A DNA stretch of 60,599 bases, counting the filler, from Sphacelaria rigidula (taxonomy: Eukaryota), in the NCBI GenBank assembly GCA_964200075.2. It is 4 parts of 4 records of this genome, joined end to end, with 100 filler letters (N's around TTAATTAATTAA, not from the genome) between each part and the next. Parts side by side here need not be neighbours in the genome. Positions count along the whole stretch, not along the records: positions 45,530 to 60,599 come from CAXNAA020001919.1; 3 more parts are not named here. One strand, written 5' to 3'. This document shows positions 1-60,599 of the stretch, in pieces. The translations under genes were made by a program, and so were the position numbers. The notes beneath the pieces are model-generated. The model was given only the letters and a program-made list of their open reading frames with translations. It was not told the origin of the DNA and did no database searches. The first letter of the stretch is position 1. Every line of letters begins with the position of its first letter.

Positions 1-240
1 CGCTGACGGCGGGGGGGGGTGGGGGGGGGGGGGGGGGGCTACACCCTCATTCCGTCGGTTCCGACGAGGCCGCTGCTGGTTGACATCAAGAGCGGAGAGG
101 GGGAATCCACCGTCAGTACAGCGGCTGCTGTAGCTAGAGCAAATAAGGGACACATGACCTTCGTTGAGCGGTCAAATCCTCCAAGTAGTCGGTCCTCCCT
201 AGACGTTCCAGACACGGACGGAGGCTAGGCCCTCGTTCGG

Positions 241-2720
241 GTGCTGCATAATGCTGAACTCCGTGCGGCGGCCCGTAGGAACAGACAGTGTGCAGCTGCA
301 ATGAAAAGAAACAAAGCCCTGGCTAGACGGCTTCCTGAAATTCCAGCCGTTAAGTCGTCGGCTTGGGAAGCTAGCCCAGCTAACCCTGCCCCAGTAGTGA
401 AACAGGAAGCTGACATAAAATGGCCGTTAGTAGGAGAGGCATCGCGGTCACATGCGCAGGCAGTGAAGTCAAGCGCCGCCGCAGCCAGAAAATCAAGTCA
501 TGTGCCATTGGCTCCAACGTCTCCGTTCCCCGAATTGCTGTCTTAGACTGTGAGACACGAGTTGCGTGCAGGCGGCTACAAGTTCCGTGAGGCTAAAGGT
601 GGCGGGAGCACTAGTAGGTGGTCGGAGGCATCTTTTCCGCGGGGCCGCCGAGATCGAGGTCGGGCGCACCCTCATGGGAGTGGCTTTTACAAAACGAAAC
701 GATACGACTCGGGAGAAATGGGTGGGGATCCCTCCTTTTACCCGCCCTTCAGCTCTCGTGAAGCGAAATATGCTGCACGAAAAGCATTTGGGCCTGTTTG
801 CTCGACCTGTGGAAGTAAGGATCACGTCCTCGCCAGAGAATGTCCGCACACATTCATGAATATATCGGGAATTATCCACCCTAAAAACTGGCGACGGCAC
901 ATCACGAGAAATTCCAGAAAAATGGCGACGGTAGCGTAGATTGTGTGACTACCATCGTACCAGAAATAATCCTTGAATACGTGGCGATGAAGCCTGGGCT
1001 AGTTCATCGACAGCACTTCAGCCCGCTATAGGCACTGGAGGACCTGACCCTCCCACGAATATTGCAAATACTAATGGTGTCAATGTGTCTTATCCGCAAA
1101 TTCTAACTGGCTTGGCCTTGAACAGGAAGAACACTAGTTGGAGGAACGGGGGAAATTCGTTCTAGAAGAGTCAGAATTGTGATCCCGCTGAAACATTGGA
1201 ATCAAACGAGGGGACTGACCATCCACGCAACGATGTTTTGAAAGTTGGAAAGAATCCACAATCCTGTACATATCAAAATTTCTGCCAGTATGTAGGCATT
1301 TCATCGCAGACGGGTGCGAGTAGAGCCTCAGTATTGAAATCGTGCGTGTCATCCCAGTCTGACCGTCGGAATAGTGCGTCTGGTAGGGGTAGATCCCCCA
1401 GTAGCGCACAAAATCTAAGCGATATTTTACGTGAAAGTAAAACATCGAGCGCACAAGCATGCAGCCGAGTTGTACCGTCTGAACCTTCGGTCGCCGCCAG
1501 GATTATGGATGGGCCCGATACGATTGTACAGTCGCAGAGTAAAGAGCACCCAGCAGGACAAGCATCCAGGGTAAGGCTAGAGAGCCGTTTGATCGAGATA
1601 CTCCTCAAAGTCATTCTCGATACCCATCTGGACCGGGGAGCACATGGAAGAATCTCCCCGCCGAATGCTCCACCGTGCAAGGCGAAACTGCCCGCATCGG
1701 TAGGAGCATTAGTAGGTGTAACCCGGGTGATATAAATGACATCACTCCCGCCGAAACTAAAACTTCCATTGTGCACCGCAAATCTGCCCGCATCAGTGGG
1801 GAAAATAGTAATGCTCCGGTAGGGGAAAAGGCGATTTTCCCCGCCGAAGTTTCAACTGTGCATGATGAAAGTAAACGCACCAGTTCGACAATCGAGCGGC
1901 AATAAAGTAGGCGAAAGTGAATTTTCTTCAACTAGAGACTCCAATGTGCATAGCTGAACTTCTCGCAACAGTCGTCGGGGCAACAGTAGTATAGGTCAGG
2001 GAGGACCAAGCAAGGCTGACTCTATTCTCGATCTTGCAACCGTGCACGAAGGTGGATCAGCCGACGACGTTAACGATGTGCAGGACTGCGTGACTATTGA
2101 TTCCCCCGACAGTACTGTTGTAGCATCCCGAGATAGTTCACGTCCTATAGATAGTGACGAGTCTTCATGTTGCGTTGTGCGTGGTGTAGCTCAAGGAAAA
2201 GGTGATGACCCAGGTAGGATACCAGCCGAAAGTATTAACGTACTGGACCCGAAAACAGGTGGTCGCTTGCCTACAGAACCAGTTTCTGCCCGCGTCTCAG
2301 CGACGATCTTTAGTCAGCTTGCGCGGGGAAGGAAAAAACTTCACTCGGAAGAAATTCACGAAGTCATGAGGGGGGGGGAGTGGGTCTAAATCGCAAAGAA
2401 AGTCCGACCTTGGTGCAATTTTCTCCTGGCCCAAAGGCGACTAGAACATTGGAAGTTAAGGCTCTAGTGCACACGTGGAGTTCAGCGACATTTATCCAGT
2501 ACAAGGTGTGGAAACAAATGGTTGACGTCGGGGCGGATACCATAGAAGGTGCCCGGCAAGTAGACCCTGTATCCTGGGGGGACTTCAATGGGGTCTCGTT
2601 GTGTACTTCTTCACACAGTCTCATTCCTTTTCAATCTTATGGAGGCGGTGTTTTCGGAGGCTAGGCGTGAAGAAAATCCGCAACTCGCTTGTGGTGACGC
2701 CGAAACTTGGAGAATGTCTT
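241..2720 (+). mobile_element. Decayed Ty3/gypsy-like LTR retrotransposon fragment (gag zinc knuckle + aspartic protease)
   Basis: ORF 550-939 carries CSTCGSKDHVLAREC (CCHC knuckle-like). ORF 2380-2664 (VKALVHTWSSATFIQYKVWKQM...VSWGDF) aligns by eye with the protease of the neighbouring gypsy element (VVLLDSGSPQTFIGEPMWEH...VWGGF). Multiple stops and frameshifts. Confidence 0.6.
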
Positions 2721-3734
2721 GATTGTTACAAAAGCAAGGTCTCACAGTCGCTCGTGCATCCGTACAAGGCGGTGAGGGTCCGGTCTGCATTGAAACGGTG
2801 GACACCCGGGGTACCAGTATTTTTCTTCATTCAACACTTTCTGTATGATGACGAATATACTGGGATCGTCATCGATCGGGCTCGCAGGTCGGAACGGATC
2901 CTGCCGGCGTCATCGTCGATCTTCGCCCAGTCAGGGATGGAGACCCGCAGAAACCCAGCAAAACAGCATGTACGGTCCCTCATATACACGAGGGTCGGGG
3001 GTTGAAAATTCCCGGTCCAAAAAGCTCGACATGTCAAGGTTGAGCTTCTCTCGCGCGATCGCGGCGTTCTGCCACAGACCCTTGCCAGCGTACCCGACAA
3101 GGGGGCAACACACCTGTACAGAAAGTAGCAATGCTAGCGTATCCCAAGTGCTGACAGTCTGGCAGCCGGCAAGGTGGTTACAGTAGTGTTCTTCTAGCGG
3201 CATCAACTTACAGTGCTCTGGGGCAGAGTTTGTGTATGAATATTTTGGGGATTACCCCAATTGCATTTTGCCGATACGTTGCGGATTTTTCATGATCTCA
3301 ACGCGCCTAATTAAATGTGAAATATACTGCACCCTGGACGAAAAATTCTACAGTCAGTACGTACACAACGTCAAAAGTGTACCGCACTCAGTATGGAATC
3401 TATTGCCTGCTGTAATTTGTGTATTACACATGTTTGCAGTCGGCAACTGGACGCTACATGTAGACACCAGCTGGTAAAAATCTCCACAATGTGAAATGTC
3501 ACAGGCGGATCTCACGCCATAGCGGCTGTCTTATGATACAGCTTCGCCCGAGATGCGGGCAGCCACTACAGCGGCGGAGGTGGCCACTCATTCCTGCGTG
3601 CGTCACCTGGGGCAAACGCTGAACTCCCCTCTGAGGAAAAGAGAAATGAAACTGCGGGACGTGACTCAAGCTACTGGAACGTACACTTCTCCGACGCTAA
3701 TGCATCCATAACACTCAAAAGGAATAACACTGCA

Positions 3735-3960
3735 CAGGCGCGGTTGAATATCAGACTGTGGCCTAGAGAACCCAACCCACGAATGTCGGTTCAAAATGGA
3801 CGAGCATATCTAGCAATTAACGCCCATGTAGTACCGGATGGAACAATGAACGATGACATCCTAGTAGGACGTGATGGCCCAGGTCTATTCCCGGTCAGAG
3901 CGTATCGTGATGTAAACCGACGAGAGACAGTCATGACCTTGCAAGGAAACAATATTGACT
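3735..3960 (+). pseudogene. C-terminal half of a second retrotransposon aspartic protease
   Basis: RLNIRLW...AINAHVVPDGTMNDDILVGRDG matches RLSVQFF...AVWAFVVPDSTMAHVLLLGRDS of ORF 4685-5275(-). Confidence 0.55.
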
Positions 3961-6411
3961 CTGTTGATACGAAGCCATTCGTGAAGTCCGGAAGATGTTC
4001 AGAACGCTGTCAATGGAACTGTGTCAGGGTGGATGTCATTCTGGAAAAAGCCAGAAGCGAGGTCGGAGGTACCATATATGCTTCCCTCGCCTAAAGAGTC
4101 GAAGACTTCATCCATGTGAGGGATCGGAAGTTTCCCGACCACAGTGACGCGATTCAGCCGTTGAGAATTTACGGTGATGCGTATGTTTCCATCCTTTTCC
4201 GGGACTACCACTAGGAGTGAGACCCATCGAGAAGAGGAATGTTTGATTAAACCGGCACCTAAGCACGCATCCAAGGTGGCGTCGACTCTTTGGTCAGGAT
4301 TGGGTTTGTCCGATACGGTCGAGAAGAAATCGGCAAAACGCCGGGTTGAAGTGTGGTCTCAAAGGGCAGCGTTTTGCAATGTCGCAGATCCGTTTTGGAT
4401 CGAGAAAATCGGTCTTGGTACTTCAAAAATCATCGCTTCAATTCTTTGGTTACAGCGGGTTCTCAACCGGGTCCATGTAGGTCAAAGTTGATATCATGCA
4501 GATGGGGTAGGAGTCGATGCCACATATGTAGAAAACTCTTCCGAGATCCTGGTGATGAGCGTTGCAGCCTTGCATCAGGGGGGTCGGATGATGACCGAGC
4601 AGGGTCCACAGTGTGAACCTGTGATGAGGACGAAGAGTTCAGATGGAAATAAGGCTCATCGACGTAATAGACAGAGCAATCTGCCTAGGCCGTAGGAGTA
4701 GGCGCCGAGGGTACCGTTACACCTGTCTCAAGTGGAATGTACATTAAGGGAGCAGCGGAGATGCCTATGACATCACCGGGCTCCGAGTTGGTATGACCCG
4801 TGAGGGGTGAAAGTTGTTTTCCTGCGGAGACGAAGTGCTCTGTGCTGGCAGGCGCATCAACCCGAGGTAGGATGTCGGCGAGATAATGTCCTGTCAGTGC
4901 AGGCATGCCATTTCGGCGAACGAGGGCCACCTCTAGCAGTTGAGGATCATCGGAGAGGGTAGCACCTACACTACCATTGTATCGTAGGTGGTGAGCAGCT
5001 CCGGTAGCTTGTTCATTTTTTCGATAGGCCAAGGCGCCGTGAAGAGTACCGAAATGTTCAAGGTTGAGTTCTCCACGAGGCGTACACTGTGGCGATAATG
5101 GTGGTAGCGTGCGGTAGATGCATTGATCAAACCGCATGTAACTATCTCTGCCCAGTAACAAGACGTGAGCCATGGTGCTATCGGGGACGACAAATGCCCA
5201 GACAGCAAGGCTGCCAGAACGAGTTGTGTTGTGAAAGAATTGCACACTGAGACGTACTAATTTACGTGTGCTCAAAGGTGCGGTTGAGTCACCAAAACCG
5301 CCCCATACTCGAGGCTGGGTGGCGATTTTGCAAGCTGCTGAGGCAGCGCCAATTCATTCAATGTGTTCCCACATCGGCTCACCGATGAAGGTTTGTGGGC
5401 TACCACTATCTAACAAAACAACACATTTGACAGGCGTAGTGGCGTATGGGCTACAATGGATCGCTACGCGAGTAATAAAAGTGGCAGGGTTAACGGACAC
5501 TTTGCCTCCGACAAGATCCGCGCCATGTTCAGCCAAGGTATATTGATCGGGATCAGCGGTGCTGATGGTGAAAACAGACGGCGGGTGATCCGCCGGGGTG
5601 TCAACTTGCTCACCAGAAAGTATGGTGCATAGAATGTGATCCGCAGGGATAGCACAGCTCGGCTGGTCATTTGCAATTTCATAGATGACCATCTCGAGAA
5701 AGCAGGGACCGACGTCGAAAGTGGACCCACGCTGTTCGATGCTTGGGTCGTTCGTTGAAGCGGCAGAAACATCAGAAATATCTTATTTTGATTCTTCTGT
5801 GATGCCTGATGAAGTCATCGAGCTCCAAGTCATCGCATTTTGGAGAGAGTGAGGTCAAGAGTTTCCGCTTGGAGGAGGTGAACGTCTTAATGCGCCCGCT
5901 ACCTTGGGGGCATGTTCACGGGGCTTCCTCTCTCGCCGTGACAAGGGGCGGGAAACTTCCAAAATGTATGGGGAAACCTCAACTGCGTCCCGTCGGGGTG
6001 ATGGGGTCAGCATCGGGGCATGCTCGGGTGAAGCTTGTGGACTTTCCGTTGGCAAGCTCGGCTGAGGAGTCATGGCCAAATTTAAATTTGGACGATTTTT
6101 GTGACAACCGTTCAGGGGTAGTTTCGCGTGGTATAATGAACGCGAAGAACGAACTCTTTCGAGCTGGGTGGATGTTACTTGGCCCGAAGTGGTCAAATTC
6201 AGACCAGCGACACTTAAACCAGTCGAGTGAAGCACACTACGGTCTGCGCGTGCGGTCTCTGAGGGAAGCCCCTGTCTCAGTGACAGGCGGTTGGTCTTCC
6301 CACACCTCAGATTTACACTCAGTTCTGGAAGACCAAGTCGAGTGTCGAGTGTAGAGCCAAGTTGTGAGTCAACGCAACTGTTACGCTGATTGTGGGGTAG
6401 TGAAGACGGGG

Positions 6412-6669
6412 GAGTGATGCTGCGATAGGGTCAGCACTTTTACGGCCTGAGAGTAGAATTGTTACGAACCCTTTATCTCATCCAAAACACGACTTTCGAA
6501 ATAGGTGAGAGTGCGCCAGGGTTTTTCTTCCAATTTGCTAGGGATATCCCGAATGAATTTACAAACGGGGATATCCTAACCCATATTCTTGTGTAGTTCC
6601 TAATTTTAGGAAACCCTGAATCAGGCTGGTTTTGGTCCCAAAATTGCAGACCCTATCGCAGCATCACTC
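6412..6669. mobile_element. Sola2-like MITE inserted in the gypsy element
   Basis: Perfect 21-bp TIR GAGTGATGCTGCGATAGGGTC (6412-6432) / GACCCTATCGCAGCATCACTC (6649-6669), extending imperfectly to ~30 bp. Flanked by GGGG on both sides. GAG..CTC termini with a 4-bp TSD fit Sola2. Confidence 0.75.
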
Positions 6670-7629
6670 GGGGGTCGATGTGAGCGGCCGTCACAAGTAC
6701 CCCTACCTGTTGCCGGGGAATCTGAGCGAGAAATGATTTGTCACTTGTTTCGCGAGCGGCGTTGAGATGGTTTCCGTGGGTGCTGTCGACGGCGCCGTAG
6801 ACTTAAAAACGTCGGCGTTGACGCGTCAGGGATCAGGAGGATCGGTGATGAAGGAGCCAGGGTTTCTGATGTTGAGGTTTGAGCTGTCATAGTGGGGTCC
6901 AGTGCGCTGATGTATCTCAGTGGCAGTCTAGGCGCGGTGAGGAGGACCTGATTCTGAAGGCCATTCGCACGCCGAACATCTTCACGAAAGCGATACTGGC
7001 GGACGAAGATGGGAGGCTTAGGGTGGACATGGGCGAGGGCGTGAAGCTGCTGGCCACCGTTTTCTTTTTCAGGTACGAAAACGCTTTCTCGCAAGTTGCC
7101 ACGGATCCGGGGATTCTGTTCACCACGTGCGGACAGGACTTGGCGTCGCACGTGAACAAGATCCGCCTGTGCATCACCACAGCGCATGGGCACCACCTTT
7201 CCCGCTGCTGCCCAGACGTAGACGCCTGTAAGAAGCACGTCAGTAAGTCCGATGCAGTGTTGGAATACTGGGAGGGAAGCTTCCTACGCAGCATGCCCCC
7301 CGTGAACTTCAACGGACGCGGATGGGGCATAGAGGAGGACTTACCACAAGGGTGGTGTAAAAGCGTTGATACCAGCGGGGGTGGAGCTATCACGCGATGA
7401 CATCCTGGTGTACTTGTCGAGTCACACATACGTTGACACTTCTGGAAACGTGAAAATACTCGGATCTGCATGCCCGGAAACGGCGGCGACATAACACAGA
7501 TGCTGGAGTTGCAGGTGTTTGGGCAACTGCACTCTGACCTGCGGTTGCCAGGGTCGCTGCTTCCTGTCTCTGCCCCCTTTGCGAGCGGCCGCCGCAAATC
7601 CCGCTGAGGGAACCGACGACGGACACAGC

Positions 7630-8005
7630 GGTGCACGCGGCCGATCGCGAGACGGGAGAAGCCGACCAACAGCGGAGCATGCAAGGGGCGGGTCGACTAC
7701 ATCACGTGGAATGAGGGCGACATCTTGAGCAAGCAGCGCACCAGGGACACCTGTTGATACGACTGGTGGTGAGGAGCCTCGCTGTCGCGGTACCGGGAGG
7801 AAGGTGGGGGGGGGAGCGCACTCGGGACCAGATCCGATCAGTAAACCCGACGGCGTAGAGGGCCGTGCACGCGGCCGATCTAGCAAGGGGAAATGCCGGT
7901 CAACAGCGAAGCATGCAAGGGGCGAGTCGGATGCATCCCGCGGACGGGGCGCGGCAAGTCGAGCGAGCAACGCGCCAGGGGCACCTGTTGATATGACCGA
8001 TGGTG
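7630..8005. repeat. Diverged internal direct duplication (~235-bp period) in the gag-like region
   Basis: GTGCACGCGGCCGATC...AACAGCG.AGCATGCAAGGGGCG...CACCTGTTGATA occurs at ~7632-7760 and again at ~7865-7992. Confidence 0.75.
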
Positions 8006-8495
8006 TTACGAGCACGGAGGGGGGAGGCAGGGGGTAGGGAGGGCGCATTCAGGAGAAGGGCCCATCAGTGACTACTTTTGCGACGGCGGATCAGATAAAC
8101 CCGCCGGACACAAGTCGAACTCTGCAGCCGGGATCTGGATCGGAGATTCGGATCCAGAATGCAGCGGGTCCGAGAGAGAGGACTCGGCAACGGAAGCGGG
8201 CGATGACAATGAGGAAGATTTCGCGTTTTGATTTCAGTCTGTGGATAATATTGGGGTCGTTCTCTCTGTAGATAGTTTGCGCAAACGTTCCTGTACAATT
8301 CAAGGTTGTTTTTTTGCAGGCTGTAGTCCTGAGCCGTGTCTCATGTACATTGCGATGATGGTTCGTGCATGTGCGGTGCACCGTGGGGTGCAAAAGTGTA
8401 TGGGGAGTGATCTGGCTACGCCCGTCAGCGAACCGCCTGTGGCGCATGAGGCTACATAGTAATGTGAATCAAGTGAGTGTTTCAACGCAAGACGA

Positions 8496-8753
8496 CTAAT
8501 CTGAACGACACCATGGTATGCCAGTCAACATTTCGACTTACCGTGCAGCACTACCAACGCTAGCGCCTCAACGCTGTGGCGTTCGTGCGAGGAGAGAACC
8601 GCCGGGAATCATCCGTATCACTACTGCGTTGAACAGTGGACGAAAAATATCGGGTGGTATTTTTCGTCACACTCTCGCCGTTATCCCTGATCTTGCATCA
8701 TCTGCACCGAACCGGAGGGTCGTGTCACCACTGGTCTTGCGCCTCACATACCG
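8496..8753 (-). mobile_element. Possible 5' LTR remnant and primer-binding site of the gypsy element
   Basis: Minus strand reads ...CATACCA|TGGTGTCG (LTR-end CA followed by TGG) at 8514/8513, and TGGTATG (8514) / CATACCG (8747-8753) is an imperfect terminal IR. No second LTR is available to confirm. Confidence 0.3.
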
Positions 8754-9327
8754 GGTCGATTTTCGGAACGTTTGATTTAAACTGCTTCTTATCGCAAACA
8801 CAAGATGTTGAACGACTGTTTTTTTCTTGTCCTTCTTCGTTTTGGGCGTAGATGATGGCTGGGCGGATGTTGCCTCCTCGGTATGCCTTGCGTTCATCCT
8901 CGGAAAATCTGTCGCGCCACATGAACGAATTCAGGTACTTGTGTTTCGTTTGTTTTGCTGAAGGTGTATGTTCGTCCAAGAACTATGAACATCAGTCGAG
9001 TCCAGAAAAAAGTGGTAGTCAGGTGTAGAAATCCATGACAGTCATCACCTCGTGTCGACTGTATTTAGACAGAATACTAGTCCAGTCGAAAGCAAATCTG
9101 TGGCCACCGGAAAATGCGAACGTGACATGGGTTGTTCCCCCGGACTTGACCACTCTGGGAGAAGAGTTTATGTGTAAAACAATTAATCTACCACTACCCA
9201 AAAAAAAAAAACTTCCTCGAGTTGTTTCTTTCCGAAAAGTATAGGAAGCCATTAGAAGCTGTCAATACCCGCCGTAGCTCCTTTCAGGACGCAAAATGAC
9301 ACATATGAACATAAAAACATAGAGCTG

Positions 9328-9930
9328 CGAGCTGGGCCAGCAATAAATCCCGCATTCGCATGTCACACCATAAGTAATCAACTTTACCATATAAGCCCGA
9401 CTTGAGTATATTGGTGTGACCTGCAGACCAACGTGGTAACGCACGGGACCGCCGCTGATTGAAAAAAAAATGTACTGCATAATGAATCACCTTACCGACG
9501 GAACAGAAAAAAAAAACCCGTCGGTATTCGAAGTCGCGATCTCCATAACTGGCGTCAATTGCATCACTTGGATCAAATGAGCGCAGCCGCGCCACACGAA
9601 AAGTTGGACGTTGCGCCAAATTTATTGAAGTTTTGACCGAAATCGCACCAGGATCTCCTCCACTCAAGGCGCAACAATCCCAGTAGGGATGCCCACGTTT
9701 TACAAAAAAAAATCGCGGAGTCATAGCATTTTTCTAGTTTTTGGAGAAACTTAAAATCGCTCTAACTGCATTTTTTTTCTTTTTCGGATCCCCGGGAATG
9801 TTGTGCGTAGTGACGATAAAAATGCCGTGTCAAAGTTTTAGCGCCCAACGCTTCGAAATACCCACCGCTTCGAAATACCCACCGCCCGGCCCGGATACAT
9901 TTGCAAATCACTGTCAGCTGGCCCAGCTCG
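9328..9930 (+). mobile_element. Tc1/mariner-like MITE, family A, copy 1
   Basis: TIR CGAGCTGGGCCAGC / GCTGGCCCAGCTCG, followed by TA (left flank TG). Body homologous to 29531-30072 and 57476-58066. Confidence 0.85.
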
Positions 9931-10169
9931 TACAGTATGTTTTTGCGTTGTTTGTTTGCCATGAGAACTGACCTTAGAGGCGGAGGGGTCACGACTTCGC
10001 TGGCGACAGTATGCGTATGTGTGTGTATGCTATGTTTTGGGCAGCGACCTCGCGCGCCACCGCAGCTATAACGCCATGCGGATGCCTTAACCATCTTCTC
10101 TGCTGACAGGCAACGCTGGTGTTTCGACGAAAGAGTGTTAGAGAAAATATCTACGACAACGAACACACC

Positions 10170-10310
10170 TGAACGCGGCGCAATCGCCGCCGGCTTATTT
10201 TGGATACCGGCTTCCTTTGTATATGATATGCTTTCCCACCGCATCTCATGTGTCCCAACACCCCGCACCGAGATGGCAATATCTCGATACACAAAGCAGC
10301 TCCAGCGATA
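10170..10310 (-). repeat. Unclassified dispersed repeat (homologous to 28050-28190, opposite strand)
   Basis: Shared core TGTATCGAG.TATTGCCATCTC.GT..GGGG...GGTATCC.AA...CGCCGCGTTC. Confidence 0.65.
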
Positions 10311-13300
10311 AATCAAATTGCTATGTGTAGCTAAGACGCATACCTATCAGCCCTCGAAGTCGCGGCTGTGCATACTCTTGCCTCAAATAAAAATGTTGAC
10401 GAATAATAATGTTCATATATTGCAATTTCCACACGATAACGAGAACTACTTGGTGCAATTTTGAAGTTAAACGATAGCTATTAGCAATCATTACCTGTCT
10501 CTTGAGTTTCAGCTGGCTGCCATACGCGCAGAGCGAGTTGTCTGCGATCGCGTGTAGGTCGGCCATATGTGAAAATAACTTTTGGGCTTGTACAGATTTC
10601 GTCGCCTTTTTTCCCGGCCATCCGTCGATCGTTCATGTGCGGTATTAGATGGAACTGAACCGGACTTCGACGGAGGGGTAGCTTCGGATAAGCACTACAG
10701 CTTTGTATCACATCACTATAGTCGTCATTATTTTGCCCTGTCGACGTATTTTACTTCACCAAGTCGCTTTTGGGGGGTGTTGTAAAACGTGACACTAAAC
10801 TGATTGACCATATTATTTTGTCCAGGGTGTGCAACTTTCTCTGCCGTACCGTGCTGCTTCGTGGCGTATTTTTGTTCATCTCCCGTAATCTAGCGCGACA
10901 TGCACGACAATCCCGCACATCTGTAGAATATCAGCGTGGGATTCACAAGGTGATAAACAGGGTGACACGTGACCAACCCCTTGCGTCAGGTTCCTCGTGG
11001 CCACATGCTACTAGACGCTGGGAACACGAAGGCAGTACTGAGGCGGAGTTCAACTTCAACAACTGGGCGTAATGGAAAAATCTGAAACGCAGTCGCAACA
11101 TCAGTACAGTACAGTACCAGTCTTACGCCAAGAAAAAAAAAAGCAAGTCAACTGCCAACATTCCCGCATACGAAAATCATACGCACCTCATGTATCTTTG
11201 GACGGTTCAACAGGGTTTAGTACTGTATTTTTAGTACAAATCAAGAGTTATTATGCTTGTGGATTTCTCCGCCGTGTCTGTTCTATCAAGCCTGAAACTT
11301 GGCACAGAGGTAAACCACAACACAAACAGCATATTCCCGGAGCGGCGGCACGTTTTACGTGGTGCGCTAGACGCATGAAGCAAAATACGGATTTTGGACA
11401 ATGCCATCGATACGCCCTCAAAACGCAGTCCCCTCGGCCCAGACTGCGTGAGACGTCAGTGGATGCATATGTTGACACGCAGATACACCCACTTCCTGCT
11501 GGGTGGCTCCTGCCCCGGCAAACGAACACATTGCGCACACTCTAAATGATGTCATTCTACGCGGTACCCATCTTGGTATCGCCTGTCGAGGTGCTCACTT
11601 CAGGAGGCACGGCCGTGCAAGCGCTCTTAGAGCTTTTGCGTGCTGAAACCTCGACCACATGTTATGTGGACTACAAAAAACAACCTCATTGTGCTGAACC
11701 TGGGGTTGCGCTGTGTGTGCGTGCGTATTGGGGACAAAATATGTCGGATTATGTTCCGATTTGTTTTCAGCGTAGACGGAGTACAGTCAGCAGAGTTGAT
11801 AAAATAAGGACGAGCTCCCTCGGTGATGACGATCGCCCAGCGCACCCGACGAGTTCCATCGATACCTCGGTGTACATGACCAAATTTGTTGCCAGAATCT
11901 AATGTACATCCAGACTATTTCGAGCCTGCGCGCTGTCGTTTCAATCCAACCCACCCTACCTGCAGCAAACGCCAGCGACGACCCGCGCCTATTGCCAGAT
12001 CGCAGACCGGCAGTAGTCCTGTGAGAAATGGATCCATGCCACGGCAACATCCCTGTAGTGGTAACCGACACGCGGCCACAACCAGCGTTTCGACCACTAC
12101 CCAGTCGCGCCAGGGAATTTTGAACAAGCCTAAGCATGAAGATTAGCATACTATGCCCAATAAGTAACAGCTAGGGCTTGAACGCGAGGATCTTGCCGTG
12201 CACACCATCACCATATTATTGCAGCACCCAAATCCCTCGTTTTTACGGATGTGTGTTCCGCTTTGCAAACTGTCATGTTCCGTTGGTCCCACAGTACCAT
12301 ACCTTGCTGTAGTTTCAACGTTACTGTGGGAGAGATACATGAATAGTGTGCTGCATTACAATACACACAAGATGGTGAACATAGGTCATGATGGGTGTGG
12401 TCAGAAGAATCGGGGGTTGATGACCGGTTATTTTTCAATCAAGCACATACTATTAATAGCAGATCGAGTTCCAAACTTGGAGAAATCGAAAGAGGCGTTT
12501 TTGAATTCGAGAACATGCATTCCTAGCTTTCCAGAAAGACTGTGGTTCGCCAACCTAGGTGCATCATGTATGCATGTGGCTTCTCTAGAAATGAGACGAG
12601 AAGAGTCGCCGATGACCAGGGCACACGGGNNNNNNNNNNGTGGTTGTTGTTACGCTTGGTGTTTCCACCCCTTTGGCTGTTGCATTCATTAGAAGTCGCG
12701 GAAGGCCCGCCCCCCCCCCCCCCCCCCCCGCCCCCCCCCGCCATATCACAAATCCAGCAGCACCCTCTGGAGATAACGGAAGGTACACATACATACACAA
12801 ACGCACAAACAACGCGCGCAGGAGCTTTTCCTACGGCGAACACTAGCGAGTTTTCCACATTTCAGGCAACGCGAACATGAGCCTCGCCCCTCGCTCAGGA
12901 GATGGATCGTTCGATCCATTCAGGTGATCACATACCGCGCTGCGGCTACTTTCCACGACGCATACTATAGTACGGCCTCGGTTTGAGGGAATGAACAGTA
13001 TGACTACTGTATACCCGATCATGCGTGTTGAAAATTCGGCTTCCAACCTTTGTTCTCTCAAACTGAGTTTGACCATCATGCCGCAGAATATCGTTCAGAG
13101 GGTACATACAGCCCAGTATCTTTCGAGGGGCGGGATCTTCAGGCAAAATGAAGGTGTACCGGGACAGGATCTGCTGAATTAAATCACCAGGCGAGCCCAT
13201 ATCTCGAGCCAAACCTCCCACACACAGATGAGGGTAACCTGAAGTGAATTGGAAGACGCGTGACTGTGGCCGAGTGTTCAAACTCGGCACTGGCTCAAAA

Positions 13301-13886
13301 TTGAAGACCTCTCCACGGTCAAGCGGAGGACTAAAACAGGGACATGTTTTATTCCACTACTGTTGTACCGCAGCAAAAGTATTCAAGCTCTCTCATGTGT
13401 CGGAGCTTCATGGGTATGTTGATTGTACCGTCGTCGGTAAGACGAACAACGCGCTGTCCGTTGGTGCGACACTCCAGCCGGTGCCGTGCGTTGCGCGCCT
13501 CTACTATACCGTACTACTGGACTGTATTGTGTTCAGTGTACGATACGGTATTATTCATGATTTTGTACTGGGCTGGAACGCGCCACGTCTTACACCGCAC
13601 GAACGCTTGGTTTCGGCGTGCTCCCCTGACGATTCTCGAGCGAAATGTAGCGATCTGATTGGTGAGTTACCAAGCGAATCTGTCCCGCTCCAAATGCAGT
13701 CTGCCGATTTTTTGGAGGGATCGGTGCAGGGTTGTGCTTGCCGAGGAAATCAATAATGAAAATTCATTTTCCCCGGGGGCTGTTGTACAGGGTCAGGTAC
13801 GGACTGCTGTCTGAACAGCATGTTGATAGCCGCCCGTTCTTCAAAACATTTCTTCTCAGGGCGTGTCTTGTCAAGTTGTGTTCGTT

Positions 13887-14157
13887 TCGAAAACATGCGG
13901 TCGAATCGAATTCGCTTGTTTCTGCTTCGCCCACGCTACTAATTTTCTAAGATGGTTGAGAACATGAATGCCGTGAACGTATTAGGTACAAGCAAGTTCG
14001 ATTCCACCGTACTTTTTCGAGTCGAAAACATGCGGTCGAATCGAATTCGCTCGGTCCTGATTAGTCCACGCTATAATTTTCTCAGATGGTTGGGAACTTG
14101 AATATCGTGGACGTATCAGGTACGAGCGAATTCGATTCCACCGTACGTTTTGGAGTC
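13887..14157. repeat. Two tandem 135-bp units, each a fold-back hairpin
   Basis: TCGAAAACATGCGGTCGAATCGAATTCGCT at 13887 and 14022. Each unit ends in its approximate reverse complement (AGCGAATTCGATTCCACCGTACGTTTT). Confidence 0.85.
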
Positions 14158-14711
14158 AAGAACAATTTGATAAGATATGTCCCCAGTGTACGCGAGTCAT
14201 CCTACGATAGGGGGGGGGGGCATTTTTTTTCAGCGAGCAAAAACTTAGTATAATTACGGTCCTGATTTATTTTTCGTCCATTTTCGTCCAGATTTCATCA
14301 TGAAAGAAATTTGAGGTGGGTGAAAATAGGTGAAGATGGGCGAAAATAGGCAAAAAAATGAAGCCCGTCTTTAACGGCCCTTCGTCAGCTCTGACTGAGT
14401 GGTCTAGTGATTTTCCTCGAGCCAAAAGATGCCTCGTCGCACAACGCATTGCTCGAGTAACACAGGCAAGCAGTAGCCTTTGGCCAGCGGTTGTAGGGCC
14501 GACATATCTCGCCACCTCCCTTTTACCGCCGGGAATAACACGGTGCCAGCGCCTTGTGGCTGCAGACAATTACATCAACAATACATACAGTCGTACAGCG
14601 TTCTGTGCATTCCCCTGTGCCGACGAAAACTGACAAATGCAAACGGAGGCCGGGGCTCTCTGCTTAAAACACACGAACAGCGAAATGTGTGATCACCTTG
14701 CGTTTTGTGAA

Positions 14712-14813
14712 GAGTCATGCTACGATAGAGGGGGGAGGCTGTACTCATGATCATGCATGCCATAGTCATAGGACCATTGCATGCATGATCATGAGTACAT
14801 CCTCCCCCCCCTC
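14712..14813. mobile_element. Sola2-like terminus followed by an ~85-bp palindrome
   Basis: GAGTCATGCTACGATAG (14712) resembles the 6412 TIR. GGGGGAGGCTGTACTCATGATCATGCATGC pairs with GCATGCATGATCATGAGTACATCCTCCCCC. Confidence 0.65.
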
Positions 14814-14856
14814 AGGGGGGGACGGGGAGGGGGCGTACTCATTCGTTGTTTTCCTA

Positions 14857-14938
14857 CGAGCTGGGTCAGCCTAGAGTCTGCATGAACGTTTGCAGGCGGA
14901 TACGCCGGCTACTATTTGGAGTTAGACCCTGAAATTTG
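14857..14938 (-). mobile_element. Terminal fragment of mariner-like MITE family A (inverted copy)
   Basis: TA|CGAGCTGGGTCAGCCTAGAGT...GACCCTGAAATTT aligns to the reverse complement of the right end of copy 57476-58066. Confidence 0.7.
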
Positions 14939-14946
14939 CTATGGAT

Positions 14947-15081
14947 AATGCATGGAGTATGATAAAAAATCGTGAAGAAGCACATTGAGGTTTTTAAACT
15001 GATTATAGCCCTTAACTCACGAAAAAAACAAAAAAATAACTCAATGTGCTTCTTCACGATTTTTATTATGCCCCATGCATT
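14947..15081. repeat. Fold-back element with ~43-bp arms at the contig end
   Basis: AATGCATGG...AAAAATCGTGAAGAAGCACATTGAG / CTCAATGTGCTTCTTCACGATTTTT...CCATGCATT. Confidence 0.8.
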
Positions 15082-15181
15082 NNNNNNNNNNNNNNNNNNN
15101 NNNNNNNNNNNNNNNNNNNNNNNNNTTAATTAATTAANNNNNNNNNNNNNNNNNNNNNNNNNNNNNNNNNNNNNNNNNNNN
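15082..15181. other. Artificial contig linker
   Basis: N44-TTAATTAATTAA-N44, with stops in all six frames. Confidence 0.97.
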
Positions 15182-15329
15182 AGCCTTGGTACGATCACGT
15201 TCAATAGGATACATCTCTTGATCCTAGTGTCGAGGCGCGGGTCTCTGAGAATCCCGTCCAACCTGCCTATCTGTGTCTTACCCTCTTCTATTAATTTTTT
15301 CATGTGTGCATCCCAAGAACAATTTTTTT

Positions 15330-18300
15330 AGATCTCTACGCCAAGTGTTCGCCGGCAGAGAAAGTCGCCCACGATATCGGCCGCCTCACACGCGGCCGCG
15401 TCCCCACATCAACGTGACAACACCCACCCCCCTTCGGTGCTTTTTGTACGAAAAAATAATCAACAGGTACGGTATAACTCGACGTCAGGTATCACTCCAT
15501 CACTCCATGAAGATATTCATCGTCGCCAAGGGAGTCTGGCTTTTTTTGCCACAAATGCGTATGCCACGTACGATAAAACGGCATTCACGTCTTCCATCAT
15601 GAGTTTCCCTTCCGACAAATAATCGAACATATTCATATTCATCTCGCGCTGGAAACGAGTGAGTGACCCTAATATATCCAACGTAGGTCTGCTCAGACGA
15701 CCGCGCAATGGATCGATCGCCTCGAACGCGGAACCAGAATGCTGGGACACGATCCGTGCCGCCAGGCCCAATAACCAGTTCATGCCACGATATACCAGGG
15801 TGTAAAGCGATTGAACTCGACATTTTAGAGTCCCTCAACCACAGCGAAATACCATCAGCTGCATTACCAGATATCCCCGGAATATGTTTGGCGTCGAAAT
15901 ATCATTCATGGACTATCTACACAATCCCTCAATACCGCATTAGCGCCCCCGCTCTCGTTCCGTTTCCCCCTTGGCATTCAACAATCCATTGCACAGCAGA
16001 GTTGCATCTGTCAGGGGTAACACAAGGTCTCTCTCCTCGGCTGGTTCTTACGCGAAAATTACCATAATCACCCACACCGATATGATCACTCCCGATAACT
16101 GGAGTAAGTCAAAAGATATGTCACTCCGTTACCGTGAACCCGCTGACACTGCTTATGCGTTGAATCATATTTCCAGCAGAGGTCGATTTCCACACCAAAC
16201 CCGCCAATCATGGACCGCGACGCATCTGCGACCCACGATCGCGCCGGCGACCGAACCAGTGAATGGCGTGTGTGACCAAACATCCGACCACCGAAGACGT
16301 CAAGTCCATCAGAGACCGCCCACCTCCACAAATTCAGATCACCGCGAAACTCAGGTCCGAGACAACGCAACGTTGCCGACTAGCCCAACGTACAGTAAAT
16401 TCCGCCGTGCTGACACCCGCCTCATGTACCGTAGATATCCACAGCTTGCAATAACCGTGGCACGAAAAAACGGTCCAGGTCAAAGAATGAATGACACATT
16501 CATAAAAATAACAGTGAGATACTCCACTTCCTTTACTCGTGGCACGATTCGGATCGTTGCCACGGGGAAGAGCGGTCGAGAATGGTGTGAAGTTTGACCG
16601 CCATAATTCCAGCCGAGGATAAACGCAACTGCCTAACCTTGTGCTCACGACGTTTGCCACGATTGCTCCGCCATTTATCACATTTGATGCCACTTTTGAC
16701 TGAAAGTGGGGGCATGCGGTACAGTGCTGGGGCGATTGTCATACGCCAGCACAGGATTTGCACCGCTTGCCTCCTCAACATCCACTCGAGCCCCTGGCTT
16801 TAGTGCACCCGCCAGACAACGTATATTACGAAATGTTTCCACACGTCCAAGCCAGTGCGACGCTTGCGCGATATCACTGTGTGGTCAAGATGCGAAAAAC
16901 CAGTAGGATCAACAAATCGGTCAATATTTTTCCTCAACACCGCAAGCACATGACATCCCAGGCGTGCAAATATCTGCATTTGGTTCGCACTATATGCAAC
17001 ATCTTACGGCGAAGCAACACGGTATTTCCACTGCGCAACCAGTGGGGAGATCGCCGGCGGAACATCTCTACCTTGAAGCGAACTCCCCCCAACATCTAAA
17101 GGCGGTGCGACCACACCCGTCTGGCAATCCCACAACGATCTGGGAACAAGCGAGTCACGTTCACCGACGGCTTGGTCCGCTTGCGCTAAGACCTCTTGAA
17201 CCCGGTCCCGCACTTCTCAACGGCGTAAAGCCAAGCCACTTCGCTGTATACCTAAACCTGTTGACGCCACCGTGACCCTGCGGAGTTAGCACCACTATCC
17301 AGAACCGGCCACCGCACCCTCATCTGCCCACGCTGCCACCCAGCCACCACCAGATATTCCACAACCACCACCAGTAGTCCGGGTCGGGGTGGCGTGGTTC
17401 GCCGCGCTTGATCCTCTGCCGTCACCAGCATCACGCCTGGCCATGTCGGCCGACCCGCTTCTCGCCGCCGCTCGACCGCTCTAGCGGCCTCGATCTCGGC
17501 CGCAGTACGACCGGGACCCTCCATACGCTTGAAAATGCAACACGCTTCTCCCGGTTTGCATTCGCCCCTCTACTATTTCCAACGCATGAAATTCTATTCC
17601 TCGACTGGTACTGAGGTCACACACTTCTTCCCGTCGCCGCCGGCCGATCCCGTTGGCAAAATCCGTTTCCTGCCCGCCTGATCCCAGCTTCCTTCATTTA
17701 CCCTGCGCCTCATATCGGTGTCGTGTCCCATCGACGGGGATTTTGCGAGCTCTGGGATCGCAATGTCAATCGGCGCGAATAGAGAATAATGTCCTTGTCG
17801 TAACAACCAGCGGGCCTCCGTCGCCATACGCTTGGTCCAATCCCCCCTATCGATCAATTTCTGAAACATCTCCTTATCCGCCGTATTCATGGCGCGGGTC
17901 AAGGGGTATGGACGAAACGGGTGCACAACTGCGTTGACTGTCGCAGGTGCTACACGCGGCCTGTACACCTCGTCGCTCCTTGTCCCCATGTTGGCCGCCC
18001 GCTTGTAATTCCCGCTCCAACAACAACAAATTATATGCTTAAATGAGATCCAGCCCACCCACGAAGGGGATGTGCCGGCGAGCACACCAAAATAACTCCA
18101 GGGCCCAAACTCCCTTGACTTGGAATCCGCCCATGTCTGTCAAAATAGCGAAAACATCAGACATTCGGCATCACAAGAAGTGTGTCTCACAAGAGGCATG
18201 CAGCTCGATTACCGACATCGGGTTCGGCATCCGGCCGCACGATATCCAGATGATTCGTGTGCTGATCGCCTGCCAAGCATTCCCACGAGCCTTGTTATTT

Positions 18301-18900
18301 GCTTCACTCTGACGTCTGACTTCTTCAACAGCCTCGCCACTGCAAGCATGTTGCAAGTAGCTCGGCTGGTGTGCACCCGTAGACGGCGCTGGCGCCATGG
18401 CTGCGGAGTAAGCGGGGGAATAAGTATATCCAGTTACCACCGTGCCCATCGCCCTGGCGTAAGATTTGCCTAGTAGCTTACGGTGTACTCATGATCTTGC
18501 ATGCCGCAGTCTTATGACCATTAACCTCGAATCCCCACGAAGTCGGGACGGAGCACGCCGGGTTTTCGCCGGACCAGGTTCGCAATAATGTTCGGCGAGT
18601 CGCTTAAAGGCCGGTGAGACCGCAGTTCGTGACGCGTAGGCATTTGATGGCCATCCCGCGACGCTTGGCGGCGCTTGTGCGCGACGCATCGCCGTAAAGT
18701 CCCACGCATTTCCTCGTCTCATGTCTTCTGCTCCTCGTCCGTTATCTGTTGCTCCTCCCGTATTGGCATCAGATCCCATGGCACCTCCCCGATTTGGCTG
18801 TGAGCCACAACATCTGCAGGCGTTTCTTGTTCGGAATCGGTGGTCAGCGGTCATTTCATAGAACTTCCCCTGTGCAGCGACATTCATTTCACTCCCCGCG
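15330..18900 (-). mobile_element. Decayed DIRS/Ngaro-type tyrosine-recombinase retrotransposon
   Basis: Minus-strand order: degenerate CCCH-like finger (~17530-17590), RT-entry YDNRPS (~16725), RNase H motifs RSWVADASRSMIGGF (~16225), SAVQWI (~15990) and FDAKHIPGISGNAADGIS (~15850-15900), then YR N-terminus RSIARSSEQTYVGYIR (~15700), LSYVAYAF and RRPISW (~15380). Many stops and frameshifts; the RT core appears deleted. Confidence 0.75.
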
Positions 18901-19264
18901 GCCAAATCCCAACCCCTGAATCCCTCGTCAGTACCCCCACTAGCACCCCCACTGGGAGCGGGATCCGTCGTAGGTGGTATCAGACGGACTCATCAGCTTC
19001 AACACACCACAGAGAAACGATAGATGTGAATCCTGACAGTTGACAGTATCGTATAGTCAAGTATTCACTGAAAACGAATCCTGACAGTGCTATGGAGTAC
19101 AGCTTTGTTCACCGTACCCGACTTCACCCAAACAAGGAATGGATGACTAATCGGGCCGCCGTTCCAAACGTGTGCAAGTGCTTCTGCTCCTCACGGCCTA
19201 GGCGGGTCGATTGGCAATCGCTGTGATATATGGTAATTGATGGGCAAATCACTCCAAACACTGC

Positions 19265-19605
19265 GCCGATCGGCCCGGTGGTCAGTTGGTGATCTCGACA
19301 CCTCCTGACGGTTGGGTCGTGGGTTCGAATCTCGGAGCGATCTGGGATTTTTTCTCACACAATGCCCAACAGTGGAGAGCGACCATGTCGTGTGTACACA
19401 AATTCGACTCAACGGTGGACGAGGGAAAGAGACTGGTGAACCCATCTTACGATAATACGAGAGGGCAAGCATCGCAGAAGGAGGGTGGAGACCTCAAAGA
19501 AATAAAAAATAAAAAACTCCTTGTTGACCTTCCTCCGAGTGATCCCGGCTGGTGCGCCTACATATACCGAAAGGTGTAGACCGGCGTCCAGACATGACGA
19601 GACAA
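19265..19605 (+). mobile_element. tRNA-derived SINE, copy 1
   Basis: A-box-like GGTGGTCAGTTGG and B-box GGTTCGAATC (19322-19331). Body and 3' end homologous to 53918-54288. Confidence 0.8.
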
Positions 19606-20479
19606 AATGTTTCACAGTTTTTGTAGCGCGCAGGGAAAGTCGTGAAGGGACGGATGGTTTTCGAGGGAAACACATGTCCGTTGTAACAGGTATAAACCGT
19701 TCAAGCAAGGAAATTTCGATTCTGAACAGGGAAAGATGAACTACAGTACCCCTAATTACTGTTCTACATGTTTCATTTCCAGCGATGTTCTGCAAAAAAC
19801 TGTGGAATTGTTGCTCGTCATATCTGAGGGAGACCGGGCCAGCACTTTCCCTGGCTGATTCAGACCCCCTTTGTGTGAGAGAGAACAGATATATTTCGGA
19901 AAAATATACAATGGCCGTCAGCCTATGAAAATGACAAGAGGTGACTGTACTGGTTTGTTCGCTACCTCATCTGCGGGTTGCAAATAAAAAAAACGGCTCG
20001 TAGGTCGCAAGCACGATGCACGAGGGCTCGACAGCCCACCCCGAAACCAGGTGCCAACACTGCCACGAAGAGCCATGCAAGGCGTGATAGCTGGTTCAGA
20101 CTGGATTAAGCGCCTCTCATGGGCGCAAGTGGTGAAACAACCTCAAGCGTGGGGGTTTCCACCTCCTCGTTGTGTGTGTGCAGCATTTTTTTCGTTCGTT
20201 TCATTCAACTGGCTGTATTTCCCCCCGGGGACTACCGGGGGAGCTTAGTATCATCACGTCTGACTGTTGTCATAATGAGCGGAAGGACTGCTCGACGAGT
20301 GGCTTCCTTACACTGTGTCTTCTTGGTCACAACCATAGGGGGGTCTGTTGTCACGAGCAACTACGTGCGTCACGATGCTGTACTCTGGTGATGGTGTATC
20401 TCAGCAGACTGCTCAATGCTGCGTTTCAAAGATCGCTGACGTCTGTCGCCGTGTTGGATCGCTTCGCTGACCGCGGTCG

Positions 20480-20620
20480 TCGCCGGCGGCAACAGTATGA
20501 AGTCTCTCTCAGATACTGAACAAGAGGCGCTCGAAAACTCGATGACTAGTTCAAAGAAGTTTGTTTGCAGCATGATTGCTTTCGATCAGCTATGCGCTTA
20601 GATATACCCACCACTTCACG
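20480..20620 (-). pseudogene. Possible hAT transposase C-terminal dimerisation-domain relic
   Basis: LVKWW followed in another frame by TNFFELVIEFSSASCSVSERDF, resembling WW...PxLxxLAxxxLSxxxSSxxSERxF. By-eye match only. Confidence 0.35.
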
Positions 20621-21136
20621 AGCTGTAGACGTTACAGAGGTGCGGTAGCTCACGCTCGTGTCAGCGCAGCAGGCGAGTACCTCGCTGCTACATTGTCCCT
20701 GCTCTTCAATTCGAAAATATGCATGTACGCAAACGGCCCGCACCGTACTTGCGTCAGCGGCAGTTGCGCGACGGGGACATCGCCCTGTAACGTGTTATGT
20801 GGCGCTTAGAGGCGCGTCCTGCAAAAAAAATGCCGCACCCTGACGGTGGTTTTTCTTTCGAGCTGCTCACCATGCTTGGGCTGCCGTGTAAAAACTTCTG
20901 GCACAGATGCCATGGCCGAAACTGCTTGCGTATCCCGAGCCTATTGGAATTTCGATGACGACTTCAACCTCTCCCAAATGATGTCCTCAAATTCGATTCT
21001 ACGCCGTTACATGGGAACCGGTTTTCGACACGAAAATGCGATTATACTGCTTAACCCTTGTGGGACTGATGCTAAGTAACAAGGGATTCACCATGTATTA
21101 GTAAAATAATAATCAAGTCTGGGAGCGACCTGCCCA

Positions 21137-21438
21137 ATCAGGGCGAGGCGAAATTTATCGACCGCATCCGAAAGACCAGTGGGGGGGCTGTCGCCGGGAG
21201 TGATATCGCTGCCAAGTTGGTGTGTGTGCCCTGTCCCTGGCCCACAAAAGAGCCTTCGAAGCACAAGAAAGCCCACACGTGTGATCAGGGCGAGGCGAAA
21301 TTTAACGACCGCATCCGAAAGACCAGTGGGGGGGCTGTCGCCGGGAGTGATATCGCTGCCAGGTTGGTGTGTGTGCCCTGTCCCTGGCCCACAAAAGAGC
21401 CTTCGAAGCACAAGAAAGCCCACACGTGTGATCAGGGC
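21137..21438. repeat. Near-perfect tandem duplication, 147-bp unit x2
   Basis: ATCAGGGC at 21137, 21284 and 21431. The two units differ at about 2 positions. Confidence 0.95.
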
Positions 21439-24400
21439 TCGCTTTCCCGATTTTTTTTATCATTCACTTGCATTTTATATAGGGCCGACCCCACTGCCCC
21501 GATTTTTTGTTGTGTCACCGTCCTATAGTGAAACGTAGATTTTCACACTAACACATAGTTCTCGGGGGAAATTCAGAAATAAATATACCCTACCATATAT
21601 GTGGTCATGTTCACAAGGCGACTGAATCTAGCAACGTTGTGGGACGAGAGACGGGGCTAGAGGCATGAGTTCTGCGTATCCCTCTGTCGAGGCGGTACAA
21701 GCGGCGGTGAGGTCGTATGTCATCGACGGGAACGAACAAGCTGTGCATAGGTAGCTGATCTCCGTCGCGGAGAACTGCCCAGAACGTGTGGGGGAGTATG
21801 CAGCGGCAGCTGCTGCTGCAGTTGAAGAGGCGTACTGTACTGTATATGCGGCGCAACGCCCATGCCGTTCGGAGAGAATTTGCCGCTTGCAACCAAGAGG
21901 GAAATCGCGGCACACCCCGACCACAAAGGGCTGTGTGGCAAGGTGATAGGGACAATATCCAAGGTCACAAGTGGCGGGCAGCGGTCGCCACATCCTGTTG
22001 AAAGCTCTCCACGGCGACTCATACTGCTTGATACATCTGTATATTACCTGGTGCGCATAACACCCGAATTAGAGTACAGTTCGTACCTGCACCTGAAAAT
22101 AGATTGGATGAAACTTTCGGTCTTCCTCTAACCCTGCGGTTACATACATGAGTGGATTTTTAGCTACATAAAGCCACTGTTTCATGCATATACAGGACAC
22201 GTCATTCCTAACCAGCCTCATTGGTCGTTCTGGAGGCCCAGCCGCAAAAGGGTGAAGTTTGGGTCGTTTACTACAACATTTGGACACAATGTACAGCACG
22301 TATGTGCGAAGACCCCATTTTCCGGCTCACCTCCCATAGATCGGGGTTAAAGTGAAGTGAAATACTATCGCGCGAAGCGTGATTATGGCCGAGCGTTTGA
22401 AAACCGTCACGTGGCAAAAATCGAGGACCCACCCGGAATCAAGGGGATAACTATCGCATGGGACATGTCCTGTATCATTGTCTGTGCTGCAACACAAACA
22501 CACTCATTCTCTGTCTCATGTTTTGTAGCTGTTGCTACGCTGTGGTGTCTTCAGGCCTTTGTGCAACATTTTGATCTCCGCTGGGACTGCCTGAGTTGCT
22601 TTAATGTACACTGCGTTCGCCTTTATGAAAAATAATGTCGGCACGGAGTGTTCTCTACACAGTGTTGAGACCTTCATGCTGTGTTGGCTGTTTCGTCTAG
22701 ATTCAAACGAACAAGGCGCTTCCCAAACCCATCATTTCTATGCTGTAGCTGTCGCTGAGCTGCTGTGCATCCAAACAATCTAGGACGATCACGGTGCGAT
22801 GTGCGCTGGAGAGTGCCCGACAAGTTGTACTGCTGCATGCCGTGTTTCGTTCGGTCTGCACAAAATTGGGGTGGGATCAAAGTGTTGTCCAAACAATAAA
22901 AGTTAGAACAATAGTCACGTGACGGCTGTGCAGCTGTCTACAGCGTCTTCTCGGCTACTTCAGTTATAGTCGGGTGCTGTGATCGGGGAAGGCACCCAAG
23001 GCAGGTGCGTGCAGGTTGGGGCAAGCAAACTGAGCCAGCACGGAGCTGCTGTATCCTCGGTGATTGATGGTAGCAGCTGTCTGCGTCGCAGCGGCGCAAT
23101 GTGTGGGCCGATCACAGCCACTTTTCGACTCATTTTCCATCCGTTTTTCTTATCTGATTGAAGAAAAGTCGCTGCATTTTGGTGCATTTCAAGACTCTGA
23201 TTGGTCAAAAAACCTTTCCACTCGTAATAAGTCTTTTTTTTTTCTGTGAGGTATTGGCGATGGAATATTTCGGAACATTTTTCGGAACTGAATCACAAAT
23301 AACTCACGAAAAAAAGTGTAGGCGAGGAAAAATAAAAAATGGGGTCTTCGCACAAACATCCTGTACATCGTGTCAAAATTTCATTGAAAACGACCCAAAA
23401 TTGAGCAGTATAATCGCGGTCAATATTATTCCTGTCCACGCCTTCGGCGGCCCAGCCTGTAGAACTGATAGATGACGAACCTAAAATACTCGTAAGTGTG
23501 CCAGCACCTCTGTTTATTTGGCAGGCATATCATAGACACCGACATACTACCCAGCTGCAGTTGATACTGAGCCGATTCTTTCGCCCACTCACATCTAACT
23601 ATAAACGTTGTCGTGCAATCCCATGTTCACCGCTATGCGTTGTACAATCGTGTGATGGAACGTTCTACTCTGTGTACTGTCGGCACTGCGTCTGTATGAC
23701 ACTGTGAGGTACTGCACATCCGTACTGCTGCTGTGCTATAGCGTGCTGACAATGAGGAAAGAGCCTGCTCCCATTCGTGATTAGACAGCATACAACTTCA
23801 CCTTTTGGCCACGCTTATCAGGATCTTTCTCGCGGCATCAGTCCCGACAGGATGGCACCTGCTGTCGGATCCAGTATCCATGACACTCCACCGCTGTCAC
23901 CGTGTGCAAAGGTGGTGTCTTGGTGTGTCCAAAAATTTAAACTTTCAAATAAACGCTTTGTAGTGAAGGTCATTCTTGTTTCACGAAATGGTAACGTTTG
24001 GTCATCTTTCTATCACGGACGATCACGAATGGTAATTTACTGAGAGATAAAATAATTTGATAATTTAATTCAATGCGATGAAGTTCTGTCAATGCGAAGG
24101 CTACTTAATAGGCGCGGAGCCTTTACTGACGAACTGGGCAAGGAGAGCATATTTTGAGTGCCATGCTTTCTTCATTGCTTGGACGAAAGCTTCCCTGCCA
24201 GCTTTATGGAGTATCAACTGCACCATTGAGTAAAATGAACACTGTGTTCAGTGCAATTGGATACTGGCAAGGCATCAAAACGAAAGCCAAAACGGTGAGA
24301 TTCGCAGCACTCTGCAAGTATACGGTACTGCGGCGGCCTCCTATCTCGACCCACGTTTCGGTATAACGAGGCTACATCGACAGCTGGTTGTACTTGAAAT

Positions 24401-24919
24401 GGAAAATAGAAAATGATTCCTTCGAATGACGTAGAGATGGTGCAACAAGGTTGATGGAGCGGTCAGTAGTTTAGGAAGACCGAGCGCGAAGGCTCGGGCG
24501 CAGGGTGACGAAGTATAACACCCCCCGCCGATGAGCTAGTCCAGTACATCGTGAGGTTGCAATGTCTCCGCATTTTCCTTATTTTCTCCCCTCGGCAACG
24601 GACAAAGCTCTAATCCCCTATGTCTGTTTTAAATGGACAAGACTTAAGATGACAAATAACGTATTTGTAGCGTTGAACTCTTCATCGCGTTCAACCTTTC
24701 CGCGCCCATGGTCAACTGGCTGATCTGACAATCCCACCGATTCTTGGACGAAGGACAACAGTGTGGGCCACTATTTCCCCACTAGTCGGTCGCCCGGGTG
24801 CTTGGCAGATTTTATTTCCCGTGATAGTGTTGACCAATGGTAATGCAGTCTAAGATAGTGGACTTATGGCACCCAGTTGTGCAGGTGTCCTTTTATCGGC
24901 CTTTTTTTTTTTTTTTCGC

Positions 24920-25624
24920 AGCTCTGCACGTTACACGTGCCACACCGTTACACGTAACACGTAATGTGAACGTTCAAAAAAATTACGTGATGAACGTGAC
25001 GTAAAGTAACCGTTGAATTTTCAAATGGAACGTTAGCGTAACGTGTTGTTTTTCATGTGCCGGACGAATCGTAACGTGAACGTGAAATTGTTCAAACGTT
25101 CAAAACACGTGATATGAAACGTTTCGTGGAACGTGTAACGACTATTACACGTTACAGGTGTTTTAGACGTTACATGAAGCGGTGCACACTTCAAGTTTGC
25201 AATGAAAGCTGAAACCCTGGAAGATTGTGCTTCAATAAACACGAGTGAGTTTGAATTAAGATAACGTGAACGTGAACGTGTAACGGGCGGAGCCTTGGAA
25301 AATGTAACGGTCATGAACGAATGAACGATACACTGTAGAGAGAGAGTAACGTTACACAACCAGATAATGCGCCTACGATCAAACCCACGACGGTCCACGG
25401 TCAACGTCACGTACGCGGTAACGTCACGCGTTACATGACACGTTACAATGCCGTAAATATTGGTACATGAGCCGCGACATGCACAGAATGAAACGTTACA
25501 TTCGAATGGTACACGTGTCAATGAAACGTTAAATCAGACGTTACACGTGACATTGAAACGTTTCATATTACGCCACATGTAACGAAACGTAACGTAAATG
25601 TGTACGTGTACGTGCGGAGCCTTG
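24920..25624. mobile_element. Non-autonomous TIR element packed with ACGT/AACGTTACA motifs
   Basis: GCTCTGCACGTTACACGT (left) vs ACGTGTACGTGCGGAGC (right), with an extra end-like GCGGAGCCTTG at ~25287. Homologous to 51268-51625. Confidence 0.7.
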
Positions 25625-25725
25625 ATATTTTTTGGGTCCAGGATAGTTGCTCTCACGAAAGAGACTACAGTAGTGGGGACCACGGTGCAAGGGAGGGGTG
25701 TGCCAAGCCATTTTAATCTTTCTTA

Positions 25726-25865
25726 GACCGTGTTTTATGGCAGTCCCAAAACCCGATCTTTACACAGATCTGGGGAACTCAAATCGGGAAACGCCTTTTA
25801 TTGTCCCCAATTTGCCCCAACTCGGGGAAGCTCAGATTCGTATGTCACGATTTGAGAACGGTTTT
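25726..25865 (+). mobile_element. PIF/Harbinger-like MITE left end
   Basis: TTA|GACCGTGTTTTATGGC, the same terminus as 30076 (TAA|GACCCCCTTTTATGGC) and 45983 (GCCATAAAAGTGGGTC|TAA). Confidence 0.55.
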
Positions 25866-28049
25866 CCCCGAATCTGCAGGAAGTGACGTACTCACATTGG
25901 CGTACAGTGATAGGGAACAGGCGTTTATATTTTTGCAACCGCAGCAGCAGACAGTCTCGTGACAGCACACGCCATTCCTGCCAGCGCCGACTGCTGGAGC
26001 AGCTTCGTACGGGGTTTGGCAAGCGTATAAGAAGTGTTGACGCCGTACTCTGTGGCGATGGTTACATATTATGCTGCACTGCGCTCCTGTATGTATCATC
26101 ATAACGAACGGTACTGAGCTATCCTACTCTGCTGTAGCTGTACTTGCACTGCACTCGCGATCTCTTTTCGCATACTGTTCACTGTCCTCGCAATACCGAC
26201 TGTACCATCAAGTATTACTACACGGCATTATCGTGTACTGTGATGATGGGGTGTGCTGTAGGGTACCACGGTACGACGCTGCTCTTGAAGGATGATCCAC
26301 TGCCTGCCTGTTCTTCGGCTTCCCTGTGAATTCGATACCACACCCCTGCAGAAAATGACCCTCCGCGTGCAGAACTATATCAACAAGTCTGTGAAGCCAC
26401 AGGCCGTAATGCAGTCCTGCACCAAAAGAAGAAAAACAATTATTTCGGAACATAATTGGAGCTCTTTTCATCCCCTCACGCACTGCTGCAACGCCAAACC
26501 CCGGATCTAGACGTGTTGATTGTCGTCTACATGACGTGTCAGCAAAATTTCAGGACATAAAAGCGACAACAGCGCGCGCATGACCGTGCCTCCTACCCTG
26601 AGCATCTCTACAGTCGATACAGGAATGTGTTTTTTACAGATTGCCATCATCCACAGGCGGCGGCAGAAATGATATATGTTTGTTTGCGAGCACGTCAGCC
26701 TCCCAGATGGTTACGATGCGGAAGTGAGTGCGCTACCGCGTCCACATGTGCATTCACTCACGGTACACAGCATCTCGGCCGCCAGGTAATCGTTTTGAGG
26801 CCATACAGACGGTATTGCCCAAAACTGGAATTCGCTTTGTTTGATTTGCTCGCGGAAGGAAAGTGGCTGCGCTCCGGTGCATACACTGGCTGTGGTGTGC
26901 CCGACTGGTGCACCAAGTTTCACGTTGGAGCCCTCAGCAGCGGTCGAGAACTTCACAATCAAAAATGAAGTGCAAAAGTCGAAAATGGCACCGGTCGACC
27001 GTTGAAAGATACACCGGCTGCAGTTACGCCGCATAATCTTCGTACGAAACCATACTGGCGCAACCGCGGCGCCCCTGCGGCAGCACAGGAGAGATGGGGA
27101 CAAGCGCACAACCGTACTTGCCAGTACTGTGGATTCGGCTTCGCCACATCACCTCGCCAACCGATATGCCTTCAATCATGTCGGCATTAACAGGGCATCT
27201 AGTGTTGTGTTCTTGATTCACGCTGTATTGAGCTGCAGGCGACAGAAAACTGTACACGATTGCACTGCCGAACATGGTAAAGACAAACAGTAGCGTTGTA
27301 CAGTAGTAGTAGTCACACATCAGAAAAAGGGGTGCAGCACATCACACATTTTCATACTGTAATTTATGTGAAGTTTTCAGTGTTGAAGGCGGTGCAATTA
27401 GCTGTGCAATGCATGCATGCACAAAAGTGTGTCGTGTTGCTTGCTCGTTGAAACAAATGATCTAATTCCTTTTCATGTGGATTGAATACATCATGCACTA
27501 GCCGAAACGCGTCCTTTTGGCCTGTTGCCCTGAGCTTGGTCGCCACCTACCGGCGAATCGTTGTGCACGAGATGCACCAATGAAGAGCACCACTATTCAG
27601 ACCACCCCACGCGGGAAATCATCACTATTTCAGCCAGATATCTACACCCATGATCCCGCCTTGAGCGAAGCTTGCAACCGATGCCACGTGCTGATATCAG
27701 CCGAATGCTTGTCAAATGGTTATTCTATGCGGGCATTCCGGTATTGGAGTTTTTTTTCTTTGGCGCAGGACTGATAAATCCCCCGAAATAGTCTTAGAGA
27801 GGTCGGGAGTGATGGGGTGGTCCATCTGAAAGTCATTTGTCATGAATTTAGGTCAGGGATAGCACGGCTTTAGATTTGAACCTCACTTTTTTCTCAACCC
27901 CATTTTCAAGAATCCACTGTAATCAGTGCAGTATCTGCCGCAGGCTATCTTCGCTTTATCCCCATATTTTCAACTGCGACAGGAGTGGGCGCAGCCAGAA
28001 ACTGGAGTACTGGTAGGCATACGTTTTATCTACACAGGACAACTTGAGT

Positions 28050-28190
28050 TGTCTCTGCAGCTACTGTCTGTATCGAGTTATTGCCATCTCAGTAGGGGGC
28101 GTTAAATGCGGCGTGAAAACCTATCCAGTCATGGGTGGTATCCGAATTGAGCGGAAAGTAATTACGCCGCGTTCGGTCGGTATTGTTCCA
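28050..28190 (+). repeat. Unclassified dispersed repeat (second copy of 10170-10310)
   Basis: By-eye alignment to the reverse complement of 10170-10310. Confidence 0.65.
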
Positions 28191-29530
28191 TGCTGGGGTT
28201 ATGCTTTTGCTTTCTACGCGCATTTGCCCGTATTTCATGGGTTTCATTTCATTTTTTCTTATGCTCAAAGGTGAAAATTATGCCCCGATTTATGCATACT
28301 TTGGTGAAATAGGCGCGACTTTTGCGCCTCTTTCGCATCCTTCTTGAGTCGGTTCCTGGCGGCACCCCTCATGGAACGTGGCTTGCTAGCATGAAAGAAA
28401 AAGCGCATAGATCTGCGGCGAAGAACATGGGCAAATGGCATACTTCCTCTGTTTCATAAGTCTGTGCAGTTACATTTGTAGGAGCCCTTTACGATGTCCA
28501 ATTTGATTTCCTTTTTTTTAATGCATTCGCTGGCGTTTTTTAGCCAAGAGCATCAGTCTTTCTACCACGTGGGTGCTTGACCCGCGCAGCCTCGCGGCCG
28601 AGAAAAAATAGGTCGGTCAAAATATGGCCATTTTTCGCTCTTTTTCCCAGTCAAGCATAGGCGACCCGGGAACACGAAAAATCGCGGGAAAAGATGAAAA
28701 AAATGAAAATCGCAAACCACCATTGATTTCGGATACCTCCGTGACGTTAACCTACGCACGCCCCATCTAACAAATTTTCAGCATGGAGTCGAAAAAGGAG
28801 CGAAATAGTTTGAGGACACGTGACGACGCGCGGACGAACGAGAATCGAACCGCCATCACAAACGAGAGGCTATTGCGCCGAGGGCCGCCAATCGAAGAAT
28901 CCTGTCTGCTCGTATAGGTTGTTGATCATGTCCTTAGACGGTGACTCTGCAGTGCCCACTGGTGTGTGTCTGCATCTACTCTACTGCCCTGAATCCCTAG
29001 GACTTTTCCGTCCTTTTTTCTTGTTTTGGATCGGCCATTTCTTTCTGTGATCTGCTTTTGTTGACTTTTTATTATAATTATTAATTTCATCACAATCATT
29101 TTTTTCTTCATCACTACTTTTCCCTCCCCCACGTCTTAGACTACGATGTCGTTCTGTTCGACTTTTTCTGTTCCTTTTTTTTCTTCAGCGAGTGTTGACA
29201 GTTTTGTTTTTTCTTGGGTACGTCTATCATGTGACCACGGCTGAATCATGATCCCTGGGGGGTCAGTTTAAGTACGACAATGAATCAATCAATCAAATAA
29301 AAATCAAAAGCATACGTCTGGCGTGAGATACGTCACATTTTTTTAATCAGTTTTACATAAACGTGGAGCAGTCGTCATACAGCACAACAACCCATATCAG
29401 ACCCGCAACAAAATTCCAAAAAATAAATTACGAACACAAACGCCACGACTCGACGACCCACGCTACATGGAGCACCCGTGGGCAGCTACTAGCTGCTGGG
29501 CATGGGGTGCATAATCCCGTTGGAGTACTA

Positions 29531-30072
29531 CGAGCTGGACCAGCAGTAAATCACGCATTCGCTTTCCACACCACAACTTCTCAGGTTTTCCAAATCAACT
29601 CGATTTGAGCATAATATCGCTGTGAAGTGCAGACCAACCTGGTAACACACGGCACCGCCGCTGAATGGAAAAAAATAATGAAAAAAATGTACTGCATAAC
29701 ATATAGCCTTAACGACAGACGAAAAAATATATAATCTGTCGGGATTCGAACTCATGACCTCCATGACCTCCATAATTGGAGTCTCTTGTATCACTTGAAT
29801 TAAACGGGAGCAGCCATGTCACACGAAAAGTGCGGCGCAAAGCCCAATTTGAGGGACTTTTGACCGAAACTTTACCAGAAGGTCCTTGACGCGAGTGCCC
29901 GTATGTGCTGGAGCGTTCTCGTCGTTTTTATCAATTTTCAAGGAAGTTATAGCATTTTCCCTCGTTTCGCTGAAACTTCAACTCGCTCTATTTTTTTATT
30001 TTTTTTTCCTCTACAGTACCAATAGGGTCGCGCGGGTTGATGATTAAAAGGCCGTGTCAAAATTTCAGCACC
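29531..30072 (+). mobile_element. Tc1/mariner-like MITE family A, copy 2 (right end interrupted)
   Basis: TA|CGAGCTGGACCAGC start, body colinear with copies 1 and 3. Homology stops at the TAA target of the next element. Confidence 0.8.
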
Positions 30073-30075
30073 TAA

Positions 30076-30212
30076 GACCCCCTTTTATGGCAAGCATGAA
30101 TCTTGATTTTTTCAAAATCGGGGGGAAAAAAAATCGGGGGACGCATTTTATGGACACGAATTTGGACCAAGTCGGGGCCAAAAAAATCGGGGGGTCACGA
30201 TCTCGGAAACGA
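30076..30212 (+). mobile_element. PIF/Harbinger-like MITE left end nested in family A copy
   Basis: TAA|GACCCCCTTTTATGGC, colinear with 25726-25865. Confidence 0.55.
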
Positions 30213-30255
30213 ACGCTACTGCACTCTCCTAGCTGTTGTCGCTGTGCTTGAGGGG

Positions 30256-30355
30256 NNNNNNNNNNNNNNNNNNNNNNNNNNNNNNNNNNNNNNNNNNNNT
30301 TAATTAATTAANNNNNNNNNNNNNNNNNNNNNNNNNNNNNNNNNNNNNNNNNNNN
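30256..30355. other. Artificial contig linker
   Basis: N44-TTAATTAATTAA-N44. Confidence 0.97.
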
Positions 30356-33300
30356 CTCTCAGAGAACGGATATCATGACTCGTCGGGCCTCCAGTCCGGG
30401 CGCGCGCGAGACGCCGCCGCCCCCCCCCCCCCCTGGCAGAGGGCCCCCCCCTGGAGGCGTCGCGCAGGAGGTACGTTTGTACACGATTTGGCTTCACTAG
30501 AGCTAAAAATACGTTAAATTAGGCCAATTTTCAAGGGCTGTGTGTAGCATACGTAGCCGGTAACGGTAAATGATGGTTTGAAACCATTCTCCGAAAAATG
30601 TATATAATCATTACCAGTATGACCATGATAGTGATCGTGGTCAGTTAGAAGTGGTATCATTTCCGAGCTCTAGTAGTGGGAGTCATGCAACCTTTTTTTG
30701 CTGAAATCGACGTCTTTACTCTTTGACCGCGAGGGTAGGTCACCCGCTGAATCGGCATCAATACTCATTTGGAAAAAATATGCATGATCCAGATGGACTA
30801 CCCGCACCGCGGTCTTGGGGTTAAAAACAGCACCATACATGGAGTCTCCCGCTGACATGATGTTGTTGACACCGGGCGTGTTCAGCAATCGCAATGATAA
30901 TGACAGTAAAAAATCCCCGACATCGGTTATCATTGGGCACCCATTCGATGAACAGAAAAAAGCGCCGCCAGATTTCGGTAGCTGGCCGCCTTATCCCTCG
31001 CCCCCCGTTGATATTTTTTGGTGCAGGAGCAGCTAACCAAAAATAAAAATAAAAATAAGGAACCTGCTGACAGTCATTTAGGGGCTATGTAGCCCAAGGC
31101 CACGGATGATCACCCTGTGGGTATGAGAGGGCGAAGTTATCTTCAAATGATGGTGACGTCAAATAGTTGGGTGCACATGAATGAATTTACCATGTGTTCA
31201 GCCTCGGGTGCACAGCTCTCCCTTGTGGTATCGCAGCCCCGGTAGGTGTGCCGCCTGCGTTTTTGCTACGAATAGCTACGAGTACACTTAATAGATTGTT
31301 GGCTATAAAGTACAGGCAGTACAAAGTATGGTGTGTATTATATCGACATCCGCATCATATTGGTGAAATATGGTAAACGCATGCTCCATGACGGCTTCGG
31401 ATAAAAGGTTGAACCTTTGCTTGAGTTATATGGTGCCTTCTCTGGAACGCGGGTGTGGATCTCCGACAGAGACGAGAACCAGCGCATGATAGCTGTTGTT
31501 GGTACTGGTATCTTCGGATGAGTTTCGTGATCGCACGGCGGAAAAATAACCCAGGGTGGGCTACTGCTGTGCGAACATACGGACATACTTGTTTCTACTC
31601 TACTTTCGGAACAGAGGGTCAAAGGGCGAGATTTGCGGAAATGAACCACGTATTAGCTCCTGCATCGAGAGGAACAGCAACAACCACAGTAACACCAACA
31701 CCGACAACGAACATGTCGGCCAGCGTAAATTGCCTCAGCCGGGCAAGGCAAGATGCAGTCTTGCAGATGCAAGACTGCTCAAGACTGATCAAATCGGTTA
31801 GACGATGGACACTGACTACTGAAAATCAGGCGCCAAACCAGGACGAACTAGAGTCTGTCTCCGACACACTAGGCGTCGAAACACACACGGCCCCCCCCCC
31901 CCCGCCCACCCCCCCCCCCCCCCCCCCCCCACCCCCCCCCCCCCCCCCCCCCCCCCCAACTTCTACGGACATCCCAGGATGCAAACAGCCGCGTCGCCGC
32001 TCATTCGCCAGAAACTGTACTGTTTGGTACCACCATGTGCATCTAGCATGGAGGCATATTTCAACTCAGTGTTCCTGGTCGGCGGCAGTCTTCTTCGTTA
32101 CTGCTGTAGGCCCAACTAACCCCCTTCCACTTTGTACACCCCGTCAGCGGCGGTGCCCTTTCCATTTCCAAATGTTCGCCGATAATATTACTGCATCCGA
32201 ATCTTACCTAGGCGATCAAAGACGCTCTCAGGCGCACGCGTAGGCCTGCTTTGTCTATACGGCGCAGCCGCTTCCGCCCTGGAGGCTCGTCCCACGCCGC
32301 CGGCGCGCGCCCGGATAGGGCCTGCGCCGCCAAGACTTGATTGCGGAGCGCGCTGGGTAGACGCTATGGCAGATCGGAATGTGCCGCCCCCCCCACCGCC
32401 GCTTCCATGTGCCACGATGACTTCTGAATGAGCTCTCATGCTGTTGCTGTGGCCTTCGTAGTGATGCTGACTGCTTCGCATCTTTATCGTCACTCACGGC
32501 TCCCAATTCCTGTCCCCGAGTATGGTCGGCTGACTGAAAGCTCTGCTTTTAGAGCGGTTTTGTGTGCTGCTGGTGTGGTGCTTGCTGTGTGGGGGAGGTG
32601 TGATAGAAGGGATTTGGGGGTGCAGCAGCTTTTCGCTTGAAATCTTGTTGCTGCTGTTGATGGTGCTGTTTTATTATGTTACGCCCTCGTCCTTTGTTCG
32701 CGATCTATCTCTATTCGACCCTTAGCCCACAGAGATCGCGTCCGCTGTCCGTCCGATCTGGGATGTCATGTCTTCCGGCGACCGGTGACCTGAACTTCGT
32801 GTCCAATCATGGAAGTACAACTGAGCTGATACGTAAATTTTATTTTCTTCTTGACACTTTCGATACAATTATGCCCAGGGTCAGTTTCCGCGTTTCGTGC
32901 TTTTGCACACTCGGAACCCCTCCCCTATGAAAATACTTCAGACATGAGTAAAAGATTTGTGCATGAAGCGACCAATAATACCTGAAAAATCAAAGCAGCT
33001 TCAAGGGGTCCAATGGTGGCCGAGAGAGTTACATTATAGCTCGAACAGTACTTGATTGCCCTCATGGTTCGATCCGCCATTATCGTCAAGCTACTATACG
33101 AAATGAACATGAATCAGGTTGCAATGAATAATGACTGATTTCTGATTTCGCGAAATCGAACATTCCGATCCGGAGTACGGTACTGGTTTTCAGCTGAAAT
33201 ACAAGAAGGGGATTTGTGTAACTTTGTCGCAGTCAGCGATACTCAGCAGTTTTTTCGTGCCACTGCTCATCTCAGAAAAAAATTGATCCCGAATAATAAT

Positions 33301-33789
33301 AGGAAAAATCTACGAAAAACAAAATTTATTTTTGCGTCGAATACTGAACGCCCTACGGGCTGAATTGACAGGGGGTGTTACTGACCGCTTCTGGTCCAAA
33401 GCACATTCCCTTTCGGCCCTAGCGCAATGTATAGGTGTACAGTATATAAAAAATAAGGCCCTGCAAAGTTATTCATGAACGCGATCATAATTGGTTTACC
33501 CCCCCCCCCCTGTGCTATGCAGAGCTCCGTTGGGCAACGTTCGTAGTTGGGTACATTTCTGAACTTTCTCGTGTTGTATTCTCCCTTACTTAGCACTCGA
33601 AAGTCCTAGCAGCGTCGATAGATATTTGGAAAATATGCAGATCGCGCTCAGGACACAATGCTCTATTGGTGCTGTCGGGGTGATACGGACAAAGTACCTT
33701 GCTTATCAGGGGGTATTATCGACAATCACTGATCCAAAATACACAGTTTTTCGGCTCTAGCGCGATAAGTTGGTGAAAATTCAAAAGCA

Positions 33790-33873
33790 TGTGTGACCCC
33801 GGCTGGTGCGCCCACTTGTACCGAAAGGTGTAGACCGGCGTCCAGAATAGATGGGACGACAACACAACACACA
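33790..33873 (+). mobile_element. 5'-truncated SINE copy (3' end only)
   Basis: CCCGGCTGGTGCGCCCAC..TACCGAAAGGTGTAGACCGGCGTCCAGAATAGATGGGACGACAACACAACACAC, shared with the other two copies. Confidence 0.8.
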
Positions 33874-33890
33874 TATATCCCTCCTTTAAA

Positions 33891-34322
33891 ACGGGATCTT
33901 ACAAATTGGGGATGGATCTTTTATTATTGGGGATGAGAAACGTGGAGAATTAAAATCTTCGTATCCACACCAAACCTTCGGAATATAGTTTCATTTCTTC
34001 ACCACCTACTGATAGCTGTTAACAACTGCTACACGCCATACAATTTTGGGTTCCGATAAACGAAATGTTGGGGTCCTAGGTGAAGAACCAATATTGGGGA
34101 ATTCCGGGTGCCAAAATGGTTTCGAAATTGTTTTTTCACCGAGGACCCCAACATTTCGGTCATTGAAATCCAAATTTGTGTGGCGTGTAGCAGTTGTCAG
34201 TAACTATGAGTAGGTGAAGAAATGGAATCACATTTCGATTATGTGGTGTGGATACGAAGATTTTAATTCTCCGGGTTTCTCATCCCCAATAAAAGATCCA
34301 TCCCCAATTTGTAAGATCCCGT
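33891..34322. mobile_element. Long fold-back MITE (~200-bp arms)
   Basis: ACGGGATCTTACAAATTGGGGATGGATCTTTTATT / AATAAAAGATCCATCCCCAATTTGTAAGATCCCGT, with pairing continuing inward to GGGGTCCT.GGTGAA / TTCACCGAGGACCCC. Confidence 0.9.
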
Positions 34323-35950
34323 GTTCTTGACATCATCATATGTTCACGAGAACGATTGGAGTTGCTGCAATATGGAGCAAAAATACCCAAGGGCCATAAC
34401 CTGGGGCTGGGTAGTCGCAGGACCCTCGAAAACTGGTCAGCCCGTAAGTCGTTCAATGTTGACTGCAGAGATGGTTGTGTTTCGAAATGGGAAGTGGATG
34501 CCTAGAATCTCCCGATCCGCAAATTTTGGAATCAAACATTCGCAGGGATGCGGGATCGCACGCGACAACACTTTTGAAGATCACCGACTACGAAAATAAT
34601 ACAAACAAATGTAGCAAAAAGAAAAGGGTGTCAAAAACTGAGGCGGAAAGACTTCAAAACTGTTCGCACACACCCTTAATATTTGACACGGGATTTTACA
34701 AAATAATTGCAGACGGATTTTTTTTTTTGATTAGCGAAGCTGCACACCACGGCCTAATAAGAGTGCATTTGTACTTGATAAAACAAAAAATTATGCTCGT
34801 GGAGGCTCCCGCCATGGTTTGGAAATGACCCGGACCAAGTCAGTTGCTTGTGCACGGGGGGGAAACCGACAACGATGGTTTTGTGCGTCTTGTGCCCGTA
34901 GATGAGTGATCCTACGATGGGGTGGAGGGGGGGGGGGGGGGGGCGGGGATTCCACGAAAAACACAGACGACCTGACACGTTCGCGGTGTGCTTGTGTAGT
35001 TCCATGAAAATGGCGTCAAGCAGTATGGATGCGCATTATTATTGGTAGCATGTACGTTCGGCTAATGTACAGCGCCGCATCATGAAACACGGACCAATAA
35101 TAAGAGGGAGAAGAGAGAGGATCTTAAACTTTGTGGTGTGTATGGAAGATAAGCTTCATTCAGCCAGAGAACCAGAATGTCGCTCCTTCCTGCAAGAAGG
35201 AATGATATGTCTGGCACCGCCCGCCAAATGCGTACGCAGCGCGGTGGAGGACCTGGTGGGGGTGCACAACACCGACTTCTCTCTCTCCACTCTGCATTTC
35301 GGTTCCCGATCAAAACGAAGGAAGCGTCGGTGCGTGGAAGTGTCCCGAGACAGAAGACACTACAACAGTATCCTGGCGGCTGGCGGCTGGCGGCTGCACT
35401 GCACTGTATCGTAGTGAGACAAAAAAAAAAGTGCTTCAATGCTTCGGTCGCTGCCCGCTGGGTCTCTCCTTCTCTGCCGATGTGATTGATGTGAACCAGC
35501 ATCAACCGAAAATAATTACATGATCAAGATAACGTCTTGATACGGTGACATGGGAGCCCTAGGTTTCAACGGGTTATATAACGCGCGTCAAATGCTCGGC
35601 AGCGAACTTTTTCATGTTGACGTTACCTCTCCACGAAAAACAACTATTCCGAACCTCCGGTGGGGAAAAAAAAAAGCAGCCTGCTGGCACATGGGCATAC
35701 GAAGGGTCAAGTACACTGGAGACGAGATGTGAACAATTGTATTTACACAATCCTTCATTCCGACACATGCAAGAGCCTGCATCCTCGCGCCTCTAAGATA
35801 CTATGTTGGCCAGTAATAGCCTTGCGAGGGAAACACGCGTACGTAAGTGTTGTAGAAACCCAACGCGGTACTGTTCCTGGTACATGCTACTCGACACCCC
35901 CTTTACCCCCGGTTCCACATATTGTAGACAAGGAGGAGGAAACATGTATA

Positions 35951-36375
35951 GCTATACGGTACACGTGACTCACGTGACACGTTTGAAAAAACGTGACTTC
36001 GGGTCATTTAACGCTACGTAAGGTTTGATTTTTCGGATGGGACAAGTGTGTCGTAACGTGATGTAACGTGTGGTCCTTTGAGCAGTGTCTCTTGGAATTT
36101 TCCAGATGTAAAAAAGGCTGTTTCTCGTGAATTTGTAACGCGCCACGTGTCACATTACAAATTCACAAAAACGAGCAAAGTTTTTGTCACACCTGGAAAA
36201 TAAAACGCGACGTTAGGCTTCATTCGAAGGACCACACGTCACATCACATTACGTTACATCTGGCCCGTCCAAAAAATAAAACCTTACGAAGCGTTAAATG
36301 ACCCGAAGTCACGTTTTTTCAAATGTGTCACGTGTCACTTGTCACGTGTCACTTGTCACGTGTCACGTTTATAGC
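35951..36375. mobile_element. Long fold-back MITE with CACGTG(A/T)CA subterminal repeats
   Basis: TTTGAAAAAACGTGACTTCGGGTCATTTAACGCT / AGCGTTAAATGACCCGAAGTCACGTTTTTTCAAA, with GCTATA..TATAGC ends. Confidence 0.85.
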
Positions 36376-36549
36376 CATGAAATATGGCGAAAAAAAAACA
36401 TTTTTCCAATGAACGTTGGATGCCCCTCAAAGTAAGTGTCAATCAAACTTGAAAATACTGTTCGTCGTGGGTTGAGTAATACATCCGTTAACACCAGGCC
36501 GACGACAACTTGTTAACTGGCAATTCCCGACTATTGCAAGGTAGTATTC

Positions 36550-36884
36550 TGTAGGGTATACCAGCTAAAATTCGGGTATGTACAGAAGTGTAAAAGAGGC
36601 ATTTTAACGGCACCCTTCCCTTTCTCGCGTAGATTTTTTGTTTCCTACCTTCCTCTGCGGGCTGTTTGAGTTATGTGTATGGGTGGTATGCTCCTTGCAC
36701 TCTGTGACCACTGATTGGAGAGATCAAGCTAATGTGACGAACAGAATAATTCCGGACTATCCCGGAGTGTTCGGAACAGGGCTCGACACCCGGTCGAACC
36801 GTACCGGGATGTTCGATACAAGTTTCGGTACAACATGGTATAGCATGCCAACCAAATCCCCCCCACTTCCGGTTATACCCTACA
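36550..36884. mobile_element. Possible small MITE
   Basis: 11-bp perfect IR TGTAGGGTATA / TATACCCTACA. No TSD recognisable. Confidence 0.45.
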
Positions 36885-36980
36885 AAACACACACGCACAA
36901 CCTCGGGCTATTGCGGGAGACAAGTGCCCACTTTCATATTTACAAGTATGTTGCTGCCGACACCAATAGCAAGACAAGAG

Positions 36981-37883
36981 CTACCGCGGCGGGGTAGACA
37001 CCGTAACTTCAGGGTCGTCAACGCTGTCTCTGTCGCCCACAATAACCGCCGGCACCACCGCCGCTCGCTTACTCCTTTCATCTCCACCAACCTTAATACT
37101 CGACGCAAGGAGCGTCCTATCGACCTTGCCACGTGAAGAACCGCCGGACCCTACACCACGGCCACTACCAGCAAGGGTAACACCATCATCACCGACGCAG
37201 CCATCGACACCAACTACCCGACCCCTACCAACAGAGACAGTATCAGCGGCACTAGCGACTACAGCAGCACTACGCTGATTTCCTCCGTGGTTTGACTCCG
37301 AGAACGATGGTGGTGATAGTACCGGCAAGCACGCGCCTTGGTCGGTACCATCGGCGGCCACGGGAGATAAACGGCTGCCAAGGTGGTTTCCCGATGTCCA
37401 TCGTCCCAGCGGGTTTTCTGAGTATCCGGTTGTACCGGGTTTATCTGCCACGGGACCGGTTCCAACCGCCGCAGAACCTTGGTTGACTCCTGCGGAACCC
37501 GCTCCAACTACGGTAGAGTCGCGGCCAAGTGCTACTATTGTGGATGACGATGATGGTGGTGATGACAAGGATGATGACAATGTGGCGTCGGTTCTCCTCG
37601 AGTCAGTAGCGATAAGGATATTAGCAGTGGAGGATATCGTGGTCGGGAGAGCAAAAGTGGATATTGCAGGCGCTAGACCCCCAGCTGCGCTCGGTGATAT
37701 CGCCGGCGGGGGATTGATCCTGCCCAAGCTGCCGTTTACGGCAGGGCTGGTGGACAACATCGGTCTTGTAATCGAAAGGGTACCTTTTTCGCCGAGTGGC
37801 ATCTTCTCTACTGCTGCTGGCGTTGATGGTGACGTTTTGTCAGCGAGTCCCTGCCCCAGTCTGCGTGGCGGACGGTGTTGGGC
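36981..37883 (-). CDS. CEP72: CEP72/LRRC36-like protein, terminal exon (low-complexity tail)
   Basis: Acceptor CCGTCAG|GCC at 37884/37883, phase 0. Begins AQHR, continuing the CEP72-like motif from the previous exon, and stays open to the stop at 36981. Confidence 0.7.
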   Translation of the reverse strand, partial: AQHRPPRRLGQGLADKTSPSTPAAVEKMPLGEKGTLSITRPMLSTSPAVNGSLGRINPPPAISPSAAGGLAPAISTFALPTTISSTANILIATDSRRTDATLSSSLSSPPSSSSTIVALGRDSTVVGAGSAGVNQGSAAVGTGPVADKPGTTGYSENPLGRWTSGNHLGSRLSPVAADGTDQGACLPVLSPPSFSESNHGGNQRSAAVVASAADTVSVGRGRVVGVDGCVGDDGVTLAGSGRGVGSGGSSRGKVDRTLLASSIKVGGDERSKRAAVVPAVIVGDRDSVDDPEVTVSTPPR

Positions 37884-38493
37884 CTGACGGGTAGGTTGGA
37901 GAGGGCGTATGGGAGGGGAAGGGGGAGCGAGGGGGGAAGAGGTGGGAAGGGAATGCTTAGACAATTGGAGGCAGATTACATCTGTTTTAGCAGTGATGGA
38001 ATCGATGTTGCTGCTGACGCGCGCTTTCATCACGAATCAAAAATCGTGGATATTTTGGTCCAAGTCTCCTCTAGATCGGAGGGCAAGCGCATCATTTCCA
38101 TGCACGCCGAAACAACTGATTTGCCATGCATCACACGTCGTCCGCTGGGACACCGAGCATTTTAGTCCCAGAAGCGCGGTCAACGATGGGTCAATCGCTC
38201 GTTCAAAAACCGCCGAAGCTGGGGAGAGACATTGGCCTCAAGAGAAAAAAAGTAATAGCCGACATAACAACTCTTCCAAGACCAACGTACGGGAGTGCAC
38301 ATAGGATGAAACATTCCCAATGCCAGTCGGTTGTAAGGGGGTGGTTTTTTGCGTATACGGACCAAAGCAGTCTGCAGCAAACTCGCGGTCAACGTAAGGC
38401 GAGAAGAAAAAAACAAAAACGCTCAACGGTTAGCAAAAGGACGATGCTACCGCAGGAGCACGAATGTTTGTGTCAACGTGATCGCCTCCTCAC

Positions 38494-38589
38494 CTCAGCG
38501 GCCTGAAGCCTTGACACGAGCCACGCATTTGACGCCAGTAGGGCTTCGTGAGCCTCGAACAACATCGAACGCAAGCCGCGCATGAACTC
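38494..38589 (-). CDS. CEP72: CEP72/LRRC36-like protein, conserved coiled-coil exon
   Basis: CACAG|...|GTGAGG, 96 bp, phase 0-0. Encodes EFMRGLRSMLFEAHEALLASNAWLVSRLQAAE, resembling the CEP72 C-terminal MLQESHSSLVSTNEHLLQEL motif (recalled, not searched). Not present in the ORF track. Confidence 0.75.
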
Positions 38590-38726
38590 CTGTGGCAGAG
38601 TAGGACGCACTCGGGTATGTTGCACAAGTTTCCTCGGCCATTACACAATCGAAAAAGTAAGTGTAGACATGAAGGACAGCTGACCTAGGTGTACCGGGGA
38701 GTAACGCCGCGATAGCCCCCCACAAA

Positions 38727-38885
38727 AAAAGTGGGTGGTTCGAGGAGGCCAAATCTACATGCGAATCGAAATGACAAAAGCTGAGCATACCGAGCAGCCG
38801 GGAACTCCAACCCTTGGAATCGTTCTCACCCACGTCGTCCATATGAGGCGCTCCATACAGTCTGAAACAAGCTATCACGAGCTGC
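38727..38885 (+). repeat. Intronic dispersed repeat, inverted relative to 43745-43900
   Basis: AAAAGTGG.TGGTT..GGAGGC.AAATCTACA...CCATAT.AGGCGC...CAG.CTGAAA is shared between the two copies. Confidence 0.8.
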
Positions 38886-39389
38886 CTATGGGTATTTTCT
38901 TTGTTATGGGGGAGGCTACTGCGGCATCACTCCGCAGCAGTCAAGACAAGACGGAACACCCATTAGTCGGAAGGAATGCAGGAGACATCATATGGAGCCC
39001 CACGTACGAGGTCACATCGGACAGGGGCCACAGTACGACGGCTCTTGTCGACTTGTTGATTATTTCCACGTCGAGTTGTTATTTCGATCTTTGAGGGGCG
39101 CTTAACGCCCATGACCACGCCCAGCAGACTAACAAACCGCTGGTGAACCACACAGCATTTTCTCATCACCTACAGAGGGCTATCACCGCTGAACCTTGGT
39201 TACATGGTATTGACCCGCAGTTGCTTTTAGAACCGTCGCTGTGCTTCCCCTTTCCCTCTAGCGGATGCCACCGGTACACACTGCTCGCGGATTCTCTTTC
39301 ACTGACCACGACTTCCCCTTGTGTGCCGGAAAACACAAGAGTCGACGCGAGGAGCAACGGCCTACGAACCAAACTACAGAACAGGTCAC

Positions 39390-42300
39390 CTTGGCATCTT
39401 CACGGCGCCTCTTGTCGAACTCCCTCTCCCGCGCGACCCACTTGGCATCGAATTCCCGCTCCCGCGAGGACCACCTGGCCGCAAACTCTCTTTCCCTTTC
39501 CGTCCACTTGTCATCCATCTTGCTCCTTACTACCGATGCATCCTCATCCTCCTTCATCACCTCGGCCGCTGCGACCGCTGCTGCCGAAAACGCTTGCTCA
39601 CCCCGACGCGTTTCACCCCACCCGCCGCCGCCGCCGTCAAGATCTCCCCCGCACAGCGTACACCTACCGTGCGACGCTTTCAATTTGCGCTGCTCGTTTT
39701 GCGTCGTTCGCTCGTCGATCGATGTTATCTCCGTGAGTTTCCCTCCTTCCTCACCGGTACATGTTTTGCTGTTGTTCATGTCACCGGAAGAGATGTTCGA
39801 CTTCTGAGATTTCAACACTATTGCCGTCGAAGAGACTGTTGCTGCAGAAGACAGTCGTTGTGACGGTAGGCTCGTTGACGCTCGCACTGCCGCTGCCGTC
39901 GAATTCGATGATGCTGCGGGGAAATTTGAGGGACGACCCGTCGCCACAAACCCGGCACCTGTCGCCTTAAGCTCTCTCGGAGCTGTCGTCCGTCGTCCAT
40001 CCACCCCGGCACTCGACATATCCGGCGTCGCTGTGTTGCTAGTCGGCATAGCGATGGTGGTCGCCGCTGCCTTTGCTTCTACCCCTATCACGACCACCTC
40101 CGCATCCAGGCGTGCGTCCCTTTCCCCCGCTACGGCACCCGCCTGTAGTCTCCGATTCGCATCACCGGCCTGACATTCGTTACGCCCAGTGCGGGTCGCA
40201 CCGACGACATGTCCATTTTCACCTTCGTCGCCTTCGACTGCCGCTGCGCCATGAGCGATCGTCGCGGGGTCGATCAGGCCACTCTCGATCAAGCCTTTCT
40301 CGGTAACCGTCATGCAATCGGTGGTGGAGGCGGCAGGGAGTGGTGTTGGCTTGCCCCCTTTCGTGTCTTGCATTGGCACGGCAGGATCTCGGTGATTTCG
40401 TGAAAGATTGAGGCTCGTCTTGACGACAGGGTCAACTCCGTCGCTAGCGCTGGCGATAGCGTGGGCGTCCGCCACCGCGGCAACCGACCCGGCCGGGGTC
40501 ACGGTACTGCCATGACCGTCGGTAGATAGCCACGGCAACGACTGGGCTTCTCCCTGTTCGGGCATGCCGAGCCGCTGGGTGCTCTGACGGAACGCTTGGA
40601 CGGCTTGTGCCGCGGAGGACGCGTTAGACTTCCTCGCCGAACGGGCAACATAGGAAGAATTCGGCAAAGGAAGGGACAGGGACGACGATGAAAGCGACTC
40701 GTCTGCTGGTGTCTTATCGAGCCGAGGGGTGGTGAGCGGGACATGCGAAGAGCATTCTACTCGCGGAGGGTGCGACGGTGGGGGGGGGGCAGGTGAAGTC
40801 ACTCCCACCGCACTCGCACTACCGTCATGTGTTGTGCTCCTACTGAGGCTTGCAGCCAACGGGGCCCCCGTTCTTATGGGACTGGTTCGATTCGAAATAG
40901 CCGGCGTCGAAGCATCCGGTACCGGAGCTGTTTGTCGTGCTGATGCACACTCGACCTCCCTTCCATCGTACCCGATATGGTCATCGTCTTGAGATCTTCG
41001 CCATCGCAGCCGCGGTCCAGTTGAGTGCTCCAAATGAACCTGCGCAGATGACGGCAACAGCCCATCAGAGCGGACGGGTCCGCGGCCTGATCGTCGATCC
41101 CTGGTGATCGGGGACGGGAATGCGACGCTCGAAGACGCTTCCAACTCAGATAATAAAAGCGCAGGGTTTTTTGGTTTGTTCGATTCAGTTTGAGACAACG
41201 TCGCTGTTGTCGTCGGCGCTTGCTTCGAAGGTGGTGGTGACTGTGGTAGCTGGTGGGTGTTACGGCCGGAATTCACGTCCCGAGGCCCCCCAGTACAGGC
41301 GGCGGTCTGATGCCGATGACCGCCATTAAAATCCCCAGTCTCAACGACAGAAGAGTGTTGTTGAGGGGGGAACTGAACTCGTCGAGGATCGGCGCCGATG
41401 CTACTACTGCAAGCCCGCGTGCTACTGGCGTTAAGCTCTGCCCAGAGTGCAGCAATGTCGTCACCATCATTTGCCTGTGAAGCGACATCGATCACCTGCA
41501 CTTCGCCCGACGGCTTCGACTTCTCCTCCTCCCCAGCTACGCGAGGCGGCAGCAACGACGACGACGACATGTCCAACGAAAAATCCTTGCAACCGGGATC
41601 ACCTACTACGCTCAAAGATTCGCGACGTAGAATACCCGTGGAGGTACCACGGCGGCTACCCTCCGGTTGCCCGCGCTCCAGCCGGGCGACGTCGGAAGAC
41701 TCGTGTATTTTGTAGGTCCCGCCTACTTGCCGCGTGTCCTGGTGGCCCCTGTAATTGTCTCGGGGTCGGTCGGCCCCGCGAACGCCGTCTCTGCAGCTAC
41801 CGCCACTGCCGCCGTCGCTGTTTCTAAAGGCGTCCCCGCCGGCGGCACCTTTATATGTAGTCCTGCTCACTTGGGAGCCCGGTTGTGGTCGATGTGCTTG
41901 CGGCGGGTCGTGAGCTCGCGGCGGACAGCGTGCCTGCCCCCCAGCGCGGTCACGCTTATTGCTGGCATTCCCACGGTTGCTGTTGCTACTGTTTCCATTG
42001 CTGATCACGCTGTGCCTGGCTACTGGAGACATCGACGGTCGCATCTCCTTGTTACCATCGTCGCCTGCGGCGGCGCGGTGTACTGCATCGCTGCGCCCGA
42101 CCGTTAGTCGCCGGTGGACGGTTGCAGTACCGGCATTACCCCATTCGTCTAGGGCACCGCCACCTCCATCGCCATCATCACCACCACTAACATCGTCTTC
42201 CCCATCCGGAACACCGTTTACATGATCCAAGCATTCCGCGGCGGCGGCGGCAGCGCTAGAGTAGAAACTATTGTAGTAGTGTTTCGGGCGAGCGACGACC

Positions 42301-43055
42301 GCCGTCGCGGTTCTCAAACGGTGACCATCTTCTGCAGATTTCACTTCGACCGTTCGATCACCGCCGCGCCTAAATGAGGCTGTGGGGTGCTGGTTGCCAC
42401 GGCTTCCGTCATCCGTGTCCTCCGGGGTTGTCCGTATTCGTTCTGGTACCGTGAAACCCGCGCCGGGAGGCATACCGACACCAGCGGAGACAAAAAAACT
42501 GTCGAAATCAAAAGAATCTCGTGCACCGTCGCCTCCGGGATGATTCGGTCGCGGGCATAGAAAGCGGTCGCTCCCGACGGCGTTCCCTTGACCGATGTCG
42601 ACGTTTAGCCTGTCGACAGCGTGCTCTCCTCGTCGTTCCCCCGTTCCCCCTTCACCTCGCGCGCGTGTTCGCTTGCTGCGCCCCAGTCTGCCCTCATCGA
42701 CGACGCGCCTGGCCGCGACTTCGTTCCTATCATTGCTCGCCTTCTGCTGCCGCACAAGTATGCCATCCTTATCCACACACCCGCGCCTTGACCCCCCCAT
42801 GCTGCTTGTCTTTACCCGATCCTCCGCTTTTACAGGAACACCATCGAGCCTCAGCAACTTTGGCAGCGTCTGGAGCACGATTTCACGTGGGTTTGCGCGA
42901 CCAGCGCCACCGCAGTCCGCAGTCATGACGGGGTTCAGGCGAAGGTCTAGGTCGCGGAGGTTGGACAGCTGAGTCAGGCGGTTGACCTCCCGAAAACTGG
43001 AAAGCCGATTGGAGCGGAATATTCCCGTGACGAGACACGGCAGGTGTTCGATCCC
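39390..43055 (-). CDS. CEP72: CEP72/LRRC36-like protein, 3666-bp exon (LRR + LRRcap, disordered linker, coiled-coil start)
   Basis: Acceptor TTGTCAG|GGG at 43056/43055, in frame with ORF 39258-42926. Encodes GIEHLPCL...SNRLSSFREVNRLTQLSNLRDLDLRLNPV...REIVLQTLPKLLRLDGVPV. Donor AAG|GTGACC at 39390/39389. Confidence 0.85.
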
Positions 43056-43744
43056 CTGACAACGGGCGGAAACATCGGCGTTGAGATCCGAGAGGGGCGT
43101 AACCAGTGGAGGGGGGGGTCAAGGGGGGGAGGAGTTCATGGTCAATTGGGGGCGACTTCACGCGATGAACCAGGCTTGTAGACGCTACATCGGCTGTGTA
43201 CGATCGCACAGTGTTTGCCGTCCCCCCCCCCCCTGGTGGTGAAAGCGGTACCGTACATACTGGATCGGTTAGGGCGTAAGGCTCGAGGTAAGATTTGCAC
43301 CAGATTATTTTTTTAAGGAAGTATCTGATCTCCATCGCTGAGTACGTCAGGACGTCATTAGCGAAGAAAATTTAATAGCAACCGACGCGGCGCGGTAGTG
43401 CTGATCCGCAAAAGGTAGAGCAGGGGAGTGTCGCTGAATGCTCAAGATATTCTCACAGGAGCTCTGTCACCACAAATCTCAGGTTGATTCTGATGGAAGA
43501 AGCCGAAATCAATCACCCCCGTGGTGGTGAGTCTGTCTTGATCACCTCAGCTCGACATCCCGTGCTGTCTGTAAGGGGATTCGCCTGCTTCCCGAACAAC
43601 TTCACAGGGGTCCTTGGCGTGAGATTTAGTCTTTTTTACTCGGTTTTACGGCCACGCTTTGTGCGAGAAGGCGTAGGAATGTCACTTCTGCGATAGCTCG
43701 CCTGCAAAACCAGCCCAAAACCGTCCGTAAGAAAGTGGTCGTAC

Positions 43745-43900
43745 AGCGCCTGATGTTTGATTTCAGGCTGCATGAGGCGCCTTATATGGGTGACAATGGC
43801 GAACACGAACCCAAGCGTGGGAATTCGCAGCTGCTCCTTGTGCTCGGCTTTTTCATTCCGATTTACGTGTAGATTTTGCCTCCCCAAACCAGCCACTTTT
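43745..43900 (-). repeat. Intronic dispersed repeat, inverted relative to 38727-38885
   Basis: Reverse complement aligns along ~150 bp with 38727-38885. Confidence 0.8.
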
Positions 43901-44697
43901 TTCTTTTTTTTGGGGGGGGGTATCCCCGAAAATGAATGTTGAGGACAGCAACCCCAACGATATCAGGAATCCTGACTGGTGGTTGCTATCTGTGTTACTG
44001 CGAGCGTCGTCGATGAGCGCGTCGAGTTAAATAAGTATGCTGGAAAGATCTGCCGCTGGCTCCGCGCCAGTTTGATATCGTACCCTCCATAATTGTCACT
44101 GAAAATGAAAAAAAAGAAGGAGGCTGCGATCCAGGCGCACATTGCTCGTGATCATCCTATCCTTTCAACTCCCACAGCGCACAGAACGCACTGGGTCCGT
44201 CCAGAACGCCTTGGGTCCGTCCCCGACAGTGATGCGCCAACACCTACCTGTGGCCTCAACCTACACATGGGTGAAGTTTCAGGACCATCAGACACCAGAT
44301 GCGCTGTGCCTGGACGCGTCATCTTCCAGAATACCGCCTCCATATCATCAAACGAAAACAACACTACAAAGTGAGGCAAGTCAGTGGGCGCACTAGTAGG
44401 GGGACAGAGCGATCGTCGAGAGCGGGGGGAGGCCTGTTATGATTGCGCAAGCTTAGCACTCACGGGAAGGTGGCGTTGCTGAGTGCAGGGGCGGCAGCTC
44501 GAATTTAAGATTGGATAATCCCTGCAGACTACGGATTCGTTCTGAGAGGAGGGGGCTCCAGGGTATGACGAATATATGCACTTATCCATCTAGACGAGGT
44601 TAGACACGGCAACTGTACCTGGTGCCATAATACTGCCCTTCTTCGACAATTCATTTATAGCGAATCCGACTACATGCCTAGAATGACTGGGCGGCAC

Positions 44698-44847
44698 CTG
44701 GAGCGTGGACAGACGGTTGTGTGCAAGACTGAGATGCATGAGCCTTTCCATTCCGATAAACGAGTCTTTTCCGATGTGCGATAGCCCTTCCTGCTCCAGG
44801 CCAAGGCTCTCCACCTCGGACATCGACCATCCTGACCCGTGGACGAC
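44698..44847 (-). CDS. CEP72: CEP72/LRRC36-like protein, N-terminal LRR exon
   Basis: ATACAG|GTC ... CAG|GTGCCG, 150 bp, phase 0. Encodes SEVESLGLEQEGLSHIGKDSFIGMERLMHLSLAHNRLSTLQ (LxxLxLxxNxL). The start codon/upstream exon was not identified. Confidence 0.8.
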
Positions 44848-45429
44848 CTGTATAGAAAACCCGCCCCATGAATACACAAAAAGTACGGAGTAAGTGGCGA
44901 CCGCCAAGGTATACGCGGTGGTGTCATCATCTGGTGATAAAAAGCAGGTATTTCGGGATTGATCGATGGATTTGATATGATTGGATTTTGTTTGATTGGG
45001 TGTCGCACGTTGAACGATCCGCTACGACTACAGCCATGGTCACAAGTGAAGCGTACTTGTGACACTTGGTTATTATCTGTTCCCTCGTACGACGCGTGTT
45101 TAGACAGCTCGCGACTCGCAGTAGAGCTCGCTCCTTTACCCGAAAGAGAGCTACGTGGTTAAGATTCACTTCCGAGTTGCTGTTCACGCCATGTAACCTG
45201 TACTCGAAAGAGGGGTGGGGCACTCACTTGTTGCTTGCCTTATAATAGTCGTTTGACCATTGACCACGCATCCCTTTTGAGACGGAGCATAAAAGAGGGA
45301 ATTATCTTCCTCGATCTCGCTCCTCTCTTTGGAGGGGGGGGGGGGGGGGGGTCCCATTTTTTTTCTTACCTAAAAATAGTTTTTTGACCTTTGCCCGCCC
45401 ATCCCCTTCGAGCCGGAGCAAAGAAAGGG

Positions 45430-45529
45430 NNNNNNNNNNNNNNNNNNNNNNNNNNNNNNNNNNNNNNNNNNNNTTAATTAATTAANNNNNNNNNNNNNNN
45501 NNNNNNNNNNNNNNNNNNNNNNNNNNNNN
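45430..45529. other. Artificial contig linker
   Basis: N44-TTAATTAATTAA-N44. Confidence 0.97.
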
Positions 45530-45983
45530 CTCGATTTGTACAAACATGAGGATTTCAGCCCATCTACAGGCAATTTTCTCCCGTGGATTGATTTTTTGGA
45601 CCCCAGTCCGTTGGGCAATGTTTTTCGCCTAGCTGTGAGCAAACCAGATTAATTCTCCAACTCTCTCTGGGCGTTGACTTTCGATACACCATATTATTTC
45701 CGCTGAAATCGGGACACCCCCGCATCTCCCCCGAGTTTTTTTTTTAATTCAAAAAAATCGGGGGAGATGCGGGGGTGTCCCGATTTGGGAAGAAAGGTGG
45801 TGAATCAAAAGTCAACGTCCAGAGAATCGGAGAATTGATTATCTGGTTTGCTCATAGCTAGGCGAAAAACATTGCCCAACGGACTGGGGTCCGAAAAATC
45901 AATCCACGGGAGAAAATTACCTGTGGATGGGCTGAAATCCTCATATTTTTACAAATCGAGATTCGTTGCCATAAAAGTGGGTC
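45530..45983. mobile_element. PIF/Harbinger (Tourist)-like fold-back MITE, left tip lost at contig edge
   Basis: Near-continuous palindrome centred ~45748 (AAATCGGGACACCCCCGCATCTCCCCCGA / TCGGGGGAGATGCGGGGGTGTCCCGATTT). Ends GCCATAAAAGTGGGTC|TAA. Confidence 0.85.
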
Positions 45984-48237
45984 TAATAGAGACACCTCCA
46001 ATATTGTGCATGTACTTCCTCCTCCACTTGCTGCTTTTGACCATTGACCACGCATCCTTTTTCCAAACGGAGCAGGAAAAGGAGGGGCGGGGGGAGAGGG
46101 TTCAGAGAGAACAAGGCGGCGGATACCTTTCTCTTGGTGTAACCGAAATCAATATTGAATAACAATGCCGCACATACTTTGCGCGCTGAATTATGCGCAC
46201 GGTAGAATGAACCAGCGATCTCGATCGGAAGCGGAGTTTTGTTTGATAGGTTGTCGTGGGTCCCGAGGGGCAGGGCTTGGTCCTCGAAGTTGGAGGTGAC
46301 AGGGGTGTAGGAAACGGGTGTTGCAGTGGTGATGTAGGGGGAGAAGGGTTGAAGGGAGGGGGGAGGTTCCCATTTGTTGCTCGCCTTAGTCGCTTGACCA
46401 TTGAGCACGCATTCCTTTCGAGACGAAGCACCGTTGCTACTCCCACTGTAACAGAGACACCTCAATTTTTGGGTGCTAATTACCTTTCTTCCATACATTA
46501 AACAAGAACCGATCGAAGGGGAGGGGGGCTTCACAGATAATGACACAACGGGTGCTTTTCCTCTTGGTATGACCGAATCACTGTTGAAGAGCAACGCCGC
46601 ACAGACGTTTGTGCCCCGAGATATGCGCGCAGCAGCGTCACAACGGCCATTTCGATGAAAGGCGAGTTTTCGTTAGATAGGTTATCGGGCGTGCCGCGCA
46701 CCCCACTTCTCTCACATTGCATTTTCTCTACTATTGTCATAATGACGGTGTAGCTAATGCACTGGCTGAGGTCTCTCAGTACGAGTACCAGGAGATACCA
46801 TTGGGTCCAGCTAAGCCAAGCTCTCGCGTGGGCACACCGTACGACCTATAGCTATCCATATGAACAATCACAGAGTAGGTTCATTCATGTATACTGCTGA
46901 CCGGGAACTCACGTGTTTTATAGCGTCATGTTATATCTACAAACAGCTCTCTTACTCAGTACAGCCGCGGCGCAGCCATAGGAGCAGAGCGTAGAGATGG
47001 CCCAGAGTAGAGACCAAGGCAAGCCAGTAACTGATCGAGGTGGCTCGGGGCAGCCTCTGGCTGCTCCAGAACAATCCTAACTAATAACAGTAGCAAACGC
47101 GGTAACAACGCGTCACGGAACTCAGGGTCTACGGGCAGACCCGCACAGCGTATATCTTGCAACGCCTGCGAGCTTCATCACACTATGCACGTTATCCCTG
47201 GTTTCGTTTCCTAGACGACCACAGTTTTCTGATCTCGTCAAGCCTTTGTTGGTCTCAAGCGCCCATTCAACGTCAAGACTGTATTCCCGCTGCAGAATTC
47301 TACTGACCAGGAAGATCACAGCATTCCCATAATGACAGAAGCTACTGCTGAGAGGCCAAACACGATATGAAAGGTAGAACTGATGTGAGAAAAACTCACA
47401 CAAAGATACTATAGTACCACCATTTGAAGAGTACTTTGTCTCAGCCCCCCCGCAGCAACACTACCCTTTGATTCTCGGGAAAAAAAAAAAGAGAGTGCGA
47501 TCTTTAGGAGGCGTACTCATTTGTTGTTTGCCTTAGTCGTTCGACCATTGACCACGCATCCCTTTCGAGACGGAGCATTCGATCTCTAGGGATCGATACC
47601 AGCTCCCTATGTAAAAACGACAATATAAGCACACGCCTCGAAGTTGCAGATCATCCATCTTATCCAAAATTCTAGCATACGTGAAAACTCAAAGGAAAAA
47701 CATGCGTGACACCATTTTCCCCCGAATCAGTTGCCCCTCTCTGCTTTCTGAGGAATCGCCCCCGCCCCCCCCCCAGGTTTCATCAGGATATACAACACCA
47801 AACTTGATTGATTTCAGGAAACAAGACACGAGAAGACTCCAACTAGTGCCCACATGAACAAGAAACAAGCTTCAGAGCCACGGAACAAAATAGGATTGGA
47901 AAACAACCGTTGAACACATCTCGTGAAAATATCGAAATAGGAGAAAAACAAAAGGAGGAAGAGCAAAAGAGCCCGAAACATTTGGAAGACTTCTGGTACA
48001 TGAGCTTGTGCAAGGTGAAAATAAGTGCCCAGCCGTAAACACGCAAACTCCGTATTCGACATCTCAATCACGCACTAAAGCACCACAAAATAAGTGATGT
48101 GTATGCCACAAATTCCCAAAACGAATGCAGCGATGTACAAGTCCAATGAAAAATCAACAAAACATAGTTTTTGGGAATGCTTAGCACTCTGGTAAGGGGG
48201 CTTAGCGGCACTCCCATCCCATGTACGTTTGTTTGTG

Positions 48238-50751
48238 CTACAAGCAAGGGTATCTCTTCCCGTACCAAGAACCCACCTCGAAAACAGTAAAACCCTTTTC
48301 AGCTGAGAGACCCCAGGCGGTAGACGTCCCCGATCCCATCGCAGAAACAACGTAGCCCCACCCTGGTTCCCCTAGCGTACGCATGCTGTCTGCATGGAAG
48401 GTTTCCTCGTATCCAACTCTCTGTGCCTTAGCTACGATGGACGGAGACAACGTTTTGCTCCCGGAGCATACTGATTCCATGATGAACATGGGGCGGTGGC
48501 CGGTAAGCACGGCTCCCCAGTATCCACAAGCCACGCAACGAGCAAAGTAGCTCTCCCTAACCTTGTCCAACCTAGTTTCAACCGGAAGTTCTCTCCCGAT
48601 GAGAGAACGCCCCACCAAAACTTGCAGTAACCGGATCGTTAAAACCATCGACTCCAGGGCGGCAGTCACCCCGAGAGCAACGTTCACCGACGCGAAATTC
48701 CGGGAAGTCACCACTATGATGACTTCAATGATCAGCTCAGACAAGTATGCCACAAAGCACACAACGGCGACGTCCTCTCCCTTGACCCAGATCTTCAGTA
48801 CTGCTGCGATAACTAGGGCAACCGCCCCTAATACTCCACCAGCGACGTAATTGTCGATAACCGTCAAAGCAGCCACGGCACCTAATACTGCGGCAGACGC
48901 TTCCCCAGCTAGTAGACGAACCGCTCCATCGGGCACGTGCTCTTGCCGGCTCAAAAGCCAGTGAACAGGATCCACAAAAGCAACCAACGGAGCATCTCCC
49001 GAACACCACCATATCCCGACCCAAAGCTGGGCCCATATTTCTCCGCAAACAGCCGCCGCCAAGAACACATGATACACATCAGCCTCCCAGTTCACCAAAA
49101 ACCATACCGCCGCAGCTGTATTGACCAGCCCGAGCAATCCGCTGTGTTCGGGCTTGCTGACGAAAGGCTGCTGCCTCGGAGGAATGGTGACGCGTACGAC
49201 ACGGCAGCTGCTGGAGTAAGGTCGTCCTGCTGACCTCTCGCCTCGGGTATCAAATGACAGGCCCACAACCTTGACGTCACCCTCTTCTACATAAGCCCTG
49301 TCCTTGCCAGCTCCAGGGCGTATCTTGTCCGCGAAAAATCTGGGCACGCTCCGGCCAGTCCGGCCAGTAGTAGAAGCTACGATAGGGGCGAGTGCAGGCT
49401 CTGTAACGTACCATCTGCATATTGATGAAAAGCAATCGTAAATTGTAACTCCAAAACTGCAGACTGTACTGAGGCCAAAATCTGGGTTGCGCCGGTCCCG
49501 AGGTAGGTGTGCCAGTGCGTCGAGGCATAACCACACCATTGCTGAGTACTGGTTCTGAACATGCGTGCCACGGTCCACATCATTTTTCACTTCCTTATCG
49601 TCAACGAGTCTGAACAGACACTCGAACATTTGAACGAGACCAGCCCTATCCTCGAACCTACCCATGGCATCCTCCACTCGTAGAACTGATGCTACACACG
49701 ACCTGATCGATTGCCAATTCTCATTCGAAATATTGAGCGATTTATTTTCATCGGCGACATCGAAAATATCGCGGGAGGACTCGAAGATGAGAATGGAAAT
49801 GTACGGGGGAATGAAGGCATAGTACAAACAAGCGAATACCAGAAAGAAAGTCCCCACACGAGCGCGAGTTGAGTCCGAATCCCATTTATTAACGCCTTGG
49901 TCTGTCCATTTGAGCAAACACACAGATACCACGTTTAAACCCAACGATAAGAGCGTCATACCGCTAAAAAACAAGGCAGGCTTGTATTTGGCCGCGGCTT
50001 TCCTGAATTTTATCAAGAGAGCAGTGACAATGTATGCTGGTAGGCCAATCCAGCAAAACGACACCCACCATACCCAGTCTGGGGCATCTAGCCAGTCTCG
50101 GGCGGAGATCCAAAGTGCAGGGCGTGAAGCCGTCAAAGGTATTGCGAAATACATCCAACCGGCGAGCGCCGCGTACGTGAAAAAGTACATCAGGAAGCAA
50201 GCAGCCGCTCTGGTACTACTACTGATGGTCGAGGGAACGAACGCACCGCCAAATACGAACAACAGTTCCTCTTCGGAGCTGGCCACGGTCGTCATAGGAC
50301 GCTGCTTAGATCTCCGCCTGTGGTGAACGCTGACTGGCGTGGCCAGAATGCGGCTGGCAACCTCTGCACGGGGTCGATTGTGCGTCATGATCATCTCACG
50401 TTCCTCCACGGTCTCACCGGGGCCGCAGACCCCCGGGATGCCGCCCACCATGAGCAGGTCAACCACGTCTTCGGATGTAGGCTTTCCCTTGACGACGCGC
50501 TCCCAGATCGTGTCGAGTCCTCCGATAATGTCCGATATTGATGTAGCGAACATTCTCAGTGAGGAACCGATAGATGATGCTGCTGCAATGCCGGCTTCAG
50601 CTGCGATGCCGGCGCCTGAAGCGACACCATCTTCTAAATCGATGTCTGCTTCTGATGCGATGCCGGTTTCTGGTGTGTCGATGAAGGCTTCTGCTACGAT
50701 GTCGGCCTCTGATGCGGACCCGTCTTCTGGGGGACTTGCTGAATCAGCCAT
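48238..50751 (-). CDS. Intronless multi-pass membrane protein of unknown family (837 aa)
   Basis: 2514-bp uninterrupted ATG-to-TAG ORF. Acidic N-terminal repeats, two hydrophobic clusters (~aa 180-325 and ~540-715) separated by a soluble domain. Confidence 0.8.
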   Translation of the reverse strand: MADSASPPEDGSASEADIVAEAFIDTPETGIASEADIDLEDGVASGAGIAAEAGIAAASSIGSSLRMFATSISDIIGGLDTIWERVVKGKPTSEDVVDLLMVGGIPGVCGPGETVEEREMIMTHNRPRAEVASRILATPVSVHHRRRSKQRPMTTVASSEEELLFVFGGAFVPSTISSSTRAAACFLMYFFTYAALAGWMYFAIPLTASRPALWISARDWLDAPDWVWWVSFCWIGLPAYIVTALLIKFRKAAAKYKPALFFSGMTLLSLGLNVVSVCLLKWTDQGVNKWDSDSTRARVGTFFLVFACLYYAFIPPYISILIFESSRDIFDVADENKSLNISNENWQSIRSCVASVLRVEDAMGRFEDRAGLVQMFECLFRLVDDKEVKNDVDRGTHVQNQYSAMVWLCLDALAHLPRDRRNPDFGLSTVCSFGVTIYDCFSSICRWYVTEPALAPIVASTTGRTGRSVPRFFADKIRPGAGKDRAYVEEGDVKVVGLSFDTRGERSAGRPYSSSCRVVRVTIPPRQQPFVSKPEHSGLLGLVNTAAAVWFLVNWEADVYHVFLAAAVCGEIWAQLWVGIWWCSGDAPLVAFVDPVHWLLSRQEHVPDGAVRLLAGEASAAVLGAVAALTVIDNYVAGGVLGAVALVIAAVLKIWVKGEDVAVVCFVAYLSELIIEVIIVVTSRNFASVNVALGVTAALESMVLTIRLLQVLVGRSLIGRELPVETRLDKVRESYFARCVACGYWGAVLTGHRPMFIMESVCSGSKTLSPSIVAKAQRVGYEETFHADSMRTLGEPGWGYVVSAMGSGTSTAWGLSAEKGFTVFEVGSWYGKRYPCL

Positions 50752-51267
50752 TCGGCTACTCGGCCCCTCTTAGCGTTGACGTTTGACGTATACCTGTCAT
50801 GTCCAAGCCCAGCCGGTTGTAGAAAAAAGGCATGAAAGAGAGGTCGATTCAGTAACCGCAGTTGATGGTATTCTTGAAAGCAACGCAGTACAGCAAACTA
50901 CGCCGACGGATTGACCGATAGTAAGCGGGTCAACCAAACCGCTTTCCGACCTATTTCAATGGCAGCTCATCTGTGCCCAGTTTTCAATCGTACTCAAATC
51001 ATTGGGATGGTCCGAAAAGGGACCGGGAATACCTATACATGGTATAATTGTGGTCACCGCGCGCTTCACTGACAAGAGTGGGTGGAGTTATAGTGGGAAG
51101 GGGAGGGGGGGTTGTGTCTATCGTTAGCTCCGAGCCTTACCCCCCTGCGGAGGAGAAAAAGACGACACGCTGCCTGACCAGCAGCCGGCCCCGTACGCTT
51201 TTGCGGTCAGCGCACAAAGCAGGTGTAGCAAAGCGGGGCCTCGGTGTGTGACCCTGTAGAGAAAGCC

Positions 51268-51625
51268 ACGTTACATAATCAGATAATGCGACGACGTTCA
51301 AACATAGGACGGGCCAAAAATCATCAGCGTCACGTACATGGTAACGTCACGCGTTACATGACACGTTACAACGCCTAAAACGCTGGTAAATGGACCACGA
51401 CATGCGCAGAATGAAAAGTTACATCTGAACTTTACACGTGTCAATGAAACGTTACATTAGACGTTATACGTGATATTGAAACGTTTCATATTACGTCACA
51501 TGCAACGAAACGTAATGCTAAATCTTTTGAACGTGCCGAACGAAACGTGAACGTAACGTCAATTTTTCAAATGAATTGTTAACGTAACGTTGGTTTTTGT
51601 CACGTGTCAAACGAAACGTAAAGTG
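51268..51625. repeat. Second, rearranged copy of the ACGT-rich element
   Basis: GGTAACGTCACGCGTTACATGACACGTTACAA and ACACGTGTCAATGAAACGTTA are shared with 25350-25590, followed by sequence resembling ~24970-25080. Confidence 0.8.
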
Positions 51626-52729
51626 ACACACGCGACCCAAAGGAAGATCCCGGTATAACTCAGCACCCTCGCACATAATACAGTACCGTACAGTCAGCAG
51701 GAAGTTTTTGTTTGAATTTGACGGTTACAGAACAAGGGAGCACTTGCCCGCACGGTCAAAGTTATGGTCAATTAGTACAGTGCGCTACAGTACAGTACAG
51801 TACCGCTACTGACAGTCAGTCGTGAGTATACACGAGCATGTGTTTTAATAAATAGCCGTTTCATTCAGACCCGCGGCCGAAGGGTAAATCCGAAGGCAGC
51901 GAAACGTCGTCGGTTTTGGGCTGCAAAGACAGCGAACATTCGTCATTTTTTAGCTGCTCACGTACGGGTGGGCCGTGGGCGGTAAAGGCATCGCTCTTTG
52001 TGTGCGTACCGTCCAAAATACAGGAAAAGGAACATTCACTCAAGGTACTTCCCTATTTTCGAGAGGCGGGGGTGGGCTGGGTACCGGCCTGAAATTGATG
52101 AAGTCCCTTGAATGTATTGGATTTGATAGATTCATCACGCAGTAATCAATCTGCTATGAACCCAGCTATGGTCACAAGACGGCCGTAATGACCCGGATAG
52201 AAAACACGACCCAGAGGAAAGAGAATTCAAACCTTTGAATACAGAGAAGGATCGGGAAGAAACAAACGGCAAATGAAAGGCAAATTCAAAACCAGGAGAA
52301 AAAATTGAAAATATATAAAGGGCAGCGGAGACACCCAAAATAACACTCGATTAAATATACAAGCCAAGTAGGACGAGGCAGTATATGAAGTGAGACCGAT
52401 AGAGCCATACATGAAAAAAAATCCCAGGGTGTGCGTCGTCACGCCCCCCCCCCCCCCCCCCCCCCCCACCCCTCACCNNNNNNNNNNCCGACAAGACCAA
52501 AAAAAAAAAAAAACCCCCGGGGGGGGGCCGCCCCCCCCCCCCCCCCCCCCCCCGCAAGGCTATCCTAGGGAGTGTTGAGGTGTGTAATGCGCATTTTGCC
52601 GTATGCGTCAAAAGATTTCATCACGGACGAACTACAAAAGCATCTCCCATAGGTCCACACTTCATTGCAGCAAGCTGCCCCACGATCGGCAGCGTGATCC
52701 TTGATGCGTCCAAGCATCAAGTATGATGA

Positions 52730-53410
52730 GCGCCGGTTGATGGAGGCGTTCTCCAACTCGCTCAGCAAGATCGTGGTGAACGTGAACGCGTCGAAAGTCA
52801 TACCCGTGAGGCTAGCAAAATACTTTGGAAGCTTTGAGTGGTGCTGCTCGTGCACGTTCAGGTTCGCCCCGGGCAACTGCCGGCAACTACTGAGCCCGAC
52901 GTACTTCCTGCAGCACTCCTCGTAGTGATTTCCCTCGTGAAGTCCATCGGGTTCGAGAAAAAACCCGCCATTCGAACCGGAGTATGGGTGGGGTTCGCCA
53001 ACCCTCGACTCTCGCCAAAAGTTGAATGAGATGCCATAGCCGTGCATCACGCCGTCGTCGTTCGTCCCACCTCCCCCCGAATCCGCGGACAAAGCGATTT
53101 GCAGGGCCTTCACAGAATATTCGGCCACCCCACACCCTACTCAAGCTCGGATGAGGCGCTCTGCGGTGATCAAACACACGACCAAACACGGGAGTGGCGA
53201 TCAGCGAACGCAGCAGTATCACACGTAATGATATTGCTGGTCGAACCCAACATACCCCGGAGTCCGAGCCCGCCCCGATTACAGCGTCAACAACAACAAA
53301 TCCGCGGGAACGTAAAGCGCGAAGAAAATATCGAAAATAAACAATTTTGGAAAGTAAGAGGGGCGAGGAAGGAGGTGTAAATAGGATGTACACAAGGCGT
53401 CAGAATTACC
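52730..53410 (-). pseudogene. KDZ (Kyakuja-Dileera-Zisupton)-type transposase relic
   Basis: PCVHPIYTSF...LFSIFSSRFTFPR then (frameshift) FVVVD, followed by FLEPDGLHEGNHYEECCRKY...LPGANLNVHEQHHSKL...SLTGMTFDAFTF...LEN. This fits the CxH / YD / DxxHxxxH / NxxxxEQ motif series of KDZ-type transposases. Confidence 0.6.
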
Positions 53411-53917
53411 GCCCGGCTCGCGAAGGGCGGAAGCGCTCGGTTACTGAACGTTGTAATACATGCAAGAGAAGTACTACTCCCATAGAGTAAAAGGCGCTGT
53501 CGTCCCACCTGCATAGCGATAACGCTCGTCGTTCCGTCCACCTTCAGCCCAAAGACCATCCGCGATACACTCAACTTTCAACTGGAAATTTCAGTTTAAA
53601 AATCGCGCCGGGGGGGAGGGGGGGGAAGGGCGGCGAGGGGTATATATCATCAGATAAATAGCTTTAGAATATCAGGACCAAGCTTCGTAGGTAAAGAAAT
53701 ACATATACCATCAGCGATAAATTATCCGCATGAGGCAAACTGCTTGCATCAACACCACAGAGACTCCAGGCAACCCTCTACCGTAAAAAGGATAGCCAAA
53801 CTAGAGAGAAAAGTGCCGGTCGTTACAAACCCAACACGACATAGTAGTAGCAGTATATCTCATTATTAATTCATTGACCATAGAGCTCTATTCAATCAAA
53901 GCATTGTTTTTGTAATA

Positions 53918-54288
53918 CCGTCGCCCAGGTGGCTCAGTTAGTAACCTGAAACCATAGGATGGTTGGGTCGTGGGTTCGAATCTCGGTGCAGTCACACGAT
54001 CTGGGATTTTTTTCTCACACAATGCCCAACAGTGGAGAGCGACTATGTTTTGGGTACACGAAATTCCACCTCACGGTCGACGAGGGAAAGGGACCGCTGA
54101 ACCCCTCTCTCGATAAACAAATAAGGCACGCACCGCAGAAGGAAGGTGGAGAACTAAAACAAACAAAAACGAGAAAACTCGTTTGTTGGCCTTCCTTCTG
54201 TGTGATCCCGGCTGGTGCGCCCACATATACCGAAAGGTGTAGATAGGTAGGTATCTAGAATAGATGGGACGACAACACACACAACACA
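53918..54288 (+). mobile_element. tRNA-derived SINE, copy 2 (most complete)
   Basis: A-box TGGCTCAGTTAG, B-box GGTTCGAATC (53973-53982), CA-rich tail ACAACACACACAACACA. Confidence 0.85.
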
Positions 54289-55379
54289 TTTGTGAACTAG
54301 GCTTCGCTAGGGGTGGAGCACTTACGGGTCCCGAAGAAGAATGTTGTCGTACCCTGCTTCTGGATCTCTCTCTTGCCATTTAGGCCAGAATGCGGCCGTG
54401 ACCAATTGTAGGCAAGAAGAACAACTGAACGAGCCCGTACGGGAGTACCGGCAACGTTCAACCAGGGTTCATCCGGTGGCTCTGCTATTCCGTGCCCTTT
54501 CTACTGGAGAACCCGTTGTCTAGGTTGCCGAAGATTCAATTTCGCAGGTTTGAACGTTTCGAGTCCGCTCATGCATGCCACTGGCGGGCCCCGTTCCTGA
54601 GACTGCTTCCCGGCTTACATGTGTATTCTGGTGTTCATTACTCTCATACATATATGGTCTCCACATCATCCCCTCTTTTGACGCGCCTCAAGTCTCTCCA
54701 TTCGAGGCGCTGGGGTGACCATTCGTGGAGAGAATGATATCAAGGTGGATTCCTCGCTGTATGTGTGTCATGATATTATACTGTTCTGTGTGTGAACGCG
54801 TCATATCCTCTGTACTGTCGTGTTGAGTAAACACAAGACGGTAAATTGTATCGACGTTGGTACCCGGGTCCATTTGATCAGCATATTGTGTCGGAGGTTC
54901 GTGACTTGTTCACATGATCGCGGCACCTGTAAAATCTGTGTGATGAGTACTGATTTTGATGCCCCCACAGGTGCTGATTTATGGGCGACTCAGTGGGAAA
55001 CAGGATGTTTTCGCATGGGAATGGGCTGTCGTCCCGCGTTTTGCTTGGGCACCGAACCCGTGGTAACCACCGTATGATATGGTAATACTTGCGTCTGGCT
55101 GGGGAAGACAAATATCGAAAACCAAAGGAGAACGGTGGGTGTATGTGTATGTCTGGAGCGGTATACTCCAAGACTAGAAAATTTCCACGGCTTTTTTCCC
55201 CAGCGATACCCCTATTTTGCTGGTAAGAGCTCAGACCTTTAGGCCGAGTCTATCTTCACCGCTTATGTTTTTGCGGTCGCATTGACCATGGCACCAGTTT
55301 TCTTTTGTCCTGACTTTACACCTAACGCGTGTGCATGTAGCGGAAAATTTTCTACAAGTGCACGTTTCCGGTGCTTGTT

Positions 55380-57440
55380 CTACACGGGAAACTTTCTTTT
55401 TTCCTCATGAACAGAGTCACTGGCCCGTTTTCTCTTTCTCGTGTTATGGGACAGCGAGTCTGGTAAACGCGCGCTATTAAGTTCTTTCTTGATTCTGTAC
55501 GCGTCTATGAGATGTTGACATCGGGGAACCTCATCCGCACTATACTCTAGGTCAGCTGATGGACCGTAGCCTTTGAGTCTGAGGCGGTATTTATAGCTGA
55601 GGTCGCTTTTCCGCCCTAGGCCTCGTTTATGTTCCACCACCTTGTCAACGATGTAGCATTTGATTTTCGGTTATGCTACATCTGGGCGGTCAACCTCTGG
55701 AAGAGACAGTCTTTTCCCCATGTAAAAGTCGGCAAGTCGAAAAAAATCGGGCGCCGTTGCTTTCACCTGTGGGTAGTACTTTTTCCAGTGAGCCAAGTGC
55801 CCCGACGTTTGTTTCGCGTCGTTGCCCAACTTTACTTTGTATACTAGTGGCGATACTTTGGAAAAGATTACTTCATTCGCACGCGTGGTTGCCTAACTGT
55901 CGTGTTTGACTGAACTGCGCATTGCCAGCATAACGTGTAGATTTGAGTGTATCCGCTTTGAAACTGCGTTGCTTTAAGGTCTGAACGGATTCGTGCGGGT
56001 ATTTTCAGTTTGTAGCAGCGTCTGTAGCTGGTAGATCACTCGATTCTTCAACTCCTTGCCTTGATCAGAGTCAAATTTTCCGGAATGATGAATGTTGTTG
56101 AAACTCTGTAAATTAGCACCTGTCCCGACGTAATGACCGGCGTTTCTAGAATCGGGATAAAAAGTGCATAGCGTCGTCTTATGATCCATCACGGAGATGG
56201 TGTAGTTACAAGCTACTCCAGCTGAGGATTTCGTTCCGTACACACACTTGTCGATGACTCCTTGTATCCTTGGGTTGGCCATGTAGGGCGGTCTGTCGAC
56301 TGGTTGTGTAACCGGTTGGAGTGGACATTTAGCTTCATTTATTGTTCAGCATCCTAACTCCTGCCGTAAAAACAAAAAGATTGTCCGGTATTTAGTACAC
56401 AGATCGAGGGCTTGGTCTCCATGCTCCCGAGAAAAATGTGCGGTTTGTAGAGGCATTTTGAACGCCTTTTCCAACTCTTGAGCTTTTTGTTTTTCGGCGG
56501 CTGCGCTGCTTGTGTTTATCGTCTTCACCGTTCGGACCTCTGATGCAAGGATAATGTACCCTAACAGAGTGCTTCGCTCAGTACGGGCGTGCCTGCTAGA
56601 CGGATTGGTACGTGGACCGTGGCTGCCTTATTCACCGTTGACCATGTACAAATTGCGTGCCACAGTCAGACGTTTGAAACTGATGGTACGTCCAACGGTT
56701 GAATGTCCTGTTCGTTGACTATGCGTGGCTCAACTAAAGCACTGATTGTCACTTCAAGAGATTCATCCGAGTCGGCATGTTGGGTCATGTTGCGCCGCAG
56801 TTTCTCCGCTGACAACGAAACATGCGCCATGTCCCCTGCGCGTAGAGTTGCTTGGCCCGTTCCGTCTCTTGTGTGTAGCTTTGATACTTACATTAGAATT
56901 TCGGAACGATCATGTCTGAGCTTCTCAGGCTGAAATTAAAATGTCTCCAAATGCTCCCATCAGTGAAATATCGATCAGCATGTAGTCGGGGCCCAGATCT
57001 CGTCAAACAAACGCTTCAACGGGCAGGGTTTTTTTTCCCCAACGTGAGGTCGAAACGAATGAAACTGACTATTGTTGATGGGTGAGTTGTTCGCGCTCTT
57101 AAGTTTCAAAGATCTACTTGGAACTGGTTTGATGTCCGCCGTGCTCAGAGTGCGGTGCGAACGAATGAACTTCAGGCTGATGATAAAGAGGTCTGAAATG
57201 GATCTTTCGTCAGTGCCTGCACAGCACTATCGTTCCGAAGCCGGATGTATCGTTTCAGGTCTCTTCGGCTACCGCGCTAACGACAACATGTGGAAAATGG
57301 AATGCTTCGAGGTGTTGACAGTTACGGTGTTTTGCACTGATATTAAATGACGATTGAGCTATGGAAGCTGCTTGCGGAACACTCTCCAAGTACGAAGACT
57401 GGCTACGCTGCACCATTTTTCGACTTGGGTTGCTCACTTT
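55380..57440 (-). mobile_element. Heavily deleted chromovirus-type Ty3/gypsy element
   Basis: Protease-like LPVEAFV..LGPDYMLID (~57000), RT entry PVDRPPYMANPRIQGVIDKCV (~56280) and chromodomain YIVDKVVEH...YKYRLRLKGYGPSADLEY (55500-55655). Confidence 0.75.
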
Positions 57441-57475
57441 GAGTTTCTGCTTGATTCTATCATGCACTTTTGCTA

Positions 57476-58066
57476 CGAGCTGGGCCAGCTTAAAAGCGGC
57501 TAAAACTTACTCACACCACAGTTTCCCCCGTTTCCCGAATGAACCCGATGTAAGAATATCACTGAGGTGTAGACCAACCTGGTAACACGCGGCACCACCG
57601 CTGAACGGAGAAAAAAAAAAAAAAGTGTACTGCATAGTGTATGACCTCAACGACGGACGAAAAAAAAGAGAAACTGTCGGGATTCCGACTCATGACCTCC
57701 ATAATTGGAGTCTCCCATCACTTGATTTATAGGGGTACAGCAGCGTCACGGAAAATGTTGAACGCACGGCCCAATTCGACGACTCTCGAGCTGAAATTTC
57801 AGGTAGAACACTTGCACCCAAGGAACTGGTACTTCACGTGAGCAGCTGCAGATTCTCTTTTTTTTCCTGGATTTATGACATTATCTTGTTTTTGCTGGAA
57901 TTTTAAATGCCCTTAACTCTTTTTTTCTTCTCTTCTTTGTTGCTGACGTGATCTTCTGCATTTCGATCATAACAAGCTGCTGTCAAAATTTCAGCGTCCA
58001 ACCCCCAATATCACGACGTGCGTCGCCCGAGCGAGATTCACATCTACTCTTGGCTGGCCCAGCTCG
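57476..58066 (+). mobile_element. Tc1/mariner-like MITE family A, copy 3 (intact ends)
   Basis: TA|CGAGCTGGGCCAGC ... GCTGGCCCAGCTCG|TA: perfect 14-bp TIR and TA TSD. Confidence 0.9.
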
Positions 58067-58220
58067 TACCTCTTTGTGAGATTTCGCCTAGGATCCCACT
58101 GAAGGGATTACTTTATGGTAAGCAAATCACCCTGCTCGGTGTTGAATGATAGTTGTTCCAGTTGAAGATGCAGATCTATCCAAGTGCTACATCTAAATAG
58201 AGTGCGACCGAATAACCTTT

Positions 58221-59894
58221 CCACACCCTGGACAATAAAATATGTGTTCAATATATATTAGTCGATCATATTGGAATTTTGCGATATATTTCCGGCGCAA
58301 TATATATATTGGTACCCTTGGACTGCACACGTACGGCGCGCCCAATTTATATTGATGTCGTGGGACTGTATACATATTGCCCGCCCAATATATGTTGGTA
58401 CCATGGGGTTGAACATATATTGTCCCATCAATATATATTGGGGCAGTGTGGGCGACGGCATGTTGCACGACCAATATATATTAGGGTCGCATTGGTGACA
58501 ACATGTTGACGGGTCAACATATATTGGGTCTGCGTGCGTGCCAATGTATTGGCTGGTCAATATATATATCGGATATTTTAAGTATGGTGTACACCCTAAG
58601 AAAGATCCAGACACGGTGGATGCCGGAGCCCGTGGAGATCGGGAAAAGCTTCGAAGGAAGCCGCAGAAGTTCGCGTGCATTGCTTCGAAGAGTTTTCGTT
58701 TGATACATTTATATATGTATATACTAGTCAGAAAACATGGTAGCAGAAGAGACGACCCGGTATGTATGCCCTCTGATACCTATCTGGCCACCGGTACGGG
58801 GCCACCCGTCCCCTTCACAGCATGTAATATATCTTGACTGAACATCACGATGACAGAAAACGCGGGTCTATACGCGTCTTTTGATACCCCTGTGGTCACC
58901 GGTGCTGTGTTGCCTTGGTCAAAAAAAATATGTTCCATTATGATACCAATACTTTGAATTGGAGACAGCGCATATATTGTCCTTTCAATATATATTGTGT
59001 TAAGATGTCCTCGGAGACATTGAAGCAACAACATACATGTTTCATGATCGTGAAGTGATGCATGGCAATGTACATTGGACATGCATTTACTCCGGGAACA
59101 AAATATTCAATTTATATTGTGCATGCCGGCCGTGCATGTATTGAAGTGCCAATATATTTGGAGCCGGAGCGATGCGGAACAAATTGTTACCATAATATAT
59201 ATTGAACGCAAACCATGCAAAAGTATTGTTATTCCAATATATATTGCGCACGCTCATCGCGTAGCTAGTATGCAGACAATTTGTATATATATATTCAACA
59301 CGCTCGCGGAGGAATATATTGAGCGTTTTCGGCATGTGGTGATACATCTTTCAATGGAGCCCGCGAACACAGAACTGCTCATGATACTAATTCCAATATA
59401 TTTTCCTATCTACACGTTGAAAATCAATATATATATATATATATATTGCTACACCAATATGCATTGTGACCGTCCGTTCCTTCCTGACTTGTCCGCCCCA
59501 TATATATTGGACGCATTGACGCGCGACATATTGGGGCGGCAACACATGTTGGCGCGCTCCGGGTGTTGAGTATATTGAATAACCAATATATATATATATA
59601 TTGACCTCGTGTGGCAGCCAATATATTATTCGACGAATATATATTAGTGCCTTACCGTTCCAATCGGTTACTTGGCCAATATATATATATATATTGAGGT
59701 GGCGCGTGTTGTGATATACTGTTCGGTCGATATATGTTGTATGTCGCAAGACTTGACATATTGAGAGCACAATATATATTGACTCTCTGTCGTGTCATCA
59801 TATTGCTCACCCAATATATATTGACCACCCGACGCGTCGACATGTTGAGCTGGCAATATTGTAAACATTACATGTCGTATTGTCTATGGTGTGG
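58221..59894. repeat. IR-bounded element with regularly interspaced short palindromic repeat arrays (42-43-bp period)
   Basis: Outer IR CCACACCCTGGACAATA / TATTGTCTATGGTGTGG (15/17). Units are CAATATATATTG-N17/18-CATATTG-N6 with non-repeating spacers, in blocks 58249-58570 and 58971-59861. Confidence 0.85.
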
Positions 59895-59998
59895 ATGTTT
59901 TTGAGGGAGTATGGGCAGTTCCGATTAGCAATCAAAAGCCACTGCTTATAAAATTGTCGTTTATTCTGGCGGCAGGTTGAATATGTGTCACCGTGGGA

Positions 59999-60324
59999 TG
60001 TAACGTGACCGATCCCTTGGGGTACCGCGAAAAATGCAACATGATACTCGTATGAGTCTCAACAAGTTGAGCTTTGAGACGCTAGCAGGTTGCTAGTACT
60101 GCAGCGTCTAAATGCTATTGAGGGACTCCCCATTTCCACTGGCCTCAAGGTCTCAGTTGTCAGCCTTCACAGCACCTTATCTTTATTCGGAGTAAACACC
60201 TGCAGGCCCGTATCATTAGGCCTGGGCTACACAGCAAGGGTCATCATCCACAGGATGTCCTTGTCCCCTGGTCTTCATCCAGGATCCACTATATACTCAA
60301 CCGTGACGGCATGATTTCGCCACA
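59999..60324 (-). mobile_element. 3' LTR of a chromovirus-type gypsy element
   Basis: Minus strand TGTGGCG...CGTTACA, preceded by a short G-run (PPT-like). TATATA (~60291) and AATAAA (~60185) lie in the expected order. Confidence 0.7.
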
Positions 60325-60403
60325 GCACCCCCAAAGCGCGTTGGACGAGAATCGATCAACAAGCTTGACACTCAGAAAACTCACGCCAAAACGATTGAGC
60401 AAG

Positions 60404-60599
60404 TCACAACTGAATCCCAAACTCACGCGCAATGCGAGCAGCAATGGAACGAGTCACTCGCACCTTACGCAATTCCTTCTTGAGAAATTCCGGATCTGCC
60501 TCAAACATACTTTTAAAAGGCTCCCACATACGCTCCTCGACTTCAAAGCCTACCCAGTCGACCAATACGGTCAACGAACGATCCTCTGCCTCTGCCACG
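60404..60599 (-). mobile_element. Integrase C-terminal chromodomain of a chromovirus (truncated by window end)
   Basis: VLVDWVGFEVEERMWEPFKSMFEADPEFL is a chromodomain signature, with the stop ~80 bp before the LTR. Confidence 0.85.

What the first reader, a model, noticed from the sequence alone, without database searches (positions are those of the whole stretch)
58249..58570. Regularly interspaced palindromic array with unique spacers, exact 43-bp period (block 1)
The palindrome CAATATATATTG (or 1-2 nt variants) starts at 58343, 58386, 58429, 58472, 58515 and 58558 (exactly 43 bp apart), preceded by copies at 58249 and 58298. Each unit is 12-mer + ~18 unique nt + CATATTG-like 7-mer + 6 unique nt (e.g. 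GGGCAGTGTGGGCGACGG/CACGAC, GGGTCGCATTGGTGACAA/ACGGGT, GGTCTGCGTGCGTGCCAA/GCTGGT). Conserved motifs and lengths with unrelated GC-richer spacers are not how ordinary satellites decay. The dual-repeat/dual-spacer layout recalls CRISPR/TIGR-like guide arrays, and ATATTG-N6-CAATAT can form a hairpin in each unit. The conservative reading is a helically phased (4 turns) protein-binding lattice. No associated protein gene is visible.
Basis: partly seen in the sequence, partly recalled or inferred. Interest (0 to 1): 0.85.

Follow-up and report, generated by a model that had tools for sequence, protein, structure and literature searches.

The report
Phased binding-site array inside a transposon
The regularly spaced palindromes are real, but they form the body of a high-copy, non-coding cut-and-paste transposon of an alga and are most likely its protein-docking sites, not a CRISPR-like guide array.

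Summary
The box CAATATATATTG (up to 1 mismatch) occurs 13 times in the window, all within 58249-59823, against 0.08 expected. In block 1 the period is exactly 43 bp.

The array is not free-standing. Blocks 1 and 2 lie in one 1672-bp element, 58222-59893, with 26-nt terminal inverted repeats.

Contigs of four public runs show this element is highly repeated, with sharp drops in depth at both ends. Flanks differ between copies, and versions of the flank exist without the element. Other copies align at about 87% identity across several units, spacers included. So the "unique spacers" are fixed parts of a repeat family, and the block-1 spacers are decayed copies of each other.

Best reading: a decayed copy of a non-autonomous TIR DNA transposon. 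Its 16 same-orientation composite sites (half-site, N6, 12-mer) are a phased lattice of protein-binding sites, most likely for the mobilising transposase.

I found no transposase, RNA family, coding capacity or strong hairpins. The CRISPR/TIGR reading is rejected. Interest is low to moderate.

The parts
58222..59893 (+). Whole element: a 1672-bp non-autonomous TIR DNA transposon copy, 41.5% G+C
   Evidence: Summed contig depth in run X1 is 110 at 58080-58199, then 12,798-47,953 in the 14 bins from 58200 to 59879, then 748 at 59880-59999. In X2, 77 contigs have unlike flanks before 58222 (agreement 0.41). Joints 58174->59894 and 58209->59898 are flank copies without the element. Contigs with 0 or 1 differences bridge both junctions (X4 record 27 at 58030-58268; X2 record 13 at 59821-60107).
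58222..58245 (+). Left terminal inverted repeat, starting CACACCCTGGACAATA
   Evidence: Inverted pair I5, arms 58220-58245 and 59870-59895, 26 nt, 81% complementary. The 16-mer matches at 58222 with 0 mismatches and at 59878-59893(-) with 2.
59870..59893 (-). Right terminal inverted repeat
   Evidence: The loose-end consensus behind 59859 in X2, X3 and X4 (agreement 0.65-0.68) reads on to a terminus that matches the left end better than this copy does.
58249..58570 (+). Block 1 of the array: 8 boxes, the last 6 exactly 43 bp apart, and 6 composite sites (half-site, N6, 12-mer)
58571..58968 (.). Central non-periodic segment of the element. It is also high-copy and has no coding or RNA-family match.
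   Evidence: Depth 14,214-39,746 in X1. No Pfam family for ORFs 58499-58837(+), 58258-58779(-) or 58780-59106(-). No Rfam match here.
58969..59866 (+). Block 2 of the array: the same unit in the same orientation, 10 composite sites, 42/43-bp spacing with two (AT)n expansions (51 bp) and a degenerate stretch at 59279-59455
58214..58221 (.). Octamer left of the element: extra relative to element-less flank copies. A possible but unproven target-site duplication partner of 59894-59901.
   Evidence: Both element-less joints lack the element plus 8 further bases (tables 5 and 5c, my arithmetic). The two octamers match at only 4 of 8 positions.
59894..59901 (.). Octamer right of the element (see the previous row)
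10809..10831 (-). A third terminus of the same TIR type (21 of 23 identical to the left end), with no box array beside it
   Evidence: 1 mismatch in 16; BLAST 21/23, E 0.007; neighbouring sequence read by eye

Best explanation
The array is the body of one decayed copy (58222-59893) of a high-copy, non-coding DNA transposon with terminal inverted repeats, in a eukaryote whose runs are labelled as an alga.

The repeating unit is best described as a 24-nt composite site of three half-sites, ATATTG-N6-CAATAT-ATATTG, followed by about 18 free bases. That places one site every 42-43 bp, about four helical turns. There are 16 such sites, all in one orientation.

I infer that the sites dock a sequence-specific, probably dimeric or oligomeric protein. 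The most likely candidate is the transposase, or a DNA-binding accessory protein, of the unseen autonomous partner. Many phased sites would load several protomers, helping end recognition and synapsis and letting the non-autonomous element compete for transposase. The spacers are free to drift.

Shown: mobile-element status, the ends, high copy number, spacers shared between copies, and selective conservation of the boxes.
Inferred: that a protein binds, which protein it is, and what the phasing does.
For: Mobile element:
- Depth steps of 60- to 300-fold fall exactly at the inverted repeats. Many contigs have unlike flanks at 58222. Two kinds of element-less flank copy exist. Junction-bridging contigs are identical or nearly identical to the window.
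- The TIR is 26 nt and 81% complementary.

Spacers shared between copies:
- A 207-nt contig lies on 58357-58563 with 28 differences and no gaps. A 176-nt contig lies on 58391-58566 with 26 differences. A 188-nt stretch lies on 59080-59267 with 28 differences (table 8).
- Unrelated spacers would give about 40% mismatch.

Boxes kept, spacers not:
- Mean pairwise identity is 0.753 for the 12-mer and 0.547 for the 7-mer, against 0.29 (N18) and 0.273 (N6). Composition alone predicts 0.257.
- These figures come from 15 units of 42-43 nt that I picked out of 31 rows laid out.

Other copies have better boxes:
- 11 of the 15 majority differences listed inside the element fall in the two array blocks.
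- Five of them (59112, 59158, 59160, 59487, 59488) restore three boxes to consensus. None of the listed differences damages a box.

Site geometry:
- The composite site occurs 16 times in + orientation, 2 times in - orientation (both overlapping the + ones), and 0 times elsewhere in 58.9 kb.
- Positions 12-23 of the TIR are box-like: 8 of 12 in the window's left end by my count.

No other function visible:
- No coding capacity and no RNA family.

Precedent:
- THAP-domain sites in the tandem repeats of Galileo TIRs (PMC3688188, abstract read).
- BED-domain subterminal repeats of Hermes (PMC10368747, passages read).
Against: - No transposase gene was found in the window. 29 ORFs were scanned against Pfam. 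The only hit was a sub-threshold Chromo match in a neighbouring retroelement. The superfamily is therefore unknown.
- The third terminus of the same TIR type, at 10809-10831, has no array beside it. The array may not be needed for mobilisation.
- Both blocks are in direct orientation, not mirror-symmetric about the element.
- A target-site duplication is not shown: the flanking octamers match at 4 of 8.
- All between-copy evidence comes from Logan contigs of 4 runs, from at most 3 samples and 2 studies. One may be the source sample.
- The read laying tables are truncated: 41 of 386 differences and 15 of 293 joints were shown.
- Summed depth is not a copy number, by the tool's own warning.
- No binding or expression data exist.
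Confidence: 0.6

Rival explanations
1. The element is a transposon, but the array is a functionless internal minisatellite, as in tandem-repeat-containing MITEs. On this reading the boxes persist for mechanical reasons: (AT)n slippage, palindrome-driven replication slippage or gene conversion. No protein binding is involved.
For: The box core is CA(AT)4TG. It expands to (AT)5, (AT)8 and (AT)10 in some units, so slippage does act on it. Other copies differ by unit-sized gains and losses, for example joints skipping 86, 130 and 169 bases and one stepping back 43. The clam MITE DTC84 has an ordered array of repeat variants, each with a palindrome near the unit junction that is proposed as a hotspot for length change (PMC3879986, abstract read).
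Against: The 7-mer YATRTTG and the flanking C/G of the 12-mer are not microsatellite, yet they are conserved (information 1.1-1.6 bits at TTG). Spacers in block 2 have drifted to chance-level identity while the boxes stay at 75%. That is hard to obtain without selection in the active lineage. Spacing is held at 42-43 bp.
Confidence: 0.2
2. The lattice binds a host factor rather than the transposase, for example TBP on the TATATA cores or a homeodomain-like factor on CAAT/ATTG half-sites. It would then act as a transposon-spread regulatory, chromatin-positioning or origin-like module.
For: Each box holds a TATATAT core and CAAT/ATTG half-sites, which follows directly from the sequence. The resemblance to TBP and homeodomain sites is recalled, not tested. 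A preceding C (CCAAT) appears in at least 60% of the 15 units.
Against: No box lies outside the element in the other 58.9 kb of the window, so nothing shows host use of the motif. The TIR contains a box-like 12-mer, which ties the motif to the element's own ends. No expression or chromatin data exist.
Confidence: 0.12
3. It is a non-autonomous Helentron (a HINE or DINE-1-like element): subterminal inverted repeats, central tandem repeats and insertion into T-rich DNA, moved by rolling-circle transposition.
For: HINEs carry central tandem repeats that can fill about half the element, and they insert at TT with T-strings at the boundaries (PMC4067079, passages read). Here T-runs lie just outside both ends (CCTTTC before, GATGTTTTT after), and no clear TSD is seen.
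Against: In HINEs the 3' inverted repeat lies about 38-60 bp inside the 3' end, with a palindrome beyond it (PMC4067079). Here depth falls to background right at both inverted repeats (bins 58080-58199 and 59880-59999), and the element-less joints resume at 59894 and 59898. Both repeats are therefore terminal. The element-less copies lack 8 extra bases.
Confidence: 0.03
4. It is a CRISPR/TIGR-like or small-RNA guide array: conserved repeats form hairpins and the variable spacers act as guides.
For: A dual-box, dual-spacer layout and an inverted repeat ATATTG-N6-CAATAT occur in most units. Block 1 as RNA folds somewhat better than shuffles (z -2.36, 3 of 200 shuffles as good), but through pairing between units.
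Against: Spacers are fixed in a high-copy repeat family, and block-1 spacers are homologous to one another. The repeats are only 55-75% alike. Unit hairpins are weak and 3 of 7 do not form. None of 78 spacer 13-mers matches elsewhere in the window. There is no Rfam family and no associated gene. The genome is eukaryotic and transposon-rich. The pattern is absent from viral contigs.
Confidence: 0.02
5. The array is the tandem-repeat-bearing 3' untranslated region or LTR of the neighbouring chromodomain retroelement, whose ORF ends at 60404 on the minus strand.
For: The ORF 60404-60598(-) has a weak Chromo match (E 0.0047, 17.3 bits, below the 25.1 cutoff). The array lies about 500 bp downstream of its stop. 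Tandem repeats in 3' regions of plant LTR retrotransposons are known; this is recalled, not read.
Against: A low-depth gap at 59880-59999 (748 against 47,953 and 130,442 on either side in X1) separates the two repeats. The array element has its own inverted-repeat ends, and its flank exists without it.
Confidence: 0.02

Closest known systems
Galileo and other Foldback-like transposons (P superfamily), with transposase THAP-domain sites in the tandem repeats of their long TIRs
   Same: A DNA transposon in which a short protein-recognition motif recurs in internal tandem repeats. The multiple sites are proposed to give binding specificity and a higher-order synaptic complex (PMC3688188, abstract; PMC4079207, passages).
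   Different: In Galileo and Foldback elements the repeat arrays sit in two inverted arms. Here both blocks have the same orientation. The unit here is 42-43 bp with spacers drifted to chance level. No THAP or other transposase is known for this element. The TSD is unresolved.
Tandem-repeat-containing MITEs (DTC84 of Donax trunculus, the pearl family)
   Same: A high-copy non-coding element with an internal array. The diverged unit variants keep a fixed order between copies, a palindrome occurs in each unit, and unit number varies (PMC3879986, abstract; compare).
   Different: DTC84 has up to five core repeats. Here there are at least 16 composite sites over about 1.2 kb, and only the boxes are conserved. 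This element has 24-26-nt TIRs and is 1.67 kb long, too long to call a MITE.
Subterminal repeats of hAT (Hermes BED-domain sites) and of En/Spm-CACTA elements (TnpA 12-mers)
   Same: Short motifs repeated well inside the ends that bind the element's own protein. Hermes has 17 and 14 AAG(T/C) motifs at its two ends, arranged asymmetrically (PMC10368747, passages). The En/Spm comparison is recalled. This element's ends begin with CAC, as CACTA-type ends do (recalled).
   Different: Those motifs are irregularly spaced, occur in both orientations and are concentrated near the tips. Here the spacing is fixed and the array fills about 70% of the element. The hAT end consensus and the 3-bp CACTA TSD are not seen.
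CRISPR and TIGR guide arrays
   Same: Only the visual layout of conserved boxes alternating with dissimilar spacers of fixed length.
   Different: The host is eukaryotic, the repeats are degenerate, and the spacers are fixed across a repeat family and partly homologous to each other. There is no associated nuclease gene and no strong repeat hairpin.

Membership tests
Non-autonomous TIR (class II) DNA transposon | Terminal inverted repeats at the exact ends | tested here: met
   26-nt arms, 81% complementary. The 16-mer occurs at both ends. The depth steps and loose ends coincide with them.
Non-autonomous TIR (class II) DNA transposon | Many dispersed copies with unrelated flanks | tested here: met
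   13,107 contigs of X1 were laid on the 3.6-kb stretch, which also holds two other repeats. 67-88 X1 contigs carry each of the listed majority variants in block 1. In X2, 77 contigs have loose flanks at 58222 with agreement of only 0.41.
Non-autonomous TIR (class II) DNA transposon | Empty (element-less) version of the insertion site | tested here: met
   Joint 58174->59894 appears in X1, X2 and X3. Joint 58209->59898 is shown for X3 in table 5c. These are diverged paralogues of the flank, not a proven allele.
Non-autonomous TIR (class II) DNA transposon | Target-site duplication | tested here: inconclusive
   Both element-less copies lack the element plus 8 bases, but the two flanking octamers agree at only 4 of 8 positions.
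Non-autonomous TIR (class II) DNA transposon | No transposase ORF inside; an autonomous partner with the same ends elsewhere | tested here: inconclusive
   There is no Pfam family in 5 internal ORFs. The partner could not be sought because no genome is held. A third terminus at 10809-10831 has no recognisable partner end.
Foldback-like element | Repeat arrays forming two long inverted arms | tested here: not met
   16 composite sites are in + orientation across both blocks.
Helentron-derived HINE / DINE-1-like | 3' inverted repeat 38-60 bp inside the end, followed by a palindrome; no TSD | tested here: not met
   Depth and joints place both inverted repeats at the ends. The criteria are taken from PMC4067079.
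CRISPR/TIGR-like guide array | Near-identical repeats with spacers that differ between loci or strains | tested here: not met
   Repeats are 55-75% alike. Spacers are shared by other copies at about 87%.
CRISPR/TIGR-like guide array | Adjacent effector gene (Cas or Tas) | tested here: not met
   There is no Pfam family in the ORFs of the element or in 24 other ORFs of the window, apart from a weak Chromo match.
CRISPR/TIGR-like guide array | Transcription and processing into unit-length RNAs | not testable with these tools
   No listed run holding the stretch is on record as RNA. This says nothing either way.
Satellite DNA | Long homogeneous head-to-tail arrays | tested here: not met
   Tandem Repeats Finder reports only (AT)n tracts here. 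Units share only their boxes. The array is bounded by TIRs.

The most novel reading that the evidence does not exclude
The element carries a purpose-built, helically phased docking lattice: at least 16 tri-half-site operators on one face of the DNA, kept by selection while the spacers randomised. The lattice would assemble a filament-like oligomer of a still unknown transposase or captured host factor. This would be an architecture of end recognition not described for any characterised eukaryotic transposon superfamily, and a ready seed for protein-bound satellite or centromere-like arrays.
Probability: 0.12. Interest if true: 0.6.

Novelty: new member of a known kind. Interest (0 to 1): 0.3.

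Why it matters
It shows that a striking CRISPR-like layout in a eukaryotic genome can be the internal binding-site array of a transposon. It also gives a simple test for this: repeat depth, inverted-repeat ends and spacers shared between copies.

The element itself is a clean natural example of selection acting on short boxes while 18-nt and 6-nt spacers drift to randomness at a fixed 42-43-bp phase. If the partner transposase is found, the 24-nt composite site offers a ready system for studying multi-site end recognition in a poorly studied algal lineage.

Tried and rejected
- **Own genome:** none is held. I could not count copies, build a family alignment or look for the autonomous partner.
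- **Earlier findings of the scan:** nothing by place, sequence or words.
- **Viral contigs:** 0 matches for the unit pattern, the box pair or the terminus pattern.
- **Metagenome contigs:** one match, L001. When read, it is a different thing: CAATAT-type motifs packed about 10 bp apart beside GC-rich DNA, with no 43-bp period.
- **Prokaryote genome contigs:** 4 loci, each with a single box pair and no array. I did not read them.
- **Sequencing runs:** no RNA holder is listed, so nothing can be said on expression.
- **Rfam:** only three miRNA-model hits at E 0.18-0.82, far below their gathering scores.
- **Pfam:** nothing on internal ORFs. The two ORFs of about 170 aa across the arrays are explained by the boxes being stop-free in all six frames, which I checked by reading the box.
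- **Fourier and autocorrelation of A/T content:** only weak lag 42-44 signals (about 0.1). The spectrum was not clean because (AT)n expansions shift the phase. I relied on box spacing instead.
- **Bacterial promoter/terminator scan:** irrelevant to a eukaryote.
- **ESM Atlas on the 837-aa ORF**, to place the organism: no usable hit. The lineage stays 'alga' by run label only.
- **Paper searches:** the 12-mer gave 0 papers. The terminus 12-mers gave 12 papers, all apparently unrelated biomedical papers judging from titles (listing only).
- **Retroelement-UTR and Helentron readings:** both rejected on the depth gap and the terminal position of the inverted repeats.
- **Phase continuity across the centre:** 58558 to 58986 is 428 bp, about 10 units, but I saw no vestigial boxes in phase (by eye). 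No claim is made.
Full report
**1. The observation**

The 12-mer CAATATATATTG, allowing one mismatch, occurs 13 times in the 60.6-kb window. All 13 lie between 58249 and 59823. A dinucleotide-preserving shuffle expects 0.08, and none of 100 shuffles reaches 13.

Laid out on the box starts, block 1 reads 58249, 58298, 58343, 58386, 58429, 58472, 58515, 58558. The last five intervals are exactly 43 bp. Each full unit is a 12-mer, then 18 nt, then YATRTTG, then 6 nt.

With up to two mismatches there are 27 boxes in the element. Of the 26 consecutive spacings, 12 are 42 or 43 bp. Random placement gives a mean of 0.42 and a maximum of 4 in 2000 trials. The coordinates and the period are correct and far beyond chance.

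**2. The feature is larger and more regular than described**

The same unit continues as block 2 from 58969 to about 59866. It keeps the 42/43-bp spacing, has two 51-bp units where (AT)4 has grown to (AT)8, and has a degenerate stretch at 59279-59455.

The half-box, N6 and the first half of the 12-mer form a palindrome themselves. The unit is therefore best read as a 24-nt composite of three half-sites, ATATTG-N6-CAATAT-ATATTG, followed by about 18 free bases.

Allowing one mismatch in the half-site and two in the 12-mer, this composite occurs 16 times in + orientation: 6 in block 1 and 10 in block 2. It occurs twice in the mirrored form, both overlapping + sites, and never in the other 58.9 kb. 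Both blocks therefore point the same way.

**3. The spacers**

I picked 15 well-formed 42-43-nt units out of the 31 rows. On these, mean pairwise identity is:
- 0.753 in the 12-mer;
- 0.547 in the 7-mer;
- 0.29 in N18;
- 0.273 in N6.

Spacer composition (58% G+C) predicts 0.257.

Block 1 is an exception. The variable columns of its five 43-bp units are 43.3% identical, against a shuffled null of 26.8% (sd 2.8%), and 0 of 5000 shuffles reach the observed value. These spacers are decayed duplicates of one ancestor, not independent acquisitions. None of 78 spacer 13-mers recurs elsewhere in the window.

**4. The array sits in a mobile element**

No genome is held for this window. I therefore looked for public runs that hold the stretch and laid the Logan contigs of four of them on 57000-60599. 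The four runs come from at most three samples and two studies. They are labelled with a coded organism and 'algae metagenome'.

- **Depth.** Summed word depth in X1 is 110 at 58080-58199. It is 12,798-47,953 in every one of the 14 bins from 58200 to 59879, and 748 at 59880-59999. The other three runs show the same steps. The tool warns that this is not a copy number, but single contigs of unique sequence have depth of only about 17-65.
- **Flanks.** In X2, 77 contigs stop matching just before 58222, with unlike continuations (agreement 0.41).
- **Right end.** Contigs that lose the alignment behind 59859 read on, in consensus, to a terminus like the left end (agreement 0.65-0.68). The break is therefore a small indel in the window copy, not the end of the element.
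- **Element-less flank.** One contig in each of X1, X2 and X3 joins 58174 to 59894. Another joins 58209 to 59898. These are copies of the flank without the element.
- **Not an assembly artefact.** Contigs with 0 and 1 differences bridge the left junction (58030-58268, X4) and the right junction (59821-60107, X2).
- **Spacers are shared.** Other copies align through several units, for example 207 nt on 58357-58563 with 28 differences and no gap. That is about 87% identity. Because 56% of those columns are spacer, this is only possible if the copies share the spacers in the same order.

**5. The ends**

The arms 58220-58245 and 59870-59895 are 26 nt and 81% complementary. The 16-mer at 58222 recurs at 59878-59893 on the minus strand with two mismatches. 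The element is thus 58222-59893, 1672 bp, 41.5% G+C.

A third terminus of the same type lies at 10809-10831 on the minus strand: 21 of 23 identical, BLAST E 0.007. Its neighbouring sequence has no box array, and no partner end is recognisable in the window.

By my arithmetic, both element-less flank copies lack the element plus 8 further bases. That would fit an 8-bp target-site duplication. However, the two flanking octamers (58214-58221 and 59894-59901) agree at only 4 of 8 positions. I leave the duplication, and with it the superfamily, unresolved.

The ends begin with CAC as in CACTA-type and Transib-type elements (recalled). A 2-5-bp duplication is not visible either.

**6. What the element does not contain**

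- Five internal ORFs, including the two of about 170 aa that run through the arrays, have no Pfam family at E up to 0.1. Reading the box in all frames shows it is stop-free in all six, which explains the long ORFs.
- Rfam gives only three miRNA-model hits at E 0.18-0.82, far below their gathering scores.
- The per-unit hairpins are weak. As DNA, seven 31-nt windows fold at -1.7 to -4.6 kcal/mol. Only four adopt the ATATTG-N6-CAATAT hairpin, and three of the seven are no better than typical shuffles.
- Block 1 as RNA folds at z -2.36, through pairing between neighbouring units rather than unit hairpins.

**7. Why the boxes look selected**

The copies share an array whose spacers had already diverged. 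So the array aged within the active lineage while the boxes and their spacing were kept.

The listed positions where nearly all other copies differ from the window point the same way. Of the 15 listed inside the element, 11 fall in the two array blocks. Five of those turn three damaged boxes back into consensus: 59112; 59158 with 59160; and 59487 with 59488. None of the listed differences damages a box. Only 41 of 386 differences were shown, so this is a sample.

Positions 12-23 of the TIR are themselves box-like (8 of 12 in the left end). This ties the motif to the ends.

**8. Mechanism**

I commit to this reading: the array is a phased lattice of docking sites for a sequence-specific protein, most likely the transposase or an accessory DNA-binding protein of the unseen autonomous partner. 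Sites recur every four helical turns, on one face of the DNA. This is inferred from 42-43 bp and about 10.5 bp per turn. Several protomers could then load cooperatively, giving specificity to a short AT-rich motif and helping a non-coding element compete for the enzyme. Confidence is about 0.9 that it is a non-autonomous TIR transposon, about 0.5-0.6 for the binding-site function, and 0.6 for the whole statement.

Rivals:
- A functionless internal minisatellite kept by slippage. It is supported by the (AT)n expansions and the unit-sized length variants. It is weakened by conservation of the non-microsatellite 7-mer and of the spacing.
- A host-factor lattice.
- A Helentron-derived element. Rejected because both inverted repeats are terminal by depth and joints, whereas HINEs have the 3' repeat 38-60 bp inside (PMC4067079, passages).
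- A guide array, rejected on the evidence in points 3, 4 and 6.
- The 3' region of the neighbouring chromodomain retroelement. Rejected by the low-depth gap at 59880-59999 and the element's own ends.

**9. Comparison with known systems**

- **Galileo.** The closest functional analogue. Its transposase THAP domain binds sites in the tandem repeats of the long TIRs, and multiple sites were proposed to supply specificity (PMC3688188, abstract; also cited in PMC4079207, passages). Those arrays are in inverted arms; here they are direct.
- **Tandem-repeat-containing MITEs such as DTC84.** These show ordered repeat variants fixed between copies and a palindrome per unit (PMC3879986, abstract). They have few units, and conservation is not confined to boxes.
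- **Hermes.** It has 17 and 14 short BED-domain motifs at its ends, irregular and asymmetric (PMC10368747, passages).

I file the element as a new family of a known kind, a non-autonomous DNA transposon with internal binding-site repeats. Its superfamily is unknown.

**10. Searches elsewhere**

- The unit pattern, the box pair and the terminus pattern are absent from viral contigs.
- The metagenome scan found one unrelated locus.
- Prokaryote genomes hold only four single box pairs.
- The box string is in no paper of the library.
- The terminus strings occur in 12 papers that are unrelated by title (listing only).
- No earlier finding of the scan bears on this one.
- Supplementary files were not consulted.

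**11. Verdict**

This is a real, non-random and elegant structure, but its explanation is ordinary: transposon-internal binding sites in one decayed copy of a high-copy family. Interest is 0.3.

The boldest reading the evidence leaves open is an undescribed architecture of multi-site end recognition, or a captured host-factor lattice that could seed protein-bound satellites. I give that probability about 0.12.

Noticed in passing
window 57474-58068; also 9417-9853 and 29623-30080: A short interspersed repeat of about 450-600 bp with an internal A-run occurs three times in the window (families D7, D9-D11). It is very high-copy in the runs, with sharp ends at 57474/57563 and 58068. ARAGORN finds no tRNA in it.
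   Followed up: partly
window 60404-60598 (-), repeat from about 60090 to the window end: The C-terminal end of an ORF with a weak chromodomain match (E 0.0047, below Pfam's cutoff). It lies in the most highly repeated part of the stretch, with summed depth up to 676,329 in X1. It is probably the 3' end of a chromodomain-bearing retrotransposon running off the window.
   Followed up: partly
window 10809-10831 (-): A terminus 21 of 23 identical to the left end of the array element, but with unrelated internal sequence and no visible partner end. It may be a second family using the same ends, or a truncated copy.
   Followed up: partly
window 4685-5782 (-) and 3537-4094 (+): By eye, the translations contain retroviral-protease-like motifs (LLDSGS... 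and LLGRD/LVGRD), with one in-frame stop between 5353 and 5354. Pfam gave no family for 4685-5353 or 3537-4094. These are likely decayed retroelement remnants.
   Followed up: no
window 31891-31957, 12706-12739, 52444-52553, 11-38, 34919-34948: Unusually long homopolymer C or G runs of up to 67 nt are scattered through the window.
   Followed up: no
window 58760-58800 and 58875-58910: By eye, the non-periodic centre of the element holds two diverged copies, about 110 bp apart, of a motif of the form TGATACC...TGG.CACCGGT. This suggests an old internal duplication.
   Followed up: no
window 25401-25592 and 51324-51515: A 192-nt repeat at 86% identity, each copy containing a 32-bp tandem repeat of 2.5 units. 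This is another interspersed family.
   Followed up: no
L001 1160-1300 (minus strand): A metagenome contig with a dense cluster of CAATAT/ATATTG-type palindromes about 10 bp apart, next to GC-rich DNA that looks coding. The motif is similar but the architecture is different and there is no 43-bp period.
   Followed up: no
window 39258-43118 (-) and 48238-50769 (-): Two very long ORFs, 1286 and 843 aa stop to stop, have no Pfam family. The 837-aa one looks membrane-rich and is held letter for letter in the ESM Atlas, with a poor model and no relatives found.
   Followed up: partly
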